From contig CALXAV010000002.1 of the NCBI GenBank assembly GCA_944386385.1, positions 65,366 to 129,365 on the forward strand: a stretch of DNA of 64,000 nucleotides, read 5' to 3'. This stretch comes from an uncultured Clostridia bacterium. GTDB taxonomy: Bacteria; Bacillota; Clostridia; TANB77; CAG-508. Shown one piece after another: positions 1 to 64,000 of this stretch. Within the stretch, counting starts at the first letter, position 1, and the number at the start of each line of letters is the position of its first letter. The notes below the pieces were generated by a model that saw nothing but the letters and a program-made list of their open reading frames with translations, had not been told where the DNA came from and ran no database searches. The position numbers and the translations under genes are program-made.

Positions 1-2
1 CA

Positions 3-584
3 TTGTTAGACAACGAAAAAGCATTAAATGAAATTGAAAATGCTTTAAAAGATAAAAGTGATAAAACCATACTTATTGTAGGAAAGAACAAAATCAGTGA
101 AAAGGAGATAGCTCTTATTGATCTTCAAATAAATAACCAATATATAAATAGCAATGGAGAAACGAAAAATGCAATTGATGAGGCCATAAGACAGTATACA
201 ATTTTGCAAAACGCAGAACAAATAAATATTTTCTTGACAGATGAAGAAGTTAAAGAAATTGAGACTAATGTAAATGAATATACAAATGCAAATGAAAAAG
301 AAATGCAAAATATCTTAGAAACATTTAATATGACTTATGATCAGTTTATCAACTTTTATATTGATAGAACAAAGAAACTTGAAATAATTTCTAAGTGGGA
401 AGCTAATATTATTGATAAAATTAATAATGGAGAAATTCAAATTGAAAGTGAAGATTTTACTAACAAATATACAGAATATAAAGCTTGTGAAGATATTTCA
501 AGAAAAACGTCTTTATTATTAGAGCTATTAAAAATATATGAAGAATATTTAACTAATCAATCATCAATTGAATATTTAAATTAA
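3..584 (+). CDS. hypothetical protein, 5' end outside window
   Basis: Frame open from window edge to stop at 582-584; hairpin terminator follows; no family recognised. Confidence 0.5.
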   Translation: MLDNEKALNEIENALKDKSDKTILIVGKNKISEKEIALIDLQINNQYINSNGETKNAIDEAIRQYTILQNAEQINIFLTDEEVKEIETNVNEYTNANEKEMQNILETFNMTYDQFINFYIDRTKKLEIISKWEANIIDKINNGEIQIESEDFTNKYTEYKACEDISRKTSLLLELLKIYEEYLTNQSSIEYLN

Positions 585-600
585 ACTTTAAAATATAAAA

Positions 601-631
601 TACAAGTAGAGAATTTACATCTCTACTTGTA
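601..631. terminator. bidirectional hairpin between convergent genes
   Basis: TACAAGTAGAGA / TCTCTACTTGTA perfect 12-bp arms. Confidence 0.55.
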
Positions 632-1322
632 TAAAATATTTAACATGATGACTATTATTTGAAATTGTTTGGGAATCAAATTCAAGGTGTAAAATTTTAT
701 AGCCATGTTTTAAATCATCAGTATAATACTTAAAAACTATATTAGTTGCATCATCTGGCAATTTATCTGGAAAAGAAGAAACTTCTTCTTTTGCAAAGTA
801 ATGAGTTTTTACAAATTCATATCTATTAATATTAGTTACTTCACAACTGTTTACTGCGAAAGATGCTATAATTAAAAATACAAACTGTATAATAAATATA
901 GGTAAAAGGAAACTAAAAAAGTTAACTATAATATCACTCAAAAATTTTCTATTCATCTTAATTTTTTTAGAAAATGAGAAATGACTGAAAATTATTATAA
1001 GCATAAACAGTAAAAATATTATACTAATATTGTAATGATTACTAATTAATAAGTAGTATAATATTTCATAAGTTTCAAGAGCAAAAAAGCAAACAATACT
1101 ACATAATAAAAATTTATAATTTATAGTTACTTTAGTAGACTCTTTTTTCTTTTTAAACAAATAAAGTAAAATATATAAAAAAAATGGTATAAGTAATATC
1201 AACAGAAAGACCACGGATTCATTTATAGTATGTAATAAAAATTCTCGAACAATGAAATACATATCTATATAAAAGAGAATTAGAAATGTTGTATAGGAAA
1301 ATGCAGTTTTTAAATTATTCAT
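615..1322 (-). CDS. polytopic membrane protein, unknown function
   Basis: Several hydrophobic segments; GGAGG 8 nt before ATG at 1322 (track start 1337 is a TTG too close to the SD). Confidence 0.55.
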   Translation of the reverse strand: MNNLKTAFSYTTFLILFYIDMYFIVREFLLHTINESVVFLLILLIPFFLYILLYLFKKKKESTKVTINYKFLLCSIVCFFALETYEILYYLLISNHYNISIIFLLFMLIIIFSHFSFSKKIKMNRKFLSDIIVNFFSFLLPIFIIQFVFLIIASFAVNSCEVTNINRYEFVKTHYFAKEEVSSFPDKLPDDATNIVFKYYTDDLKHGYKILHLEFDSQTISNNSHHVKYFIQVEM

Positions 1323-1413
1323 ATCTTTTTCCTCCAAACAATATTTTATATTAATATACCATTAAAATACTTAATTGTAAATATCAACATTTAATAACAA
1401 GGAGGTTGGATAT

Positions 1414-2085
1414 ATGAAAAAAAGAGTAATTATAATAAGTATAATTATGATAATAATTATTACTATAGCTATTGTTTTAATTTTTTCTAAAAGCTCAAAT
1501 AATAAAGAAAATATAAATTCAGTAGAGAAAAGTCAACCACAAGCTACAAGTGATTCAACGCAATTAGCACTAGAAGATACAGATATGGAAATGAGACAAA
1601 AAGAACTAGATGAGAAAATAAAAACGATTTTGTATGGAATATTAAACATTACAGGTGAAGTTGAAGAAGAATATAATGAAGCAAATGTAAATAAAGTAGT
1701 TGACGAATTAACTATTAAAAATGGAATATATATTTCGGAAAAGGGAAGAGAAAAAATATTAAATTTAATAAACAATACAACAAACTGTAAATATGAAGTT
1801 GATGATGAAGGATATTTAATTAACACTACAGGTAAATCTACAAACGAAATATCTCAAAAGATAGATGAATTAATATCTGGAAATAAATGTATCATACTTG
1901 ATTATAATATATATTATTATTGCATATTAGGAAACGATATTTGTACTTTTAATATCGAACCAACAGAATATATGGAAAAATTCGAAGGAAACAATATTAT
2001 TCTTATGGTACTAAATCCAAATAAATATGAACAAGAGTATGAATCAGCCGCCGATTTAATAAATCAAATTATAAATAATGCTTAA
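1414..2085 (+). CDS. N-terminally anchored exported protein, unknown function
   Basis: AGGAGG RBS; single N-terminal TM segment (IIISIIMIIIITIAIVLIF). Confidence 0.55.
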   Translation: MKKRVIIISIIMIIIITIAIVLIFSKSSNNKENINSVEKSQPQATSDSTQLALEDTDMEMRQKELDEKIKTILYGILNITGEVEEEYNEANVNKVVDELTIKNGIYISEKGREKILNLINNTTNCKYEVDDEGYLINTTGKSTNEISQKIDELISGNKCIILDYNIYYYCILGNDICTFNIEPTEYMEKFEGNNIILMVLNPNKYEQEYESAADLINQIINNA

Positions 2086-2105
2086 TAAATAGAAAAGAGG
2101 AAGAA

Positions 2106-2405
2106 ATGCAAAAAATTACTAAAACTGAGTTAGAAATTTTAAAAGTATTATGGGACAAACCGCTTTCTATAAAAGAATTAGCAAGTAAATTAAATAAAAA
2201 TTTCAACACTGTTAAAACCTTAGTTTATAGGCTAATAAATAAAAATATTATAATTGCAAAAAAAGAAGAAAAAGGCTGCGTCTATATATGTAATATTAGT
2301 AAAGATAAGTTTGTCAAACAAGCGACAAAAACTTTTCTGGAATTTTTCTATGATAATGATGCTAAAAGATTAATAGAAGATATAAAAGAATTAAAAAGAC
2401 TATAA
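2106..2405 (+). CDS. BlaI/MecI/CopY-type winged-helix repressor (short)
   Basis: 'TELEILKVLWDKPLSIKELASKL...TVKTLVYRLINKNII' matches the penicillinase-repressor N-domain pattern; hairpin terminator after stop. Confidence 0.6.
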   Translation: MQKITKTELEILKVLWDKPLSIKELASKLNKNFNTVKTLVYRLINKNIIIAKKEEKGCVYICNISKDKFVKQATKTFLEFFYDNDAKRLIEDIKELKRL

Positions 2406-2542
2406 CTATTTATAGTCTTTTTTATAATAAAAATAAATAAAAAAATTTTTAAAAATAGGTGTAACTTTTAACAATATTCGATGTAATATTATTGTAAAAA
2501 AACTTAGGATAAACTAAAATATAATTATAAGAAGGAGAAGAA

Positions 2543-3088
2543 ATGGAAGGGAAAACAGATAAAGAATTATATTTGGATTTTTTGAATGGAAATAATGAAG
2601 CTTTTGATGAAATAATGAAGAGATATAAAGATAAATTAATAAATTTCATCAAAAGATACGTAAAGAGTTTTGAAGTAGCAGAAGATTTGTCTCAGGACAC
2701 TTTTGTATATGTTTTGATAAATAGAAAAGAATATGATTTCAATTATAATTTAAAAACTTATTTATATCTTATTGCTAAATGTAGAGCATTAAATTACTTA
2801 AATAGACAAAAGAAAATTGTAAAGTTTGATGAGAACTATGTTAAAACGCAAGAAAGCACCGAAATGGTAGAAGATAATTTGATAAGAGAAGAAAATAGGG
2901 AAGAGGTAAGGATGGCATTTAATAAATTAAAACCCGAATACCAGTCCGCGCTTTTATTAAGAGATATTGAAAAATTTAATTATAAAGAAATATGTAAAAT
3001 TCTGAATAAAAATTTATCACAAGTAAAAATCTTAATATACAGAGCAAGAAAATCATTAGAAAAAAAATTAAAGGAGGAAAGAAGATGA
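2543..3088 (+). CDS. ECF-type RNA polymerase sigma-70 factor
   Basis: Region 2 ('DLSQDTFVYVL') and region 4 HTH ('YKEICKILNKNLSQVKILIYRARKSL'); ATGA overlap with next gene. Confidence 0.85.
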   Translation: MEGKTDKELYLDFLNGNNEAFDEIMKRYKDKLINFIKRYVKSFEVAEDLSQDTFVYVLINRKEYDFNYNLKTYLYLIAKCRALNYLNRQKKIVKFDENYVKTQESTEMVEDNLIREENREEVRMAFNKLKPEYQSALLLRDIEKFNYKEICKILNKNLSQVKILIYRARKSLEKKLKEERR

Positions 3089-4116
3089 TAAATAAAGAAT
3101 ATTATGATAAAGTATGGAAAAAATATCAAGTTATGAAAAATCCCAATAAGAGAGACTCTTTCTATAATGGACATTATTATACCTCTAACAAAATAAATAA
3201 TAATAATATTTATAAGATGGTGGCAATGTTTATAGCCGTTATTATAGGAACTGCTGGACTGGTTTATGGTGCAGGTGCATTGTACCAATATATATTACAA
3301 GAAACCTCAAATGCAAATCCTTCTTTTATTAATGTAGATAGCAATTCAGAGGGATATGAAAAATTGGGATTTAAACTTATAACAGATTTGCATGATTTTT
3401 ATTATAAGAAAATCATAAACTATGAAGATTATACAGAATGTAAAAGATATATAAATTCATTATTAGAAATGACAGAAGATGATTTCAAAGAAAATTTTTT
3501 AATTGTTGTAATATCCGCAAATTCAAATACAGGAGGATTGCATATTTCAAATATAGAATCAGACAACTCAACTCTATATATTGAAGTAGATAAAAGTGAA
3601 GAAGAAAACGCCGGAAAAGGTATGGTATCTGCTAAAGTAGATAAAAATTTAAATAGAGATAATATTAAATTAACAGAAAAAAAAGAAGAAACATATTCAA
3701 TAAATTATACACCAATTAAAGAATTACCAAAGGATTATACATTAGAAGAAGCCGTAAATGATAACTGTTTTGTTATAGATAAAGATGGAGAAGTAATATC
3801 AAATAATAAAGAAAGAATTACAGATTTTATTAATAATACTCAAAATGGAAATGATGATTTTATACGAATAGTAAGTACAAATGGGGTAAGTAAAGAAACT
3901 GAAGAAAATGCAATAATTATTACAGATATACAATATGACAATGGAAGTTATAAAGTATGCAGAGATCAAAGCAGATGTATATCTTTGGGAAATGACATAG
4001 AATATTATTATAATACGTATTCAAAAATAGAAGATGTAAAAAATGATGCTTTTGCACAAAATTGTGTTAGATTAACTAGTTTATATGATGTATTGGTAGT
4101 CGCTTTTTATAAATAG
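3085..4116 (+). CDS. putative anti-sigma factor, single-pass membrane protein
   Basis: Translationally coupled to the sigma gene; one TM ('MVAMFIAVIIGTAGLVYGAGALY'); large extracytoplasmic domain. Confidence 0.5.
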   Translation: MINKEYYDKVWKKYQVMKNPNKRDSFYNGHYYTSNKINNNNIYKMVAMFIAVIIGTAGLVYGAGALYQYILQETSNANPSFINVDSNSEGYEKLGFKLITDLHDFYYKKIINYEDYTECKRYINSLLEMTEDDFKENFLIVVISANSNTGGLHISNIESDNSTLYIEVDKSEEENAGKGMVSAKVDKNLNRDNIKLTEKKEETYSINYTPIKELPKDYTLEEAVNDNCFVIDKDGEVISNNKERITDFINNTQNGNDDFIRIVSTNGVSKETEENAIIITDIQYDNGSYKVCRDQSRCISLGNDIEYYYNTYSKIEDVKNDAFAQNCVRLTSLYDVLVVAFYK

Positions 4117-4321
4117 ATAGTTAAACACTTATAATAGGTTTTATAACAAAGTAGTATAATTATTTTTAAATTTATATTACTTTGTTTTTTAAAAAATTAT
4201 GTAACCTTTCTATCTTTTGTATCTTTTTAACAATTTTTGGTAAAAATAGTGTATAAATATAATGAAGCACAAAAGTGCCTCAAATTTTGGTGTCTAAACC
4301 CAAATGGGTTTTGACATAACT

Positions 4322-4338
4322 AAAGTCATTTCTTGGCA
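4322..4338. repeat. left arm of 17-bp perfect inverted repeat bracketing the GC-rich gene
   Basis: AAAGTCATTTCTTGGCA; exact reverse complement at 5404-5420. Confidence 0.95.
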
Positions 4339-4365
4339 GAAAACACGAGAGAGAAAGGAACTATC

Positions 4366-5376
4366 ATGACTAACGTGTCAAGACGTGGTTTTTTGGCAGG
4401 TATGGGGTTGGTGACGAGTGGCTTGCTTTCTATGGCAATGCCAACTGAACAAGCTTTTGCTGCTACAACTCCAATTACTGCATGGTCTGATCATTCTCAG
4501 ACCGTTTACTCTGGACCTTCATATTCCTATGTTTCAGTAGGAAGTATTGGAAATGAAACTGTATATGTCATGGGTACAGAGCAAGGTTGGTATAAAATCA
4601 TCTACAATGTCGGAAATGGGGCAACCCAAAAATCCGGATATGTTCCGATCAGTGAGCTGAGGAACGTAAGTGGTGGAACTCCACAGGAAGATGATTTTTG
4701 GGGCGGAATTGTAATTTCTGCGACCAACCAGACAGTGTATAGTTGTGATGACTATGCAAAAAAGGTAAACATTGGCTCTGTTTCCGCTATGGAGGGCATC
4801 ACTAAGCTGTATGGCTATAATGCTTCTTCGTCGGGCGGTGGCTCGTATCCAGTTGCATTTGTTGAATACTCAACTAGTAGTGGCCCCAAGAGAGGATATA
4901 TCTTTAATCCTAACTTCATCTATGTAGGCAACACTTGTGTTGCTAGAGTGACGCAAGGAACAAATGTTTCCTACGGTTATCATTCAGGATTTAATTTCCT
5001 CAATGCGGGATCGGTAAGTGCCGGTGAATATGTTGCTGTAATTGCTACATCTGACAGCAAGAATCTGGCATATATCGAATACAATACAAATAACAAGAGG
5101 AAGCGTGGATACGTTTCTAAGAGTTGCCTGAGAATGTATCATGAGGACAACTTGCCGAATTTGTATGGTTTCGGTATTAATCCGTATGGAATCACTATGG
5201 GAGGCAATAGTGATGTTTATGCAGGCCCATCAAAGCAATACAACAAGGTTGGTAGCGTGTATGCCAACGAGGTAGTTGCTTTTGTGGCTGAAGTTCCTAT
5301 AAATGGTGTCTATTACAGGTATATTTACTATGATGTAGATGGCACCAACAGCCAGAAGGCTGGTTTCCTGGTTTAA
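4366..5376 (+). CDS. Tat-signal secreted protein with four SH3b-like repeats, GC-rich
   Basis: AAAGGA RBS before ATG 4366; twin-arginine 'SRRGFLAG', 'AFA|A' cleavage-like site; four repeats ending in basic-G-Y/F motifs (KSGYVP, KRGYIF, KRGYVS, KAGFLV); about 47% G+C in an 80-nt hand-counted stretch. Confidence 0.75.
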   Translation: MTNVSRRGFLAGMGLVTSGLLSMAMPTEQAFAATTPITAWSDHSQTVYSGPSYSYVSVGSIGNETVYVMGTEQGWYKIIYNVGNGATQKSGYVPISELRNVSGGTPQEDDFWGGIVISATNQTVYSCDDYAKKVNIGSVSAMEGITKLYGYNASSSGGGSYPVAFVEYSTSSGPKRGYIFNPNFIYVGNTCVARVTQGTNVSYGYHSGFNFLNAGSVSAGEYVAVIATSDSKNLAYIEYNTNNKRKRGYVSKSCLRMYHEDNLPNLYGFGINPYGITMGGNSDVYAGPSKQYNKVGSVYANEVVAFVAEVPINGVYYRYIYYDVDGTNSQKAGFLV

Positions 5377-5403
5377 GGAAAAAAGTCTTAACTAAATAAC
5401 ACT

Positions 5404-5420
5404 TGCCAAGAAATGACTTT
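5404..5420. repeat. right arm of 17-bp perfect inverted repeat
   Basis: TGCCAAGAAATGACTTT = reverse complement of 4322-4338. Confidence 0.95.
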
Positions 5421-5421
5421 G

Positions 5422-5453
5422 CTCGTACCAGTCTTAACTGGTACGAGTTTTTT
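5422..5453 (+). terminator. rho-independent terminator of the GC-rich gene
   Basis: CTCGTACCAG / CTGGTACGAG 10-bp stem, 6-nt loop, T6 tail. Confidence 0.85.
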
Positions 5454-5573
5454 AATAAAGAAAATGATAAACATCTATTTAAAAATAATTAATTAAAAAC
5501 ATATAAATTGAACCACGCTTTACTTTATTAACATAATATGGTATAATAATAAATGTTAGGAGTGAAGCAAATA

Positions 5574-6452
5574 ATGTTAGATATAAATATGAATTTATAC
5601 AAAGTTTTTTATAAAGTAGCTCAATATAAATCTTATTCTGATGCAAGCGATAAAATGATGATTAGCAAGTCAGCAATAAGTAATTATATTAAGAAATTAG
5701 AAGAACAGTTAAATACAAAGCTTTTTTACAGAGAGAACAATGGTGTAAAGCTAACTAAAGAAGGGGAAGAATTATACAAATATGTAGAAAAAAGTATGGA
5801 AATGATTGAAGCTGGTGAAAAGACTTTATTGCAAAAGAATAATTTAGAAACTGGAGAAATTTCTGTTGCAGCTTTATCACATATAGCAGAATTTTATTTA
5901 ATGCCTAGAATTGAAAAGATAAAGAAAAAACATAAAGGCTTAAATATAAAATTAATAACTGCATCTACTGGGGAAGAATTATTAAGACTACTAGAAAATC
6001 ATAAAGTCGATTTTATATTAGACAGTACAAAACTAGATATTAATAATAGTCAAATTGTTAATAAAAAAGTAAAAGATATAGAAAACATTTTTATTGCAAA
6101 AGATCCTATACAAATAAAAAAATTAAAAGATTTGGAGAAGTATGATTTTATATTAGGTTTAGAATATACTTCTACAAGTAAGCGATTAGTAAGAAAATTG
6201 AAAGAAAATGGAGTTCATATAAAGTCTACATTAGAAATAGATATTACAGAGCTAAAGATTAGTGCAGTAAAAAGAGGTCTTGGTATTGGATATGTAATGA
6301 AAGATAGTGTACAACAAGAACTTAATAATAAGGAATTATATGAGGTAAAAGTGCCAATGGAACTATCAAAGTCAACATTGAGACTATCATTTTTAAATGG
6401 TCAATTAGGAAAGTTGGATAAAAAATTTATAAAAGATTATTTGTTAGTCTAA
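5574..6452 (+). CDS. LysR-family transcriptional regulator
   Basis: N-terminal HTH 'YKVAQYKSYSDASDKMMISKSAISNYIKKLEEQLNTKLFYR' plus substrate-binding domain; AGGAGTG before ATG 5574. Confidence 0.85.
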   Translation: MLDINMNLYKVFYKVAQYKSYSDASDKMMISKSAISNYIKKLEEQLNTKLFYRENNGVKLTKEGEELYKYVEKSMEMIEAGEKTLLQKNNLETGEISVAALSHIAEFYLMPRIEKIKKKHKGLNIKLITASTGEELLRLLENHKVDFILDSTKLDINNSQIVNKKVKDIENIFIAKDPIQIKKLKDLEKYDFILGLEYTSTSKRLVRKLKENGVHIKSTLEIDITELKISAVKRGLGIGYVMKDSVQQELNNKELYEVKVPMELSKSTLRLSFLNGQLGKLDKKFIKDYLLV

Positions 6453-6574
6453 ATTGAAAAACAGTCAAATATGGCTGTTTTTTTATGTGAACAGCCGTTG
6501 ATGTTTTGATAATAGACAAATGGTAAAAACTGGTATATAATCAACATACATAATATAGGAAGGATGTTAAAATA

Positions 6575-7759
6575 ATGAAAAAAAGAGAAGTATGTTGGTT
6601 AATTACAACAAGGTGCAATCAAAAATGTGCTTATTGTCATGGATTTAGAAATATTCCAGAATTAAGTCTTGAAGAAAATAAAGAAGTTCTTATGAAATTA
6701 ATAAGAGCAGGTGTAAATTATATAACTTTTTCAGGTGGAGAAGCATTGTTATATCCTAATATCATAGAATTGTTAAAAATAGCAAAACAAAACGGAGTAA
6801 AAAGTAAATTAATAACAAATGGTTCTATAATTGCAAATAGTGAAAAAATGAGAGAAGCAATAAATTATTTAGATACTATAACACTATCATTAGATACAAT
6901 TAATGATGATATAAATGAGCAAATGGGTAGAGGCAGAAATCATTTCGCAGAAATAAAAAAAGTATTAGATATTTTAAGAGATAAAGATATTAGAATAAAA
7001 ATAAATACTGTTGTAACAAAATTAAATATTGATTATATAGAAGAACTTGGAGAATTTTTAAATTCTAATTATAAAATAAATGAATGGAGAATATTTAGAT
7101 TCGCTCCATTAAGAGAATTAGCAAAAGAAAATGAAGAAAAATTTGAAATCACAGATGAACAATTTAAGTCTACTAAAGAAATATTCCAAAAAAATTATAA
7201 AAACATAGGTAAAGTAAATTACAGAGATAATGATGATATGGAAAGCAAATATAATCTTGTTACTGCAAATGGAAATATTGTTAGAACAATAAATAAGAAA
7301 GATATAGTAATAGGAAATGCTTTAAATCAAGGAGTAAATGAAATTGTAAAAATAATGAATGAAGATTATAATAGAAATTATTTAAAAGACAAAATTAAAG
7401 TGATAGTTTCTTATGATAATGATAATATATTAAATAGATTGGTTAATACAATAAATAATATAGATTATGCTGAGGTTGTTGCAACTGCTAAAAATTCTGA
7501 AGAAACATTTAATAAGATAATGGATAAAAGACCAGATATGGTGTTTTCAAAGTTTGACATTAATGTAATAAAAAAATCAGAAGAAAAATTAGAACAAAAT
7601 GCTCCTGTTTTCAATTTAATAGAAAACGATATAGGGTTAAAAGATTTTCAAAATGCAATGAGAGCTAGTGGAAATAAAATTAATGCACTAGTAAGAGAAC
7701 CATTTGAAGAAAGAGTAGAGGGAATATTAAAAGACTATAAAGAGTATATTTATAAATAA
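6575..7759 (+). CDS. radical SAM enzyme (MoaA/viperin-like core) fused to a C-terminal degenerate receiver (REC-like) domain
   Basis: C14-x3-C18-x2-C21 ('RCNQKCAYCHG'), 'FSGGEALL', 'ITNGS', 'GRGRNH', 'KINTVV', 'EWRIFRF'; residues from about 273 ('IKVIVSYDND...EVVATAKNSEE...RPDMVFSKFDI...REPFEE') look CheY/Spo0A-like. Confidence 0.75.
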   Translation: MKKREVCWLITTRCNQKCAYCHGFRNIPELSLEENKEVLMKLIRAGVNYITFSGGEALLYPNIIELLKIAKQNGVKSKLITNGSIIANSEKMREAINYLDTITLSLDTINDDINEQMGRGRNHFAEIKKVLDILRDKDIRIKINTVVTKLNIDYIEELGEFLNSNYKINEWRIFRFAPLRELAKENEEKFEITDEQFKSTKEIFQKNYKNIGKVNYRDNDDMESKYNLVTANGNIVRTINKKDIVIGNALNQGVNEIVKIMNEDYNRNYLKDKIKVIVSYDNDNILNRLVNTINNIDYAEVVATAKNSEETFNKIMDKRPDMVFSKFDINVIKKSEEKLEQNAPVFNLIENDIGLKDFQNAMRASGNKINALVREPFEERVEGILKDYKEYIYK

Positions 7760-7764
7760 AAAAC

Positions 7765-7812
7765 AAGAAATAAGTTTTAGATAAAATCTATTAACTTATT
7801 TCTTATTTTTTT
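7765..7812. terminator. bidirectional terminator shared by convergent rSAM and Spo0A-like genes
   Basis: AAGAAATAAGTT / AACTTATTTCTT 12-bp arms, T-run after; A-run before. Confidence 0.7.
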
Positions 7813-8521
7813 TGTATCTAAGATATGTTACAAAGGTTTTCAAAAACTGTTTTGGAGTAATATTATCCTCATAAATATCAAAGATATTAAGCAGTTTGTT
7901 TTGAGTTTTTATTGAACGGTATGTGTTTAATGGAACTAACGAACTTCTGATTCCAGCTTTTACAGTTTTAGCATCAATATTATATTCTTTTGCTATAAAG
8001 TTATAAATACTATCTAAAGATTTTATAGCAGTACGATTATAATAACAATAAAAAATTGCACTACGCATATAATTAGTACCATTAGAACCTAAATTAAAAT
8101 ATAGCCTAGATAAATATACATTAATTTCATCTATCGTTATATCAGCATATTTACATTTGTTTTTCATATTTGACAGAGCTTGTGAAAGATCTCGCAAATT
8201 TTCAGGTTCTGTCAAAATACTATAAACTTTTTCAACATTTCTTAAATCTAAATTTTTAATATCTTTATTTACAGTTAAAATTGTATTACATTTTGAACTT
8301 TCATCATCTAAATTAGTTATCTTATCAATAATATCCGTATAATTTAGATCACTAAAAAATGTATCCAAAATTAATATATTAGGTCTTAATGAAAAATATT
8401 TATTTAAAGTTGTTATTCCATCATTTGTGCTTATAACTTCAAGGTCTTTGTCTTTTGCAAGGTAATTACAATATTGAGAATTTTGTTTTATATTCTCACT
8501 CGCAACAAGAACTTTTAGCAT
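7796..8521 (-). CDS. orphan Spo0A-like regulator: degenerate receiver plus Spo0A C-terminal DNA-binding domain
   Basis: 'GTNYMRSAIFYCY...IAKEYNIDAKTVKAGIRSSL...ITPKQFLKTFVTYLR' aligns by eye with the Spo0A_C motif series; N-domain 'KVLVASEN...ILILDTFF' lacks the DD acidic pocket. Confidence 0.8.
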   Translation of the reverse strand: MLKVLVASENIKQNSQYCNYLAKDKDLEVISTNDGITTLNKYFSLRPNILILDTFFSDLNYTDIIDKITNLDDESSKCNTILTVNKDIKNLDLRNVEKVYSILTEPENLRDLSQALSNMKNKCKYADITIDEINVYLSRLYFNLGSNGTNYMRSAIFYCYYNRTAIKSLDSIYNFIAKEYNIDAKTVKAGIRSSLVPLNTYRSIKTQNKLLNIFDIYEDNITPKQFLKTFVTYLRYKKNKK

Positions 8522-8564
8522 TTAAAACAACTCCTAATAAACAATTATTTTTAAAATCAAGCAT

Positions 8565-8593
8565 ATTATATCATAAACATTATGTAAATTCAA
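8565..8593 (-). promoter_or_regulatory. sigma-A-type promoter of the Spo0A-like gene
   Basis: Minus strand: TTGAAT, 17 nt, TATAAT, about 45 nt before the start codon. Confidence 0.5.
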
Positions 8594-8657
8594 GACAAAT
8601 ATGGAAAAAAATGGAAAAATATGCAAAAAAGCTTAAATCTACAACACTTTTACACCC
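8566..8657. repeat. 92-bp direct repeat, left copy (flanks IS)
   Basis: Identical by eye to 10748-10839; abuts the left IS inverted repeat. Confidence 0.9.
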
Positions 8658-10747
8658 CCCGAGTTTGCCACTTAATTGAAAAAAATATTTAAGATTTTGC
8701 AAGTAAACACTTGCTTTTTTTGTATTTTATGTATATAATCTTTCTGTCGGTATATAAGTATATGTCATAATACAAAGGAGTAGATATTTATGTATGTAGA
8801 ATCTTTTAAAAATAATGGTATCGATTATCTTCGATTAGTAAAAAGTATTAGAGTATTAAATTCTAAAGGAATTAAAACAGCTCGAAAAAAAGTTGTATAT
8901 AACATTGGTCCTCTTTCTAAATTTGATGATGGCAAACCTGAATATGTTAAACGTTTAAAAAAATCTTTTAAGGCTGGCAAACCGATTATCTCTTCTTTAG
9001 AAAAATTTTGTGATAAAGAAAATCTTCCTGTTGTTCATAGATTTAACATTTTAGAAGGAAGTCCTGATTGTTTTGGAAATCCAAAAATATTTTCTAATAT
9101 TCTCCTTGAAAGAATATTAGAAGAAATTGGCTTAAGAAATTTGTTTTCTTCATATAAAGGATTTACAAAAATAAAATATGATGTTTATGGATTTGCTAAA
9201 CTTTTAATTTTTGGTAGACTATTAAATCCTACGTCTAAATCTTCCACAATAAAACAGAATGATAACTATTATGTTCCAATATTAAATAATTTTAACCCAG
9301 ATAATGTATATGATACTTTAGACTTTATCTTTGAAAATAAAAACAAAATTATTAAAAGAATTAATACTAATCTTGTAAAAAAAGCTAATCGATCACCTAA
9401 AATAATTTATTATGATGTCACTAATTTTTACTTTGAAATTGAAAATCCAGATGAAGATATTTTAGATGAAAATGATAATATAATTAAAAAAGGTATTAGA
9501 AAAAACGGAGTTTGCAAAGAAGAGAGAAAACTTCCAATAGTCCAAATGGGACTATTTATGGATGATAATGGTATACCTATTTCAATTGAGTCTTTTCCTC
9601 GGAAACACATTAGATCACCTCACTCTAAGACCTGCTTTAAAAAATAATATAGACAATTTAGAATTTTCAAAATTTATACTAATTTCAGATAGAGGGATTT
9701 TTCAATATAGAAATTTATTAAATTTATTACAAGACGGAAATGGTTACATAGTAGCAAAAAGTTTATTGAAAAGTTCTCAAGCAGAACGTGACTGGACTTA
9801 TGATGATAATGGCTATACTAAAGTTAATGAGAATTTTAAATATAAATCTAGAATAGTAAAAAGAAGTGTTAAAGATGAGCAAAATGTAAATCATACTATC
9901 GAAGAAAAAGTTGTTGTTTATTGGAGCAAAAAATTTCAAGAAAGGGCAGAAAAAGAAAACAAATCATTTTTAGATTTTATAAAAAAATTACAAAATGCTC
10001 CTGAAAGTTTTAGACTAACAAGTTTACAAAATAAAAGTATACAAAAATTTTTGAAAAAAGAATATATAAATAAAAATACTGGTGAAATATTAAATTCCTC
10101 AGATATAAAGCCAATGTTAGACTTTGATAAAATTAAAGCATATACAAAAAGTTTAGGATATTATCAGATAGTGACTTCTGAATTAAACATGGAAGAAAAT
10201 GAAGTTATCGATAAATACCATGGACTAACGCAAATTGAAGAACAATTTAGAACTATGAAAAGTACTTTAGAAACAAGACCTCTTTACGTACGAACACCAG
10301 AACATATAGAAGCACACCTTCTAATATGCCTTATTGCACTTATTATGCTAAGGATAATACAAAAAAGAATTATCAACTCTAAGCAAATAGAAATTAAGGA
10401 AGATATGTATTGGACAACAGGAATAAATGGAACTAGAATACAAGAAGCACTTAATAAATGGCAAGTTGACTTAATGCCAAATGAATTATATAGATTTATG
10501 AATATGGAAAATGAAGATTTAAAAATAATACTTAATTCATTCAACATAAATATCCCTAAAAAATTATTTACATTAGGAGAATTAAAGAACATAAAAACAA
10601 ATATACAAATTTTCATATAGGTATATAAATGTAGGTATATAAATTTCAAAATTTTAAAACCTTACCTATAGCCTATTATAGCTAATTTATCAATAAAAGC
10701 AGGATATAAAAGTCCTGCTTTTAACCTTTTTAAGTGGCAAACTCGGG
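8658..10747 (+). mobile_element. IS1634-family (IS4 superfamily) insertion sequence
   Basis: Perfect 18-bp terminal IRs CCCGAGTTTGCCACTTAA / TTAAGTGGCAAACTCGGG; transposase with IS1634-like N-terminus 'MYVESFKNNGIDYLRLVKSIR'; long flanking duplication. Confidence 0.85.
8790..10620 (+). pseudogene. IS1634-family transposase, frame broken by one extra base near 9600
   Basis: ORFs 8790-9647 and 9562-10620 join as '...ISIESFP|GNTLDHLTLRP...' if C9600 is removed. Confidence 0.8.
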
Positions 10748-10839
10748 TTATATCATAAACATTATGTAAATTCAAGACAAATATGGAAAAAAATGGAAAA
10801 ATATGCAAAAAAGCTTAAATCTACAACACTTTTACACCC
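10748..10839. repeat. 92-bp direct repeat, right copy
   Basis: Identical by eye to 8566-8657; abuts the right IS inverted repeat. Confidence 0.9.
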
Positions 10840-10866
10840 TTTTTATACTACTTTACACCCTTTTTA
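10831..10866. repeat. two 15-nt direct repeats TTTACACCCTTTTTA, 21-nt period
   Basis: 10831-10845 and 10852-10866; the first copy straddles the end of the 92-bp duplication. Confidence 0.8.
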
Positions 10867-11186
10867 CCAAAAACAAAAAGTAAACAATATAATTCACTTG
10901 ACTATCAAAGTCTAAAGGGTTTGCAAAAGATTTTGAAATACTAAAGAATTATTAGCAAAAGTTTTAGACTTTGATTGTTTTTTGTAAAAAAGTACCCTTA
11001 AAGATTTTGATTAAAAATTCTGAAAAGGGTGTTATTATGAAAAGAAATGAAGGGAATAAGAGAGATTATTTAATTGAAATAAAGGATATTAATAGTTTGT
11101 TATGCCTTTTTAGAAAAGGCAGGTATGCAATAAGAGTTTGCGTATCTGTCTTTTTTTGTAGTCAAAAATTAATAAATTGTCGCAGT

Positions 11187-11227
11187 CCTCCAAAATCAAT
11201 TCGCTCAAAAAACGAATTGATAGGAGG
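11187..11227 (+). promoter_or_regulatory. hairpin sequestering the SD of the 11236 gene
   Basis: CCTCC-aaaa-TCAATTCG ... CGAATTGA-ta-GGAGG; the GGAGG is the RBS of the ATG at 11236. Confidence 0.4.
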
Positions 11228-11235
11228 TAGTTTAA

Positions 11236-11694
11236 ATGAAATATGAAGTAGATTCATATATATTAGAATATAATGAAAAAACAAAACAATATTTTATTTA
11301 TTTTAAAGATAGTGTAAATAATGAATGTAAATTAGAAATAAAAAAGGAAGTATTTGATACATATATGAAATCAAAAAAAGAATACAAAAAGATACAAAAT
11401 CAATATGATAGACATGAAGAGCATTCTGAACAATCAGATATAAGTTTATATAAAAAATCTTATATAAATAAAGTTAGTTTAGAAGATATGGTAATAGAGA
11501 AAATTAATAATAGTGCTTTAAGAAAAATAGTAAAGGAAGTTCCAGAACCACATAATCACCGATTAGAAATGTATTTTTTTGAGGATATGACAATAAAAGA
11601 AATAGCCTCAAAAGAGAACAAAAATGAAAGGACAATCAGATATAGTATTTCTAAAGGAATTAGTGAAATTGCTAAAAAAATTAAAAAAATTTAA
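11236..11694 (+). CDS. sigma-70 region-4-like HTH protein (mobile-element regulator type)
   Basis: C-terminus 'RLEMYFFEDMTIKEIASKENKNERTIRYSISKGISEIAKKI' is a region-4 HTH; strong RBS. Confidence 0.6.
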   Translation: MKYEVDSYILEYNEKTKQYFIYFKDSVNNECKLEIKKEVFDTYMKSKKEYKKIQNQYDRHEEHSEQSDISLYKKSYINKVSLEDMVIEKINNSALRKIVKEVPEPHNHRLEMYFFEDMTIKEIASKENKNERTIRYSISKGISEIAKKIKKI

Positions 11695-12061
11695 AAAATT
11701 TTTCAAAATCATTTCCGAAATAATTAATTAAGTGAGGAAACAAGTGAAGGGAGTAAAATTCTTTCTCTTGTTTCTTTTTATTTGGAAATGAGATGAACTT
11801 TGAAAAGTAAATAACAATTCATTAAATACATTCCCATTATTTTGAGCTAGTTAAAAAGTAAATTTATAACTTACTTTACTTAAATATGAGTATGGCAACT
11901 CATAAGGCGATAATGAATAGTGGGTATAATGATACACTTGTTTAGTCATAGCACGAGCGAGATAAAACCGTCCCACGCATTGAGAACAAGTCTGTTAAAG
12001 CAGATAGGTGAAAGTCCTGTGGAGCATTTGCTAAATGCCGTTTAATGAATTTCTTGGAGAA

Positions 12062-12107
12062 AGATAGAAATAATAAAGGGCTATCTATTTAATTTGAAAG
12101 ATAGCCT
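12062..12107 (+). promoter_or_regulatory. mutually exclusive hairpins directly upstream of the small-ORF RBS
   Basis: AGATAG (12062-67), GGCTATCT (12080-87), AGATAGCC (12100-07); the middle segment can pair with either outer one. Confidence 0.35.
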
Positions 12108-12130
12108 TGAATAAAAAAGGAGTTTAGAAA

Positions 12131-12295
12131 ATGAAAATAATGCTTTTTATAATGATCCTTATTGCAATATTTACATACCTTATTATCTTAGGAAGTAGTA
12201 AAAGCAAAACGAAACAAGAAATAGAATATGAAAATAAAGAACAAAGTAATTATTTAAAAAAATGGGAGGAAAAGAGGAAAAATGGAAATAAGTAG
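12131..12295 (+). CDS. 54-aa membrane peptide, overlaps the MazF-like start
   Basis: AAGGAG RBS; 'MKIMLFIMILIAIFTYLIILG' TM then a charged tail; not in track (under 60 aa). Confidence 0.45.
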   Translation: MKIMLFIMILIAIFTYLIILGSSKSKTKQEIEYENKEQSNYLKKWEEKRKNGNK

Positions 12296-12884
12296 AGGAG
12301 ATATATTTTATGCAGTTTTAAATGAAGATGCAGTAGGAAGTGAACAAACAGGAATTAGACCAGTTGTTGTTTTACAAAATAATGTAGGAAATCTTTACAG
12401 TCCAACAGTTATAATTGCACCAATTACGAGCAAAGTAAAGGTAAAATCAAAATTACCGACACATATTTTTATAGATGAAAAAAGTAATGGATTGCCTAAA
12501 AATTCATTAATTTTATTAGAACAAATAAGAGTAATAGATAAATCAAGAATAAGAAATTATATTGGACATATTGAAACTAATGATATGAAAGAAATTGATA
12601 TAGGTATTATTATTGCATTAGGAATAGATTTGAATAAAGCACTTAAAGATGCTAAGTATTTTGGAAAACTAGCTTTAGAAAAAGAAGAAAAAACAGAGTT
12701 TATTACTATAAAACAAGTTTCATCTTATGGAATTGTAGCGAAAGAGTATTTGAAAAGCACTGGAAATTTAGAAATAAGTAATAAATTGTTTGGGGAGTAT
12801 ATACTAACGCTAATGGAATTATATTCACCAGAAGAAATAGAGAAACAAGCAGATAATATAATAAAGAAAGGTAGGAAACTATGA
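12282..12884 (+). CDS. mazF: MazF/EndoA (PemK) family endoribonuclease toxin with about 85-aa C-terminal extension
   Basis: First ~115 aa align closely by eye with B. subtilis EndoA ('RGD..YA.L....GSEQ.G.RPV.V.QN..GN..SPT.I.A.IT......KLPTH..ID......L..SVILLEQIR.IDK.R....IGH'). Confidence 0.85.
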   Translation: MEISRGDIFYAVLNEDAVGSEQTGIRPVVVLQNNVGNLYSPTVIIAPITSKVKVKSKLPTHIFIDEKSNGLPKNSLILLEQIRVIDKSRIRNYIGHIETNDMKEIDIGIIIALGIDLNKALKDAKYFGKLALEKEEKTEFITIKQVSSYGIVAKEYLKSTGNLEISNKLFGEYILTLMELYSPEEIEKQADNIIKKGRKL

Positions 12885-13311
12885 AAAGAGTAATTGTCTA
12901 TGGCTTTTTTTCGGATGTGGGAATAAATACAGGCGAAAATACCATAAAAAATATTAAAAATTTTATAGAACATACAAATAACAAAGAATGGAATTTACAA
13001 CATATTTATCTTTATACTGGTAAAATTAAAAAAATACTGAACAAATAAAGAAAATAAATAGATTAATTGAAAATAAGTTAGTAGATATTGTAATTTTACT
13101 TAAATTTAAACACTTAGGAAATTGTAGAAAAGATTATTTTTCTTTTATTGATAAAGCATTAGCAAATAATGTTGATGTAATTTCAATAGGAGATAGATTT
13201 ACAACATTAGGAGAAAGTGGAAAGATTAATTATAGAATTTTGAGAAGTATTTTTGAAACGGAAGAGAAAGTAAAAGCAAAACGAAAAGAGAATAGAGATA
13301 AAGAAAGATAA
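12881..13311 (+). pseudogene. degenerate resolvase-like ORF, frameshifted in an A-run near 13030-13045
   Basis: ATGA overlap with mazF stop; second frame reads 'LVDIVILLKFKHLGNCRKDYFSFIDKALANNVDVISIGD', resembling the KLDRLGR...GV...D layout of the resolvase catalytic domain; no clear catalytic Ser. Confidence 0.35.
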
Positions 13312-13331
13312 TTTATGTGAGATGATAGAAG

Positions 13332-13493
13332 ATGAATATAAAAATAGATAATCAAGGAAGTGATGCATATATACATAATCTTGCTTTTGTAAAAGCAATT
13401 TTAATAAAAGAATATGTGCAGAGTTTACCGATGACAAAGACCGATAAAGAAAATATATTAAAGTCAATTCTACAATTATTAAAAAATACTTAA
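13332..13493 (+). CDS. 53-aa hypothetical protein
   Basis: ATG-initiated open frame just upstream of the recombinase; no family recognised. Confidence 0.25.
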   Translation: MNIKIDNQGSDAYIHNLAFVKAILIKEYVQSLPMTKTDKENILKSILQLLKNT

Positions 13494-13551
13494 TTTCATA
13501 CATTTGGATATATAAGCCTCCTTTTTTAAAATCGTAAAAAAGGAGGCAAAA

Positions 13552-15322
13552 ATGAGCGAAAAAATAAAAATAAGAATTGCAATATATTCAAGAAAATCAA
13601 AATATACAGATAAAGGAGATTCAGTAGGAAACCAAATTGAACTTGCAAAGGAATATATAAAAAGAAATTATCCAGAAGATATATATGATGTGGAAATTGT
13701 AATATATGAAGATGAAGGATTTTCAGGAGGAAGTTTAGATAGACCAAGATTTAAAGATTTTTTAGAAGATGAAAGAAAATATCCTTATGATATTCTCATT
13801 TGTTACAGATTAGATAGAATTAGTAGAAATATAGCAGATTTCTCGTCTTTAATGAATGAATTAAATGAATTAAAAACTTCATTTATCTCAATAAAAGAGC
13901 AATTTGATACTAAAACACCAATGGGAAGAGCTATGATGTATATAGCATCTGTATTTGCACAATTAGAAAGAGAAGTAATTGCAGAAAGAATTAGAGATAA
14001 CTTATTTGAACTATCAAAAACAGGTACATGGTTAGGAGGCGAGGCCCCTTTACGGATTTAGTGCAGAAAGATATAAAAAAGTAGAGGTGTGCGAAGAAGA
14101 TAAAGACTGTATATCTAAAAAAAGTAAAGTTGCCTCTAAACTTGTTATAAATGAAGAAGAAGTAAGCAAGGTTAAATTAATATTTACTAAATTTTTAGAA
14201 CTAAAATCAATGTCAAAATTACTGACATATTTAATGAATAACAATATAAGAACAAGAAGGGGTGTATATTTTGGAATATGCTCTATAAGAAAAATGCTTA
14301 CAAATCCAGTATATGCTAAAAACGATAATGATACAATGGAGTATTTTGATTCAAAAGGAATATTTATTTACTGTGAAAATGATGACAGAAAGAATAACAA
14401 TGGCAAATATGGTTTTTTGACATACAACAAAACAAGTGGGTATGGAGGAAAAGAAAAACCCATAGAAGAATGGATAATTGCAGTTGGTCTTCATCCAGGA
14501 ATCATTGATGGGAGAGATTGGGTTGCTGTTCAAATGCTTATTAAAAAAAATGCTGATAAGAAATATAGAGCAGCCATATTGAAAAAGACTAATACTATTG
14601 TAACAGGTTTATTAAGGTGTAAAAGATGTAATTCACTTATGAGAGCAAAAAATATGGGAAAAGCAGATAAAGATGGAAATGCTTATTATAGATATTGCTG
14701 TAACTTAAAAGAAAAATCACGAGGGCATAAGTGTCAATCACTAAATGTTGGAAGTGAAATTGATAACAAGGTTTTTGAAATAATGAAGAATACTTTTGTA
14801 CCTAATTCTGAAATATATAAAGAGCTTCAAAAAATAGCATCAATTAAGAGTAATGATAACTCTAATAGTGAATTGGAGTTCTTACAAAATGCTTATAATA
14901 AAAACAAGGAAGAAATTGACAAATTAGTAGAGAAATTACAGTATATTGACATTGATTTAATAGATATGGTAAATTATAAGTTGAGAGAATTAAAAGAACA
15001 AAAACAAAATTTAGAAACACAAATAGCAAACATAAAAAATAAAACAAAAATTAATAATAATTCTGAAATGCAAACTGCAAAAGGTTTGCTAAAAATTATT
15101 GATAATTCTTTCGACATATTCCATACATTTGATTTAAAAACTAAAAGAGATATTGTAGGCTTATTTATAGAAAAAATCTACGGTGATGGAGAGAACATTG
15201 AAATATATTTTTTGAATAGTCAAATAGGAGAATCTCAAAAAAAGTTTTTCATTCCAACCATTTCATCGAACCTTGAAAATTCTTTTAATGTTGACCTGTC
15301 ATCAGATAGGGTGAGCAAATAG
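13552..15322 (+). pseudogene. large serine recombinase, frame broken in the C-run at 14045-14048
   Basis: Resolvase domain 'IAIYSRKSK...GFSGGSLDRP...YRLDRISRN'; adding one C gives 'GGEAPLYGFS'; recombinase and zinc-ribbon ('CKRCNS...YYRYCC') domains follow. Confidence 0.85.
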
Positions 15323-15989
15323 CAAGCAAGGTGTTGCTTTTAGAAAATGGGCAAATAAAATTTTAAAAGATTATATGTTAAAAGGTTATGCAGTAAATCA
15401 AAAAAGATTAGAGTATTTAGAAAAGACAATAAAACTAATTGATATAGCGAATAGAATGGATGAGAGATTAGAAGGTAGTGATGCAAAAGAAATATTAAAA
15501 GTAATAGGAAGTTATTCCAAAGCATTAAATTTATTAGATGATTATGACCACAGAACCTTAAAGAAAGTAAAAGGAAATATAGATGAAAGAAAAATTAAGT
15601 ATGCTGATTGCATAAATATAATTAATAAACTTAAGTTTAATCAAGAAAGCGAACTATTTGCAGTAGAAAGAGATAAAGGATTAGAAGCAATTATAGGTAA
15701 TATTTATCAAACATTTGGAGGAAAAGAGGTATATAAAAGTATAGAGGAGAAAGGCGCGAATTTCTTATATTTGGTTGTTAAAAACCATGTATTTGCAGAT
15801 GGCAATAAAAGAATTGCAGCGACATTATTTATATATTTCTTAAACTTTTATGGAATTTTGTATAAAAATGGTAAGCAAACAATAGATAATAATACGTTAG
15901 TAGCATTAACATTATTAATTGCAGAGTCAAACCCAAGAGAGAAAGAAGTAATTGTAGATTTAGTAATGAACTTTTTATATAGTGAATAG
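15321..15989 (+). pseudogene. RhuM/Fic/DOC-family gene, 5'-truncated at the recombinase-element junction
   Basis: 'SKQGVAFRKWANKILKDYMLKGY' (RhuM-like) with no start or RBS; Fic motif 'HVFADGNKRIAA'. Confidence 0.7.
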
Positions 15990-16083
15990 AAAAAATTAAT
16001 AAAAGAAGAGTAATTATTGAAAAACTGCTCTTCTTTGTGTTATTATTAGGCTGTAGAAAATTTTAAATAAGAGGGTATGAAAA

Positions 16084-16971
16084 ATGATAATAGATTTACA
16101 TATACATACAAATATTTCAGATGGAGCTTTAAGCCCTAAAGAAGTAATAGATGAAGCAGAGAAAAATGGTGTTTCAGTTATTTCAATAACAGACCATGAT
16201 ACAATTGATAGCTATACACCAGAATTATTTTCTTATGCTGAGAGTAAAAATATAAAACTTATTTGTGGAGTGGAAATATCAAGTAAAAATGAAAAAGCCG
16301 GAATTCATGTACTTGGATATAATTTTGATTTAAATAATAAAGAACTTAAAGAAACATTATTTGGAATTAGAAATTCAAGACATGAATATTTACACAATGT
16401 GGCAAAGAAGTTAAATGAATTAGGATATTTAGTAAATGTAGAAAAATTAGATAAAATAGATTCAGTGACTAAAGCTCATATTGCATTAGATATTGTAGAA
16501 AATGAAAAAAATAAAGAAAAATTAATGTTAGATTTTGGACATATTCCATCTAAGGGTGAATTTATAGAAACTACTATGAATGAGAATTGCCCAGCATATG
16601 TAGAAAAAAGAACACTTACGCCAAAAGAGGTAGCTGGAATTATTAGAAAAACAGGTGGAAAAGTAGTACTTGCACATCCAGTAGCTTATGTTCATGAAGA
16701 TAACTTTACAGATGAAGATATTTTAAAATTGGTAAAAGAAATGAAACCAGATGGAATAGAAGCAAATTATTTGTTTATAGATACAAATGGAAAAATAATT
16801 GATGAAACTGACAAGTGGAATAAATTTGCTGAAGAAAATAAATTATTTGTAACAGTAGGGACAGATTTCCATAGAAAAGAAGGAGTATATAAAGAAATAG
16901 GATTTGTAAATACAGATTTTAAATTAGATGACAAAACTGTTAATGAAATTATTAAAAACATAAATTTATAA
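16084..16971 (+). CDS. PHP-domain metal-dependent phosphoesterase
   Basis: 'IDLHIHTNISDG...ITDHDT' PHP signature. Confidence 0.8.
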   Translation: MIIDLHIHTNISDGALSPKEVIDEAEKNGVSVISITDHDTIDSYTPELFSYAESKNIKLICGVEISSKNEKAGIHVLGYNFDLNNKELKETLFGIRNSRHEYLHNVAKKLNELGYLVNVEKLDKIDSVTKAHIALDIVENEKNKEKLMLDFGHIPSKGEFIETTMNENCPAYVEKRTLTPKEVAGIIRKTGGKVVLAHPVAYVHEDNFTDEDILKLVKEMKPDGIEANYLFIDTNGKIIDETDKWNKFAEENKLFVTVGTDFHRKEGVYKEIGFVNTDFKLDDKTVNEIIKNINL

Positions 16972-16994
16972 AGTAATAAGAAAGGTAAAAAAGT

Positions 16995-17672
16995 ATGAAT
17001 GGAGAGAAAGCTATAAAATTTCTATGGAGTGTATTTACTATAGTAGGAGCAATAATTGTTATAATAGGTTTGATTGTATTTTTTACTGCTTGTAATTATA
17101 AAGATAAAGTAGATACAGTAGGAATAATAACAGATACAGGTAATGGAACAACTGTATCTTATAATGTAGATGGTGAAGAACATGAGTCTAGCTTTAGTGG
17201 ATATTCTTCTAGTTTCCATGTAGGAGATGAAATCGAAATTTATTATGATAAAGATGATGTGAATAAAATAGGTTCAAAATCATTAGATTTATTGTATTTG
17301 ATATTACCAGGATTGGGAAGTATATTTCTTTTAATAGGTGTGATAGGGTTAGCTGTTTTGTCGCACAAGAAAAAGAAAGAAAAAAACTTAAGAGAAAATG
17401 GTGAACTTGTATATGCAGCTTATTCAGAAACTATTATGAATATGAATATTAGAGTAAATGGAAGACATCCGTACAATATCATTGTCCAGTGGAACAATCC
17501 AGAAGATGGAAAGAAATATTTGTTAAAAAGTAAGAATATATACTTTAATCCAGAAATGATTATAGAAGAAAGAAACATAAAGACATTTCCTGTATATATG
17601 AATCCAAATAATAAAAAGAAATATTTTGTAGATGTAGATATTTTAAATAAAGATGTAGTTGATTTAACCTAA
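16995..17672 (+). CDS. DUF3592-like membrane protein
   Basis: Two TM segments flanking a beta-rich insert ('VSYNVDGEEHES...GDEIEIYYDKDD'). Confidence 0.5.
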   Translation: MNGEKAIKFLWSVFTIVGAIIVIIGLIVFFTACNYKDKVDTVGIITDTGNGTTVSYNVDGEEHESSFSGYSSSFHVGDEIEIYYDKDDVNKIGSKSLDLLYLILPGLGSIFLLIGVIGLAVLSHKKKKEKNLRENGELVYAAYSETIMNMNIRVNGRHPYNIIVQWNNPEDGKKYLLKSKNIYFNPEMIIEERNIKTFPVYMNPNNKKKYFVDVDILNKDVVDLT

Positions 17673-17691
17673 AATAAAGGAGGTGGAAAAT

Positions 17692-17850
17692 ATGTATAAA
17701 ACAGAAGTTATTGAATATTCTCCAAAGGCAGATGATATGGCAAAAAAGATAGAAGAAAAATCAAATGAAATGTTAAATAATGGTTATGAATTAGTAACTA
17801 TGTCAGTTACTGGAACTGCAAAAGCAATACTTGTTTTTAAAGGAAAATAA
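17692..17850 (+). CDS. 52-aa hypothetical protein
   Basis: AAGGAGGTGG RBS; not in track (under 60 aa). Confidence 0.4.
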   Translation: MYKTEVIEYSPKADDMAKKIEEKSNEMLNNGYELVTMSVTGTAKAILVFKGK

Positions 17851-17861
17851 AGGAGTAAATT

Positions 17862-18383
17862 ATGCAAGAATTAACAGATACAATCTTATCACAAGATATG
17901 GGAGATGCTGGAGTTATAGCAATATTTTTTATATTAATAGTATTGGTGATTACATTAGTTATATTAATATTTATTTATACATCTAAGAAAAAAGCATCAA
18001 AAGAAAAGAAGGATGAAAATATAGAAAAAGAATTTAAAGGCTATGGCTATATAATTTCTATAGTTATAATAATTGGAATTGTAATTGCTATAATCTTGAA
18101 TATTAGAAATGTTTATGAAAGTGGATTAAACAGTAATTGGTATTTAACAGAGGATGAGGTAATAGACAAATATAAAGATGTAGATTATAATTCTTCTGGA
18201 AGAACTAAAACTTATTATTATGTAGAAGTAGAAGATGGAGAAAAAGTACATATAACAAAGTCAGAATATGAGAAACTAAGTGAAGGAGACGAAGTTTATG
18301 TTTTAAGATATGAAGATGGTAGTGCATATGATGTATATTCTACTAAAGAATATCAGTATAATGGTGAAAGGTTAAAAGAATAG
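17862..18383 (+). CDS. membrane protein, unknown function
   Basis: AAGGAG RBS; two TM segments. Confidence 0.5.
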   Translation: MQELTDTILSQDMGDAGVIAIFFILIVLVITLVILIFIYTSKKKASKEKKDENIEKEFKGYGYIISIVIIIGIVIAIILNIRNVYESGLNSNWYLTEDEVIDKYKDVDYNSSGRTKTYYYVEVEDGEKVHITKSEYEKLSEGDEVYVLRYEDGSAYDVYSTKEYQYNGERLKE

Positions 18384-18415
18384 GAGTAATAAAAGCAATT
18401 AAGGAGAGAAGAAAG

Positions 18416-18883
18416 ATGTCATTTGAAAGAGCAAAGGAATATTTAAAAGAATATGGATTAGAAAATAAAGTAATGGAATTTCCTGTTTCTTCAGCTACAG
18501 TAGAAGATGCAGCAAAAGCAGTAGGTTGTAATGAGGAAGAAATTGCAAAAACATTATCTTTTATTGTAGAAGATAAACCAATCTTAATTGTAGTTTCAGG
18601 AGATTGTAAAATAGATAATAGTAAGTATAAAGCTGAATTTCATAAAAAGGCCAAAATGATACCTTTTAATGATGTTGAAGAATTAATAGGTCATAATGTA
18701 GGTGGAGTTTGTCCTTTTGGGGTAAATCCTGGAGTTACAGTTTATTTGGATAATTCTTTAAAAAGGTTTGATATAATTTATCCTGCTTGTGGTAGTTCAA
18801 ATAGCGCAGTTAAATTAACAATAGAAGAATTAGAAAAAGCATCTAATTATGAAAAATGGGTAGATGTTTGCAAAACAATGTAA
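18416..18883 (+). CDS. YbaK/EbsC-family aminoacyl-tRNA deacylase domain protein
   Basis: 'ATVEDAAKAVG...AKTL.F......ILIVVSGD.K.D..K...GGVCPFG' pattern. Confidence 0.75.
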   Translation: MSFERAKEYLKEYGLENKVMEFPVSSATVEDAAKAVGCNEEEIAKTLSFIVEDKPILIVVSGDCKIDNSKYKAEFHKKAKMIPFNDVEELIGHNVGGVCPFGVNPGVTVYLDNSLKRFDIIYPACGSSNSAVKLTIEELEKASNYEKWVDVCKTM

Positions 18884-18899
18884 ATTAAGGGGCATTAAA

Positions 18900-18928
18900 T
18901 TGACAAATTCAGAAAAATTGGTTATAAT
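18900..18928 (+). promoter_or_regulatory. consensus sigma-A promoter driving the GC-rich purC-like gene
   Basis: TTGACA, 17 nt, TATAAT. Confidence 0.6.
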
Positions 18929-18984
18929 ATTTTATGTAACCAAAAGCCGTGTTTCCTGAGAATAATTTTGACGGAAGGAGAAAA

Positions 18985-19728
18985 ATGAAACGTGGTAAGA
19001 AGCTTTATGCTGGTAAGGCCAACACCCTCTACGAGGTGCTGAGTGACGACGGCTCCGTCGAAGAGTATGTGCTCGAGATGGAGTCCACAGACCGAATCTC
19101 CGCCGGTGACGGCGAAAGGACCGATGTCGTGAAGGGGAAGGGATACGCCAACAACCTGGTGTCTACTCTACTCTTCAAACTGTTCGAGGAGGCTGGTGTT
19201 CCTACGCATTTCATCAGTGAGGGGACTACGCCTTCCTCCAAGTTCGTGAAGAAGGCGGATATGATTCCGCTCGAAGTCATCGGACGCAACTATACTGCCG
19301 GCAGTTTCTGCAGGCGGTACGGTGTCGACGAGGGTATCGAGCTTGACCCGATGCTCTTGGAACTCACCTACAAGTGCGATGCGTCTCACGATCCGCTAAT
19401 CACTGAGCATGCGGCAGTTGCTCTGGGGATTATCGATGGTGAGACTCTCGAGAACATCGTGGACTATACCTACATCATCAATGATGTGGCAACGGACTTC
19501 TTTGATGAGCTGGGGTTGACGCTCATCGACTTCAAGGTCGAGTTCGGTTTCGACAGGGCGACTGGTGAGTTCATGCTGGCTGACGAGTTTAGCCAGGACA
19601 CTTGCCGTCTGCACGACGCAGAAGGCAATTCGGTGGACAAGGACATCTTCCGCAGAGGAGATTCCAACGGCGAAGTGTCCAGCACTTATCAGAAGATGGT
19701 GGACATGCTTGAGGCTATGAACAAGTAG
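18985..19728 (+). CDS. purC: SAICAR synthetase (PurC)-family protein, orphan and GC-rich
   Basis: 'LYAGKAN..YEV', 'IPLEVIGRNYTAGS', 'LIDFKVEFG', 'LADEFSQDTCRLHD', 'DKDIFRR' follow the PurC motif order; about 54% G+C in a 90-nt hand-counted stretch; no other pur genes nearby. Confidence 0.8.
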   Translation: MKRGKKLYAGKANTLYEVLSDDGSVEEYVLEMESTDRISAGDGERTDVVKGKGYANNLVSTLLFKLFEEAGVPTHFISEGTTPSSKFVKKADMIPLEVIGRNYTAGSFCRRYGVDEGIELDPMLLELTYKCDASHDPLITEHAAVALGIIDGETLENIVDYTYIINDVATDFFDELGLTLIDFKVEFGFDRATGEFMLADEFSQDTCRLHDAEGNSVDKDIFRRGDSNGEVSSTYQKMVDMLEAMNK

Positions 19729-19773
19729 TCTCACAAGAACGGCATAAACATTGGCTTTGGTTACACGTTTCAA

Positions 19774-19811
19774 AGAGGCAGACCTGTTTTTTAGGTTTGC
19801 CTCTCTATTTT
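19774..19811 (+). terminator. rho-independent terminator of the purC-like gene
   Basis: AGAGGCAGACC / GGTTTGCCTCT stem (one G-T) followed by a T-rich tail. Confidence 0.7.
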
Positions 19812-19897
19812 GTTGCATAGGAAATATCACTAAATTGTTTTAATATGTTGACAAAAAGTAAAAAATACTTGCGAAAGTTTATTTTACAAAATATAAA
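19808..19897 (+). repeat. intergenic repeat copy A with promoter-like 3' part
   Basis: TTTTGTTGCATAGGAAATATCAC(T)AAATTGTTTTAA ... TACTTGCGAAA ... TATAAA; second copy at 32605-32712. Confidence 0.85.
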
Positions 19898-20148
19898 TAA
19901 TAAAACGATTGGAGACGGAAATATTTAAGGTTAACTTTTGCATATGATTTAAAAATGAACAAAACTCAAGAGAAAATAATAAAAGAACTAATGTGGTATA
20001 GTAGTAAAAGAAGGAAAAGAAAAACATGAATATTTCTTTTCAATGAAGGTAGAGCAATTTAAACAAATAAAATAAGAGATACAGAGCAGGTAATTTGTTG
20101 ATAATTATTTGCTTTTATGTTATTATGCGTGTGTAAGGGGATGATATT

Positions 20149-20775
20149 ATGGATAAAAAGAAATTAGGAATGACAATTTTCTTTAGTATATGTGCAATAA
20201 TAATTGTTGTTTGCATTATCATACAAGTTATTGTTAACAATGAAACAAAAGAATTAGAAAAAGAAAGTGAAAAATTAGATACATTTGTAACAACAACTAC
20301 AAGTGGTACAGAAATAGAAACCGAGTATATACGTGTAGAAGATAATAAATTCTTTATAAAGGTTCCCACAAGTTTTAAACAATTAGACGCAGAAACGATT
20401 AGCCAAAAATATAGTGGAGATGTACCGGGGGTAATATTTTCAAATGAAGAGACAACAATAAATGTGGCAATAAATATGACTGATAATGATATGAAAAATG
20501 ATGGAATAGAAAATTATAAAGCATATATGGAAGGATTACTTAAAGAAAATAATGGTGAAGTTATAAGTTCAAATTATTATGAAGTTGATAATCATAATGT
20601 AGGGCAAATTAAATTAATTAGTAATGCTACTGATACAAATATATATAATAATACAATTTTCTTCTCTTATAATGATAAGTTAGTAATAATTACTTTTAAT
20701 TGTACATCTGATTTACAAGAAGAATGGCAAGGAGTGGGAGACTTTATAATAGATTCACTATTCTTTACAGATTAA
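20149..20775 (+). CDS. N-terminally anchored protein; C-domain paralogous to 38327-39229
   Basis: Shared 'TDTNIYN..I.FS...KL....FNCT..L..EW..VG.FII.SL.FT'. Confidence 0.55.
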   Translation: MDKKKLGMTIFFSICAIIIVVCIIIQVIVNNETKELEKESEKLDTFVTTTTSGTEIETEYIRVEDNKFFIKVPTSFKQLDAETISQKYSGDVPGVIFSNEETTINVAINMTDNDMKNDGIENYKAYMEGLLKENNGEVISSNYYEVDNHNVGQIKLISNATDTNIYNNTIFFSYNDKLVIITFNCTSDLQEEWQGVGDFIIDSLFFTD

Positions 20776-20790
20776 AAAATAAAAAAACTA

Positions 20791-20821
20791 TTGACTTAGA
20801 GTAACTCCAAGTGTGTATAAT
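20791..20821 (+). promoter_or_regulatory. MerR-type promoter (19-nt spacer containing a dyad)
   Basis: TTGACT, 19 nt (TAGAGTAACTCCAAGTGTG), TATAAT; dyad CTTaGAGTaACTCcAAG. Confidence 0.5.
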
Positions 20822-20863
20822 TCTATTGTATATTAAAATAATGTTTAGAAAGGAAGATGAAAA

Positions 20864-21565
20864 ATGAGTAAAAAAGGAATTATTGGAATTATTATTGTAG
20901 TAGTTTTGGTCATTATAGCTGCTGTATTATATTTCACATTAAATAATAATAGTAGTGATAATTTAGAAAATCAAAACCAAACTATAAATAATAATGAGGA
21001 AAATAATGTTACAGAAACAAACACTAATGGGGCTACAGCAAATACAGCAGAAGGTGAAAATACTGAAACAGGAAATGGAGGAATATTAGTTGTATATTAC
21101 TCAGCACAAGGTCATACAGAAGCAGTATCTCAAAGAATAGCACAAAACTTAGGAGCAGATACATTTGCAATTACACCAGCAGATGAATATACGGAAGACG
21201 ATTTAGATTGGACTGATGATAATTCAAGAGTATCAAGAGAGTATCAAGATGAATCTTTAAGAAATACAGAATTAACAACTACAACTGTTCCAAATTGGGA
21301 TAGTTATGATACAGTATTAATAGGATATCCTATTTGGTGGGGAATTGCAGCTTGGCCTGTTGATACTTTTGTTAAAGCAAATGACTTTAATGGAAAAACA
21401 GTTATACCATTCTGCACATCTTCTTCATCTGGTTTAGGTCAAAGTGGAGATTTACTTGCAGAAGAAGCAAATGGTGGAAATTGGTTAGAAGGACATCGTT
21501 TTAGATCTAATCCATCTGATTCTGATGTTGATAATTGGACAGCAAGTTTAAATTTAGCTAATTAA
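20864..21565 (+). CDS. membrane-anchored flavodoxin-family protein
   Basis: TM anchor, N/T-rich linker, then 'ILVVYYSAQGHTE...GYPIWWG...IPFCTSSSSG'. Confidence 0.75.
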   Translation: MSKKGIIGIIIVVVLVIIAAVLYFTLNNNSSDNLENQNQTINNNEENNVTETNTNGATANTAEGENTETGNGGILVVYYSAQGHTEAVSQRIAQNLGADTFAITPADEYTEDDLDWTDDNSRVSREYQDESLRNTELTTTTVPNWDSYDTVLIGYPIWWGIAAWPVDTFVKANDFNGKTVIPFCTSSSSGLGQSGDLLAEEANGGNWLEGHRFRSNPSDSDVDNWTASLNLAN

Positions 21566-21662
21566 AAGAAAAAAGAATATAAAGCAAGTAGATAAAACTA
21601 CTTGTTTTTAAGTATAATTATTTGATAAAGTGGTAAAAATTATATTATACTATAAATCAATG

Positions 21663-21691
21663 TTGACTTATTTGACAAATGATGGTAAAAT
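21663..21691 (+). promoter_or_regulatory. promoter of the tyrS leader
   Basis: TTGACT, 17 nt, TAAAAT. Confidence 0.5.
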
Positions 21692-21739
21692 AATAACATA
21701 TTAATTTAGTTATGTTTTAAAAAGAAACCTAGTAGAATT

Positions 21740-21922
21740 TTGTAGTAACTTATAGAGATGTAATGGTTGGTGGAAATTACAAGTATATAAAATTCGAATT
21801 ACAATTCTTATAGTAACTAACGTGTAGCTACGAAGAAGCTTAAATTAAGGCAATATATTAATATTGTAAATAAAGGTGGTACCACGAGCTAGTTCGTCCT
21901 TTAATGGAGAACTAGCTTTTTT
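21740..21922 (+). promoter_or_regulatory. T-box leader, Tyr specifier (UAC at 21800-21802)
   Basis: AGAGA box, specifier 'UACA', T-box motif AAAGGTGGTACCACGAG (21872-21888), terminator AGCTAGTTC/GAACTAGCT plus T6. Confidence 0.8.
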
Positions 21923-21943
21923 GAACTTTAAGGAGGTGATGTT

Positions 21944-22042
21944 ATGACCCGATGGTTTAGAATGAAAACAATAATCCAAGGGTTCTTCTACGAAAATTCA
22001 TATAATATACAAAAAATAAGAAAGGAAAGGAAGAGTATATAA
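21944..22042 (+). CDS. 32-aa ORF between the T-box terminator and tyrS
   Basis: AAGGAGGTGAT SD 5 nt before the ATG; stop 1 nt before the tyrS ATG. Confidence 0.3.
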   Translation: MTRWFRMKTIIQGFFYENSYNIQKIRKERKSI

Positions 22043-22043
22043 T

Positions 22044-23207
22044 ATGAATAATGAGTTAGAAATAATAAAAAGAAAAGCAGTCCAAATATTTTCTAAAGAA
22101 GATTTAGATAAAAAAATAAATAGTGGAAAGAAATTAACAATAAAATTAGGAGCAGACCCATCAAGACCTGACCTGCACATAGGACATAGTGTAGTTTTAA
22201 GAGTATTAAAAATGTTCCAAGATATGGGGCATGAAGTAGTATTTGTTGTCGGAGATTTTACAGGAATGATTGGAGATCCATCAGGAAAAAGTAAAACAAG
22301 ACCAGCACTTACATTTGAACAAACAAGAGAATCTGCTAAAAGCTATTTTGAACAAGCAACGAAAATATTAGATAAAAATAAAACGAAAATTGTCTTTAAT
22401 TCAGAATGGTTATCTAAGATGAATTTTGAAGATGTAATAAAATTAACTAGCAAATATACAGTAGCAAGAATAATGGAAAGAGACGATTTTAAAAATAGGT
22501 TTGAAAACAACTTACCACTTTCAATGCATGAATTATTATATCCTTTAATGCAAGGATATGATTCAGTTCATTTAAATGCAGATATAGAAATTGGAGGAAC
22601 AGACCAGACATTTAATTTATTAGTAGGAAGGGAACTTCAAAAAGATTATGGTAAAGAGCCTCAAGTTGTAATGACATTTCCATTATTAGTAGGACTAGAC
22701 GGAAAAGAAAAGATGAGTAAATCTTTAGACAATTATATTGGTCTTACAGATACTCCATTTGAAAAATTTGAGAAAAGTATGAAAATACCAGATGAAGTGT
22801 TAAGAGAGTATTTTGAATTAGCCACAGACTTACCAAATGATAAAATTGACGAAATAATGAATGGTGATATAAGAGAAGCTCATATTGCTTTTGCAAAAGA
22901 ATTAATTAGAATGTATGATGATATAAATGTTTTTGATGATGTAAAAGAAAGATATATGAAAATTGCAAAAGGAGAGATTCCACAAAACATTGAAAAAGTA
23001 AAAATAGAAGAAAACGAACTTAACATATGCGATTTATTAATAAAAATAGGTTTTGCAAATTCAAAAAGTGAAGCTAAAAGAATGATTCTAGGAAATGGTA
23101 TAAAAATTAATGGAAAAGTTGTTACTGACATAAATATAAAAATTAGTTTTGAAAATGATGTAGTAGTACAATTTGGAAAAAATAAGTTTAAACAAGTAAT
23201 AAAATAA
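22044..23207 (+). CDS. tyrS: tyrosine--tRNA ligase
   Basis: 'HIGH' ('DLHIGHS') and 'KMSKS' motifs, C-terminal S4-like domain, Tyr T-box upstream. Confidence 0.95.
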   Translation: MNNELEIIKRKAVQIFSKEDLDKKINSGKKLTIKLGADPSRPDLHIGHSVVLRVLKMFQDMGHEVVFVVGDFTGMIGDPSGKSKTRPALTFEQTRESAKSYFEQATKILDKNKTKIVFNSEWLSKMNFEDVIKLTSKYTVARIMERDDFKNRFENNLPLSMHELLYPLMQGYDSVHLNADIEIGGTDQTFNLLVGRELQKDYGKEPQVVMTFPLLVGLDGKEKMSKSLDNYIGLTDTPFEKFEKSMKIPDEVLREYFELATDLPNDKIDEIMNGDIREAHIAFAKELIRMYDDINVFDDVKERYMKIAKGEIPQNIEKVKIEENELNICDLLIKIGFANSKSEAKRMILGNGIKINGKVVTDINIKISFENDVVVQFGKNKFKQVIK

Positions 23208-23217
23208 GGAAAACAGA

Positions 23218-23252
23218 CAAGAGTAGTTATATTGATAATTACTCTTGTTTTT
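23218..23252 (+). terminator. tyrS terminator
   Basis: CAAGAGTAGTTAT / ATAATTACTCTTG stem plus T-run; same hairpin core recurs at 29736-29765. Confidence 0.8.
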
Positions 23253-23361
23253 GTTAATATTAAAAAATGAAAATATATTTTATAAAAGTGTTACTTTTTT
23301 TATTTTTTTAACAATATATAAATGTAAGATATCTTATAAAGATGGGGAGTTTAGAGCTAAA

Positions 23362-23917
23362 TTGAAAGAAAGAAAAATAATAAAGTATTATAAAAACAAT
23401 AATGGACTTAATTTAGAAAGAATAGTAGACGAATATAATAATTATATACATACAGTTATAAAAAATATGAACTATTCTGAATTCTCAAGTGAGGATGTAG
23501 AAGAAATTGTAGCTGATACATTTTTTATAATCTGGAAAAACAGAGAAAAATTAGATGAGAATAAAATGCTTAGTTCATATATAGCAGGTATTGTAAAGAA
23601 TCTTGTAAGAGAAAGACGGAAGAATAATAAAATTTAATAATTCTATAGATAATTTGCAATATGAGATACAAGATATGAAGAAAATAGATATGTTACTAGA
23701 ACAAAGAGAAAAAATTAATATAATAGAAAATACAATAAAGAAATTGAAAAAGGAAGATATTGAAATATTTAATTTATATTATTATTTGGGAAAGAAAAAT
23801 AAAGAAATTTCAAAAATGTTAAATATTTCAGAATTTGCAGTAAAACAAAAAATTTATAGAATAAGAAAGAAAATAAAAAAAGATTTAGAAAAAGGAGGGT
23901 ATAGTTTTGATGAATAA
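23362..23917 (+). pseudogene. ECF-type sigma factor, frame broken in an A-rich run near 23620-23637
   Basis: Region 2 in ORF 23245-23637, region 4 ('KEISKMLNISEFAVKQKIYRIRKKI') in ORF 23654-23917, different frames; start uncertain (TTG 23362). Confidence 0.65.
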
Positions 23918-25013
23918 ACAAAATAAAGAAATGCTAGAAAAAGTAAAACAAAAGATATCTATATCCAACTTTGAGGAAGGTGAGAATATAATGATGAAAA
24001 AAGATAAAAAAAATATATTAAAACCTGTTGCAATTGCAAGTATAGTAATAATGTCAATATCTGGTGTGACTTTTGCAGCAACAACATTTATAAAAGACTT
24101 TTTTGGAAAAAATTCAAGTGATGGTGTAGATACAGCTGTTAATAATGGATATGTTTCAGATATAAAAACAGATTATCAAAATGCTGATGGGATAGAAATA
24201 AATGTAGATTCTATATTAATGGATGACTTTAATTTTGATATGAATTTTAACGTTAAAATAAATGAGAATTATAATATTGATGATTTTGAACATGTTGAAT
24301 TTGAAGATTTAAAAATTGTAGATGAAACAGGTAAAATTGTTTTTGATACGCATGACCTTATACAAGAAGATGATAAGATAGAAGACCATTATCAAGGGTC
24401 ATATAGTTTTCTTCCAACCAAAGTAAATGATAATGAATTTAAGTTATCTTTATCTGCTACTGGAAACCCAAATGCTTTTCCAAAAAGCAAACATCTAACA
24501 GTTGATTTTACTAAAATAAAAATCTACAAATATATTAATGAAAAAAAGGAAGAGATAGTTTATGAAGGAAATTGGCATTTTGAAGTTGATGTTCCAGAAG
24601 AATTTTACAACAGAGAAACTATAATTTATAAAGTTAAGAATTGTACTGATGAAAGTATAAATATAAATAAAGTTACAGCTAGTTTATCAAATACAGCATT
24701 TAAAATATCAATTCCTGAAATAGAAACAGATAAGATTAATTATGATACTGTCCGTAGCTATGATGGTGTTAATATATATAATAGTATTGCAATTCAAAAA
24801 GAATATGTAGAAACATCAAAAGGAATAAAATTTGAAACTTCACAAAGAAGTGATGGAGATGGTGGTTATAGTTTACCAGATGGAGAAAATAAGATAATAA
24901 ATTATCATCAAACATTTAATTTAACAAAATATGATGCAACAGATAATTTAACTGTTCATATGTTTACAAATAAAGGAGAAGAGATAATAATTGAATTAGA
25001 AAGACAAAATTAA
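23910..25013 (+). CDS. anti-sigma factor, DUF4179-like extracytoplasmic domain
   Basis: Overlaps the sigma stop; one TM; 'DTAVNNGYVSDIK....DGIEINVDSILMDD' typical of DUF4179. Confidence 0.65.
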   Translation: MNKQNKEMLEKVKQKISISNFEEGENIMMKKDKKNILKPVAIASIVIMSISGVTFAATTFIKDFFGKNSSDGVDTAVNNGYVSDIKTDYQNADGIEINVDSILMDDFNFDMNFNVKINENYNIDDFEHVEFEDLKIVDETGKIVFDTHDLIQEDDKIEDHYQGSYSFLPTKVNDNEFKLSLSATGNPNAFPKSKHLTVDFTKIKIYKYINEKKEEIVYEGNWHFEVDVPEEFYNRETIIYKVKNCTDESININKVTASLSNTAFKISIPEIETDKINYDTVRSYDGVNIYNSIAIQKEYVETSKGIKFETSQRSDGDGGYSLPDGENKIINYHQTFNLTKYDATDNLTVHMFTNKGEEIIIELERQN

Positions 25014-25088
25014 ATTAGTATATAAATATTTGTATAAAATTAATGTAGAAAAAATAATAAAATTCTACATTAATTTTTTTAAAAAATA

Positions 25089-25135
25089 TTGACACAGTGT
25101 CAGAAAAGTGATATATAATAATTGACACGATGTCA
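25089..25135 (+). promoter_or_regulatory. promoter with two TetR-type operators
   Basis: TGACACAGTGTCA (25090-25102, overlaps -35 TTGACA), 17-nt spacer, TATATA; second dyad TGACACGATGTCA (25123-25135). Confidence 0.6.
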
Positions 25136-25151
25136 GAAAGGAAGAAAGATA

Positions 25152-25763
25152 ATGTCAAAAGAAATAGAAGATATAAGAAAAGAAGAAATAATAAAAGCAT
25201 GTGAAGAACTATATAAAATGGAAAATTTTAAAGATATAACTATAAAACATATAGGAGAAAAAACTACATTTTCACGTACATCAATATATAATTATTTCCA
25301 AACGAAAGAAGAAATATTTTTAGCACTTTTCCAAAAAGAATATGAAAGATGGATAGAAGATTTAAATAAAATGTATGAGGAAAATAATACTTTGTCAAAC
25401 GAAGAGTTTTCAAGGAAATTAGCACATACAATTGAAAAGAGGCCAACATTACTGAAATTACTTTCTATGAATATGTATGATATGGAAGAAAATAGTAGAA
25501 TGGAAAATTTAATAGAATTTAAAACAGCTTATGGAAATTCAATAAAAATGGTAAGAAAATGTTTAGATAAATTCTTTAAAAGTATGAATGAAAATGAAAA
25601 AGATGAATTTATATTCTTATTTTTTCCACTTATGTATGGAATTTATCCTTATGCAGAAGTGACAAAAAAACAAAAAGAAGCAATGGAAAAAGGTGGTGTA
25701 CCATTTAAATATTTATCTATTTATGAAATTACATATAAAGGAATTTTAAAATTATTAAATTAA
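25152..25763 (+). CDS. TetR/AcrR-family regulator
   Basis: HTH 'ITIKHIGEKTTFSRTSIYNYFQTKEEI'; RBS before ATG 25152. Confidence 0.85.
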   Translation: MSKEIEDIRKEEIIKACEELYKMENFKDITIKHIGEKTTFSRTSIYNYFQTKEEIFLALFQKEYERWIEDLNKMYEENNTLSNEEFSRKLAHTIEKRPTLLKLLSMNMYDMEENSRMENLIEFKTAYGNSIKMVRKCLDKFFKSMNENEKDEFIFLFFPLMYGIYPYAEVTKKQKEAMEKGGVPFKYLSIYEITYKGILKLLN

Positions 25764-25783
25764 TATATAAAGGAGTGATTTTT

Positions 25784-26263
25784 ATGTCAAAAAACTTAGT
25801 TGCATATTTTTCATGCACAGGAACAACAAAGAGTTTAGCAGAAAATTTAGCAAAAGCGGTTGATGGAGATTTATTTGAAATAAAACCAAAAAAGGAGTAT
25901 ACAAGTTCTGATTTAAACTGGATGGATAAAAGTAGTCGTAGTTCACTAGAAATGAATGATAAAAATTCAAGACCAGAGATTCTAAATAAAGTAAACAATA
26001 TGGATGATTATGATACAGTATTTTTAGGATTTCCAATTTGGTGGTATGTAGCGCCTAAAATAATAAATACTTTCTTAGAATCTTATGATTTTTCAGGGAA
26101 AACAATAATAACATTTTGTACATCAGGAGGAAGTAGTATGGGAAAAACACTTCAAGAACTAAAGCTATCTTGCTTAAATGATACAAAATGGATAGATGGA
26201 AAAAGATTTTCTAGAAATACAAGTGTAGAGGAATTGAGAAATTGGATAGATAATTTAAGATAG
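25784..26263 (+). CDS. flavodoxin-family protein
   Basis: 'LVAYFSCTGTTK...GFPIWWY...ITFCTSGGS'. Confidence 0.8.
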   Translation: MSKNLVAYFSCTGTTKSLAENLAKAVDGDLFEIKPKKEYTSSDLNWMDKSSRSSLEMNDKNSRPEILNKVNNMDDYDTVFLGFPIWWYVAPKIINTFLESYDFSGKTIITFCTSGGSSMGKTLQELKLSCLNDTKWIDGKRFSRNTSVEELRNWIDNLR

Positions 26264-26274
26264 GAGTGAAAAGT

Positions 26275-26808
26275 ATGAAAATAGTAGTATTAACAGGAAG
26301 TTATAATTTGCATGGAACATCAAATACTTTAGTTGATGAGTTTATAAGAGGAGCAAAAGAAAATAATAATGAAATTGTTAGATTTGATACAGCACATTTA
26401 GATATACATCCTTGTATTGGTTGTAACCATTGTGGAATGGATGGAGATTGTGTATTTAAAGATGATATGGTTAAAATATTAGATGAAGTAGAAGATGCAG
26501 ATATGTTAGTTTTTGCAACTCCAGTTTATTATTTTGCAATGACAGCTCCACTAAAAGCTACAATAGATAGATTTTATTCAAGAACAGGTAGAATAAGCAG
26601 TAAAAGATTAAGAACAGCATATATAATGACTTGTTGGAATACAGATAACTCAACAGTAGAGCCATTAATAGTTCATTATAAAAAATTGGTTAATTATATG
26701 CATTATAAAGATGAAGGAATGATTATCGGAAAAGGTTGTGGAACGGTAGGAATGATGCCAGAGCATTTTTATAAAGATGCATATGAATTAGGGAAAAAAA
26801 TTAAATAA
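26275..26808 (+). CDS. NAD(P)H-dependent FMN reductase / iron-sulfur flavoprotein type
   Basis: 'KIVVLTGS...GTSN', Cys cluster 'HPCIGCNHCGMDGDC', 'PVYYF'. Confidence 0.7.
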   Translation: MKIVVLTGSYNLHGTSNTLVDEFIRGAKENNNEIVRFDTAHLDIHPCIGCNHCGMDGDCVFKDDMVKILDEVEDADMLVFATPVYYFAMTAPLKATIDRFYSRTGRISSKRLRTAYIMTCWNTDNSTVEPLIVHYKKLVNYMHYKDEGMIIGKGCGTVGMMPEHFYKDAYELGKKIK

Positions 26809-26831
26809 AAAATATACAAGGAGAAACTATT

Positions 26832-27125
26832 ATGAGTTTAACAATTAATATTTATTATACAGGAAAAGATGGTGTAGCAAGAAAGTTTGCAGAAGAGATG
26901 GTTGAAAAAGGTGTTGTAGATAGAGTAAGAAATGAAGAAGGAAATGAAAAATATGAATATTTTTTTCCAATGAATGATAAAGAAACAGTTTTATTAATAG
27001 ACAGATGGGAAAGCGAGGAAGCTTTAGATAAGCATCATAAATCTCCAATGATGAAAGAAATAGTAGAACTTAGGAGTAAGTATCATCTTCATATGAGAGT
27101 AGAGCAATTTGTTGAAAACAAGTAA
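26832..27125 (+). CDS. antibiotic biosynthesis monooxygenase (ABM) family protein
   Basis: About 97 aa, 'LLIDRWESEEALDKHHKSPMM'. Confidence 0.7.
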   Translation: MSLTINIYYTGKDGVARKFAEEMVEKGVVDRVRNEEGNEKYEYFFPMNDKETVLLIDRWESEEALDKHHKSPMMKEIVELRSKYHLHMRVEQFVENK

Positions 27126-27147
27126 ATAAGTATTAAGGAGTTTTAAT

Positions 27148-27660
27148 ATGATAGAAATAAGAAAAGAACAAAAAAGTGATTATGAAGAAGTATATAATGT
27201 CGTAAAAACAGCATTTGAAAAGGCTAAAGAAAGTGATGGCAATGAGCAAGATTTAGTTGTAGCTTTAAGAAAAAGTAGTAATTTTATTCCGGAATCATCA
27301 TTAGTTGCAAAAAAGGATAATAAAATAGTTGGATATATTTTATTTACTAAAATACAAATAGGAAAATTTGAAGAACTTGCTTTAGCACCCCTTGCAGTAT
27401 TACCTGAATACCAAAGACAAGGTGTAGGAAGTAAACTAATAGAAGAAGGACATAAAATTGCTAAAGAGATGGGATATCATTATGTAGTAGTTTTAGGAAG
27501 TGATAAATATTATCCAAAGTTTGGATATGAGAAAGCTTCTAAATATGGAATAAAACCTCCATTTGATGTGCCTGATGAAAATTTTATGGTAATTAAACTA
27601 AATGATTTAAGAAAAGGAATAAAAGGTACTGTTAAGTATGCAAAAGAATTTGGAATATAA
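27148..27660 (+). CDS. GNAT N-acetyltransferase (YhbS-like)
   Basis: 'LAPLAVLPEYQRQGVGSKLIEEG...YYPKFGY'. Confidence 0.8.
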   Translation: MIEIRKEQKSDYEEVYNVVKTAFEKAKESDGNEQDLVVALRKSSNFIPESSLVAKKDNKIVGYILFTKIQIGKFEELALAPLAVLPEYQRQGVGSKLIEEGHKIAKEMGYHYVVVLGSDKYYPKFGYEKASKYGIKPPFDVPDENFMVIKLNDLRKGIKGTVKYAKEFGI

Positions 27661-27826
27661 GAAAAATCATAACTACTAGTTTTAAGGTAGTTATGATTTT
27701 TTAGATAATGAACTTATTGTAAAACAGAGGTTAGCGAGCTTGTTTTGAGATTATGTCATATTGTTTTAAATTTACTAAATATAGTAGATGGATTTTTTTA
27801 TACCTATTTGATAACAATAAGGCATA

Positions 27827-28048
27827 CTAAATCAAACAAGCATCATACTCACGAATAAGTTTTCTAGCTTTTCGTTCAGCACGGTTCATTGAAAGTGTGC
27901 GGCTAAAGATGGCATCATAAGACCAATATGCTATTGGCTTCCACTTTTTGCCATTCTTAGATGCTTTATATAATACAACATCAGTTGTAATCCAGGCATC
28001 AAAGACGTTATAGCACCTCTTAATAGAGATAGCATAGTAATGTTGCAT
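27827..28048 (-). CDS. 73-aa hypothetical protein
   Basis: AAAGGA RBS before ATG 28048; visibly higher G+C than neighbours. Confidence 0.4.
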   Translation of the reverse strand: MQHYYAISIKRCYNVFDAWITTDVVLYKASKNGKKWKPIAYWSYDAIFSRTLSMNRAERKARKLIREYDACLI

Positions 28049-28286
28049 TTTTGTGTCCTTTCTTTTAAAAGGTTTAATAGACATAATCTTCATTACATAT
28101 TTGAACTTAGTCAATCCTCCTAAATATGAGGTTTATGTTACTAATATATTATACAAGGATATGGATAAAAAAGCAAATTAAGAAAAATCATTCCATATTT
28201 ATAGTTGGAAAAAATTCATAAAAGATTAAGAAATAATAAAAAAATTCCTAAGAATTGGATGCTATAATCTAATTGGAGGGGATAAT

Positions 28287-28961
28287 ATGGAAGATGTAAA
28301 TGGAAAAAATAAAGTAGAAAAGAAAAAAGTATTAAATGAATTAATAAAAGTATTTTGGGTATTTATAATAGGAAGTATAATAGGTTATATTGTAGAAATG
28401 ATAGTAGGAATTTTACAAAACGGTCATTTTGTATCAAGACAAGGTTTGCTTATTGGACCATTTATACAGGTGTATGGAATAGGACTAGTTAGCTATTATT
28501 TAGTAATTTCTAGAATTAAAAATATGAGTAATGTTAAAATATTTATAATATCAATGATATTAGGTGGCGTAGTAGAGTACTTATTTTCATATTTCCAAGA
28601 AAAATTATTTGGAACTATTTCTTGGGATTATAGTAATTTACCATTTAACTTAAATGGTAGAACAAGCTTATTACATTGTTTATACTGGGGAACAGGTGGA
28701 GTTCTTTTTGTTAAATTTATACTTCCATATTTAGATAGATTAGATAATTTATATAAATATAAAATCTATAAAATGGCTACAGTATTTTTAGCTTTATTTA
28801 TAGTATTTGATATTACTATTTCAGGACTAGCAGGAGCAAGGTATTTAGAAAGAAGAAAAAATATGGAAGCGAAAAGTGATATAGATGTATTTTTTGATGT
28901 TCACTATCCAGATTCAAAATTAAAAGAAATATATTCCAATGCTAAGGAGGTAAAAATATGA
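28287..28961 (+). CDS. polytopic membrane protein (putative ABC-transporter type IV / DUF1113-like)
   Basis: Multiple TM segments; 'WDYS..PFNLNGR.SL' motif. Confidence 0.5.
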   Translation: MEDVNGKNKVEKKKVLNELIKVFWVFIIGSIIGYIVEMIVGILQNGHFVSRQGLLIGPFIQVYGIGLVSYYLVISRIKNMSNVKIFIISMILGGVVEYLFSYFQEKLFGTISWDYSNLPFNLNGRTSLLHCLYWGTGGVLFVKFILPYLDRLDNLYKYKIYKMATVFLALFIVFDITISGLAGARYLERRKNMEAKSDIDVFFDVHYPDSKLKEIYSNAKEVKI

Positions 28962-29689
28962 GTTATAGCAAGAAAATTAAAGCTTTTAAGATAGTTATAT
29001 TTATTATTACTATATTATTATTAGTTGGTTTAACTCTATATTTGTTTCCTATAATTTCTAAACTTTTTAGTGTAGAAGGAAGGGAAGCTTTTAAACAAGA
29101 AATGGAACAATCAGGAACTATGGGAATGTTTATGCTATTAGGACTTCAAGCTTCACAAATATTTTTACCAATACTTCCAGGAGAGCCAATAGAAATTTTA
29201 GCAGGGATGTGTTATGGAACAGTAGGTGGTTTTATATTTATTACTTTTTCGGTACTTATTACTACAACTATAATATTCTTTCTTGTTAGAAAGTTTGGAA
29301 GAGACTTCGTATATAGTATTTGTAGTAAAGAAAGAATAGAAAAAATAGAAAATAGTAAATTATTTAAAAATCCAAAAAAGCTAGAATACATTATGCTTAT
29401 ATTGTTTCTAATTCCTGGAACACCAAAAGATATATTAGTATATTTAGCAGGTTTGCTTCCAATAAAGCCACTAAGATTTATTCTAATCTCAACATTTGTG
29501 AGATTTCCATCTGTAATTTCTTCTACTATTGCTGGTTCAAATTTAGTAGAAGGAAATTGGCAATTTAGTATATTGGTTTATGGAATTACTTTTGCAATAG
29601 TTGGAATAGTAGTTCTTATTATGAGAAAAGTAGACAAGTCAGGCTTAACTACAAGTATTATACAAACTGTTTCTGAAAGTAATAAATAG
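28958..29689 (+). CDS. TVP38/TMEM64 (DedA-related) family membrane protein
   Basis: 'LPILPGEPIEILAGMCYG...LIPGTPKD'. Confidence 0.7.
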   Translation: MSYSKKIKAFKIVIFIITILLLVGLTLYLFPIISKLFSVEGREAFKQEMEQSGTMGMFMLLGLQASQIFLPILPGEPIEILAGMCYGTVGGFIFITFSVLITTTIIFFLVRKFGRDFVYSICSKERIEKIENSKLFKNPKKLEYIMLILFLIPGTPKDILVYLAGLLPIKPLRFILISTFVRFPSVISSTIAGSNLVEGNWQFSILVYGITFAIVGIVVLIMRKVDKSGLTTSIIQTVSESNK

Positions 29690-29775
29690 TGCTAATTGTA
29701 GAAGAAACAATTAGCACTAAAAACCCCTTTATTTTGAGAGAGTAGTTATATTGATAATTACTCTCATTTGTGTTA
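29688..29775 (+). repeat. two-hairpin intergenic module, copy 1
   Basis: AGTGCTAATTGT..ACAATTAGCACT, CCCCTTTATTTT, then hairpin GAGAGTAGTTAT..ATAATTACTCTC. Confidence 0.7.
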
Positions 29776-30044
29776 TTATTCTAAAAAATAATAGTAATTT
29801 TAAGGAGCAATGAAATGGAAAAATGGTTAAAATGGGCAATTGAAATACAAAGTTTAGCACAAGCAGGACTTGAAATAAGGCAACCGCAATCCCATTGGCT
29901 TTAGACGATGGGTCGAGGTTGCCAAAAGTATATTTTCTGTGTTATACTATCGGTATTGATAAATCAAAAAACAGAAAAAAATATTTACTACAATGTCATA
30001 TTATTTTTTTATGTAAGTATAGAAAAAAGGAGGTGACAGTTAAA

Positions 30045-31148
30045 ATGTTAAAAACATATAAATATAGAATATATCCCAATAAAGAGCAGAAAGAACAGAT
30101 AGTAAAAACATTTGGCTGTTGCCGTTTTGTTTATAATCAAACATTAGCATATCGAAAAGAATGTTATGAGAAAGAGAAGAAAACTGTTAGTAAAATAGAC
30201 TGCAACAATTATTGTAACAGAAAGTTAAAGAAAGAATACGAATGGCTAAAGGATGTGGATAAGTTTGCTTTAACTAATGCAATATATAATATGGATACTG
30301 CCTATCAGAAATTTTTCAAAGAAAATGCAGGGTATCCAAAGTTTAAAAGTAAGCATGATAACCATAAATCATATACTACGAATTATACTAATGGAAATAT
30401 AACTGTAGATTATGAGAATGGAAAAATAAAACTACCAAAATTAAAGAAAGTAAAATCAAAATTACACAGAAAATTTAATGGGCAGATAAAATCAGTAACA
30501 GTATCGCAAGTTCCAAGTGGGAAATACTATGTGTCAATATTAGTAGAAACAGAGCATGAAGAATTACCACATACAAAACAAAATATAGGATTAGATTTGG
30601 GAATTAAGGATTTATGTATTACATCAGAAGGAGAGAAATATGAAAATCCAAAGACAATAAAGAAATACGAGAGAAAACTTTCAAGGAAACAAAGAGAGTT
30701 AGCACATAAGAAAAAAGGAAGTAAAAATTACCAAAAGAAGAAAAAAGAAATAGCATTATGTCACGAGAAAATAAATAACATTAGAAAAGATTATCTGCAT
30801 AAAGTTTCTAATAAGATTATCAGCGAAAACCAAGTGATAGTTACAGAAAATTTACAGATAAAGAATATGGTAAAAAATCATCATCTGGCAAAATCAATAA
30901 TAGATGCATCATGGAATGAGCTTACAAGACAATTAGAATATAAGGCTAAATGGAATGGAAGAAAGTATATTAAAATAGATACTTTTTATGCTAGTAGTCA
31001 GCTATGTTCTGTATGTGGATATCAGAATGTAGATACAAAAGATTTATCAGTTAGGGAATGGACATGTCCTAAGTGCAAAACAAAACATGACAGGGATATA
31101 AATGCTGCGACAAATATCCTAATGGAAGGATTAAGAAAAATAGCATAG
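30045..31148 (+). CDS. tnpB: TnpB (IS605 OrfB-type RNA-guided nuclease)
   Basis: '[15 protein letters not shown]' N-terminus, zinc finger 'CSVCGY...[18 protein letters not shown]'; GGAGGTG RBS. Confidence 0.9.
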
Positions 31149-31252
31149 AGAAAAAATATAGGGCAGGGACTGCCCGAATCAACGCCTGTGGAGATAGTAG
31201 GTTACGAGGTCTATGAAGCAGGAAGCCCATTGGCTTTAGACAATGGGTAGTT
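31050..31252 (+). ncRNA. putative omega/reRNA scaffold of TnpB
   Basis: By position only: 3' end of tnpB to the right end including the RE hairpin. Confidence 0.35.
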
Positions 31253-32013
31253 CACTATACAGATCATGTTTATGATATAGAAAGATATGAAAGATTACGA
31301 GAAATATCAGCAGAAATAATTTCAGAAAAAACAAATTTAAATATGGAAAAGGTAAAAGGTTTGTTTTGCAATGAAACTGCTTATCAAACACCTAAAATAG
31401 ATACAAGAGCAGCTATATTTAAAGATAATAAAATTTTGTTGGTTCATGAAAACAATGGAACTTGGTCTTTACCAGGTGGATGGTGTGATGTTTTAGAAAC
31501 TGTAAAAACAAATACAATAAAAGAAGTAAAAGAAGAAACAGGCTTAGATGTAGAAACTATTAAAATAATATCTATACAAGATAGAAATAAACATAACAAG
31601 CCTATATATGCATATGGAGTATGTAAAATTTTTGTACTATGTAATGTTATAGGAGGAGAATTTGTAGAAAATATAGAAACAACAGAAATTGAGTATTTCC
31701 CATTAGATGAGTTGCCAAATAGCTTAGCAGAAGAAAAGACAACGAAAGAACAAATAGAGATGTGTTTTAAAGCATATAAAGATGAAAATTGGCAAGTTCA
31801 GTTTGATTAGAAAATTAATAAATTGTAAAAGAGATTAACTATGTTGGAATATAGAATATGCAAAAAAATAGTAATTTGTCTAGAAGGTTAAAAAATATCT
31901 ATAAATTTAATAAAATTTATAGACAAGATTAAAATAATATTGTAAAATAACTGATATAGGAAATGAGAATAAGCAGATGTGGTTTGCCTCCTACATAAGA
32001 GGAGGTGAGGCGT

Positions 32014-32136
32014 ATGGTAGAAATAAAAGCATTATTATTAATAATAAAAATACTTTTTACTGGTCTAGTATCAGTAACTATCATTACGTTTGCCTTAATT
32101 ATTGCATTAGTAGTAATTATTAGCAAACAAAAATAA
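32014..32136 (+). CDS. 40-aa hydrophobic peptide, candidate type I toxin
   Basis: GAGGAGGTGAGG SD partly paired with upstream CCTCC; 'MVEIKALLLIIKILFTGLVSVTIITFALIIALVVIISKQK'. Confidence 0.5.
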   Translation: MVEIKALLLIIKILFTGLVSVTIITFALIIALVVIISKQK

Positions 32137-32141
32137 CCAAT

Positions 32142-32180
32142 AAAAAACACATCTGTTATATCTGGGAGATGTGTTTTTTA
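32142..32180. terminator. bidirectional terminator
   Basis: AACACATCT / AGATGTGTT stem flanked by A-run and T-run. Confidence 0.7.
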
Positions 32181-32221
32181 CATATAACCAGGTAAACCAC
32201 TTTGTGGTTTCTCCATTTCCT
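32142..32221 (-). ncRNA. putative convergent antisense sRNA (candidate antitoxin)
   Basis: Minus-strand TTGACT (32252-32257), 18 nt, TATAAT (32228-32233); internal hairpin AAACCAC/GTGGTTT; ends at the shared terminator. Confidence 0.35.
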
Positions 32222-32292
32222 ATATTTATTATAATTCATTCATAAGTAAAAAGTCAAGAAAAATAGTAAAATATTTTATAGGTGGTTAAAGA

Positions 32293-32640
32293 ATGAAAAT
32301 AAGTGATTTGAATCCAGAATATGATAAATTACAACAAGAATATGGAGCTAAAGAATTAAGAGCTATATATAATGGTGGTTGTACAAATAATCCAGATATT
32401 TGTTTTGTGTTTATGAATCCAACTGGAAGGAACATTGCATCTAGCCCTAATTGGAAAGGTAGAAGATCCCCATGGATAGGAACTAAAAATATATGGAAAT
32501 TATTTAATAGAATTGGATTTAATCCTAAGATAATTTGGTGTAATAATCATCCCTACAAATTTATAAAAATTATTTATAACCTACAAGATATTGTGGGTTA
32601 TATTTTTTGTTGCATAGGAAATATCACCAAATTGTTTTAA
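32293..32640 (+). pseudogene. uracil-DNA glycosylase superfamily gene, 3'-truncated near 32520
   Basis: 'PDICFVFMNPTGRN...SPWIGTKNIWKLF' then unrelated sequence running into repeat copy B. Confidence 0.55.
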
Positions 32641-32712
32641 AATGTTAATAAAAACTAAAAATTTCTTTTTTGTTTAAAATACTTGCGAAATTCTCATTTT
32701 CTATGATATAAA
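32605..32712 (+). repeat. intergenic repeat copy B with promoter-like 3' part
   Basis: Same 23+12-nt blocks as 19808-19897; TTGCGA (32683-88), 18 nt, TATAAA. Confidence 0.85.
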
Positions 32713-32793
32713 TGTTAAATGTATGAGAAAGTAAATTATATAAAAGATGTAGGAGATGTAATGGCGGAAAATAAAAAATATGGAGGTAACTAA

Positions 32794-33289
32794 ATGAAAG
32801 TAATTAGTAAACAAAAAAATAGTAAAATGTGTGCAATATGCGGAATGGATAATAAATATGGTTTACATGCTCGGGTTTTATAATATGGAAGATGGAAGTG
32901 TTATGACAAAATTTAAATATAGAAAAGAACATCAAAGTTATCCAGGAAGAGTGCATGGAGGATTAATTACAGCAATGCTAGATGAAATGGGTTTAAGAGC
33001 TTTATGGGCTAAAGAAGGAAATGATGAACAAATGGGGGTAACTATGTCATTAGATACAAAGTATAGAAAACCAGTACCATATGATACAGAGTTAATAGGA
33101 AGAGGAGTAGTGATAAAAAACAATAAGAAATTCTTGGTTGTAGAGTCTGAAATCTTGGATTTAGAAGGCAATGTACTTGCAAATGGAACTATTAAATATA
33201 TAAAATTAGATGCCAATAAAATAAAAGAAGGAATAGAAATGCACGAAGAAATGTGCTACTTAATAGAAGATGATGTAAAAGAAATCTAG
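32794..33289 (+). pseudogene. PaaI/hotdog-fold thioesterase with N-terminal Cys motif, frame broken in GGG at 32873-32875
   Basis: 'KMCAICGMDNKYGLHAR|FYNMEDGS...GRVHGGLITAMLDE' restored by removing one G. Confidence 0.7.
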
Positions 33290-33360
33290 TTATTACTAGG
33301 TTTCTTTTATAATATATGATATAATTATTATATTAATTTGAATGTTTATGGGGGGTTTCT

Positions 33361-34038
33361 ATGGGAGATTTAGTATCAGTTGGGATATTAGGAATTTTAA
33401 CTATAATATTTATTGTTATTACTATTTCTTTGATAGTATTAACAATAGTATTTGGTATTATTAGAGCTGTCAAAAAGAAATTTAAGAAGACTTTTGTAAC
33501 TTTATTAATAGTTATGATATTATTTGGAGTTGTTGATTTCTTTATGATAAGTAATTTGATAGATAATTTTAACAAAATGGGCAAACAAGAAATAGATAAA
33601 GTAATTTTAAGTGATAATCCAATTAAGCAATTGTTTATGTCAGACGAAGAAAAAATAGAAATAATTTCTGATAATATTATAAAAAGTATAAAAACAAAAG
33701 ATTATGAAACTATAAAAAATATCTTTTCAAAAGATACAATAGAAAATGTTCAAAATTTAGATGAGGGAATAAATGAATTAATTAATATATCAAATGAAGG
33801 TATCATTAATGTAGAGTCAAAAATGAATGGCTCAGAAACACATTGGGATAATGGAGAACATAGTAAAACATATAGATTTTCTTGTGATCTAACAACTAAT
33901 ACAAAAGAATATTCAATAGGCTTTATATATGATTACGAAAACCCATTTAATAATAGAACATTAGGTATAAATCGTATGATAATTATTGATGAAAATAAAA
34001 ATACTATAGTTTTAATAGAAAATAGCAATGAAAATTAA
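33361..34038 (+). CDS. membrane-anchored protein; N-domain paralogous to 37453-38256
   Basis: Shared 'LTIVFG.IR.VKKKF.KTF..LLI' TM region. Confidence 0.55.
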   Translation: MGDLVSVGILGILTIIFIVITISLIVLTIVFGIIRAVKKKFKKTFVTLLIVMILFGVVDFFMISNLIDNFNKMGKQEIDKVILSDNPIKQLFMSDEEKIEIISDNIIKSIKTKDYETIKNIFSKDTIENVQNLDEGINELINISNEGIINVESKMNGSETHWDNGEHSKTYRFSCDLTTNTKEYSIGFIYDYENPFNNRTLGINRMIIIDENKNTIVLIENSNEN

Positions 34039-34059
34039 GAGAGTGATAGGAGAATAGTC

Positions 34060-34717
34060 ATGAATAAAAAAACTATAATTTTTTTAATCGTATGTGTTAT
34101 TATAATTTCTTTTATTATAGGATTTTTGTATCTATTTAATATAATACCGCATAAAAAATATAGCAATAGCGATTTTAATATAGAACAATACATAAGTAAA
34201 ATAGATAAAGATAGTGATGGAATAGATGATCAAACAGATATATTAAACAATGTAAGAAAATATATTCAAACAAATCCTAAATATAAAAGTAAATATTATG
34301 AAACTGGTTATCCAGATGATGAATATGGAGTTTGCACTGATGTTGTTGCATTTGGTTTAAAAGACGCTGGATATGATTTAATGGAACTAGTAAATGAAGA
34401 TATTATAAATCATCAAGAAAATTATGATATTGAGGTTATAGATAAAAATATAGATTTTAGAAGAGTAAGAAATTTAAATACATATTTTAAAAATAATCAT
34501 ATCTCATTAACAACTGACATTTCAAAAATAGAAGAATGGCAAGGTGGAGATATAGTTGTATTTAGAGAACATATAGGAATAATATCAGATAATAGAAACA
34601 AAAGACGGTATCCCTTTTCTAATTCATCATGCAAACCCAATACAAATGAATTATGAAGAGGATATTTTAGAATTATATGGAACAGATTCTATAATAGGAC
34701 ATTATAGAATTAGTTAA
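34060..34717 (+). pseudogene. DUF1287-family protein, frame broken in the A-run at 34600-34603
   Basis: 'GDIVVFREHIGIISDNRNK|DGIPFLIHHANPIQ...IIGHYRIS' restored by a 1-nt change. Confidence 0.65.
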
Positions 34718-34787
34718 ATCAAAATGATATGTAGCAAGTTGTTATAAATAAAAATAATAATTTTTCTTCAAATGGGGGAATAGATTT

Positions 34788-35459
34788 GTGAGAAAGTTAG
34801 ATAATGAATTAAAAAATAGAAAATTAAATATTAATAAACTATTAGAATATGGATTTATAAGAGAAAAAGAAGATTACATCTATAGAACTAAAATACATAG
34901 TGGCCAGTTTGAAATGATTGTAGAAGCAAAAAATTCTGGAATTACCTAAAGATTAATTGATTTGGAAAACAAAGATGAGTATATTTTAGTAGATATTCAA
35001 GATAGTATAGGAGAATTTGTTGGAAAACTTAGAGAAGAATATGAAAATGAATTAAAGAATATTATAGAAAAATGTACTGTCCCAAATGTATTTAAAAGTG
35101 AACAATCAAAAGAGATAATTAAATATATAAAAGAAAAATATAATGATGATTTAGAATTCTTATGGAAAAAGTTTCCCAAAAATGCAATATGGAGAAATAA
35201 GGCTAATAAAAAATGGTATGGTGCTTTACTTGTTCTACAAAAAAGAAAGTTGAAGATTGATTCTGAAGAAATAATAGATATTATAGATTTGAGATACCAA
35301 AAAGAAAGAATAAAAGATATTATAGATAATGATAAAGTGTTTCCAGGCTATCACATGAATAAAAATAGTTGGATTACAATAAAACTTGATAACAGTGTTG
35401 AGACTGAAAGAATATTTGAGTTGATAGATAATAGTTATAATTTATCATTAAATCTATAA
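34788..35459 (+). pseudogene. MmcQ/YjbR-family protein with in-frame TAA at 34947-34949
   Basis: GTG 34788 frame continues across the stop into ORF 34962-35459; C-domain 'WYGALL...FPGYHMNKNSWITI'. Confidence 0.55.
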
Positions 35460-35546
35460 ACTATTAAAAAGATATAAAGATAATTTTGGTAAATGAGAAA
35501 AATAATAATTATGCGTGTTATGATAATTTGTATAGGAGAGATAAAT

Positions 35547-36068
35547 ATGGTAATTCTAATTTCTGGAACATCACACACAGGGAAAACTTTGTTAGCACAA
35601 AAATTGTTAGAAGAATATAAATACCCTTACTTATCAATAGACCATTTGAAAATGGGGTTAATTAGAAGCGGAAATACAAATTTAACAGTAGAAGATGATG
35701 AGGAACTAACAAAATATTTGTGGAATATTGTTAAAGAAATAATAAAGACAAATATAGAAAACAATCAAAATATAATAATAGAAGGATGTTATATACCTTT
35801 CGATTGGAAAAAAGATTTTGAAGAAGAATATATAAGCAATATACAATATGTTTGTTTAATAATGACAGAAAAATATATAAAAAATAATTATGAAAAAATT
35901 AAAAATAATGAAAACGTTATAGAAAACAGAAAAGAACAAGGTAATATAGATATAAATAAACTTATAGAAAGTAATAATTATAATTTGCAAATGTCTAAAA
36001 AATATGATAATAAATATATATTAATAGATGATAAATATAATATTAATTATTTACTTAGTAATGTTTAA
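35547..36068 (+). CDS. P-loop NTPase (kinase-like)
   Basis: Walker A 'GTSHTGKT'; RBS before ATG 35547. Confidence 0.6.
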   Translation: MVILISGTSHTGKTLLAQKLLEEYKYPYLSIDHLKMGLIRSGNTNLTVEDDEELTKYLWNIVKEIIKTNIENNQNIIIEGCYIPFDWKKDFEEEYISNIQYVCLIMTEKYIKNNYEKIKNNENVIENRKEQGNIDINKLIESNNYNLQMSKKYDNKYILIDDKYNINYLLSNV

Positions 36069-36080
36069 GGAGAAAAGAAA

Positions 36081-36266
36081 ATGAATAAAAGATTAAAAAT
36101 AGTATTAGAAAATTGTCCACAAAATCATAAATGCCCAGCGGTAAAGATTTGTCCAGTAGGAGCATTGTCACAAAAAGATTTTGAAGCACCAGTAGTAGAC
36201 TATGATAAATGTATAAGTTGCGGGAAATGTTCAAATCTATGTAAGAATAAAGCACTAATATTATAA
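36081..36266 (+). CDS. small 4Fe-4S ferredoxin-type protein
   Basis: 'CISCGKCSNLC' plus upstream Cys-Pro motifs. Confidence 0.6.
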   Translation: MNKRLKIVLENCPQNHKCPAVKICPVGALSQKDFEAPVVDYDKCISCGKCSNLCKNKALIL

Positions 36267-36367
36267 AAAATAAATAAATTTACAAAACGTTTACAATTAG
36301 GATACTTATTAGTTACTTTTTATATCTATAATAAATACAACTTAAGAAATTTAATTAATCTTAAGTT

Positions 36368-36447
36368 TGCTTATAAAAAAGCATAGAAAACATCCCCTTT
36401 TATTTTCAAAGAGAACTACTTTTTAATAGTAGTTCTCATTTTTTTCT
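36368..36447 (+). repeat. two-hairpin intergenic module, copy 2
   Basis: CATCCCCTTTTATTTTCA identical to the copy at 63752-63769; hairpin GAGAACTACT..AGTAGTTCTC plus T-run. Confidence 0.7.
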
Positions 36448-36536
36448 TAAGAATTTGATATTTGATTGATAATAATATTTGGTTATGATAATATTAAGAA
36501 AAATATTAATTTGTTGTTATGATGAAAGGAAAATTA

Positions 36537-37391
36537 ATGGTATTTATGAAAAAGGAAGAAATAATTATATGCAGTAGTATTATAATGAGTTGTTTGTTAT
36601 TAATTTATTTTTACTATGAAAATACAACATTACAAATAACTAATTATAGTATATCAAGTAGTAAAATTCCAAATGAATTTAATGATTACAAGATAATCCA
36701 AATATCAGATTATCATAATGAAAGATCAAACAGATTAAATAAATTTTTAATAGAAAAATTAAAAAATGAGAAACCTGATATTATTGTTATAACAGGAGAT
36801 TTTATTGATCCAAATAGAATGCATATGGAGCAATCTATAAATTTTGTAAAAGAAATTAAAGGAATTGCTCCAATATATTATGTATCAGGAAATCATGAAG
36901 CAAAAATTTCTAACTATGAGGAATGGAAAAATCTATTAGAAGAACAAGAAGTTATAATTTTAGAAAATGAAACAAAAATTATAGAAAAAGAAAATAGTAA
37001 AATAAATATAATAGGAATAAATGATCCAAAAATGGCTCATGAAAAATCAGTTAAAAACTCAACTATTATAAATAAAGAGTTAGAAATAAGTAATTATAAT
37101 AAAGATTTATTTTCAATACTTTTATCACATAGACCAGAATTATTTAGAACTTATGTAGAAAATAATATTGATTTAGTATTAACAGGTCATGCTCATGGTG
37201 GGCAAATTAGAATCCCATCCATTGGGGGAATTGTTGCACCTAATCAAGGATTATTCCCTAAATATACGAGTGGATTATTTACAGAGAATAATACTAATAT
37301 GATAATAAGTAGGGGAATTGGAAATAGTATAATACCTTTTAGAATAAATAATCGACCAGAATTAGTTGTTATTACTTTAAAAACTAATTAA
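36537..37391 (+). CDS. metallophosphoesterase (YkuE-like), membrane anchored
   Basis: 'SDYHNE', 'GDFID', 'GNHE', 'GHAHGGQ'; start uncertain (36519-36546). Confidence 0.8.
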   Translation: MVFMKKEEIIICSSIIMSCLLLIYFYYENTTLQITNYSISSSKIPNEFNDYKIIQISDYHNERSNRLNKFLIEKLKNEKPDIIVITGDFIDPNRMHMEQSINFVKEIKGIAPIYYVSGNHEAKISNYEEWKNLLEEQEVIILENETKIIEKENSKINIIGINDPKMAHEKSVKNSTIINKELEISNYNKDLFSILLSHRPELFRTYVENNIDLVLTGHAHGGQIRIPSIGGIVAPNQGLFPKYTSGLFTENNTNMIISRGIGNSIIPFRINNRPELVVITLKTN

Positions 37392-37452
37392 AAAAACAAA
37401 TTACAATTTAGTAGTTTGATATAAAAATAGTAATTTATATGGGGGATTGTTT

Positions 37453-38256
37453 ATGGCTGCTTTAACAGTAATTCCTTTAATAGGAACATTAGGAATATTA
37501 TTTATAGTATTTAATGTAATGATTATTACATTACTAATATTAACAATAGTATTTGGAGTAATAAGATTAGTAAAAAAGAAATTTACAAAAACATTTATAA
37601 TATTGCTAATTCTAACAATTATTCTTGCGTTTATAGACTATAAAATTATAAATAATTTTGCAAATTACGATGAAATACAAAGACAAGAACAGATAAAAGA
37701 AGAAGGAGAAGAACTAATTGCAATAAAAGATTATGATTATAATAAAGTAGAACAATATTTAAATAATGGTTGGAATCCTAATGAAACGACAAAAGCTATA
37801 TATTATGCAATAAAATATAACCCTGATGAAAACAAAGAAAAAGATGAATGGAGTATATTAGAATTGTTACTAAAAAATGGGGCAAATCCAGATGTGCAAA
37901 TTTATGAAAAACCACAAGGAGTTAATACTCCACTTACTTATACAACAGAATGTGGATATTATGGTGCGACAAAATTATTACTCGAAAATGGTGCTGATCC
38001 AAATTACCAAGAATCTGATATGAATAAAAACGGATTACTTGCTTTAAGATTTTATGATAATGATAAGGCAGCAGAAACATTACAACTGTTATTAGACTAT
38101 GGAACAGATTTAGATATAAGAACAAATGTAGGATATGGAGTAGATGAATCAGGTAGAGAAGAACTGAAAAATTTTGAAAATGAATATAGTAAAGTCAAAG
38201 AAAATGTGCCAGATTATGATGAAATAGTAAAAATAATAGATAATTTAAATTTATAG
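37453..38256 (+). CDS. membrane-anchored ankyrin-repeat protein
   Basis: 'LLKNGANPD', 'LLLENGADPN', 'LLLDYGTDLD' repeats. Confidence 0.65.
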   Translation: MAALTVIPLIGTLGILFIVFNVMIITLLILTIVFGVIRLVKKKFTKTFIILLILTIILAFIDYKIINNFANYDEIQRQEQIKEEGEELIAIKDYDYNKVEQYLNNGWNPNETTKAIYYAIKYNPDENKEKDEWSILELLLKNGANPDVQIYEKPQGVNTPLTYTTECGYYGATKLLLENGADPNYQESDMNKNGLLALRFYDNDKAAETLQLLLDYGTDLDIRTNVGYGVDESGREELKNFENEYSKVKENVPDYDEIVKIIDNLNL

Positions 38257-38326
38257 ATAAAAAATTGATAATTTGTTCTCATTTATGATATTATAAAACA
38301 AATAAAATGATAAAAGGGGAAATTTT

Positions 38327-39229
38327 ATGAAAAAAAATGAATTTAAAAAAATAATGAAAAAAGAGAACAAGGCATTTAAAAATTTTTACCTATATGGTGG
38401 TTTTGTAACATTGTTGCTTGTTATTGTTATAATTCTAAATGTGTTATTAAATTTCAATGAAATAATTCCACTTTATGCTTTTATTGTAAATGCTGTTTTA
38501 GCAATTGCTGTTGCTATACCTTTTATAGTCATAGATATAAAAAATGATAAAGAAATTAAGTCAATGTATGAGTCTTATCAAAAAGACGGCAAAATTCCAG
38601 AATATAAAGATAAAACAAAGTCTTTAAAAATTTTGTTGATTTTTAGTATTATTGTTGTTATTATAGATGGATTTATTATGGCAAAATATACTTTTTTGAA
38701 AGAAAATGAAAAAACTAATACAATAGATACATCATTAGAAATAATGACAAATCAGGGAAATAGAATCACAACACAATATGAAGATTTAGGTGAATTTTCA
38801 CTAAAAATACCAACTGATTTTAATATAATGAGCAAGGAAGCTATTAGTAATAAATATCCAACGGGAAATGCTCCATCACTTGTTTACACAAATGAAAGAG
38901 GAACTATTAATATTGCATTTGTTTTAAATGATGTAGCAATGAGAAATGATGAAATAGAAGAATATACAAAGGCAATGGAAACTATGTATAGACAATATGC
39001 TAATGATATAGATATCAATTTTTTTGAAAGAAATAATCATAAAATTGGAGAAATTAAATTTATCTCACCTGCATCAGATACAAATATTTATAATCATATT
39101 ATAGCGTTTTCTGTTGCTGGAAAATTAAGATTAGTTAATTTTAATTGCACAGAAGAATTAAGGACTGAATGGGAAGAGGTTGGAAACTTTATAATTAATT
39201 CATTAAACTTTACAGAGGAGCAAGATTAA
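38327..39229 (+). CDS. membrane protein; C-domain paralogous to 20149-20775
   Basis: Shared C-terminal motif series. Confidence 0.55.
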   Translation: MKKNEFKKIMKKENKAFKNFYLYGGFVTLLLVIVIILNVLLNFNEIIPLYAFIVNAVLAIAVAIPFIVIDIKNDKEIKSMYESYQKDGKIPEYKDKTKSLKILLIFSIIVVIIDGFIMAKYTFLKENEKTNTIDTSLEIMTNQGNRITTQYEDLGEFSLKIPTDFNIMSKEAISNKYPTGNAPSLVYTNERGTINIAFVLNDVAMRNDEIEEYTKAMETMYRQYANDIDINFFERNNHKIGEIKFISPASDTNIYNHIIAFSVAGKLRLVNFNCTEELRTEWEEVGNFIINSLNFTEEQD

Positions 39230-39330
39230 TTAAAATAGAAATTGTGACAAGCAAGGATAGATAGTGCGAGAATTATCTGTCCTTTATTTATAAAAAAGAT
39301 TAGACGTCTTGATTATATAAGGAGGAGTTT

Positions 39331-40233
39331 ATGCAAGAAAGAGAAAAAGAAAGAAGAGCAATTTGTTTTTCATTGATTGCAGGAATAATTTTACTTGTTA
39401 TAGGAATAATTATGGCCATAAAAACTGATTCAAAAGCTATGCTAGCAGATGCATTGTATGATTCAATAGATATCATAATTGTAATTTTAACATTATTTTT
39501 AGTTAAATTATATCACGCACCTGTATCAGAAAAGAAACCTTTTGGTTTTTCACAACTAGAATCATTTTTTCTACTAATTAAAACATTTATGATTCTAGCA
39601 CTTAATGTAAGTATAATTATAAATGCTGTTATTTCAATTATAAATGGTGGAAAAGAAATTGATGTTATAACAGTATCACTATTTCAGTTTATATTGTTTA
39701 TAGGAAATCTAATTGTATGGTTAATAATAAGAAATATTAATAAAAAGATAAATTCTCCAACAGTAAAAGCAGAAGTAGTAGCTTGGAAATTTGATATGAT
39801 TTATAGTTTTGGAATGGCATTTGCATTTTTTGTAATACAGGCTTTAAAAGAAACAAATTTCAAAAGTATTATTCCATATTTTGATCAAGTTGTAGTTATT
39901 ATTAGTAGTATAATAATGTTACCAGAAGTATTTAAAGTATTGAAAGAAAATATAACAAGCGTTTTATTATTTGCACCAAATAAAGATTTGACTGATGAAA
40001 TTAAAAGTATTATAGAGAAAAATTTGTTAAATACTAATATGAAGATTTTACATTATGATATTATAAAAACAGGAAGGAAAACATGGATATCCAGCTATTT
40101 TAAAAGTTTTGATAATATAGTAGATATAATGCAATTAAAAGAAATAACAACAAAATGTTCAGAAGAATTAAATGAAAGAATAGGAAATATTTATTTTGAA
40201 CTAATTCCAGATGTTGAGAATTATTATACTTAA
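39331..40233 (+). CDS. cation diffusion facilitator family transporter
   Basis: Six TM layout, 'ADALYDSIDI' metal-site-like motif, cytoplasmic C-domain. Confidence 0.7.
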   Translation: MQEREKERRAICFSLIAGIILLVIGIIMAIKTDSKAMLADALYDSIDIIIVILTLFLVKLYHAPVSEKKPFGFSQLESFFLLIKTFMILALNVSIIINAVISIINGGKEIDVITVSLFQFILFIGNLIVWLIIRNINKKINSPTVKAEVVAWKFDMIYSFGMAFAFFVIQALKETNFKSIIPYFDQVVVIISSIIMLPEVFKVLKENITSVLLFAPNKDLTDEIKSIIEKNLLNTNMKILHYDIIKTGRKTWISSYFKSFDNIVDIMQLKEITTKCSEELNERIGNIYFELIPDVENYYT

Positions 40234-40306
40234 AAGTTTAAATGTCTTTTTATTTATTAAAACAAATAAGACTGATATTTAGTAATTTAAAAATAGGAGG
40301 TATTGT

Positions 40307-40501
40307 ATGTTAATTACAGGAATTTTAATTACAATAGTTGCAATTTTTATGGTTTTAGTTCCTCAATTTTTTATGAGGCTAAAAAGTCCTAGAATTCCAG
40401 ATAAATTATTAAAGAACTTTAAAATGAAAATTGTTCTTAGAGTATGGGGGAGCATTTTTGTAATAGTTGGAATTTTATTAATTGTTTTTTCAATTATTTA
40501 A
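40307..40501 (+). CDS. small two-TM membrane protein
   Basis: AGGAGG RBS; hydrophobic. Confidence 0.45.
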   Translation: MLITGILITIVAIFMVLVPQFFMRLKSPRIPDKLLKNFKMKIVLRVWGSIFVIVGILLIVFSII

Positions 40502-40538
40502 TAATAAATTGTAATATGCAAGTGGAGGAGTTTAAGTG

Positions 40539-40842
40539 ATGAAAATAATAACATTATGTGGAAGTTTAAAGTTTAAAAAAGAAATGATGGAAACAGCAGA
40601 GAAAATGGCTCTAAAAGGTAATTGTATTCTTACACCAGTTTATCCTGTGTTGGAAAATTATGAAAGAACAGATGAACAACTAAAAAAGTTAAAGGAAGAA
40701 CATTTTAAAAGAATAGAATTAGCTGATGCAATATTAGTAGTAAATGTAAATAATTATATTGGAAATAGTACAAATTTAGAGATAGAATATGCAAGAAAAA
40801 TTAGGTAAAGAAATTTTATATTATACAGATTTAATAGCATGA
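40539..40842 (+). pseudogene. nucleoside 2-deoxyribosyltransferase-like small protein, frame broken in the A-run at 40796-40800
   Basis: 'IITLCGSLKF...ADAILVVN' ; tail 'EYARK|LGKEILYYTDLIA' restored by 1 nt. Confidence 0.5.
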
Positions 40843-40903
40843 TGGTAGAAACAAAAATTACAATTAAATAGTTAAAAAATAGTAAGTGTAGAGGAAAAAA
40901 ATT

Positions 40904-41422
40904 ATGGAAAGAATATGTATAATTGGAGGAAGTGGAACTGGAAAGACAACATTGGCTAAAAATTTAGGGGAACAATTAAATTTACCTGTCTATCATATTG
41001 ACGGAATACACCATTTAGAAAATTGGGAAATACGTAATAAAGATGAAAGAGATAGAATTATTTTAGAAAAAGTTAATGAAGATAAATGGGTTATAGATGG
41101 AACTTATAATTCAACACTAAAGCAACGTTTAGAAAAAGCAGACTATATAATTTATTTAGATTATTCCACTATTGCACAAATAAAAGGTATTTTAGGAAGA
41201 TATATAAAGAACCATGGAAAGGAAAAACAAGAAATACCAGGGTGTAAGGAAAAACTGGATTGGCAATTTTTTTGGTGGGTAGTTAAATGGAGAAAGAATA
41301 AAAGACAGAAGATTATTGAAGCTATACAAGAAGTAGATAGTGATAAACTTCATATTTTTAAAACAAGGAAAGAGCTTAACAAATGGTATGTAAATCAATT
41401 TGGTAAGAAAATACAACTCTAA
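40904..41422 (+). CDS. topology-modulation / adenylate-kinase-like P-loop protein
   Basis: 'ICIIGGSGTGKTTLAK...PVYHIDGI'. Confidence 0.7.
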   Translation: MERICIIGGSGTGKTTLAKNLGEQLNLPVYHIDGIHHLENWEIRNKDERDRIILEKVNEDKWVIDGTYNSTLKQRLEKADYIIYLDYSTIAQIKGILGRYIKNHGKEKQEIPGCKEKLDWQFFWWVVKWRKNKRQKIIEAIQEVDSDKLHIFKTRKELNKWYVNQFGKKIQL

Positions 41423-41469
41423 AAACAAATTTTGTATAAGAAAAAATATTTATTATAAAAGGAGAAAAT

Positions 41470-42021
41470 ATGAAAAAGGGAATAAAAATTTTTTGTATTA
41501 TTTTAATAACGATAATAATTTTAGGAATAGTATTTTTTATTGTTGATTATAATAGAGTAAAAAATAATAACACACCAATGTTTTGTATAAATACAGGAAC
41601 TTTAAGAGATGGCGGGAGTGTAGAGTATTTAGGTTTAGGCTATAAAGTAATAGAGTTTAATACACTAGATGGATATGATGATATAAAAATAGGAACTTGG
41701 TTTATGAATTATGATGATTTTCAAGAAGAGATGAAGTCAAGTAAAAACGAAGAAGAAAATATAGTACAAACATTTAATGCAAGAATTGAAGAAATAACCG
41801 ATAATAGTAATATGTTGGTAAATAGAACTGATATGGAAAATGGAGAATACTATATTAATATAAGAGATTACACCAAGATAACTTTTAATGGAGAAAATAT
41901 TAGTGTTAATGATTTGAAAATAGGAGATAATATATTAATTACATATAGAGATAAATATATTGATTTGGCATATCCACCAACGATTAGAGAAGTCCAAAAA
42001 ATAGAAGTTTTAAGTGAATAA
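41470..42021 (+). CDS. N-terminally anchored protein, unknown function
   Basis: RBS plus signal-anchor. Confidence 0.5.
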   Translation: MKKGIKIFCIILITIIILGIVFFIVDYNRVKNNNTPMFCINTGTLRDGGSVEYLGLGYKVIEFNTLDGYDDIKIGTWFMNYDDFQEEMKSSKNEEENIVQTFNARIEEITDNSNMLVNRTDMENGEYYINIRDYTKITFNGENISVNDLKIGDNILITYRDKYIDLAYPPTIREVQKIEVLSE

Positions 42022-42167
42022 ATATAATGTACTTATTTATTTGTAATAATCCTCAAAGATGATTTGATGGAAGAGCTAAATTTGAGGAAAAGTGGAAAAT
42101 ATGGTATAATATATGTATATATTGTTTAAGCAAATTTAGTTTTACATAAGAAAAGGAGGGGATTGTT

Positions 42168-42860
42168 ATGAAGAAAGTATTAAAAGTTTTAGGAATAATT
42201 TTAGCTATATTAATAGTTTTAGTAGCTATTTATTATGTAGTAATACATTTTGATGGTTTCTTAAACAAAGATAATGAAATGACAAGAGAAGAAGTTATAG
42301 AATTACTAGAAAAAGGAAAAGAATATCCAAACTATTATTACTCATCAGAATCTACTTGGCTTTTTGGAAAGATTGATGAAATTAAAACAGAAAGATACAT
42401 AAAAGATAATATTGTGAAGGTTGTAGTTGATGGAAAAGTAGATAGTTGGACAGATTACAATAACGATGAACGTATTAGTATACTTGGAGAACATGATGGT
42501 AAAAAATACGCGAGTGTAAGTAATTTGGATAATTTTGAAGAAAATGACCAGAGCCAAAGAGGATTCGATTATTCACTTATTTCAGATGAAGAAACATTTA
42601 ATACTGATTTTAAATATTTAGGAGAAAAACAAGTAGATGGTAGAGATACAATAATTGTTAAAGTTTGGAATAAAGATTGGGTTAGTGTGGATTCAACTAA
42701 ATTCTATATTGATAAAGAAACAGGATTTATTATGAGAAGAGTTGATTATACTGCACTAGGATTTTTTAAGATAGATTGTAATAGAAATGTAAAAATGGAT
42801 GTTGTAACAGATGAAGATATTCAAAGACCAGATTTAGAAGGATATGAAATACTTCAATAA
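42168..42860 (+). CDS. N-terminally anchored protein, unknown function
   Basis: AAGGAGGGG RBS plus signal-anchor. Confidence 0.5.
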   Translation: MKKVLKVLGIILAILIVLVAIYYVVIHFDGFLNKDNEMTREEVIELLEKGKEYPNYYYSSESTWLFGKIDEIKTERYIKDNIVKVVVDGKVDSWTDYNNDERISILGEHDGKKYASVSNLDNFEENDQSQRGFDYSLISDEETFNTDFKYLGEKQVDGRDTIIVKVWNKDWVSVDSTKFYIDKETGFIMRRVDYTALGFFKIDCNRNVKMDVVTDEDIQRPDLEGYEILQ

Positions 42861-43051
42861 TAAAAATTAGAAAGAGTAGTTTAAAATGAATATTAGAATA
42901 AGTAGTCTAATAGAGATAGATTTTGTGTAAGCAAGAGTTTTTAAACTTTTGCTTATTTTTAACGTATGTGTCATTTGACATTTTTTAATATCTATAATAA
43001 GATATTAAAGGAAATTTTTTAAAAATAAATATTAGAAATGGAGATAAAGAT

Positions 43052-44761
43052 ATGAAAAATATTTTAGAAGTAACAGATTTAAAAGATATGTTAAATAAAA
43101 CAAGAAAATTATATGGAGATAGACCAGGATATAAAATAAAGGTTGGAGAAGGAGAATATAAAACATATACTCATAATGAAATAAGAGATATGATTGACTA
43201 TTTAGGAACTGCTTTAATTAGTTTAGGACTAAAAGATAAAAGAATAGCTGTTATTGGTGAAAACAGATATGAATGGGAACTTGCTTATTTATCAATAGTA
43301 TGTGGAACAGGAATAGTAGTTCCATTAGATAGATCACTTCCTGATAATGAATTAGAAGAGTTAATAGAAAGATCAGAAGTTGAAGCAATATTCTATTCTA
43401 AAAAATATGAAGAAACAATAAAGACGATAAGATTTAGTGAGAAAAATAAATTAAAACATCTAATATCTATGGATACAGATGTTCATGATGAAGGTATTTA
43501 TTCAGAAAAAGAATTAATAGAAAAAGGAAAAGCTTTAGTAGAAGCAGGAAATAGAGAATTTATAGATGCAAAAATAAATCCAGAAGAAATGAATATAATG
43601 TTATTTACATCAGGGACAACATCAAAATCAAAAGTAGTAGCATTATCACATAGAAACTTGGTATCAAATGTAATGGATTTTGCATCAGTACTTACAATTG
43701 ATTCAAGTGATAGAATATTATCATTTTTACCATTACATCATGTTTTTGAGTGTACTGTAGGAATGCTATATTCTTTATACATAGGAGCACAGAGATCTTT
43801 CTGCGATGGAATAAGACATATAGTAGAGAACTTAAATGAATACAAAATAACATTTGCATCATTTGTACCGGCAATATATGAAAGTATGTATAAAACTATC
43901 ATGAAAAATCTTGAAAAGCAAGGAAAATTAGAAGTTGTTAAAAAACTTATGGAAGAAAACAGAAATAAAACAATGGCAGAAAAGAAAGAAATATTTAAAG
44001 ATATTCATGCAGTATTTGGTGGAGATATAAAATTATTTGTAAGTGGTGCAGCAGCATTAGATGCAGAAGTAGAATATGCATTTAGAGATTGGGGAATTAA
44101 CTTATGCCAAGGATATGGACTAACAGAAACATCTCCAGTAATTGGAGTAGAAACAGATGAAAACTTTAGAGTTGGTTCAATAGGTAAATCACTTCCTCAT
44201 GTACAAGCAAGAATTGATGATGCAAATGAAGAAGGAATGGGAGAACTTACTGTAAAAGGGCCAAATGTTATGCTAGGTTACTATCAAGATGAAGAAGCAA
44301 CAAAAGAAGTAATGGAAGAAGATGGTTGGTTCCATACAGGAGATTTAGCAAAAATAGATGAAGATGGTTACATATTTATCTGTGGAAGAAAGAAAAGTGT
44401 AATAGTTTTAAAAAATGGTAAAAATATATTCCCAGAGGAAATGGAAGCACTAGTTAATAAAATAGAAGGTGTAACAGAATCATTTATTTTTGGAAAACAA
44501 CAATCAGAAGATAAGGAAGATATAAAAATAAATGTAAAGATTATATTTGATAGAGATGTTATGAAAGAAGCTTATAAAGCAGAAACAGATGAAGAAATTC
44601 GCAAAGTTTTATCAGACAAAATCAAAGAAATTAACAAGATTATGCCAAAATATAAAGCTATAAGAGGAATAATAATTTCTGAAGAACCATTAATTAAAAC
44701 AACTACAAATAAAATAAAAAGACAAGCAAATTTAGATGTAATAAATAACATGGTAAATTAG
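43052..44761 (+). CDS. long-chain acyl-CoA synthetase (AMP-binding family)
   Basis: 'LFTSGTTSKSKVV', 'GYGLTETS', 'GWFHTGD'. Confidence 0.85.
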   Translation: MKNILEVTDLKDMLNKTRKLYGDRPGYKIKVGEGEYKTYTHNEIRDMIDYLGTALISLGLKDKRIAVIGENRYEWELAYLSIVCGTGIVVPLDRSLPDNELEELIERSEVEAIFYSKKYEETIKTIRFSEKNKLKHLISMDTDVHDEGIYSEKELIEKGKALVEAGNREFIDAKINPEEMNIMLFTSGTTSKSKVVALSHRNLVSNVMDFASVLTIDSSDRILSFLPLHHVFECTVGMLYSLYIGAQRSFCDGIRHIVENLNEYKITFASFVPAIYESMYKTIMKNLEKQGKLEVVKKLMEENRNKTMAEKKEIFKDIHAVFGGDIKLFVSGAAALDAEVEYAFRDWGINLCQGYGLTETSPVIGVETDENFRVGSIGKSLPHVQARIDDANEEGMGELTVKGPNVMLGYYQDEEATKEVMEEDGWFHTGDLAKIDEDGYIFICGRKKSVIVLKNGKNIFPEEMEALVNKIEGVTESFIFGKQQSEDKEDIKINVKIIFDRDVMKEAYKAETDEEIRKVLSDKIKEINKIMPKYKAIRGIIISEEPLIKTTTNKIKRQANLDVINNMVN

Positions 44762-44828
44762 GGACGTTTCCTTTTGTCGGTTTTCCGACACTTTGGGACA
44801 CATATATAAATAATAAAAAAGATAGTCA

Positions 44829-44868
44829 TAATAAGAGGTTATTAGAATATTCTAGTAACCTCTTATTA
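44829..44868. repeat. 40-nt near-perfect loopless palindrome
   Basis: TAATAAGAGGTTATTAGAAT|ATTCTAGTAACCTCTTATTA, 19 of 20 pairs Watson-Crick plus one T-G. Confidence 0.9.
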
Positions 44869-44959
44869 TTACGAAATTGTAAGCAAAATGAAATATAAAT
44901 CGATGGTAAGAAACTTTAGAGTTAAGTATAATAAGAATAAATAAGAAAGAGGTGATTGT

Positions 44960-45304
44960 ATGGAAAGTTTAAAAGAAAAATTGCCAATGATAATAGCAGT
45001 TATTGTGGCAATTGGAATTTTAGTTTTGGGGTATTACTTTATGTTTGTACATAAAGATGTTTATTATACTAGGATAGATAATGAAAAGATAGAACAAATA
45101 TCTACAAGTGATGAGATGAAATATGAATATACTTTAATTGCTTATAATAGTAAAGGTAAAGAAAAAGAAGTAAAATTTAAAACAAGTAGAGAGTTAAGAG
45201 AAGATGCTTATTTAGAATTAGATATAATGAAAGGAAGAGGAGTTGTAAAGTGGAGAGAAGTTAAGCATGAAGAACTTCCAGAAAAAGTCCAAGAAAAATA
45301 TTAG
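44960..45304 (+). CDS. YxeA-family (DUF1093) protein
   Basis: 'YYTRIDN...YEYTLIAYNSKGKEKEVKF...YLELD..KGRGVVKWREV'. Confidence 0.7.
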   Translation: MESLKEKLPMIIAVIVAIGILVLGYYFMFVHKDVYYTRIDNEKIEQISTSDEMKYEYTLIAYNSKGKEKEVKFKTSRELREDAYLELDIMKGRGVVKWREVKHEELPEKVQEKY

Positions 45305-45386
45305 TGCTAAATTGTAGTCTTACATTTAGCACACCCCTTTATTCAATAGAAAATTGTTCTCATTTTGGGAGCAATTTTCTTTTTGT
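45303..45386 (+). repeat. two-hairpin intergenic module, copy 3
   Basis: GTGCTAAAT..ATTTAGCAC, CCCCTTTATT, hairpin GAAAATTGTTC..GAGCAATTTTC plus T-run. Confidence 0.65.
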
Positions 45387-45433
45387 CTCTTTATAAGTTA
45401 TATTTTCATAAAATTGTAGTAGGAGGGATAAAT

Positions 45434-45958
45434 ATGTGTTGTGGATGTAATAAAACAATTATAAGTATATGTATTGCTCTTATCTTGCTCTTAATAGCAA
45501 TTTTTGTAATAGTTATTGTTATAAATAATAACAATATAAAAGAACCCAATATATTGGTTGCAATAGCAAAACCGGGAGACAATACTACAGTTGGAACGAC
45601 AACTATTAAATTTAGTGAAAATAATATAGTAGAAGGAACAGCAATTTCTCATACAGAAGGTAGTGATGAAGTAATTATAAACGAAACAGGAATTTATCAA
45701 ATATCATATCAATTATTTGGAGTACAAGATGTAACAGGAACATTTAATTTCAATGCAGTGCTGTTGGTAAATAATACGCCATTAAACGATACTTTTAATC
45801 AATCACCAGTAATTAGAAATAGCACAAGCAACAGAATGACTCTAACTAGTACAGTAATATTAAGATTAAATGCAGGAGATATTTTAAAATTACAAGGAGT
45901 ATCAATTGAAGATATAACTTATCAAAATGCAAGAATCGATATTGAAAAAATAGGATAA
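45434..45958 (+). CDS. membrane-anchored BclA-C-terminal/C1q-like jelly-roll domain protein
   Basis: 'GIYQISYQL...LLVNNTPL...ILRLNAGDILKL' pattern; GGAGGG RBS before ATG 45434. Confidence 0.55.
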   Translation: MCCGCNKTIISICIALILLLIAIFVIVIVINNNNIKEPNILVAIAKPGDNTTVGTTTIKFSENNIVEGTAISHTEGSDEVIINETGIYQISYQLFGVQDVTGTFNFNAVLLVNNTPLNDTFNQSPVIRNSTSNRMTLTSTVILRLNAGDILKLQGVSIEDITYQNARIDIEKIG

Positions 45959-45991
45959 ATATAAAAAGGTAGAGAAATTTCTACCTTTATT

Positions 45992-46333
45992 TTAATTATT
46001 TATATTAAGCTTTTCTCTGTAATTATTTCCCCAAACAACCATAGAATCTAATATTGGTTTTAAACTAAGACCAGTCTCTGTTAAAGAGTATTCAACCTTT
46101 GGAGGAACTTCTGGATAAACTTTTCTTTTAACAAGTCCAGAAGCTTCCATTTCACGAAGTTTTGTAGTTAAAACTTTTTGGGTAATATTAGTTAAAGATT
46201 TTTTGAGTTCACCAAATCTTTTAGTACCTGTAAGTAAATCTCTAATAATCAAAATCTTCCATTTATCACCAATAAGTCCGACAGTTAATTCAACAGGACA
46301 AGCAGGTAATTCTTTAATTTGTTTTTTATTCAT
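45992..46333 (-). CDS. HxlR-family transcriptional regulator
   Basis: 'CPVELTVGLIGDKWKILIIRDLL.GTKRFGELKKSL..ITQKVLTTKLREME..GLV.RKVY'. Confidence 0.85.
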   Translation of the reverse strand: MNKKQIKELPACPVELTVGLIGDKWKILIIRDLLTGTKRFGELKKSLTNITQKVLTTKLREMEASGLVKRKVYPEVPPKVEYSLTETGLSLKPILDSMVVWGNNYREKLNINN

Positions 46334-46640
46334 AATAATCAACTCCGATAAAATTATAACAAAAAAGCGTGAATATGTAAAGAATGTAATGCAGTAATAT
46401 TAATAAAAGTATAAAAAACATACTTTGTACTATATACGCAATGGGGACATTTCTTATGCGTAAAAAAATTCGCAAAGGAAACGTCCCTTTTTACACCTTT
46501 TTTTCGCATTTGGGACACATCATTGAAATATTTATAAAAAAGATATAAAATAATAATATATTCTTGACTTGAAGTACACTTTAAGTGATATAAAATATAA
46601 GAGAACTTTATAAAAAATAAAAATGAATGGAGGAATTTAT

Positions 46641-47762
46641 ATGTCATATTTAGGAGAAGAAATTAAAAAACTAGGTTTTGGACTAATGAGATTACCACAA
46701 AAGGATGGGAAAATTGATGTAGAACAAACAAAAGTAATGGTAGACAAATTTATGGAAGCAGGCTTTACTTATTTTGATACAGCTTGGGCTTATGCAGGTT
46801 CAGAAGATGCAATAAGAGAAGCACTAGTTGAAAGATATCCAAGAGAGAAATTTCAGCTTGCAACAAAAAATGCAGCATGGATAAACTGTAAAACAAGAGA
46901 AGAGGCAATAGCACAATTTGAAACATCTCTAAAACAAACAGGAGCAGGATATTTCGATTTCTATTTATTACATAATTTAGGAGAAGGAAGAACAAAAGTA
47001 TTTGATGACTTTGATATGTGGAGTTGGATATTAGATATGAAAGCACAAGGAAAAATAAAACATGCAGGATTTTCATTCCACTCAACACCAGAAGAATTAG
47101 ATGAGATACTTACAAAACATCCTGAGATGGAATTTGTACAATTACAAATAAATTATGCAGATTGGGAGAACCCAGCAATAAAATCAAAAGAATGTTATGA
47201 AGTAGCAAGAAAACATGGTAAACCTGTAATTATTATGGAGCCAGTAAAAGGTGGAATGTTGTCTAATCCACCAGAAAAAGTAAAAGAAGTATTTGATAAA
47301 GCAAACCCAGAAGCGTCTTATGCGTCATGGGCAATTAAGTTTGCAGCAAATCTAGATGGAGTAATTACAGTATTATCAGGAATGAGTAATATAGAACAAA
47401 TGGAAGATAATATTTCATATATGAAAGACTTTACAAAATTATCAGATGAAGAAATAAAAACAATAAAAGAGGCACAAGATATATTAAAGACAATTCCTCT
47501 AATTCCATGTACTACTTGTAATTATTGTGCAAAAGTTTGTCCAATGAAGATAGGAATTTCAGGAACATTTACAGCAATGAATATATTAACATTATATAAA
47601 GATATGGCAGGAGCAAAACACCAAGAAAATTGGCTTGTTAGTGGACATGGCTTAAAGAGTGCAAAAGAATGTATTAAATGTGGTAAATGTGAGCAAGTTT
47701 GCCCTCAACATATAAAAATAAGAGAAGAACTTGAAAAAGCAGTTAAAGCTTTAGAATTATAA
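46641..47762 (+). CDS. aldo/keto reductase with C-terminal 4Fe-4S domain
   Basis: 'GFGLMRLP', 'YFDTAW.Y', C-terminal 'CTTCNYCAKVCP...CIKCGKCEQVCP'; divergent from hxlR. Confidence 0.8.
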   Translation: MSYLGEEIKKLGFGLMRLPQKDGKIDVEQTKVMVDKFMEAGFTYFDTAWAYAGSEDAIREALVERYPREKFQLATKNAAWINCKTREEAIAQFETSLKQTGAGYFDFYLLHNLGEGRTKVFDDFDMWSWILDMKAQGKIKHAGFSFHSTPEELDEILTKHPEMEFVQLQINYADWENPAIKSKECYEVARKHGKPVIIMEPVKGGMLSNPPEKVKEVFDKANPEASYASWAIKFAANLDGVITVLSGMSNIEQMEDNISYMKDFTKLSDEEIKTIKEAQDILKTIPLIPCTTCNYCAKVCPMKIGISGTFTAMNILTLYKDMAGAKHQENWLVSGHGLKSAKECIKCGKCEQVCPQHIKIREELEKAVKALEL

Positions 47763-48133
47763 ATGTTCAATTGGAGACACATCTATATTATAAAATAAGA
47801 ATGGCATGTAACTTTTTAGTTATGTGCCTTTTGACTACGAATAAAAAATAAAAATTAAATTAATTTACAAGTTTCGACAAACTTTTTAAAATTTATATGC
47901 TAAAATATAATTGTTTCTTGCAGGAAACAATTTATATCAATAATTTTTTTCGAGATATCCAAATTAAAAATATTACAAACAAAAATATGTATAAATTTTT
48001 ATTATATTCATAAAAAATTATATCAGTTTTTTCAATTTTATCTTAATTTAATTATCTAATAAAATTTTATCTATAAAATCCATTTTCCTATTGAAAAAAT
48101 ATAATAAAGATGTTAAAATAAAGGAGGAATAAT

Positions 48134-49006
48134 ATGCAAAATAGATTACCTTTAACATCTGATTATGTCTTTAAGAGAATTTTTGGACAGGAAGAAAATA
48201 AAGAAGCTCTTAAAGATTTCTTAGAGAGCATATTAGATGTTGAAATAAAAAATATAGAAATAAATAATCCGGAAATACCAAAAAACTATTATGATAGTAA
48301 ATTTGCGTTATTAGATTTAAGAGTAACATTAAATACTGAAGTTGTTGTAGATGTAGAAATGCAAATGCAAAACCAGCATAATATGCAGCAAAGATCACCA
48401 TTCTATATGGCAAGTAATTATGCAAATAGTATAAAAGAGGGACAGCCATATACTGAGTGTAAAAAATCAATAGGAATAAATATTTTAAATTTTAATTATT
48501 ATAAAAGGAATTCTTATCATTCTATTGCTAGGATGAAATTTGAAGAACCAAAACCAGATGAAGTAGTAGATATGGGATATAAAGAACAGGATGAGTATGC
48601 AACAAAATACTTAGAAATGCACATAATAGAACTACCAAAGTTTAAAAAGAAAAATCCAGAAATGCATACGAAAATAGCACAATGGTTATGGTTATTTGTA
48701 GGGAGTGAGGAGCAAATGGAAAAAGCGGGGAAGTTAAATAAAGAAATAAGAAAAATAAATAAAAAATTAGCTTCAATGAGCTTAAGCAACGAAGAGAGGA
48801 ATAACTATGAATTTAGATTAAAAGCAATAAGAGATGAGGCAGATGCAATAGAGTATGCAACTAGGCAAGGGATTGAACAAGGACAAGAACAAGAGAAAAA
48901 AGAAATTGTAAAAAGAATGTTAAGAAAAAATGCAAAAGTAGAAGATATAATGGAATTTACTGGATTAACAAAAGAAGAAATAGAAAAAATAAAAAATGAA
49001 GAATAA
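48134..49006 (+). CDS. Rpn-family recombination-promoting nuclease / PD-(D/E)XK putative transposase
   Basis: 'TSDYVFKRIFG...ALLDLRV......VDVEMQ' N-terminal nuclease motifs. Confidence 0.75.
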   Translation: MQNRLPLTSDYVFKRIFGQEENKEALKDFLESILDVEIKNIEINNPEIPKNYYDSKFALLDLRVTLNTEVVVDVEMQMQNQHNMQQRSPFYMASNYANSIKEGQPYTECKKSIGINILNFNYYKRNSYHSIARMKFEEPKPDEVVDMGYKEQDEYATKYLEMHIIELPKFKKKNPEMHTKIAQWLWLFVGSEEQMEKAGKLNKEIRKINKKLASMSLSNEERNNYEFRLKAIRDEADAIEYATRQGIEQGQEQEKKEIVKRMLRKNAKVEDIMEFTGLTKEEIEKIKNEE

Positions 49007-49188
49007 ACAATGTATAAAAAGTTTGTTAATGTAAAAATTAGCAAACTTTTTTAATATTAAAAAATAACTAGCTAAGATACTATAATAGTATCCAAGAGGA
49101 AACTGGGTTACAAAAAAGTGCCTACTTTACAAAAGAAAGAATCGCCTGTAAAATAATTACAGAAGTAAAATAATAGGAGTATTAGGCT

Positions 49189-49974
49189 ATGGAAAATTTA
49201 GATTTTTTAATAAATTATTTATTAGAAGAAAATAAAGAAGTGAAGGTAGAAAATATCTCAGAAGATATGATATCTAAAAAGAGATTATATAGGTCTTTAT
49301 GTAATATAAGAGATGTAAAGCCAATATCTGAGGAGTATTTAAAAATTGAAAATGAATATTTACAAAGTGAATTAAAAAATAAAGTAATAACAGAGGTAAA
49401 AGATATAGAAGCTTTAGGAAAGGAATTTCCAAAAAGTAAAATATGTTTATGGCAAGGAGATATTACAACATTAAAAATAGAAGCAATTGTAAATGCAGCA
49501 AATTCTGGAGGAGTAGGTTGCTTTATTCCTTGTCATAATTGCATAGATAACATCATTAATTCTGCAAGTGGAGTTAGCTTAAGGCTTGAGTGTGGAAAAG
49601 TCATGGAAAAGATAGGTGTATTAGAAACAGGAAAGGCTTTTATTATAAAAGGATATAATTTGCCATCAGAACATGTAATTCATACTGTTGGACCTATAAT
49701 TTATGATTTTGTAACTGAAGAAAAGGAAGAAGATTTAGCTAATTGTTATATTAATTCTTTGAAACTTGCAAAAGAAAATAATATAAGAGAGGTTGCTTTT
49801 CCTTGTATTTCAACAGGAGAATTTCATTTTCCAAAAGATTTAGCAAGTGAGATAGCAATTAGAAGTGTTAAAGAATTTTTGAGTAAAAATAAAGACTATT
49901 TTGATAAAGTTGTATTTAATGTATTTACAGACGAAGATTATGAAATTTACAAAGAAAATCTAAAGGAAGGATAG
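49189..49974 (+). CDS. macrodomain protein (protein-ADP-ribose hydrolase type)
   Basis: 'LWQGDITTLKIEAIVNAANS...GG..IDN.I..ASG...HTVGP...AFPCISTG'. Confidence 0.85.
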   Translation: MENLDFLINYLLEENKEVKVENISEDMISKKRLYRSLCNIRDVKPISEEYLKIENEYLQSELKNKVITEVKDIEALGKEFPKSKICLWQGDITTLKIEAIVNAANSGGVGCFIPCHNCIDNIINSASGVSLRLECGKVMEKIGVLETGKAFIIKGYNLPSEHVIHTVGPIIYDFVTEEKEEDLANCYINSLKLAKENNIREVAFPCISTGEFHFPKDLASEIAIRSVKEFLSKNKDYFDKVVFNVFTDEDYEIYKENLKEG

Positions 49975-49976
49975 AA

Positions 49977-50825
49977 ATGGAAGAGTATAATAAGAGAATA
50001 TCAGAAGTAAAGAATTTAATAAGTAAAGCAGACTATGTATTAATAGGTGCAGGCTCAGGTTTATCCACAGCAGCGGGGTTAGAATATTTTGGAGAAAGTT
50101 TTGAAAAGAATTTTAAAGAGTTTATAGAAAAATATAATTTTCCTGATTTATATTCAGCTTCTTTTTATGATTTTAATACTCAAGAAGAGAAGTGGGCATT
50201 TTTCGCAAAAATGATTTATTTAAATAGATTTAATAAAGAGCCTCTAAAATTATATCAAGAAATATATTCTTTAATAAAAGAAAAAGATTATTTTGTAATT
50301 ACAACTAATGTAGACGGTCAGTTTGAAAAAGCAGGATTTGAAAAAGAAAGAGTATTTGAAACACAAGGAGATTATGCTTATCTTCAATGTGAGAACGCAT
50401 GCCATAATAAATTATATTATAATTATGATTTAGTAAATGAATGGCTAAAAAATACAAAAGACTGTAAAATACCAAGTAATATAGTTCCTAAATGTCCAGT
50501 ATGTGGTGGGAATATGGAAATGAATTTGAGAAAAGATGCAAATTTTGTCCAAGATGAAAATTGGTATAAACAAGATAAAAGATATGGAGAGTTTTTAGAT
50601 AAATCACAAGATAAAAATTTATTATTACTAGAAATAGGAGTTGGATTTAATACTCCTGGAATAATAAGATTTCCATTTGAACAAATGGTATATAACAATA
50701 TAAATACACATTTAGTTAGAATTAATAAAGATTATGCTTTTGCAAGCAAAGAGATAGAAGATAAAACAATCCTATTTGATGAAGATACAAATAAGATAAT
50801 AAATGATTTAAGGAGAAAAGAATGA
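49977..50825 (+). CDS. SIR2-family protein, SirTM-like
   Basis: 'IGAGSGLSTAAG', 'ITTNVDGQF', zinc ribbon 'C..C...CPVCGG'; 'ETQGD' where canonical sirtuins have ELHG (my alignment). Confidence 0.75.
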   Translation: MEEYNKRISEVKNLISKADYVLIGAGSGLSTAAGLEYFGESFEKNFKEFIEKYNFPDLYSASFYDFNTQEEKWAFFAKMIYLNRFNKEPLKLYQEIYSLIKEKDYFVITTNVDGQFEKAGFEKERVFETQGDYAYLQCENACHNKLYYNYDLVNEWLKNTKDCKIPSNIVPKCPVCGGNMEMNLRKDANFVQDENWYKQDKRYGEFLDKSQDKNLLLLEIGVGFNTPGIIRFPFEQMVYNNINTHLVRINKDYAFASKEIEDKTILFDEDTNKIINDLRRKE

Positions 50826-51769
50826 TAATAAATACAGGTTGTAGAACAGATATACCAGCATTTTATTCAAAATGGCTAATGAACAGAATAAAAGAAGGAT
50901 ATGTAATGGTAAGAAATCCATATAATCCAAGCCAAGTAACAAAATATAGTCTAAGCCCAGATGTGGTAGACTGTTTAGCTTTTTGTACAAAAAATCCAGA
51001 ACCTATTTTGAAATATTTAGATGAATTAGATATTTATAGGCAATTTTGGTTTGTTACAATTACACCTTATGGAAAAGATATAGAGCCAAATGTACCAGAA
51101 AAGGAAAAAGTAATAGAAAGCTTTAAAAAGTTATCAAAACATGTAGGAGTAAATTCTATTTTTTGGAGATATGATCCAATCTTTATAAACGATGAATTTA
51201 CTGTATCTAAACATATAGAATGTTTTGAAAAGTTTGCTAAAGAATTAAAAGGATATACTAGAGATTGTACTATTAGTTTTTTAGATTTATATCAAAAAGT
51301 AAAAAGGAATGCACCTGATATAAAACCACCATCAAAAGAAGAACAAATAGAAATTGCAAAAACTTTTGTAAAAATAGGCAAAGAAAATGATATGGTAATT
51401 CATGGGTGCTGTGAAGGGGTATTTTTATCAGAATATGGAGTTGACTGCAAAGGTTGTATGAGTCAAGAAATTGTTGAGAAAAGTGTTAGAACAAAATTAA
51501 AACCACCAAAGAGAAAAAATATTAGAGAAGGTTGTAATTGCTTAATGGGAAATGATATTGGTGCTTATGATAGCTGTGGACATTTTTGTAAATATTGTTA
51601 TGCAAATAGTAATAAGGAATTAGTTAAGCAAAACATGAAAAGACATATAGAAACATCTCCATTTTTAATAGGAAAAGAAGAGCCTGGAGATAATATAACA
51701 GAAGCAAAACAAAAATCATGGATTATACGGAGAACAACTAAGTTTCTTATAGAGAGGAGAATAATGTGA
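50822..51769 (+). CDS. DUF1848-family protein (Cys-rich)
   Basis: '[21 protein letters not shown]' N-terminus and '[11 protein letters not shown]'; ATGA overlap with the SIR2 stop. Confidence 0.7.
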
Positions 51770-52035
51770 ATGAAAATGAATATAAATTTAATGCTATTAT
51801 AAAAAAAGTGCCAGATATAGATGGAGCATATATAGAGTTCCCATATGATGTAAGAAAAGAATTTGGAAAAGGAAGAGTAAAAGTAACAGCGACATTTGAC
51901 GGTGTAGAATATAATGGAAGTTTAGTTAAAATGGGAACACCTTGCCATATAATAGGAATAAGAAAAGATATTAGAAAGAAGATAGGAAAACAGCCAGGAG
52001 ATATGATAAAAGTTACAATTAAGGAAAGAATATAG
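51766..52035 (+). CDS. DUF1905-family small protein
   Basis: GTG start overlapping the upstream stop (GTGA), GAGAGGAG RBS; '[26 protein letters not shown]'. Confidence 0.65.
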
Positions 52036-52143
52036 ATATATATTACGAGGAAGGATAAGTAACAAAACTATAAAAAGTTATGTTGATAATTTTCTATATT
52101 TTTGATATATTGGGATTATAAATAATAAAAGAAGAGGAATAAG

Positions 52144-52618
52144 ATGAAACAAAACTTGAACAAAACAAATGTAATGAGAATATTAGACCAAAAGAAAATA
52201 AATTATAAAATTTATCATTATGAAGATGTAATAAGTGGAATAGATGTAGCAAAAACTTTAGGAGAAGATCCAAATCAAGTTTTTAAAACACTAGTTACTG
52301 TCCGGACATAGTAAAGAATATTATGTGTTTTTAGTTCCTGTAAACAAGGAATTAGATTTAAAAAAAGCAGCACATACAGTAAGAGAGAAAAGTGTTGAAA
52401 TGATAAAATCAAAAGAATTATTTCCTCTTACTGGTTATATACATGGAGGATGTTCTCCAATAGGAATGAAAAAACAATTTAAAACAGTAATTGATATAAC
52501 TGCTAAAGATTTTGAAACAATAATTTTTAGTGGCGGTAAAATAGGATACCAAGTAGAAGTAACTTTAAATGATTTACAAAAAGTTATAGATTTTATATTA
52601 GAAAATATAAAAGCTTAA
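52144..52618 (+). pseudogene. YbaK-type Cys-tRNA(Pro) deacylase, frame broken near 52303-52306
   Basis: 'NVMRILDQKKINYKIY...VFKTLVTV' then, in another frame, 'HSKEYYVFLVPVNKELDLKKAA...GGCSPIG'. Confidence 0.7.
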
Positions 52619-52745
52619 AAGACTTATAGTAAATATAAAGGACATTGTTTGTTGACATTTTTAGTCTGAAATTAGATAATAAAAATGCAGAAATAAAAAT
52701 AGAATTAAAGAAGTAAAAAATGTAATTAGAAATGGAGAAATTAAT

Positions 52746-53885
52746 ATGTTATACAAAGATTTTAAAGGTCTAAAATTATCAAATTTAGGATTAGGAACAA
52801 TGAGACTACCTAACAAAGGAGTAGATAGTGATGTACCAGTGGATGAGGAAGAAACAGCAAAAATGGTAGATTATGCTTTAAAAAATGGAATTAATTATTT
52901 TGATACAGCTTGGGGATATCATAATGGAGAATCAGAAAAAGTTATTGGAAAAGTTTTAAGTAAATATCCAAGAGATAGTTTTTATTTAGCAACCAAATTT
53001 CCTGGATATGATTTAGCAAACATGGATAAAGTAGAAGAGATATTTGAAAAGCAGTTAGAAAAATGCCAAGTAGATTATTTTGACTTTTATTTATTTCATA
53101 ATGTAAATGATAAAAATATTGAAGCATATTTAGATCCTAAATATGGAATATTTGATTATTTAATGAAACAAAAAGAAAACGGAAGAATTAAGCATTTAGG
53201 ATTTTCAATACATGGAGACTTTGATATATTAAAAAGATTTTTAAATGCTTACGGAAACTATATGGAATTTTGTCAAATACAATTAAATTATTTGGATTAT
53301 GATTTCCAAGATGCTAAAGCTAAAGTTGAGTTATTAAATGAATACAATATTCCTATTTGGGTCATGGAACCTTTAAGAGGAGGAAAACTTACAAAACTTC
53401 CAGAAGAACAAGAAAGTAAATTAAAAGCATTAAGACCAGATGAAACAACTGTTGGATGGGCATTTAGATTTTTACAAAGTATACCAGGTGTAACAATGGT
53501 TCTTTCTGGAATGTCATCAATGGAACAATTACAAGAAAATATTAAGATATTTAGTGAAGATAAAACTCTTAATGAAGAAGAAATGAATACTTTATTAGAA
53601 ATAGCAAAAGGAATGCTTAAAGGAAATGTTTTACCTTGTACAGCTTGTAGATATTGTACCTCACATTGCCCAATGGGACTTGATATTCCAAAGCTACTTG
53701 CTTTATATAATGAACATTGTTTTACAGGTGGAGGATTTATTGCACCAATGGCCATTAGTTCACTTCCAGATGATAAAAAACCAAGTGCTTGCATAGCTTG
53801 CAAGAGTTGCGAGGCAGTTTGTCCTCAAGAAATAAAAATATCAGAAGCAATGGCAGATTTTGCTAAGAAATTAGAACAAGGGTAG
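52746..53885 (+). CDS. aldo/keto reductase with C-terminal 4Fe-4S domain (paralog of 46641-47762)
   Basis: Same architecture; 'CTACRYCTSHCP...CIACKSCEAVCP'. Confidence 0.8.
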   Translation: MLYKDFKGLKLSNLGLGTMRLPNKGVDSDVPVDEEETAKMVDYALKNGINYFDTAWGYHNGESEKVIGKVLSKYPRDSFYLATKFPGYDLANMDKVEEIFEKQLEKCQVDYFDFYLFHNVNDKNIEAYLDPKYGIFDYLMKQKENGRIKHLGFSIHGDFDILKRFLNAYGNYMEFCQIQLNYLDYDFQDAKAKVELLNEYNIPIWVMEPLRGGKLTKLPEEQESKLKALRPDETTVGWAFRFLQSIPGVTMVLSGMSSMEQLQENIKIFSEDKTLNEEEMNTLLEIAKGMLKGNVLPCTACRYCTSHCPMGLDIPKLLALYNEHCFTGGGFIAPMAISSLPDDKKPSACIACKSCEAVCPQEIKISEAMADFAKKLEQG

Positions 53886-53889
53886 AAAT

Positions 53890-54099
53890 ATGGATAGATT
53901 AGAAAGATTTGAAAAAGCTCTAAATGATATAGTAGATGGATATAATAAATTAGGTGAAGAATTAGAAGATTTGAGAAATCAAGGGAAAGTAAAAACTACA
54001 AAATTTAGAGAACTTTTAGGAAAGAAATTAGTTTATAGTATGATAATTACTATATTTAAAAGATATGACTTAATTGATAAAGATTTGTTAAAATATTAA
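53890..54099 (+). CDS. 69-aa hypothetical protein
   Basis: Starts 4 nt after the AKR stop. Confidence 0.4.
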   Translation: MDRLERFEKALNDIVDGYNKLGEELEDLRNQGKVKTTKFRELLGKKLVYSMIITIFKRYDLIDKDLLKY

Positions 54100-54113
54100 A
54101 AGTAGAGGGAGGT

Positions 54114-55169
54114 TTAAGAGTTCTTGAATCTCTTTCTTTGTTCCATTTGTGCTTTTGCTATTTTTATGCTATCAAGTAATTTTTGTTCTAATATTTTTGT
54201 AGGAACATATTTGGTTAAATATTCAGCAACATGAATATTACTATTATCTAAACCAAGTAATTCAGTCATCATTTTACTTTTACTTGCACATAATATTATT
54301 GCAACAGGAGATTGTTCTCCTTCTGCTTTTTCATATTTATCAAGATATTTTAAATAAAGCTCCACTTGTCCTTTGTATTCAGGTCTAAACTTATCTAATT
54401 TAAGCTCGATAACAACGAGTCTTTTCATTTTTCTGTGATAGAAGAGTAAATCTATATAATAATCTTCTCCATCTATTGTTATTCTTTTTTGTCTTCCCAT
54501 ATATGCAAAATCATTTCCCATTTCTAAAATAAATTTTTCTAGTTCGCTTAAAATAGCGTTTTCTAGGTCTTTTTCACTATATGTATCTTTTAAATTAAGA
54601 AAATCTAAAACATAGGGGTCTCTAAAGAATAAATCAGGAGTCATTTTATTTTCTTCTCTTAATAATTGTAATTCATTTTTTATTGTTTCTTCTGGCTTTT
54701 TAGATATTGCAGTTCTTTCAAATAAGGCAGAGCCAATTCTTTCTCTTAAAGTTTTCACAGACCAATGTTCATTTAAACACATTGTAATATAAAATTCTTG
54801 CTTTACATTATCTTTAACTTGTAATAGTTCAACAAAATGAGACCAGCTCAATTGTTGCGACAGTGTCGCAACAATTCCAAAATCTGAAAAACAACTATAA
54901 AATTTTATCATCTTAAATAAATTTCTTTCACTATATCCTTTACCATAATTTATTATAAGTCTTTTGCTTAACTCTTTTATTATAGACTTTCCATATTCTG
55001 CTTTCTCATTTTTTAGTACATTTTCTGTTATGTCTTTTCCTATCTTCCAATATAATAATGTCATTTCTCTGTTTACATTTGTTACTACATTTCTTTTAGC
55101 GTCTTCTATAAGATAAACTATTCTGTTGTATAAATTATTTATATTATTATTTTTTTCTAGTTCGTTCAT
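54114..55169 (-). CDS. DUF1016 / YhcG-family PD-(D/E)XK nuclease
   Basis: 'LSQQLSWSHFVELL', 'DPYVLDFL', 'IDLLFYH...LVVIELK' motifs. Confidence 0.85.
   Translation of the reverse strand: MNELEKNNNINNLYNRIVYLIEDAKRNVVTNVNREMTLLYWKIGKDITENVLKNEKAEYGKSIIKELSKRLIINYGKGYSERNLFKMIKFYSCFSDFGIVATLSQQLSWSHFVELLQVKDNVKQEFYITMCLNEHWSVKTLRERIGSALFERTAISKKPEETIKNELQLLREENKMTPDLFFRDPYVLDFLNLKDTYSEKDLENAILSELEKFILEMGNDFAYMGRQKRITIDGEDYYIDLLFYHRKMKRLVVIELKLDKFRPEYKGQVELYLKYLDKYEKAEGEQSPVAIILCASKSKMMTELLGLDNSNIHVAEYLTKYVPTKILEQKLLDSIKIAKAQMEQRKRFKNS
54850..54876. repeat. palindrome R4, inside the DUF1016 CDS
   Basis: AATTGTTGCGAC-agt-GTCGCAACAATT, 12-bp perfect arms; encodes IVATLSQQL. Confidence 0.9.
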
Positions 55170-55385
55170 TTGTTACCTTCTTTCTATTTTAAAAATTTAC
55201 TGGTTTTTTATAAGTCAAAAAGTTTTTAATTTAAAGCAAATAAAAATATTTAACTGTATTTTTCAATAGAAGAGAGAATATACGAGGACACATTTAATTA
55301 AATTTTAATTATGCTTATAAGGAAAGATATAAGTATATAAAAGTTTAATGAATAGAAATAATATTCGGATAAGATATACTTATTT

Positions 55386-55414
55386 GAATTTTGCCGACGC
55401 CGTCGGCAAAATTC
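55386..55414. repeat. palindrome R1
   Basis: GAATTTTGCCGACG-c-CGTCGGCAAAATTC, 14-bp perfect arms. Confidence 0.9.
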
Positions 55415-55510
55415 AAAATTTGATAGAAATAAATATTCTACTTCAATTCAAAATGAGAGATATAAAGACTTAGTTAACAGTGACAGTAATAAATAAGCTA
55501 TACTTATCCG

Positions 55511-55537
55511 AATTGTCTCGACGCTGTCGAGACAATT
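55511..55537. repeat. palindrome R2
   Basis: AATTGTCTCGAC-gct-GTCGAGACAATT, 12-bp perfect arms. Confidence 0.9.
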
Positions 55538-55778
55538 ACAAAATTTGTAAATGATAAAATAATTTGGAAATTAAAAACACAATGAATAAACCCTAATAAA
55601 TAGGAACTTCAACAAATTTAAAATAATTAAAAATTGGATTTCTTTTTGATTAAATTTATTATGAAACTAAAAGGAATTTTAACTAAAAAATATTTTTTCC
55701 TTTTAAAAACAATTTGACTTAAAGAATATATACTATATATCATGTTTTATTGAAAAAGTAAAGCGATTTTATTTAAAA

Positions 55779-55800
55779 GTCGCAACAATTACAAAATTTG
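55779..55800. repeat. half-site R3 with conserved flank
   Basis: GTCGCAACAATT-ACAAAATTTG, matches the right arms and flanks of R2/R4. Confidence 0.8.
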
Positions 55801-55853
55801 GGAAATAAACAAAAAATAAAAAGCAATTACTATCACATAAAAGTATTTGCTTT

Positions 55854-56096
55854 TTATTCATCTTCAAACTCAACATCTTTAAATAATGGGTCATTGAAAA
55901 AATCAGTTAATTCAATATTAAATCCCTCGCATATATGTAATATAGTAGCTAGCTTTGTACTTTTACTTTTTCCATAAAATATACTAAAAACTGTAGAATA
56001 TGATAATCCAGAATTAGTTGCTAATTTATTTATTGTTATGTTTTGTTCTTTACAAAGATTTATAATTCTATTTTGCACAGCGTTTGAAAGTTGCAT
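55854..56096 (-). CDS. XRE-family HTH regulator
   Basis: 'NRIINLCKEQNITINKLATNSGLSYSTVFSIFYGK'. Confidence 0.85.
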   Translation of the reverse strand: MQLSNAVQNRIINLCKEQNITINKLATNSGLSYSTVFSIFYGKSKSTKLATILHICEGFNIELTDFFNDPLFKDVEFEDE

Positions 56097-56147
56097 AAAC
56101 TCACCTCTTTTTGATATAAAAATTATATCAAAATGGAAACAAAAATA

Positions 56148-56165
56148 TTTGCGAATAATCGCAAA
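56148..56165. promoter_or_regulatory. operator-like dyad in the divergent control region
   Basis: TTTGCGA-ataa-TCGCAAA just upstream of the + strand -35; related half-site GTCGCAATAATT at 56213-56224. Confidence 0.45.
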
Positions 56166-56172
56166 TTAACTG

Positions 56173-56201
56173 TTGACTCTTTAATTTCTTTATAATATAA
56201 T
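56173..56201 (+). promoter_or_regulatory. consensus promoter facing the pilin-like gene
   Basis: TTGACT, 17 nt, TATAAT; implies a ~290-nt leader. Confidence 0.5.
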
Positions 56202-56493
56202 TATTACGAACAGTCGCAATAATTCTTAGATATTAAAAAATTAAAATAAGAAAATGAAAGCAATAAAATAAAAAAATATTTAAAAAGATTATAATAGATA
56301 AAAAATATTAAATAATATTGTAATTAAAATGTAATATTGAGATACTTGCAAATACCATATGTTTTTTATATACTAATAGAATATATGAGATGCTATGTAA
56401 AAACATAAAAGTAAATACAATTTTATAAATAGGTAATACATAATTTATAAAATTCAGAAAATACTAAAACCAAAGAAAAGAAGGAGATTTAAC

Positions 56494-57591
56494 ATGGGTA
56501 GAGTTGAAACAAAAATGAAAACAGAAAATGGTATTACGCTTATTGCTTTAGTCATTACGATTATAGTTTTATTAATTTTAGCCGGAGTATCAATTGCAAT
56601 GCTAACAGGAGAAAATGGAATTCTTACACAAGCACAAAAAGCAAAAAATCAAACAGATGATGCACAGTCAAAAGAAGAAACAACTTTGGGACAGTATGAA
56701 AGTTATATTAATAGAGCAACTGGAAATAGTGCAGAGGTAGGGAAAATTGTAACAGAAGGGAATAAACCATACACAAATAATGGAACAGCAATAATACCAG
56801 AAAGTTTTATGATAGTTCCAGGTTGTGATGATGTATCAAAAGGGCTTGTTATTTCAGATAATCCAAGTGATACAGAATTAGATAGTACTAATATAGTAGC
56901 AGAGGGAAATCAATTTGTATGGATACCAGTAACGGATGAAAGTAAATATATAAGAAATATAAATTATCCTAATACTGCAATTGCTGAAAAAGCATATACA
57001 GATATAGGATATTTACCAAATGGTATACAACCGTCAATAGATGATAGTACAAATAATGAAAATGCAGAAAAACAAGCAGTGTTACAATCAAAAGGCTTTT
57101 ATATATCAAGATATGAGGCAGGGAATGATGGCTCTAATAATTTAATTAGCCAAAAAGGAGTAGCTATATATAATAATATTTCACAAGAAGATAGCAAAAC
57201 AAAAGCAAAAACGTTTATAAATAATGAAAATGTTAAAAGTGCATTATGTTCGGGAATACAATGGGATGTAGTAATGGATTTCGTAAATGAAAAATTAGAT
57301 GGAAATGGTGTAGATAAGTTTTTGGTAACAGAATATAATGCTAATAGACATCTTTCTAAATCAACATCTGGACAAAATGAAGCAGATAAGGTATGCAATA
57401 TATATGATTTGGAAGGTAATTATTATGAATATGTAGCAGAAAAAAATTCTTATGGCGAAAGTGATTACCCTTATGTTGGAAGAGGAGGAATTGGTGGAGA
57501 GCCAAATACATTTACAGCGTCTAATCGTTATCGCAATAATGGGCTTACTAATTCAGATGTATCATTTCGTTTTGTACTTTATGTCATGTAA
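56494..57591 (+). CDS. prepilin-type N-terminal helix fused to an FGE/SUMF1-like domain
   Basis: 'NGITLIALVITIIVLLILAGVSIAMLTG'; C-part 'FYISRYEAG', 'CSGIQWD', 'NIYDLEGNYYEYV', 'FRFVLYV'. Confidence 0.65.
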   Translation: MGRVETKMKTENGITLIALVITIIVLLILAGVSIAMLTGENGILTQAQKAKNQTDDAQSKEETTLGQYESYINRATGNSAEVGKIVTEGNKPYTNNGTAIIPESFMIVPGCDDVSKGLVISDNPSDTELDSTNIVAEGNQFVWIPVTDESKYIRNINYPNTAIAEKAYTDIGYLPNGIQPSIDDSTNNENAEKQAVLQSKGFYISRYEAGNDGSNNLISQKGVAIYNNISQEDSKTKAKTFINNENVKSALCSGIQWDVVMDFVNEKLDGNGVDKFLVTEYNANRHLSKSTSGQNEADKVCNIYDLEGNYYEYVAEKNSYGESDYPYVGRGGIGGEPNTFTASNRYRNNGLTNSDVSFRFVLYVM

Positions 57592-57733
57592 CAATCAAGA
57601 CTTTTTAGTTCATTCTAAGAAGTCTTTTTGTTTGTAAAAAATAAAAGAAATTTGTAGAAAAATGTTTTAATCTGTAATAAGTTATGATAGAATAATAAAA
57701 AATAAGAAAGAAACTAAAGAAGAGGTGTAAATT

Positions 57734-58645
57734 ATGAAAGATTATTTTGGATATAAAGATAAAGTATGTGTAGTTACAGGAGCATCTAGTGGAATGGGTG
57801 AAGCTACAGCAAGAATGCTTGTAGATTTAGGAGCAAAAGTCTATGCAATAGATATGAATAAATGTAAAGTGGATTGGATTACAGAATTTATAAAATGTAA
57901 TTTGGCAAGCAAAGAAGAAATAGACGAAGCTTTCAAGAAAATCCCAAGTCACATAGATGCATTTTTTGGTGTAGCAGGACTTTCTGGTTCTAAAACAGAT
58001 TATAGAACAACATTTGATTGTAACTATACAGCTAATATGTATATCACATTAAATTATCTAAAAAATAGAATGAGTAAAGGTGGTGCAATTGTATATTGTA
58101 CTTCTACAGCAGGGTTAGAATGGAAGAAATTTAAAAGAGAACAAAATAAAGTAGTACACTCAAAAACTTGGGAAGAAGTACAAGAAGCAACTAAAAAATT
58201 AACTAATTCTGCACCTTCAACATTTGCATATATGTATTCTAAAAGATGTTTATTACAATTTGCATGTGAACAAGCAGTAGAATTTGCAACACTAGGTATT
58301 AGAGTAAATAATGTATTACCAGGATCAACAGATACAGGAATGAAACAAGAATTTCAAGATATGGTAGGAGGAGAAGAAGCATTAATTGCTGAAGCAGGAC
58401 TAGCTGGAAGACTTGCAACATCAGAAGAAATGGCAGCACCTATGGTGTTCTTAAATTCAGATATGGCATCATTTACATCTGGATTAGATATGGTAGTAGA
58501 TTATACAGATACATGTTTAAAAGTTTTAGGAAAGAAGAAAAACTTAGAAGCAATATCTGCAACAAACCCAATAATTTGTGCATTAGCTAAAAAGATGATG
58601 AATAAATCAGCTAAAAATGCATTAAATTCTGGAAAGGAAAATTAG
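57734..58645 (+). CDS. SDR-family oxidoreductase
   Basis: 'VVTGASSGMG', 'YMYSK' catalytic motif. Confidence 0.8.
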   Translation: MKDYFGYKDKVCVVTGASSGMGEATARMLVDLGAKVYAIDMNKCKVDWITEFIKCNLASKEEIDEAFKKIPSHIDAFFGVAGLSGSKTDYRTTFDCNYTANMYITLNYLKNRMSKGGAIVYCTSTAGLEWKKFKREQNKVVHSKTWEEVQEATKKLTNSAPSTFAYMYSKRCLLQFACEQAVEFATLGIRVNNVLPGSTDTGMKQEFQDMVGGEEALIAEAGLAGRLATSEEMAAPMVFLNSDMASFTSGLDMVVDYTDTCLKVLGKKKNLEAISATNPIICALAKKMMNKSAKNALNSGKEN

Positions 58646-58647
58646 TT

Positions 58648-59445
58648 TTGGAATATGCAACTTTAAATAATGGATTGAAAATGCCTAAAATAGGTCTAGG
58701 GATTTATAATTTAAATGATGAGGATGTAATAGTAAAAGCAATTGATGATATTGGTTATAGATTAATAGATACAGCTAGAATGTATGGTAATGAAAAAATC
58801 TTAGGAAGAGCAATTAAAAGATGTAAAACGCCAAGAGAGGAACTTTTCATAACATCAAAAGTATATGGACCAGATAGGGGATATGAAAGAACAAAATTTG
58901 CAATTGAAGATTCTTTAAAAAACTTACAACTTGATTATATAGATTTAATGCTTATTCATGAGCCATATGATGAAGGAACAGAAATGTATAAAGCTTTAGA
59001 AGAAGCTTTACAAGAAGGAAAAGTAAAATCAATTGGTATTTCTAATTATAATAAAAGTGAGTATTTAGATTTATTAGAACACTGCAATATAGTTCCTGCT
59101 GTAAATCAAGTTGAAGCACATGTGTTTTATACAAGGAAAGAACTTCAAAAAGTCTTAGAAGAACATGGAACTGTTATGGAAGCATGGAGTCCACTAGCTA
59201 GCGGAAAAAATAATATTTTTACTAATAAAGTTTTAGTAGAAGTGGGAGAAAAATATAAAAAGTCTGTTGCTCAAATTGCTTTAAAATATCTGTTAGCTAG
59301 AAATATGGTAATAATACCAAAATCATCTAATTTAGATAGGTTAAAACAAAATATAGATTTATTTGATTTTGAATTTAATAAAGAAGATATAGAAAAAATG
59401 GAAACATTAGAAAATGGAATATCTTTATTTGGTTGGTATGATTAA
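58648..59445 (+). CDS. aldo/keto reductase (2,5-diketo-D-gluconate reductase-like)
   Basis: 'TLNNGLKMPKIGLG', 'IDTARMYGNE', 'LMLIHEP'; TTG start assumed. Confidence 0.8.
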   Translation: MEYATLNNGLKMPKIGLGIYNLNDEDVIVKAIDDIGYRLIDTARMYGNEKILGRAIKRCKTPREELFITSKVYGPDRGYERTKFAIEDSLKNLQLDYIDLMLIHEPYDEGTEMYKALEEALQEGKVKSIGISNYNKSEYLDLLEHCNIVPAVNQVEAHVFYTRKELQKVLEEHGTVMEAWSPLASGKNNIFTNKVLVEVGEKYKKSVAQIALKYLLARNMVIIPKSSNLDRLKQNIDLFDFEFNKEDIEKMETLENGISLFGWYD

Positions 59446-59579
59446 AATAGATGCTAGTTTATTTGGCTAGCACCTATTTTTTATAATTAAAATCTATTTC
59501 TTTTTTGCTTAAAATTTTAAAAAATGTTAAAAATAAGAATAAGGCGAAAAATATAGCAAAAAACAAAGGAGGAGATGAG

Positions 59580-60554
59580 TTGATATTAGAAATAATACTT
59601 ATAGTAGCAGGATTTATCTTGTTAATAAAAGGAGCTGATTTATTAGTAAGTGCTGCTGCAAGTATTGCAAAGAGATTTAATTTATCAGAAATGTTAATTG
59701 GCTTAACGGTAGTAGCAATAGGAACATCACTTCCAGAGATATTTATAACAATTACCTCTTCTATAGATGGACATACTGATTTAATAATTAGTAATGCCAT
59801 TGGTAGTTGTGTATGTAATTTTTTGTTTGTAATAGGTTTAACAAGTTTAATAGGAACAGTAAAATTAGATAAAAGGATTATAAATGTTCATTTGCCAATT
59901 AGTATTGCTGCAATGGTGTTAATTTTGTTTTTAGGAAATACAAAAAAACTTGGAGAAGTTGGAATCATCAGTAGAGGACAAGGAGTGGTACTTCTTTTAT
60001 GTGCAATAATATATATTTTTTATACAGTATATGAGGAAAAGAAAATAAAAGATAAAAAACTAGATGAAGAAATTGTTAAAGAAGTAAAAGAAATAGAGAA
60101 GAAATCAAAATCTATAGGGAGAATTATATTATTTATTATATTAGGTTTATTAGGACTTAAATTTGGCTCAGATTTTGTTGTAGAAAATAGTGTGTTGATT
60201 GCTAGTGATTTAGGTTTTTCTGAAAGTTTTATTGGAGCTACAATAGTAGCACTAGGTACAGCACTTCCTGAAATTGTAACTGGAATTATATCAGCAAAAA
60301 GAGGCGAAACTGATTTATTATTAGGAAATATAACAGGTTCTAATATCATAAATTTATTCTTATTAATAGGTTTAGGAGCTTCAATAAATCCTTTAATGTT
60401 TGATACAGAATTTAACAGAAGTTTACTAATTTTAATTGCTGTAACAATAGTATTACAATTAATAGGAATTTTTAGTAAAAAGAGTAAAGTAAATAGATTA
60501 ACAGGAGCTATTTTAATACTTGGATATGTACTATATGTATGGAGCATGGTATAA
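59580..60554 (+). CDS. Ca2+/Na+ antiporter (CaCA/YrbG family)
   Basis: Two alpha-repeats 'GLTVVAIGTSLPE' and 'GATIVALGTALPE'; AAAGGAGGAG before TTG 59580. Confidence 0.8.
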   Translation: MILEIILIVAGFILLIKGADLLVSAAASIAKRFNLSEMLIGLTVVAIGTSLPEIFITITSSIDGHTDLIISNAIGSCVCNFLFVIGLTSLIGTVKLDKRIINVHLPISIAAMVLILFLGNTKKLGEVGIISRGQGVVLLLCAIIYIFYTVYEEKKIKDKKLDEEIVKEVKEIEKKSKSIGRIILFIILGLLGLKFGSDFVVENSVLIASDLGFSESFIGATIVALGTALPEIVTGIISAKRGETDLLLGNITGSNIINLFLLIGLGASINPLMFDTEFNRSLLILIAVTIVLQLIGIFSKKSKVNRLTGAILILGYVLYVWSMV

Positions 60555-60666
60555 TAGTAAAGGAAAAGAAGGTGTAAAATATGCTTTTAAACAAATGAAA
60601 TATTTTATATCTGTAGTAAAAAATAATAATTCACAAATGTAACAGAAGAATGCTATATTTTATAAT

Positions 60667-60849
60667 TTGGTATATCACATTTCAGGAAAAATAATAAAAC
60701 CATTTTGCACAAATGAAGGCTCAGGAATGGAAAGTAGTGAAAACGATTTAAAAAGAATTTGTAAAGGTGGAAAATTAGAAAAGGGTCTTGCAATAAGAGG
60801 AAGTACAGTAAATAGCGCTAAGGAAAAAGTCGAGAATTGGATTTTATAG
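60667..60849 (+). pseudogene. flavodoxin-family C-terminal remnant
   Basis: 'GKIIKPFCTNEGSG...ENWI' matches only the last third of the 20864 and 25784 paralogs. Confidence 0.5.
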
Positions 60850-60986
60850 TAAAAAATATGAAAAAAGAAATGAGTTTGTAATACTAAAGAAATATTAGTG
60901 TTACAGACTTTTTTTCAAAATTGATATATAATACAAATATAATAAGCCTTAAAATGTGAATTTTAAGTAAAAAATATTTAAATCTC

Positions 60987-61017
60987 TTGACTTAGAGTTA
61001 ACTCTACATGATATAAA
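60987..61017 (+). promoter_or_regulatory. MerR-type promoter upstream of larC
   Basis: TTGACT, 19 nt containing the perfect dyad TAGAGTTAACTCTA, TATAAA. Confidence 0.5.
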
Positions 61018-61059
61018 TATAAAAAAAGGAATAGTAGCGAAGAAGGGAATGGTAACTAA

Positions 61060-62250
61060 ATGAAAGTTTTATATTTTGATTGCTCAAGTGGTATTAGTGG
61101 AAATATGACTTTAGGAGCATTAACTGAAATAATAGATGATGAAAATTACTTAATAAATGAATTAAAAAAATTAAATGTAGATGGATATAAAATAGAAATA
61201 TCAAAGAAAGTAAAAAATGGAATTACAGGAACATATGTAGATGTAATTCTAGAACATGAACATCATCATGACCACGAACACGAACATGAGCATCACCATC
61301 ACCACGAACATAGAAATTTAAATGATGTAAATAAAATAATTGATGAAAGTTCTTTAGATGACAATGTAAAAGATTTAGCTAAGAAAATATTTATAAGAGT
61401 TGCTAAAGCTGAAAGTAAAGTACATAATAAACCATTAGAAGAGGTACATTTTCATGAAGTAGGTGCAATAGATTCTATTGTAGATATTGTAGGTACAGCA
61501 ATATTAATTAACAAAATAAATCCGGATAAAGTAATATCAAGTATTGTAAATGATGGATACGGTTTTATAGAATGTGCACATGGTAAAATGGCGGTTCCAG
61601 TACCAGCAACTAGTGAAATATTTACCGATGCTGGGGTGAAATTTAGACAAATAGATATTGATACAGAATTAGTAACTCCAACAGGAGCTGCAATAATAGC
61701 TGAACTATCAGATGAATTTAAAGTTATGCCTGCTATGAACGTAGAAAAGATAGGTTGGGGTGCAGGATATAAAGATATAGAAATACCAAATGTTTTAAAG
61801 GTCTATTTAGGAGAAATAGAAGAAAAGGAAGATGGTATTTATATTATGGAGACAAATATTGATGATTGCTCAGGAGAAGTTTTAGGCTATACTTCAGAAA
61901 TTTTATTTAATTCAGGAGCTTTAGATGTATTTTTTACACCAATATTTATGAAGAAAAATAGACCAGCATACAGATTAACAGTTGCTTGTAAAAAAGAGAA
62001 TATGGAAAAATTACAAAATATAATTTTTAGAGAAACAACGACAATAGGAATAAGATATCGTTTTGAAGAAAGAAAAGTATTAGAAAGAAAAAATCTTGAA
62101 ATAGATACAAAGTATGGAAAACTAAAGGTGAAAAAAGTAGTAAATAATGGAGAAGAATATGTTTATCCTGAATTTGAAAGTATGAAAGAACTAGCAAAGA
62201 AGAATGATATACCTTTAAAACAATTATATAAATTAGAAGAATTAATGTAA
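61060..62250 (+). CDS. larC: nickel insertion protein LarC (DUF111)
   Basis: 'MKVLYFDC.SGISGNM.LGAL', His-rich tract, 'FHEVGA.DSIVDIVG'. Confidence 0.85.
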   Translation: MKVLYFDCSSGISGNMTLGALTEIIDDENYLINELKKLNVDGYKIEISKKVKNGITGTYVDVILEHEHHHDHEHEHEHHHHHEHRNLNDVNKIIDESSLDDNVKDLAKKIFIRVAKAESKVHNKPLEEVHFHEVGAIDSIVDIVGTAILINKINPDKVISSIVNDGYGFIECAHGKMAVPVPATSEIFTDAGVKFRQIDIDTELVTPTGAAIIAELSDEFKVMPAMNVEKIGWGAGYKDIEIPNVLKVYLGEIEEKEDGIYIMETNIDDCSGEVLGYTSEILFNSGALDVFFTPIFMKKNRPAYRLTVACKKENMEKLQNIIFRETTTIGIRYRFEERKVLERKNLEIDTKYGKLKVKKVVNNGEEYVYPEFESMKELAKKNDIPLKQLYKLEELM

Positions 62251-62338
62251 CCTATTATAAGGTTAATTGTATATTAATTATAGTATTAAAATAAATCTTT
62301 ATTTTGAAACGATAAAAATATATACAAGGAGAATTGGT

Positions 62339-63685
62339 ATGAGTAAAAGAGGAAAACGTAGGACAAAGAAAAAAAGTTATCAAAAAAGAAATAGAACTGT
62401 TTTAGTTCTTTTGGCATTAGTGTTGATTTTGATATATATAATAATTCAAAAAAGGGAAGATGAATCTTATGCAAGTATGACATCTGCGTCTATAGGAGAC
62501 ATAATAGATGTAATTGAACGTGGACAAGCTGATGTTAGTAGATATATAGTTTATGGAACGCATTTTAATATAGAAGGAAGTTTAGATATTACTAATCCTG
62601 AAATAGATGATGTACAAGTAGTTGCGAAGAAATCATCTGGAGAAGAAATCACGGTAGATACTACATATGAATATGAAAGAGGAGAAATTTCCTTTTCTAC
62701 ATTAGATAAAATCAATACAGGCTTGGATTTGGAAACTCTAGATAGAGATAACTATTATATATTATTAAAAGTAACAAGTTCAAATGGGCAGATGAACTAT
62801 TATTCTTTATCAAATGATACAGAATATACTGACCCAATAAATTATTATACTTTAACAAGAAATAATTCAAATAATAAAATAAATATAAGTTTTCTAACAC
62901 AGAATAGTGTATCAGCATTAGTATTAAGTGTTGAAAAAGTTTCTAAACTTCCTGATGATGTTTATGATGTAGTAATAGATCCAGGACATGGTGGAAATGA
63001 TACAGGAGCGATTTCAGGAAGATATCAAGAAGATGAAATTGTTCTTGAAAATGGTTTAGAATTAAAGAAAAAACTAGAGCATTTAGGACTAAAAGTATTA
63101 ATTACTAGAGATGGCACTGAAACAGATGAATATGATACATATAATATATATGACGAAGATGGAAGAGTAACAATGGCAAATGAATCAGGAGCCAAAATAC
63201 TTATTTCTTTACATATGAATAGTAATGAGTCTGATTTTGTTGATGGTGGAGTAGAAGTATATGCAGCACCTAATATGGACTTAAGCTTAGCTAAATCATT
63301 TGCAGATAATATTGTAGAAGAAGCAGATACTACATATTCTGAAATGAAAACAGATAAAGAAGAAGATGGAGTATATGTACGTACAATAGAAATACAAAAT
63401 CGTAATTCTGCAACATTTAGAGGCTATAAAGGAATATATGATTCTATACCATATTTATTTATAATAAGAGAAATTGGAGGGATATCAACAGGAGCATATG
63501 TAAATGGGTCTAATTCAAGTTATGGTGAAAATATATATCGTAATTCAAATGTAGGAGTAGAAGGATATTTAATAGAACTTGGATATATGAATGTAAATAC
63601 TGATTTAAGAAATGTGCTAAATAATGGCGATTCATACATGCAAGCAATAACAGACAGTATAAATTCTTATTATAAAATTAAATAA
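62339..63685 (+). CDS. membrane-anchored N-acetylmuramoyl-L-alanine amidase (Amidase_3)
   Basis: 'VVIDPGHGGNDTGA', 'LISLHMNS'; AAGGAG RBS before ATG 62339. Confidence 0.8.
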   Translation: MSKRGKRRTKKKSYQKRNRTVLVLLALVLILIYIIIQKREDESYASMTSASIGDIIDVIERGQADVSRYIVYGTHFNIEGSLDITNPEIDDVQVVAKKSSGEEITVDTTYEYERGEISFSTLDKINTGLDLETLDRDNYYILLKVTSSNGQMNYYSLSNDTEYTDPINYYTLTRNNSNNKINISFLTQNSVSALVLSVEKVSKLPDDVYDVVIDPGHGGNDTGAISGRYQEDEIVLENGLELKKKLEHLGLKVLITRDGTETDEYDTYNIYDEDGRVTMANESGAKILISLHMNSNESDFVDGGVEVYAAPNMDLSLAKSFADNIVEEADTTYSEMKTDKEEDGVYVRTIEIQNRNSATFRGYKGIYDSIPYLFIIREIGGISTGAYVNGSNSSYGENIYRNSNVGVEGYLIELGYMNVNTDLRNVLNNGDSYMQAITDSINSYYKIK

Positions 63686-63715
63686 AAACAATTTAATTGG
63701 TAGGTGATTTGAGTA

Positions 63716-63815
63716 AGTGCCAATTGAAGTGAATCGATTGGCACTAAGGACCATCCCCTTTTATTTTCATACAGGAGTTGCTTAAAACTTAGGTTTTAGG
63801 CAACTCTATTTCTTA
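63716..63815 (+). repeat. two-hairpin intergenic module, copy 4
   Basis: AGTGCCAAT..ATTGGCACT, CATCCCCTTTTATTTTCA, hairpin AGTTGCTTAAAAC..GTTTTAGGCAACT. Confidence 0.7.
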
Positions 63816-63910
63816 TAAAATTAGAATTAAATTTCAATTCCCTGGAAAAGAAAGGAAAACTGTGATACAATATCACTATATTAAATTATATAAAAGGATG
63901 TTGTATTTAA

Positions 63911-64000
63911 ATGAACAAAAAAATATATAAAGAACCTATAAAAGCAGAAACGGAAACGACTATAAACGTAATATATGATATGGAAAAATTATGTGTGTAT
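63911..64000 (+). CDS. hypothetical protein, 3' end outside window
   Basis: ATG with weak RBS, open to the window edge. Confidence 0.3.
   Translation, partial: MNKKIYKEPIKAETETTINVIYDMEKLCVY

Follow-up and report, generated by a model that had tools for sequence, protein, structure and literature searches.

Two convergent genes raise the question that we address here: what kind of enzyme carries a receiver-like tail, and is it functionally tied to the Spo0A-like regulator encoded beside it? The genes lie in a 64 kb stretch of DNA, the whole of which is referred to as the window, and all coordinates are window positions (Table 1). An earlier note reported them as open reading frames at 6575-7759 and, on the reverse strand, at 7796-8521, and a check of the translations placed both where it had put them.

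Table 1. Features of the locus, in order along the window.
Feature	Coordinates	Strand	Basis or remark
LysR-family regulator	5553..6452	+	Pfam HTH_1 60.9 bits, LysR_substrate 72.1 bits
Terminator-like hairpin and T-run after LysR; also a GGCTGTT-N10-AACAGCC dyad of LysR T-N11-A type	6471..6498	+	
Promoter-like site TAGACA-17-TATAAT for the rSAM::REC gene	6513..6541	+	Best match in 3.5 kb region, 11/12
Viperin-fold radical SAM catalytic domain, residues 1-266	6575..7372	+	Pfam, NCBIfam, PADLOC, Foldseek
Pseudo-receiver, residues 272-394, nearest to Spo0A-type receivers	7388..7756	+	AF2 topology, profile matches, hhalign
Intergenic hairpin, 12-bp perfect inverted repeat between A-run and T-run	7765..7804	.	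Fold, conservation
Spo0A paralogue	7796..8521	-	Pfam Spo0A_C, hhalign, AF2 model
Degenerate receiver, residues 1-125 of Spo0A paralogue	8147-8521	-	
Spo0A_C-type DNA-binding domain, residues 126-241 of Spo0A paralogue		-	
Promoter-like site TTGAAT-17-TGnTATAAT for the Spo0A-like gene	8565..8593	-	
IS insertion, transposase in two ORFs	8658..10747	+	DDE_Tnp_1, perfect 18-bp terminal inverted repeats
Putative operator, TTTACACCC occurring twice at a distance of 21 bp (GGGTGTAAA when read on the gene's strand)	10831..10860	-	
Small protein resembling sigma-70 region 4, placed as orf7 is in Tn916	11236..11694	+	Pfam Sigma70_r4_2 25.2 bits
pemK RNA motif	11926..12022	+	Rfam RF02913, 37.2 bits (gathering score 34.8)
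PemK/MazF-like toxin with C-terminal extension, cluster c6	12282..12884	+	
Large serine recombinase, split in two ORFs (13552-14061, 14087-15322)	13552..15322	+	

The translated enzyme (rSAM::REC) carries the radical SAM triad C14-x3-C18-x2-C21. There are only four cysteines in the whole protein, and because C7 is the sole one outside the triad there is no SPASM or twitch cluster, in agreement with the reported absence of SPASM-type C-terminal cysteines. C14/C18/C21 and G54-G55-E56 are invariant across 71 family sequences, and the Pfam PF04055 (Radical_SAM) score of 97.5 bits against a gathering score of 29.5 places the protein in the radical SAM superfamily. The best NCBIfam match is viperin_w_prok (149.8 bits, residues 5-266). 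The prokaryotic viperin (pVip) models of PADLOC, which carry no curated cutoff, match at E 1e-47 to 1e-49 (6.8e-49 for the window enzyme). The top 18 Foldseek matches are viperins or viperin-like enzymes, with mouse viperin at E 1e-15; the match to 5vsl (E 1.3e-15, target-normalised TM 0.82, 279 columns) includes the C-terminal extension of the viperin fold. MoaA was considered as an identity and rejected (75.6 bits against a cutoff of 284; Foldseek E 1e-8 against 1e-15 for viperin). The core had been suggested to be viperin-like, and viperins are indeed its best sequence, profile and structural matches; profile searches did not place the domain in a well-characterised housekeeping family.

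The enzyme has the viperin fold, yet it is not a viperin. It falls below both curated viperin cutoffs, with 149.8 bits against 180 for NF038283 and 70.7 bits against 450 for TIGR04278, and together with 10 diverse relatives it spans 115-151 bits where 180 are required. Its family forms a clade apart from the one that unites mouse, archaeal and bacterial viperins (20-29% versus 32-40% identity). We compared residues between five true viperins and the 71 sequences of the enzyme family. N-x-H before the cluster loop (mouse N77 and H79) is present in 5/5 true viperins; in the family, position 77 is always Cys and position 79 varies. All five viperins also have K/R at mouse positions 120 and 220 and R at 245, where the family varies (N/D/E/Y, N/K/T/A and A/E/K/S, respectively). 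Mouse K120, K220 and R245 are reported to contact the triphosphate in the 6Q2P work. K247 is retained as R/K, and the viperin G-E/Q-N-D (GEND) loop is replaced by PLRExA. The RGG-x-Y-x-W C-terminal tail, found in three of four pVips compared and presumably present in mouse viperin (the aligned construct stops short of it), is absent from the family, in which the domain stops at about residue 265 and is followed by the linker or, in stand-alone forms, by the end of the protein. In the sequence alignment, the C314 position of the base pocket (beta8 loop) is Thr in 70 of 71 family sequences and K319 is variable, unlike the Cys314/Lys319, Arg, Asn or Asp types of known viperin base pockets (Shomar et al., 2023).

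Common to viperins and this enzyme are the scaffold residues CX3CX2C, GGE, N158, S180, D182, GRG, H201, N222, W246, K247 and Y302, on the same radical SAM partial-barrel fold as that of the pVips (NF038283; Bernheim et al., 2021; Shomar et al., 2023). As in pVips, relatives of the enzyme adjoin nucleotide kinases and are carried on mobile or accessory DNA. Unlike pVips, the enzyme is fused to a pseudo-receiver, and PfkB, CYTH, a U32 protein and a methyltransferase are among the partners. In receiver-less relatives, a LysR gene heads an operon that also contains a nucleotide kinase, PfkB, a U32 protein and a methyltransferase, and the nucleotide-enzyme partners of REC-less and split relatives are a thymidylate-kinase-like kinase, PfkB, methyltransferase, U32, NUDIX, MazG, HD nucleotidase and CYTH.

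A bona fide pVip, making ddhNTP chain terminators against phage with the receiver and paralogue as its regulation, would be consistent with the PADLOC matches, with viperins as the best structural and sequence matches, with the retained scaffold (including the Y302 equivalent), with the adjoining nucleotide kinases, and with ToxN, PemK, recombinases and IS elements among neighbouring genes. We nevertheless consider it unlikely. The sub-cutoff scores, the separate clade and the missing N77-x-H79, K/R120, K/R220, GEND loop, beta8 Asn/Cys/Asp and tail argue against it, as does the finding of the enzyme on a single contig among 2.9 million viral ones; evidence related to phage was not found either. 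Because the enzyme fails the curated cutoff and most viperin substrate-site motifs, it cannot be taken for granted that it makes ddhNTPs or serves in antiviral defence. The earlier proposal that a viperin-like core might imply a nucleotide-modifying or defence role is partly supported, in that the core is viperin-like.

The C-terminus, from about residue 273 to 394, had been read as a receiver with an acidic pocket and acceptor that are not cleanly conserved, and both parts of this description agree with our results. In the AlphaFold model (pLDDT 87.9) a disordered linker (266-271) leads into a well-formed (beta-alpha)5 domain, and the family profile matches solved receivers (CheB, VraR, Spo0A) at 4e-7 to 5e-6. 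The window copy, in which seven residues are missing after beta3, matches Pfam Response_reg weakly (E 0.077, 13.6 bits against a gathering score of 30.2); support from the family is much stronger, with PF00072 matches in the precomputed annotations of many relatives. Comparison with the Spo0A receiver by hhalign gave E 7.5e-18, and Spo0A is preferred to other receivers by a modest margin. All of the phosphorylation residues are replaced: the DD pair by Y/H-N/D and the acceptor Asp by K/E/S/N, and the Thr (beta4) and Lys (beta5) are not conserved, the alignment being less certain in these last two strands.

Pseudo-receivers such as KaiA, FrzS and the plant PRRs keep the CheY fold, have lost the phosphorylation residues, and are used for protein-protein contacts. 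The domain studied here resembles them in its fold and its lost residues. It differs in being fused to a radical SAM enzyme, in having a counterpart, also a degenerate receiver, on the transcription factor encoded next to it, and in belonging to a small family: 86 relatives were found among 1.84 billion representatives, with no context other than this module. CheY-like and flavodoxin-like folds are generally similar and radical SAM enzymes need a reductant, and a flavodoxin-like FMN reductase gene lies near one module variant, all of which would suit a built-in, flavodoxin-like electron donor for the [4Fe-4S] cluster in place of a receiver. However, every profile match is to a response-regulator receiver and none to a flavodoxin, relatives match Pfam Response_reg, and by eye the alignment has no FMN-binding loop motif after beta1, making such a donor hardly credible.

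The convergent gene encodes, as previously described, a second degenerate receiver joined to a Spo0A C-terminal DNA-binding domain. Spo0A_C (PF08769) passes its cutoff of 25 bits with 25.7, and a family profile from which genuine Spo0A was excluded aligned with the whole length of Spo0A (hhalign 99.3%, E 1e-20, 229 columns). The receiver fold in the AF2 model (pLDDT 76) matches 1qmp. The protein resembles Spo0A in this full-length domain pair, in the acceptor Asp retained by most members, in the V-R-x-x-x-R-x-A-L of the recognition-helix region, and in the 0A boxes upstream in some lineages. Unlike Spo0A, the paralogue has lost the DD pocket and the Lys (in the window, S-E for DD and Glu for Lys, with the acceptor Asp kept; DD to S/N-E/N across the family), and it scores 28.5 bits against the Spo0A equivalog cutoff of 200 (TIGR02875). 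It also differs in its setting on a mobile element opposite a converging enzyme gene, with upstream repeats that vary by lineage, and in coexisting with a genuine Spo0A, which is encoded in the same genome at locus L038 (L038:10405-11211). A genuine Spo0A was also found in host P0126, and hosts encode sporulation genes as well. No histidine kinase was seen in the module, so that "orphan" is a fair description of the regulator.

Of 80 independent genome loci from low-GC gut Clostridia, about 70 show the order LysR > rSAM::REC < Spo0A-like, a recurrence far beyond chance. The LysR gene, whose true start is probably the Met of MNLYKVF near 5589, is directly 5' of the rSAM gene in 73/81 loci; its Pfam domains bear out the LysR regulator that had been placed upstream. 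A full convergent Spo0A-like gene is present in 60 of 65 loci with a fused REC and in 5 of 7 with REC as a separate gene, and in none of the REC-less architectures examined. The co-conservation of the Spo0A-like gene with rSAM::REC, on which the earlier note had made its proposal depend, thus holds in other genomes. All four domains of the two proteins are under purifying selection (dN/dS 0.08-0.31 for the pseudo-receiver and 0.07-0.37 for the paralogue). At two loci (L001 and L002) rSAM::REC is intact at 97% identity, with LysR and most of the Spo0A-like gene lost, and at two others (L034 and L079) the receiver is present and no Spo0A-like gene is detectable; the enzyme can therefore persist alone. 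Literature searches returned no description of an rSAM::receiver fusion paired with a Spo0A paralogue, and the module is an undescribed arrangement built from known kinds of parts.

The promoter architecture of the rSAM::REC gene is position-fixed over 60 unique loci (TAGACA in 25 of them), and dyads related to the LysR-type dyad of the window lie upstream of this promoter in other loci. Between the convergent genes, the shared terminator proposed earlier corresponds to a hairpin that folds at -16.7 kcal/mol (z -5.4) and is kept in 30/39 unique loci (median z -5.3 over 39). The 3' arm extends into the final codons of the Spo0A-like gene, and the hairpin is a probable bidirectional terminator for both genes.

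The promoter of the Spo0A-like gene is strongly conserved among loci (TTCCATTTT..GTTTACATAAT-N7-TGnTATAAT). In the window the control region of this gene is split by an IS, absent at loci L003 and L004, with a flanking 92-bp direct repeat (8566-8657 = 10748-10839). A third copy of the TTTACACCC unit, at 8649-8657, is a duplicate generated by the IS; no further exact copies occur in the 64 kb window, and the unit is absent from the enzyme's promoter. At other loci we identified equivalent lineage-specific tandem repeats, with 0A boxes in some, upstream of the Spo0A-like gene only (16 observed against 2.8 expected). Literal 0A boxes are found there in 10 of 53 lineages, and in most lineages the repeats are of other kinds. 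The putative operator repeats face the sigma-like, PemK and recombinase genes and not the enzyme's promoter; the regulator may therefore serve mainly the element.

These 0A boxes, the genuine Spo0A and sporulation genes of the hosts, and the fact that both receiver-like domains are most similar to genuine Spo0A would fit an interference with host sporulation. The pseudo-receiver, the paralogue, or both would then act as phosphorelay decoy or 0A-box competitor against the genuine Spo0A pathway, tying the behaviour of the element, or the enzyme, to the sporulation decision. Such a role is very unlikely, given that in most lineages the repeats are not 0A boxes, that Spo0A is only modestly preferred to other receivers, and that there is no contextual link to phosphorelay genes.

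By analogy of gene order, the module is the predicted cargo and regulatory end of a serine-recombinase element, laid out like tetM-orf9-orf7 of Tn916. Gene clusters c7/c13/c14 come after the Spo0A-like gene in most loci. A relative of the cluster c6 toxin (L016:7964-8602) matches PemK_toxin at 1.6e-28, and the recombinase cluster (c4) has Resolvase, Recombinase and Zn_ribbon_recom domains. Housekeeping genes lie downstream of the split recombinase. DUF87 (VirB4-like ATPase), CHAP hydrolase and sortase genes are present upstream in L106/L107, and the island of one relative interrupts a Zip gene. Conjugation genes were not identified inside the 64 kb window, nor was the left end of the element. 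As in Tn916/Tn5397, a cargo gene is followed by a convergent DNA-binding regulator, a sigma-like gene, small genes and a recombinase, the likeness being one of gene order; large serine recombinases at the element end are shared with both Tn916/Tn5397 and Tn6105 types. A mobilisable C. difficile transposon, Tn6105, likewise combines an orphan response regulator with a sigma factor and two serine recombinases (PMC3158075). The module departs from Tn916 in having a Spo0A paralogue as regulator where Tn916 has the small HTH protein Orf9, and as cargo an enzyme that carries a matching pseudo-receiver; the window recombinase is split, and excision and transfer of the element are putative. The earlier note did not recognise this module as cargo of a mobile element with a serine recombinase.

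Our tentative reading, which we rate as somewhat short of an even chance, is a conserved accessory module in which the pseudo-receiver physically links a LysR-controlled, viperin-fold enzyme to the Spo0A-paralogue switch of the element. LysR would control the rSAM::REC gene from its dedicated sigma-A-type promoter. With a viperin fold and catalytic scaffold and a remodelled substrate site, the enzyme would most likely produce a modified nucleoside or nucleotide and not the classic ddhNTP. The Spo0A-like, non-phosphorylatable receiver, fused to the enzyme or in older variants encoded after it, may pair with the degenerate receiver of the paralogue, and the amount or state of the enzyme would thereby set regulator activity. 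As a DNA-binding regulator, the paralogue would most likely bind the lineage-specific tandem repeats upstream of its own promoter, and would control itself and the divergent sigma-like/PemK/recombinase genes, as orf9 does orf7 in Tn916 (PMC7288454). Read-through over the weak shared hairpin could add an antisense link. Direct contact between the two receivers is plausible from their phyletic coupling. A separate-gene stage followed by fusion (a Rosetta-stone pattern) suggests a functional link.

The same arrangement might instead consist of independent neighbours, with the paralogue as the element's switch regulator (the orf9 analogue), the enzyme as unrelated cargo, and their co-occurrence reflecting one element lineage; the receiver-like domain would then serve the enzyme alone, e.g., in oligomerisation, allostery or reductase docking. 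This would account for operator-like repeats that face the element's genes and are absent from the enzyme's promoter, for the enzyme's own LysR regulator and promoter, for the survival of rSAM::REC without the regulator at L001, L002, L034 and L079, and for C. difficile transposons that have an orphan response regulator, sigma factor and serine recombinases with no mention of such an enzyme (PMC3158075). Against it, the pseudo-receiver occurs in this module only and, save in a few loci, adjoins the paralogue (fused to the enzyme or as the last gene before the paralogue), and REC-less relatives on other serine-recombinase islands are without the paralogue. Both domains resemble the Spo0A receiver and are missing phosphorylation residues, and separate genes preceded the fusion. 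We consider independence somewhat unlikely. Counting against the linked module are that co-occurrence could reflect a shared element backbone, that the operator unit is missing at the enzyme's promoter, and that the two pseudo-receivers are not each other's nearest match, each being nearer to the genuine Spo0A receiver. In a more far-reaching form of the linked module, the two Spo0A-derived pseudo-receivers would constitute a phosphorylation-independent switch by which an enzyme of novel nucleoside or nucleotide radical chemistry gates excision, toxin or transfer genes, with possible 0A-box cross-talk with the host's sporulation master regulator; we regard this as quite unlikely.

Permissive pVip profiles (PADLOC E 1e-49) would label this gene an antiviral viperin. 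The curated cutoff, phylogeny and active-site residues instead identify, on sequence grounds, a sister clade to viperins with a different predicted substrate site. Members of this clade, which are not viperins, are found widely on mobile elements of uncultured gut Clostridia (259 matches in GTDB species representatives). Censuses of defence systems should therefore treat the clade with caution; at the same time, partners such as PfkB, CYTH, a methyltransferase and a U32 protein make it a lead to new nucleotide chemistry of radical SAM enzymes. The repeat arrays vary by lineage and in some cases are canonical 0A boxes; they form a natural series for the diversification of Spo0A-type DNA recognition on mobile elements. 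The non-phosphorylatable receiver that neighbours a Spo0A paralogue, initially encoded by its own gene and later joined to the enzyme, is a clear Rosetta-stone case, and it makes testable the idea that pseudo-receiver pairing links an enzyme to a transcription factor. The module may link a nucleotide-modifying enzyme to the genetic switch of the element; if so, pseudo-receiver heterodimers that couple enzyme to regulator would represent a new signalling logic, together with a new branch of viperin chemistry.

Features of the window and of related loci (locus prefixes mark coordinates outside the window)
Feature	Position	Strand	Remarks
ECF sigma/anti-sigma pair	2543-4116
SH3_3-domain gene	4333-5376
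LysR gene	5553-6452	+	299 aa; standard LysR regulator
rSAM::REC (enzyme)	6575-7759	+	394 aa
Spo0A-like gene	7796-8521	-	241 aa
92-bp direct duplication	8566-8657; 10748-10839
IS element	8658-10747		perfect 18-bp terminal inverted repeats
IS transposase ORFs	8790-9647; 9562-10620		overlapping
Sigma-70 region-4-like gene	11236-11694
pemK RNA motif	11926-12022		Rfam RF02913, 37.2 bits (gathering score 34.8); upstream of PemK-like gene
PemK-like gene	12282-12884		C-terminal extension of ~90 aa
Large serine recombinase, split	13552-14061; 14087-15322		169-aa resolvase part; 411-aa recombinase part
Fic/DOC-family gene	15375-15989
TnpB/OrfB-like ORF	29895-31148		417 aa
Turnover sites	L001:62-1449; L002:4420-5820; L001:2853-3494
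CYTH-like protein, examples	L071:4382-4972; L005:3717-4871
Canonical single-domain receivers	L004:4467-4958; L016:2664-3140; L036:3734-4219; L108:8430-8897		upstream of LysR

The genes for the radical SAM (rSAM) enzyme, its convergent Spo0A-like neighbour and a LysR regulator lie where the earlier note had placed them, in a window of ~25% G+C. The enzyme carries the C14-x3-C18-x2-C21 triad and no SPASM-type cysteines, as the note had read it; C7 is the only cysteine beyond the triad, and thus there is neither a SPASM nor a twitch cluster. Pfam Radical_SAM matches with 97.5 bits. Among NCBIfam models the best is viperin_w_prok (residues 5-266, 149.8 bits against a cutoff of 180), well ahead of StsB (92), mycofactocin maturase (80) and MoaA (76). 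PADLOC models for prokaryotic viperins (pVips) also match (E 6.8e-49), and by sequence the closest solved structures are viperins and fungal viperin-like enzymes. An AlphaFold model from a 71-sequence input (pLDDT 87.9) has two domains and a disordered linker (266-271). Foldseek matched this model to mouse viperin (5vsl, E 1.3e-15, TM 0.82); the top 18 matches are all viperins or viperin-like, followed by SkfB (1e-11) and MoaA (1e-8). Homologues are either 390-416 aa long with a receiver or 256 aa without one, and dN/dS of the catalytic domain is 0.06-0.30.

The MoaA/viperin-type core proposed earlier therefore stands as a viperin fold, but not as a viperin active site. NF038283 scores are 115-151 bits across the window protein and ten diverse relatives, below the 180-bit cutoff in every case. 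Mouse, archaeal and bacterial viperins (32-40% mutual identity) group together in a distance tree, apart from the enzyme family, which forms its own clade with only 20-29% identity to any viperin; the pVips compared were four RefSeq-annotated proteins from plasmids, two with the classic adjacent deoxynucleoside kinase. Active-site positions were mapped onto five true viperins by sequence alignment rather than structural superposition, in mouse viperin numbering validated on C84/C88/C91 and Y302. The family shares with viperins the cluster triad, GGE, N158, S180, D182, G193-R194-G195, H201, N222, W246 and K247 (as R/K), and 62 of 71 sequences keep Y302. However, N77-x-H79, conserved in the five viperins, is replaced by an invariant Cys at 77 with no His. 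Positions 120 and 220 (K/R in true viperins) and the conserved R245 are all variable in the family; K120, K220 and R245 are reportedly triphosphate contacts (6Q2P work), and it is their conservation that was measured here. The loop after beta6 is P-L-R-E-x-A rather than G-E/Q-N-D, and the RGG-x-Y-x-W C-terminal tail of true viperins is missing. The position of C314 in the base pocket is Thr in 70/71 family sequences, whereas the residue types described there in viperins are Cys, Asn or Asp (Shomar et al., 2023).

The family is thus a sister clade of viperins with a substrate site that, by alignment, has been rebuilt, and ddhNTP synthesis, the pVip reaction, cannot be assumed. A true pVip defence system, which the fold and the PADLOC matches might suggest, is improbable given that the enzyme scores below the viperin cutoff, falls outside the viperin clade and differs in substrate-site motifs. 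The family was absent from the phage and plasmid collections searched, where plasmids yielded genuine pVips only; viral contigs contained one true member, identical to the module of loci L049/L050, with nothing phage-specific. The fourth cysteine, C7 (window 6593-6595), is invariant in 71/71 members at the position of viperin's conserved Asn77, and could be catalytic, e.g., as H-atom donor, or structural.

Gene context points to the kind of substrate. Stand-alone relatives (~54% identity) occur in LysR-headed operons. In L099-L101 (positions 1144-12042 of those loci) the genes are NUDIX, LysR, a kinase of thymidylate-kinase-like type, a 700-aa Peptidase_U32, a methyltransferase, the rSAM enzyme, PfkB and then a serine recombinase. 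This ~10-kb block interrupts a ZIP-transporter gene, and its terminal recombinase is split. LysR-headed operons of this kind also occur in L096-L098. A second variant adds a HAD phosphatase, metallo-beta-lactamase-fold and DAHP-synthase-like proteins, a second rSAM enzyme and more methyltransferases; the partners of a Fusobacterium copy are only a methyltransferase and a kinase. These receiver-less operons may encode an undescribed pathway of nucleoside or nucleotide modification. Upstream of an abundant split variant lie genes for MazG, an HD nucleotidase and an FMN reductase of flavodoxin-like type. Directly upstream of LysR, 57/81 loci encode a CYTH-like (triphosphate-tunnel) protein of ~195 aa, in the L005 group fused or adjacent to a ToxN/AbiQ toxin; this gene was not found at the window locus. 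The CYTH identity of this protein cluster (c3) is at profile level only (2een, 2e-7): three members match Pfam CYTH, and a single member compared with Pfam gave no match. Eukaryotic viperins have been reported fused to a "triphosphatase or cyclase" domain (Shomar et al., 2023). Given the company of kinases, PfkB, methyltransferases, CYTH and MazG, the substrate is probably a nucleoside or nucleotide handled in a multi-step modification pathway, of which the window version is the most reduced form.

Residues ~273-394 had been read as a degenerate receiver, and the domain is indeed a real but dead one. Pfam Response_reg is sub-threshold in the window copy (residues 281-326, E 0.077); many relatives at 45-48% identity have a precomputed match, and among solved structures the family profile hits the receivers of CheB (4e-7), VraR (4e-6) and Spo0A (5e-6). 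The modelled domain is a textbook (beta-alpha)5 sandwich. In alignments Y/H-N/D stands in place of the acidic pair after beta1, and K, E, S or N in place of the acceptor; the Thr and Lys are also lost, and seven residues are missing after beta3 in the window copy. A flavodoxin reading was rejected, as every profile match is to receivers. In Foldseek searches with whole models the larger domain filled the match lists, and neither this receiver nor the Spo0A_C domain was matched separately by structure. Among PDB sequences the profile (residues 273-392) best matches 9xzo ("De novo protein M1X0B", E 4.7e-11), a designed protein that outscores every natural receiver.

The pseudo-receiver is not decaying, since its dN/dS (0.08-0.31, seven pairs) is close to that of the catalytic domain. 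Searched exhaustively with HMMER, 1.84 billion representative proteins include just 86 relatives (E <= 1e-3), comprising rSAM fusions, fragments and ~30 proteins of 126-139 aa that stand alone; divergence has thus taken the domain beyond the reach of the ordinary receiver superfamily. Aligned with the Spo0A receiver (hhalign) it gives E 7.5e-18 at 30% identity, and in control comparisons Spo0A-type receivers lead the other types by 2-4 orders of magnitude. With NCBIfam models, Spo0A comes top for the window copy and is on a par with NarL, CheB and BtsR types for relatives. The pseudo-receiver is therefore closest to Spo0A-type receivers, with modest support for a specifically Spo0A-derived origin.

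The neighbour is, as described earlier, a degenerate receiver joined to a Spo0A C-terminal domain. Spo0A_C scores 25.7 bits (cutoff 25), and the N-terminal half weakly matches the NCBIfam Spo0A equivalog model. Aligned by hhalign, a profile of 32 family members, excluding genuine Spo0A, matches a set of 80 genuine Spo0A proteins (99.3% probability, E 1e-20, 229 columns) across receiver, linker and DNA-binding domain. The DD pair has become S/N-E/N, most members retain the acceptor Asp, and the Lys is frequently lost (Glu in the window copy). In the AlphaFold model (pLDDT 76) the receiver matches the Spo0A receiver 1qmp (TM 0.78) and the C-domain is helical and confident. Its receiver has a dN/dS of 0.09-0.37, and its C-domain one of 0.07-0.34. 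A search from a single Spo0A-like protein gave at least four close matches, and at least one genome (that of L038) encodes both genuine Spo0A and the paralogue.

Scanning one genome per GTDB species gave 259 enzyme relatives. All 80 retained loci belong to uncultured low-GC Clostridia living in the guts of humans, mice, rabbits and ruminants, and several genomes carry two diverged copies. The pairing proposed for the window is widespread by HMM counts. Among fused-receiver loci with enough flank (n=65), the convergent Spo0A-like gene is full length in 60, shortened in 4 and missing in 1; for separate receivers (n=7) the counts are 5, 1 and 1. The LysR gene noted upstream of the enzyme is immediately upstream of the rSAM gene in 73/81 loci. 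These associations extend to identities as low as ~40% (enzyme), ~30% (paralogue) and ~36% (LysR). Pfam gave no match for a convergent 257-aa ORF in L034, and no Spo0A-like gene was found near the receiver-less relatives (L051, L095-L101). Split variants have the order rSAM, PfkB kinase, receiver (~130 aa) and convergent Spo0A-like gene, and others have an rSAM-PfkB fusion with a separate receiver gene; the receiver thus always adjoins the paralogue and became fused to the enzyme only later. Conservation extends to the hairpin common to the two convergent genes (window 7765-7804), in structure and not in sequence (median z -5.3; z < -2 in 30/39 unique loci). Just upstream of LysR, several lineages encode a canonical single-domain receiver whose DD and acceptor Asp are intact and which could be a phosphorylatable partner of both pseudo-receivers. 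The literature searched contained nothing on a viperin with a receiver, on a radical SAM enzyme alongside a Spo0A-like protein, or on a viperin-like enzyme in methyltransferase/kinase clusters; as the earlier note supposed for the rSAM::receiver fusion and its Spo0A paralogue, a viperin-type enzyme with either partner is previously undescribed there.

The Spo0A-like promoter is strongly conserved across loci (TTCCATTTT..GTTTACATAAT-N7-TGnTATAAT). Direct repeats spaced by 10-11 bp or 21 bp lie upstream, with a lineage-specific unit that is the canonical 0A box (TGTCGAA/TTCGACA) in 10/53 unique sequences. Matches to the 0A core number 16 here, against 2.8 +/- 1.5 in shuffles; in the same comparison neither the enzyme gene nor LysR had an upstream excess. 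Tandem 0A boxes lie ~100-170 nt upstream of the start in L035, L044-L046, L049, L050, L036, L037, L071 and L075, and at the same position other lineages have units such as AAAGGGCGAAAAAAGGCTA, CGGCGA/TGGCTA and GTGCGTAAAA with a 10-11-bp period. From sequence, these look like putative operators diversifying together with the regulator. The window unit, GGGTGTAAA, has no further exact copies in the 64 kb and was not found at the enzyme promoter. That promoter (TAGACA-17-TATAAT), the best-matching site in the region, keeps a fixed position from locus to locus and has AT-rich T-N11-A-type dyads upstream; a terminator-like hairpin lies 3' of LysR.

The module lies on a mobile element. Past the trio of LysR, enzyme and Spo0A-like genes, the conserved order is a sigma-70 region-4-like gene, a PemK or small HTH gene and one or two large serine recombinases, with unrelated housekeeping genes beyond. 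The window recombinase is possibly inactive, because it is split. A Fic/DOC-family gene follows it directly, then PHP, purC and a tRNA synthetase. On the upstream side, L106/L107 encode a DUF87 (VirB4-like) ATPase, a sortase, a CHAP hydrolase and an ECF sigma/anti-sigma pair also present in the window. By DNA comparison, the block common to the window, L003 and L004 begins 35 bp upstream of LysR (~5518), right after the SH3_3-domain gene in its 34% G+C stretch (4001-6000; ~24% either side), which suggests a recombination junction there. Farther along is an ORF that by eye resembles an IS605-family TnpB/OrfB RNA-guided nuclease, with a CxxC..CxxC zinc ribbon near its C-terminus.

Turnover is evident at these loci. 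The IS element separates the repeat unit nearest the promoter from the second one. The perfect 92-bp duplication on its two sides is unusually long and includes the Spo0A-like core promoter, thereby duplicated, and one operator-like unit; the IS transposase is in two overlapping ORFs (frameshift or decay). In L001 and L002, where the enzyme gene is 97% identical to the window copy, a group II intron replaces LysR and a deletion joins the last 75 Spo0A-like codons to the middle of PemK, so that only rSAM::REC is still intact.

The layout parallels that of Tn916, with cargo tet(M), convergent regulator orf9 and sigma-like orf7, in which tet(M) read-through provides antisense RNA to orf9, de-repressing orf7 and leading to excision (PMC7288454). 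Tn6105 of C. difficile has two large serine recombinases, a sigma factor and an orphan response regulator (PMC3158075). As the main alternative, somewhat less likely than the model favored below, the genes could be independent neighbours, with the regulator an element backbone gene and the receiver serving the enzyme alone. The description of the module is secure, unlike its mechanism. Tentatively, we favor an enzyme controlled by LysR and tied by its pseudo-receiver to the Spo0A paralogue, with antisense read-through perhaps an additional tie between the two genes. The paralogue, which looks like the switch of the element, would act from the repeat array on the sigma-like, PemK and recombinase genes.

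Follow-up and report, generated by a model that had tools for sequence, protein, structure and literature searches.

The window analysed here, a stretch of 64,000 nucleotides, comes from a chicken-gut Clostridia bacterium with an assembly of 1.98 Mb and a genome completeness of 92%. It contains an operon of four genes on the plus strand (49189-49974, 49977-50825, 50822-51769 and 51766-52035), which encode a zinc-dependent macrodomain protein (Zn-Macro), a class M sirtuin (SirTM), a DUF1848 protein and a small DUF1905 protein. The junctions between them are, in this order, a 2-nt gap, an ATGA overlap and a GTGA overlap, and a good Shine-Dalgarno sequence is located upstream of all four reading frames. 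The genes, their coordinates and their junctions had been proposed in a first-pass annotation and all turned out to be real; the Pfam families named there (Macro, SIR2, DUF1848 and DUF1905) had been assigned correctly as well. Stop/start overlaps recur in related loci, too. A 7.6-kb contig from a chicken-gut run (X1) matches the region from 48967 to 52700 without differences, as does, in several collinear pieces, a run of a second sample (X3), and a word search detected the operon stretch in three samples. The operon is an intact, co-translated four-gene unit. Its GC content is 27.2%, compared with 27.7% for the genome, giving no compositional signal of horizontal transfer. Transcript evidence was limited to a single 207-nt contig over the DUF1848 gene in one metatranscriptome run. 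A terminator 3´ of the DUF1905 gene was not found, and simple promoter and terminator scans performed at chance level.

The first gene (49189-49974) encodes the presumed eraser. It scores 316.1 bits against NF003163 (cut-off 272), 118 bits against PF01661 and 250 bits against PDB 8rsi, the latter alignment beginning at residue 2. [quoted passage not shown] With this equivalog-level match, the protein is a genuine Zn-Macro and is predicted to act as a protein-ADP-ribose hydrolase. The putative writer (49977-50825) is genetically linked to it, starting 2 nt behind the NF003163 gene. Its score against the general sirtuin profile PF02146 is 34.8 bits, and among structures it is closest to SpySirTM (5a3a, 187 bits), followed by the fungal Mfs1 (8rsn, 107 bits) and SIRT2 (about 29 bits). 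In the HMMER alignment to 5a3a, FETQGD is placed on FHIQGE of the Streptococcus pyogenes SirTM, so that N111, Q130 and R185 correspond to Spy N118, Q137 and R192, and Q130-G131 replaces HG; a Zn-Cys4 motif is present as C138x3C142...C173x2C176. The first-pass annotation had noted a glutamine in place of the catalytic histidine of sirtuins, and the proper alignment agrees. This is, however, no peculiarity of the window gene but a published hallmark, since class M sirtuins carry QG for the catalytic HG together with conserved Asn118 and Arg192 in Spy numbering (PMC4518038). The class has been characterised as specific protein ADP-ribosyltransferases paired with an eraser (PMC4518038), and the window protein is predicted to be one of them. 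The NF003163 and 5a3a matches agree with the earlier naming of a SirTM-like pair, and judged by sequence the two genes are a genuine Zn-Macro/SirTM pair.

In the extended operon of Staphylococcus aureus and S. pyogenes, macro and sirTM are found together with gcvH-L and lplA2, plus OYE and LLM. A profile search with PF01597 revealed that GcvH is absent from the window and from the whole assembly; the sole match was the biotin carrier AccB, identified by its EAMKLM motif and its position beside fabF and fabZ. The lipoate ligase profile PF21948 had no match in the genome and matched 13 of the 14 control genomes. The lack of GcvH-L and LplA2 that had been seen in the window is thus genome-wide, and the pair is a lone one because the 92% complete genome contains neither GcvH nor a lipoate ligase. 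To describe it as lacking its usual partners was an overstatement, since lone pairs of Clostridia had already been described; such operons are known from Clostridia, Enterococcus, Treponema and Methanobrevibacter (Rack et al. 2015, PMC4518038; Ariza et al. 2024, PMC11490716). Their targets are stated as unknown, none having been proposed, and Zn-Macros from lone pairs do not remove the modification from GcvH-L (PMC11490716). SirTM operons have been linked to oxidative stress (PMC4518038, PMC11490716).

The third gene (50822-51769) encodes a predicted basic barrel enzyme (pI 8.8) and is the candidate partner or target of the pair. It matches the full length of the PF08902 profile (positions 1-262 of 262) with 338.6 bits. 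Invariant columns were defined in a 48-sequence alignment, and all seven family-invariant cysteines are kept in the window protein: three in a C-terminal CX3CX2C motif (C252, C256 and C259) and four further ones (C196, C212, C238 and C240). The Cys-rich stretch pointed out earlier is present at residues 252-262. The AF2 model is a barrel (pLDDT 93.4, pTM 0.90) and has radical-SAM enzymes as its only confident Foldseek neighbours, with spore photoproduct lyase (SPL) first; the matches to SPL, TigE, viperin and MqnE reach a probability of 1.0 but a TM score of only 0.36 or less. The Pfam radical-SAM profile (PF04055) did not match, and a sequence search against the PDB returned nothing. DUF1848 shares with the radical-SAM barrels (SPL; PDB 4fhc and 4rh0; TigE, viperin and MqnE) a partial barrel, at a TM score of about 0.35 and an identity of 15-17%, and the exact CX3CX2C spacing followed by an aromatic residue. 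It differs from them in having the cluster motif at the C-terminus instead of the N-terminus and in its four extra invariant cysteines. DUF1848 thus resembles, if weakly, an Fe-S enzyme of the radical-SAM type that carries the motif at its C-terminus, and it may perform Fe-S/SAM chemistry. In contrast to the setting of SPL, DUF1848 has no repair neighbourhood and no general LexA box: the LexA/Cheo box (GAAC-N4-GTTC), which would be a sign of an SOS role, occurs 0 times in the window and at one of 36 stand-alone DUF1848 loci. Around these 36 genes no conserved neighbour was found, as none of 187 families occurred in more than 3 of the 142 neighbours. An association with DUF1848 is absent from both PMC4518038 and PMC11490716, and a full-text literature search for "DUF1848" returned unrelated papers only.

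In about 30 species-representative loci with a SirTM of at least 63% identity, DUF1848 or its remnant is located directly downstream, and among these related loci it is nearly or wholly lost in two (L023 and L027). Other arrangements exist: DUF1848-Macro-SirTM in a Ruminococcus MAG (L059) and DUF1848-Macro in G577. A DUF1848-centred metagenome scan found a Zn-Macro and/or SirTM at 19 of 80 loci, in at least four gene orders. Within the 121 genomes of the host family, SirTM is present in 10 and DUF1848 in 17; three have SirTM without DUF1848, ten have DUF1848 without SirTM, and in all seven genomes that contain both the two are adjacent (Fisher p = 2.9e-5 for co-occurrence, phylogeny ignored). 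The DUF1848 tree consists of two clades; linked copies make up 0 of 28 in clade I, and clade II contains 40 linked, 36 stand-alone and 26 undetermined copies and requires at least 9-11 gains or losses of the linkage. The linkage is recurrent and not accidental, and a mere chance juxtaposition, which the first-pass annotation had considered, is not borne out by the approximately 30 loci or by the family and metagenome data. Nor is it obligatory: DUF1848 is missing beside most SirTM pairs, and the majority of DUF1848 genes are stand-alone. In evenly drawn samples, adjacency was seen in one of 21 Zn-Macro genomes at the phylum scale (G000 only) and in two of 26 at the class scale. The co-occurrence suggested earlier as a check is found in the host family, together with adjacency, but genome-level co-occurrence of Zn-Macro and DUF1848 is not enriched at the phylum and class scale (7 of 21 genomes, with 122 of 401 as the background). 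Vertical inheritance could explain much of the linkage in the main clade.

These data also bear on the possibility that the genes are neighbours only, a housekeeping DUF1848 gene having acquired the pair upstream of it in an ancestor of the clade. SirTM would then have an unlinked target, and the genes would be co-transcribed, perhaps as part of one HxlR stress regulon, with DUF1848 having an independent function, for example in the repair or modification of nucleic acids. Such a scenario would fit a gene that normally stands alone and is present in about 30% of the sampled phylum genomes (122 of 401), and it would fit the missing co-occurrence at the larger scales. Many loci of the clade are decaying: 12 have lost the N-terminus of Macro and several contain a truncated SirTM, and DUF1848 is usually intact and outlasts them; therefore DUF1848 works without the pair. 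Other redox genes, encoding AKR-Fer4, a flavin reductase, NAPRTase and an MBL-fold protein, are clustered at the locus as well. A mere neighbourhood would, however, have difficulty in accounting for the adjacency in at least four gene orders, the at least nine independent gains or losses on the tree, the invariable adjacency in the host family and the overlapping reading frames. We consider it a serious possibility but a rather unlikely one.

The last gene (51766-52035) encodes a small basic beta-barrel protein (pI 9.5), with 87.7 bits against PF08922 and 114.5 bits against PDB 2d9r over residues 4-85. Beyond the window, DUF1905 was found in very close loci only, namely L016 and L017, where the overlap with DUF1848 is kept, and as a remnant in L018; none was seen among the neighbours of the 36 stand-alone DUF1848 genes. 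DUF1905 had been proposed as a partner of the pair, but with this distribution it is not a general one. It is a recent, species-level addition, possibly serving as a nucleic-acid or protein adaptor. A four-gene layout ending in a small protein invites comparison with the extended operon, in that DUF1848 might take the role of LplA2 and modify DUF1905 as a carrier in the role of GcvH-L, which SirTM would then ADP-ribosylate. The kept overlap in L016 and L017 and the precedent of a SirTM target that must first be lipoylated (PMC4518038) would agree with this. Since DUF1905 is missing from almost all DUF1848-linked and stand-alone DUF1848 loci, is a mere remnant in L018 and is basic where GcvH-L is acidic, we regard such an arrangement as very improbable.

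Directly upstream of the operon leader lies a gene for an Rpn-family PD-(D/E)XK nuclease or putative transposase (48134-49006, plus strand; TIGR01784, 180 bits; PF12784, PDDEXK_2, 167 bits). Its presence there had been reported correctly, but comparison with syntenic relatives reveals an unrelated multicopy insertion outside the module: in L002, L019 and L020 the position is empty and the shared leader follows directly on AKR1, three closer extra copies and distant ones are present in the genome, and the assembly graph is fragmented at this gene. Together with a YhcG/PDC-S02 nuclease 2 kb downstream, RhuM/Bro-N insertions in relatives and the patchy distribution of the module across the host family, the Rpn gene could be read as the surroundings of a module for anti-phage defence or NAD depletion, in which a SIR2-type effector would be accompanied by accessory nucleases; a stress/defence module had been raised as an option in the first-pass annotation. 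DUF1848 also scores 135 bits against the PADLOC model for an accessory protein of DRT (UG25). There is, however, no reverse transcriptase at the locus, and the core pair is PADLOC-negative, Macro having no match and SirTM only one to AbiI at E = 0.0011. Furthermore, the SirTM class modifies specific proteins and comes together with an eraser (PMC4518038), synteny of the locus with metabolic and redox genes extends across species, and locus and genome agree in GC content. The defence option is thus left without support, and we give it hardly any weight.

The leader between the Rpn gene and the operon spans 49007-49188 (182 nt) and not, as given before, about 150 nt from 49040 to 49188. The two dyads described in it both exist, the first in the corrected form of an 8+1+8 palindrome, GATACTAT-A-ATAGTATC (49076-49092), and the second as CTGTAA-AATAA-TTACAG (49146-49162), but neither is retained as a dyad among close relatives. 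The left arm of the first was found in the window and L018 only and its right arm forms the border of the conserved leader; the second shows one-sided changes without compensation in L018 and L021, so that a conserved hairpin is not supported. Both were rejected as conserved hairpins or operators. An Rfam scan of 45900-52800 gave no match at E <=1, and the 105-nt conserved leader is therefore no known riboswitch.

What is conserved is a 21-nt box, ACAAAAAAGTGCCTACTTTAC, on the plus strand at 49110-49130, with the core dyad AAAGTG-CC-TACTTT. Allowing up to 2 mismatches, the 1.98-Mb genome contains no second copy of the box, and with up to 4 mismatches it was found in 33 of 61 SirTM loci, always on the operon strand, compared with one match in 346 kb of control loci. 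In relatives, the box is located in the hxlR-proximal intergenic region. On its minus strand (45992-46342), the window encodes a regulator of the HxlR (MarR/DUF24) type with a cysteine near the N-terminus, in the motif LPACPV; it shares 95% identity with the HxlR (PF01638) gene product of the syntenic locus L002. An hxlR gene is found upstream of the SirTM operon, mostly divergent, in most related loci; in the window it lies 2.7 kb from the box, set apart by AKR1 and the inserted Rpn gene. The box is absent from the hxlR-AKR1 intergenic region of the window, and a search for a duplicated operator revealed only low-complexity k-mers common to this spacer and the Macro leader. When intergenic regions at hxlR were compared by eye, an imperfect dyad was noticed, GTATC-N6-GAAAC (49088-49103, plus strand), which appears to correspond to the perfect GTTAC-N6-GTAAC of more distant hxlR-linked loci (L005, L035, L049 and others). 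A promoter-like TTTACA-17-TAAAAT (49126-49154, plus strand, 10 of 12 matches) has its -35 element overlapping the box and its -10 element inside the second dyad; this is weak evidence, since such sites occur at chance density in AT-rich DNA. HxlR is likely the regulator of the operon and would bind the box as its putative operator. Most likely, the operon is driven by a promoter overlapped by this conserved box, the usual companion of a divergent HxlR-type regulator that senses redox state or electrophiles through a thiol.

Taken together, we favour, with moderate confidence, the interpretation that the intact operon contains a lone SirTM/Zn-Macro pair that, in this lineage, has a functional link to a DUF1848 protein of clade II and is subject to HxlR-type redox control. 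Upon redox or electrophile stress, HxlR would release or activate the promoter, and SirTM would use NAD+ for the mono-ADP-ribosylation of a target, the best candidate being DUF1848 or a protein acting with it. The modification would switch an oxygen-sensitive Fe-S enzyme off or on, and the Zn-Macro would strip the ADP-ribose mark once conditions recover. More tentatively, and as a possibility of clearly lower probability, clade-II DUF1848 might be a circularly permuted radical-SAM-type enzyme and itself the physiological substrate of lone SirTM/Zn-Macro pairs, reversibly ADP-ribosylated by SirTM under an HxlR thiol switch; its radical chemistry could thereby be shut down, or protected, during redox stress.

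SirTM/Zn-Macro is a studied stress-response and drug-target system with GcvH-L as its only known substrate. DUF1848 is found recurrently beside such pairs in gut bacteria and is therefore a testable candidate for their target; the recurrent, multi-order and subfamily-specific linkage provides a concrete candidate substrate or partner for lone pairs. It also offers a first clue to the function of DUF1848, which is highly conserved and has an oddly placed radical-SAM-type motif. The hxlR-associated box would add a regulatory input, in agreement with the oxidative-stress role proposed for SirTM systems.

Like the published lone pairs, the window contains an adjacent and co-directional Zn-Macro and class M sirtuin without GcvH-L/LplA2, the sirtuin having QG for HG with the Asn and Arg and the macrodomain the Cx4HxC motif and the 3-alpha bundle. 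Unlike them, it shows translational coupling of the pair to DUF1848 (and DUF1905). The same writer/eraser chemistry as in the extended operon would be expected from the sequences, and the window operon likewise includes an accessory enzyme and a small protein; both are associated with redox genes and oxidative stress. In contrast to the extended operon, the window genome encodes no lipoyl carrier or lipoate ligase anywhere, and the place of the lipoylation system is taken by a predicted Cys-rich, Fe-S-type barrel.

HypR/YodB-type MarR/DUF24 regulators of the HxlR family are known as redox regulators in Bacillus subtilis. The arrangement here is similar, with a small divergent regulator carrying an N-terminal cysteine near a conserved dyad box over a putative promoter of redox genes, but in the window the regulator gene is displaced by 2.7 kb from the putative operator. 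Reversible mono-ADP-ribosylation of the nitrogenase Fe protein is carried out by DraT and DraG, which have an ART fold and an ARH fold, respectively. The enzymes in the window, a sirtuin and a macrodomain, belong to unrelated families; conceptually, the operon would resemble DraT/DraG in switching an oxygen-sensitive Fe-S enzyme by ADP-ribosylation according to the state of the cell. If DUF1848 is indeed both a radical-SAM-type enzyme and the substrate, the operon would match DraT/DraG with a sirtuin as the writer and provide the first case of a radical-SAM-like enzyme switched by ADP-ribosylation.

The operon on the forward strand consists of four ORFs coding for Macro (49189-49974; Pfam Macro, 118 bits), SIR2 (49977-50825; SIR2, 34.8 bits), DUF1848 (50822-51769; DUF1848, 338.6 bits) and DUF1905 (51766-52035; DUF1905, 87.7 bits) proteins. 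Going downstream, the junctions are a gap of 2 nt, an ATGA overlap and a GTGA overlap, and a GGAG-type ribosome-binding site stands before every ORF. Profile search identified the gene upstream as encoding an Rpn/PDDEXK_2 protein. ORF coordinates and Pfam scores thus confirm the co-directional arrangement and the domain calls of the first-pass annotation. The stretch 48967-52700 is matched without differences by one 7.6-kb contig from a chicken-gut metagenome run and is also covered by a second sample's run, as several collinear pieces; a word search of metagenomes found the operon stretch in three samples. Since independent metagenome contigs reproduce this stretch, the locus is no assembly artefact.

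The macrodomain lies above the NCBIfam equivalog cut-off for protein-ADP-ribose hydrolase (316 vs 272 bits), its alignment with the solved zinc macrodomains 8rsi, 5kiv and 8rsl begins at residue 2, and both NAAN and the Cx4HxC zinc loop (C111-FIPC-H116-N-C118) were found. The sirtuin scores 187 bits against S. pyogenes SirTM (5a3a) and about 29 bits against SIRT2, and keeps all four zinc cysteines. Alignment to 5a3a equates its N111, Q130 and R185 with Spy N118, Q137 and R192, the defining residues of class M sirtuins, which carry QG in place of the catalytic HG (Rack et al., PMC4518038). The ETQGD motif had been read correctly from the sequence, with Q130 corresponding to Spy Q137, but because these three residues match those defining class M, it is a hallmark of the class and no oddity of this gene.

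DUF1848 had been proposed as a partner of the pair, and within the lineage it proved to be one rather than an accidental neighbour. Searching with the SirTM protein yielded 55 species-representative loci, mostly from uncultured gut Clostridia MAGs (chicken, rabbit, human); nearly all of the approximately 30 loci with SirTM of at least 63% identity carry DUF1848 or its remnant directly downstream. The order can differ, as in a Ruminococcus MAG (DUF1848-Macro-SirTM). In the host family (121 genomes), SirTM was present in 10 genomes, DUF1848 in 17 and both in seven, adjacent in all seven (Fisher p = 2.9e-5 for co-occurrence, phylogeny ignored); both are missing in the four other sampled species of the host genus. 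A metagenome contig scan centred on DUF1848 found Zn-Macro and/or SirTM adjacent in 19 of 80 loci, in the orders Macro-SirTM-DUF1848, SirTM-DUF1848, DUF1848-Macro(-SirTM), DUF1848-SirTM and Macro-DUF1848. The DUF1848 tree (130 proteins) has two well-supported clades: none of the 28 rows of clade I is linked to the pair, and clade II contains 40 linked, 36 alone and 26 undetermined, with at least 11 changes of state, nine of them forced by well-supported branches. Genes that stay together through repeated reshuffling favour function over accident. Functional coupling of the pair with DUF1848 is probable. That DUF1848 is itself the target of ADP-ribosylation is possible, and it is a candidate for this role.

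The link is real but not universal, being specific to lineage and subfamily. In 401 genomes drawn evenly from the phylum, Zn-Macro was found in 21 and DUF1848 in 122, adjacent in the window's genome only; co-occurrence at the genome level (7/21) equals the background (122/401), without enrichment in this sample. In the class sample (251 genomes), adjacency was limited to the window's genome and one other, in which DUF1848-Macro adjoins a quinone-oxidoreductase-like gene. Around stand-alone DUF1848 genes in 36 diverse genomes, no conserved neighbours of any kind were found.

Linkage in the main clade may for the most part be due to inheritance, and many loci of this clade are decaying: 12 have lost the N-terminal bundle of Macro, a loss that abolishes zinc binding (PMC11490716), SirTM is truncated at several, and in L016 a SirTM remnant precedes DUF1848-DUF1905. 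DUF1848 is mostly intact where the pair decays and is thus independent of it. Comparison of the window with the syntenic locus L002 shows SirTM evolving faster than the neighbouring genes (dN/dS: SirTM 0.33, Macro 0.15, DUF1848 0.13, aldo-keto reductase AKR1 0.03); window 49977-50825 and L002:6001-6846 are 75% identical, though these loci are otherwise 90-98% identical. The divergence lies mainly in residues 30-180, the last 100 residues being 90-100% identical; adaptive change, recombination or a loosening of constraint in the substrate-side half could account for it. In L002 (6983-8005) and L018 (between 4355 and 5535), SirTM and DUF1848 are separated by an inserted RhuM/Bro-N gene of prophage type, showing that in close relatives the tight junction can be broken with both genes kept.

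The DUF1848 protein contains seven cysteines invariant in a 48-sequence alignment, C196, C212, C238, C240 and an exact CX3CX2C at 252-259, which is followed by YA. Its sequence matched nothing in the PDB, and Foldseek with the AlphaFold model (pLDDT 93.4, pTM 0.90) found no close solved relative; the matches of probability 1.0 were radical-SAM enzymes only, spore photoproduct lyase first (TM ~0.35). The protein is basic (pI 8.8) and matches a PADLOC model derived from UG25 reverse transcriptase accessory proteins. Together, these features suggest that the protein is an Fe-S enzyme of radical-SAM-like type whose cluster motif has moved to the C-terminal end and which may act on nucleic acid. 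A LexA-box test for DUF1848 was negative.

DUF1905, which is basic (pI 9.5) and close in sequence to the solved 2d9r, had been read, together with DUF1848, as taking the place of GcvH-L and LplA2. Apart from the window, only L016 and L017 have it behind DUF1848, and L018 has a remnant; it is a recent add-on, no general partner. The Rpn gene does lie immediately upstream, but it is an insertion, since it is multicopy in the genome and missing at this position in the syntenic L002, L019 and L020, where the same leader comes straight after AKR1. A GGGAC...GTCCC element containing GGGACACATC is found on the upstream side of AKR1 in the window (46440-46520) and on its downstream side in L002 (about 4990-5060), L019 and L020, a placement suggestive of a small element, repeated or mobile, that flanks the AKR gene.

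Approximately 105 nt ahead of the Macro start codon are conserved in close relatives, irrespective of the upstream gene. The two small dyads noted in the leader (49076-49092 and 49146-49162) exist in the window but are not kept as dyads in relatives; the conserved element is ACAAAAAAGTGCCTACTTTAC at 49110-49130, which occurs once in the whole genome and overlaps the -35 of a TTTACA-17-TAAAAT site. With up to four mismatches, the box was found in 33 of 61 SirTM loci, Lachnospiraceae among them, always on the operon strand; control loci gave one match in 346 kb. In relatives, it lies in the spacer adjoining a divergent hxlR gene. The window has an intact hxlR (45992-46342, reverse strand; 95% identical to that of L002) 2.7 kb upstream of the box. 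Regulators of the HxlR/DUF24 family, HypR for example, sense redox state through thiols. The box is a likely HxlR-type control element, and such control would fit the role in oxidative stress that has been reported for operons with SirTM. The operon is flanked by two paralogous aldo-keto reductases (46623-47762 and 52746-53885; mutual identity 34%), each with a 2x[4Fe-4S] ferredoxin domain at its C-terminus; these two genes and hxlR lend the region a redox-stress character.

The usual layout in relatives is hxlR(-), box, a 264-aa protein, Macro, SirTM and DUF1848. The 262-264-aa protein between hxlR and Macro (L005:4360-5154, L002:2834-3622, L011:2518-3312 and about 20 more loci) has no match in Pfam or among PDB sequences, and its gene is missing from the window's genome. 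Modelled as a metallo-beta-lactamase-type fold (pLDDT 83.7; TM 0.70 to 8d2z), it joins DUF1848 as a candidate partner of the pair. In L011-L015, which form one group of relatives, a nicotinate phosphoribosyltransferase (NAD salvage) gene (365-1795) directly adjoins hxlR and the SirTM cluster, and Macro is split into two ORFs, an arrangement that recurs in five assemblies. Downstream of the window's operon, a YbaK/aminoacyl-tRNA-editing-domain gene occurs as two ORFs that do not share a frame (52144-52311, 55 aa; 52325-52618, 97 aa), is identical in independent metagenome contigs and is probably a frameshifted pseudogene. A YhcG/DUF1016 PD-(D/E)XK nuclease gene (54114-55169, reverse strand) scores 412 bits to the PADLOC candidate defence family PDC-S02 and has two more distant copies elsewhere in the genome.

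The first-pass annotation had seen no GcvH-like or lipoate ligase gene near the operon, and this absence extends to the genome (92% complete; 1.98 Mb in 61 contigs). Across the whole assembly, nothing matched the catalytic domain of lipoate ligase, and the sole marginal GCV_H match is the biotin carrier AccB, encoded between fabF and fabZ. The pair is therefore of the lone type, without GcvH-L and LplA2. Pairs of this kind are already known, from Clostridiaceae and Lachnospiraceae among others; their targets are called unknown in the 2024 paper describing them, which also reports that GcvH-L is not demodified by a lone-pair Zn-Macro (PMC11490716). The operon is a genuine lone SirTM/Zn-Macro operon, a known system in variant form, and its recurrent partnership with DUF1848 is unpublished as far as the two SirTM papers (PMC4518038, PMC11490716) and a full-text literature search show.
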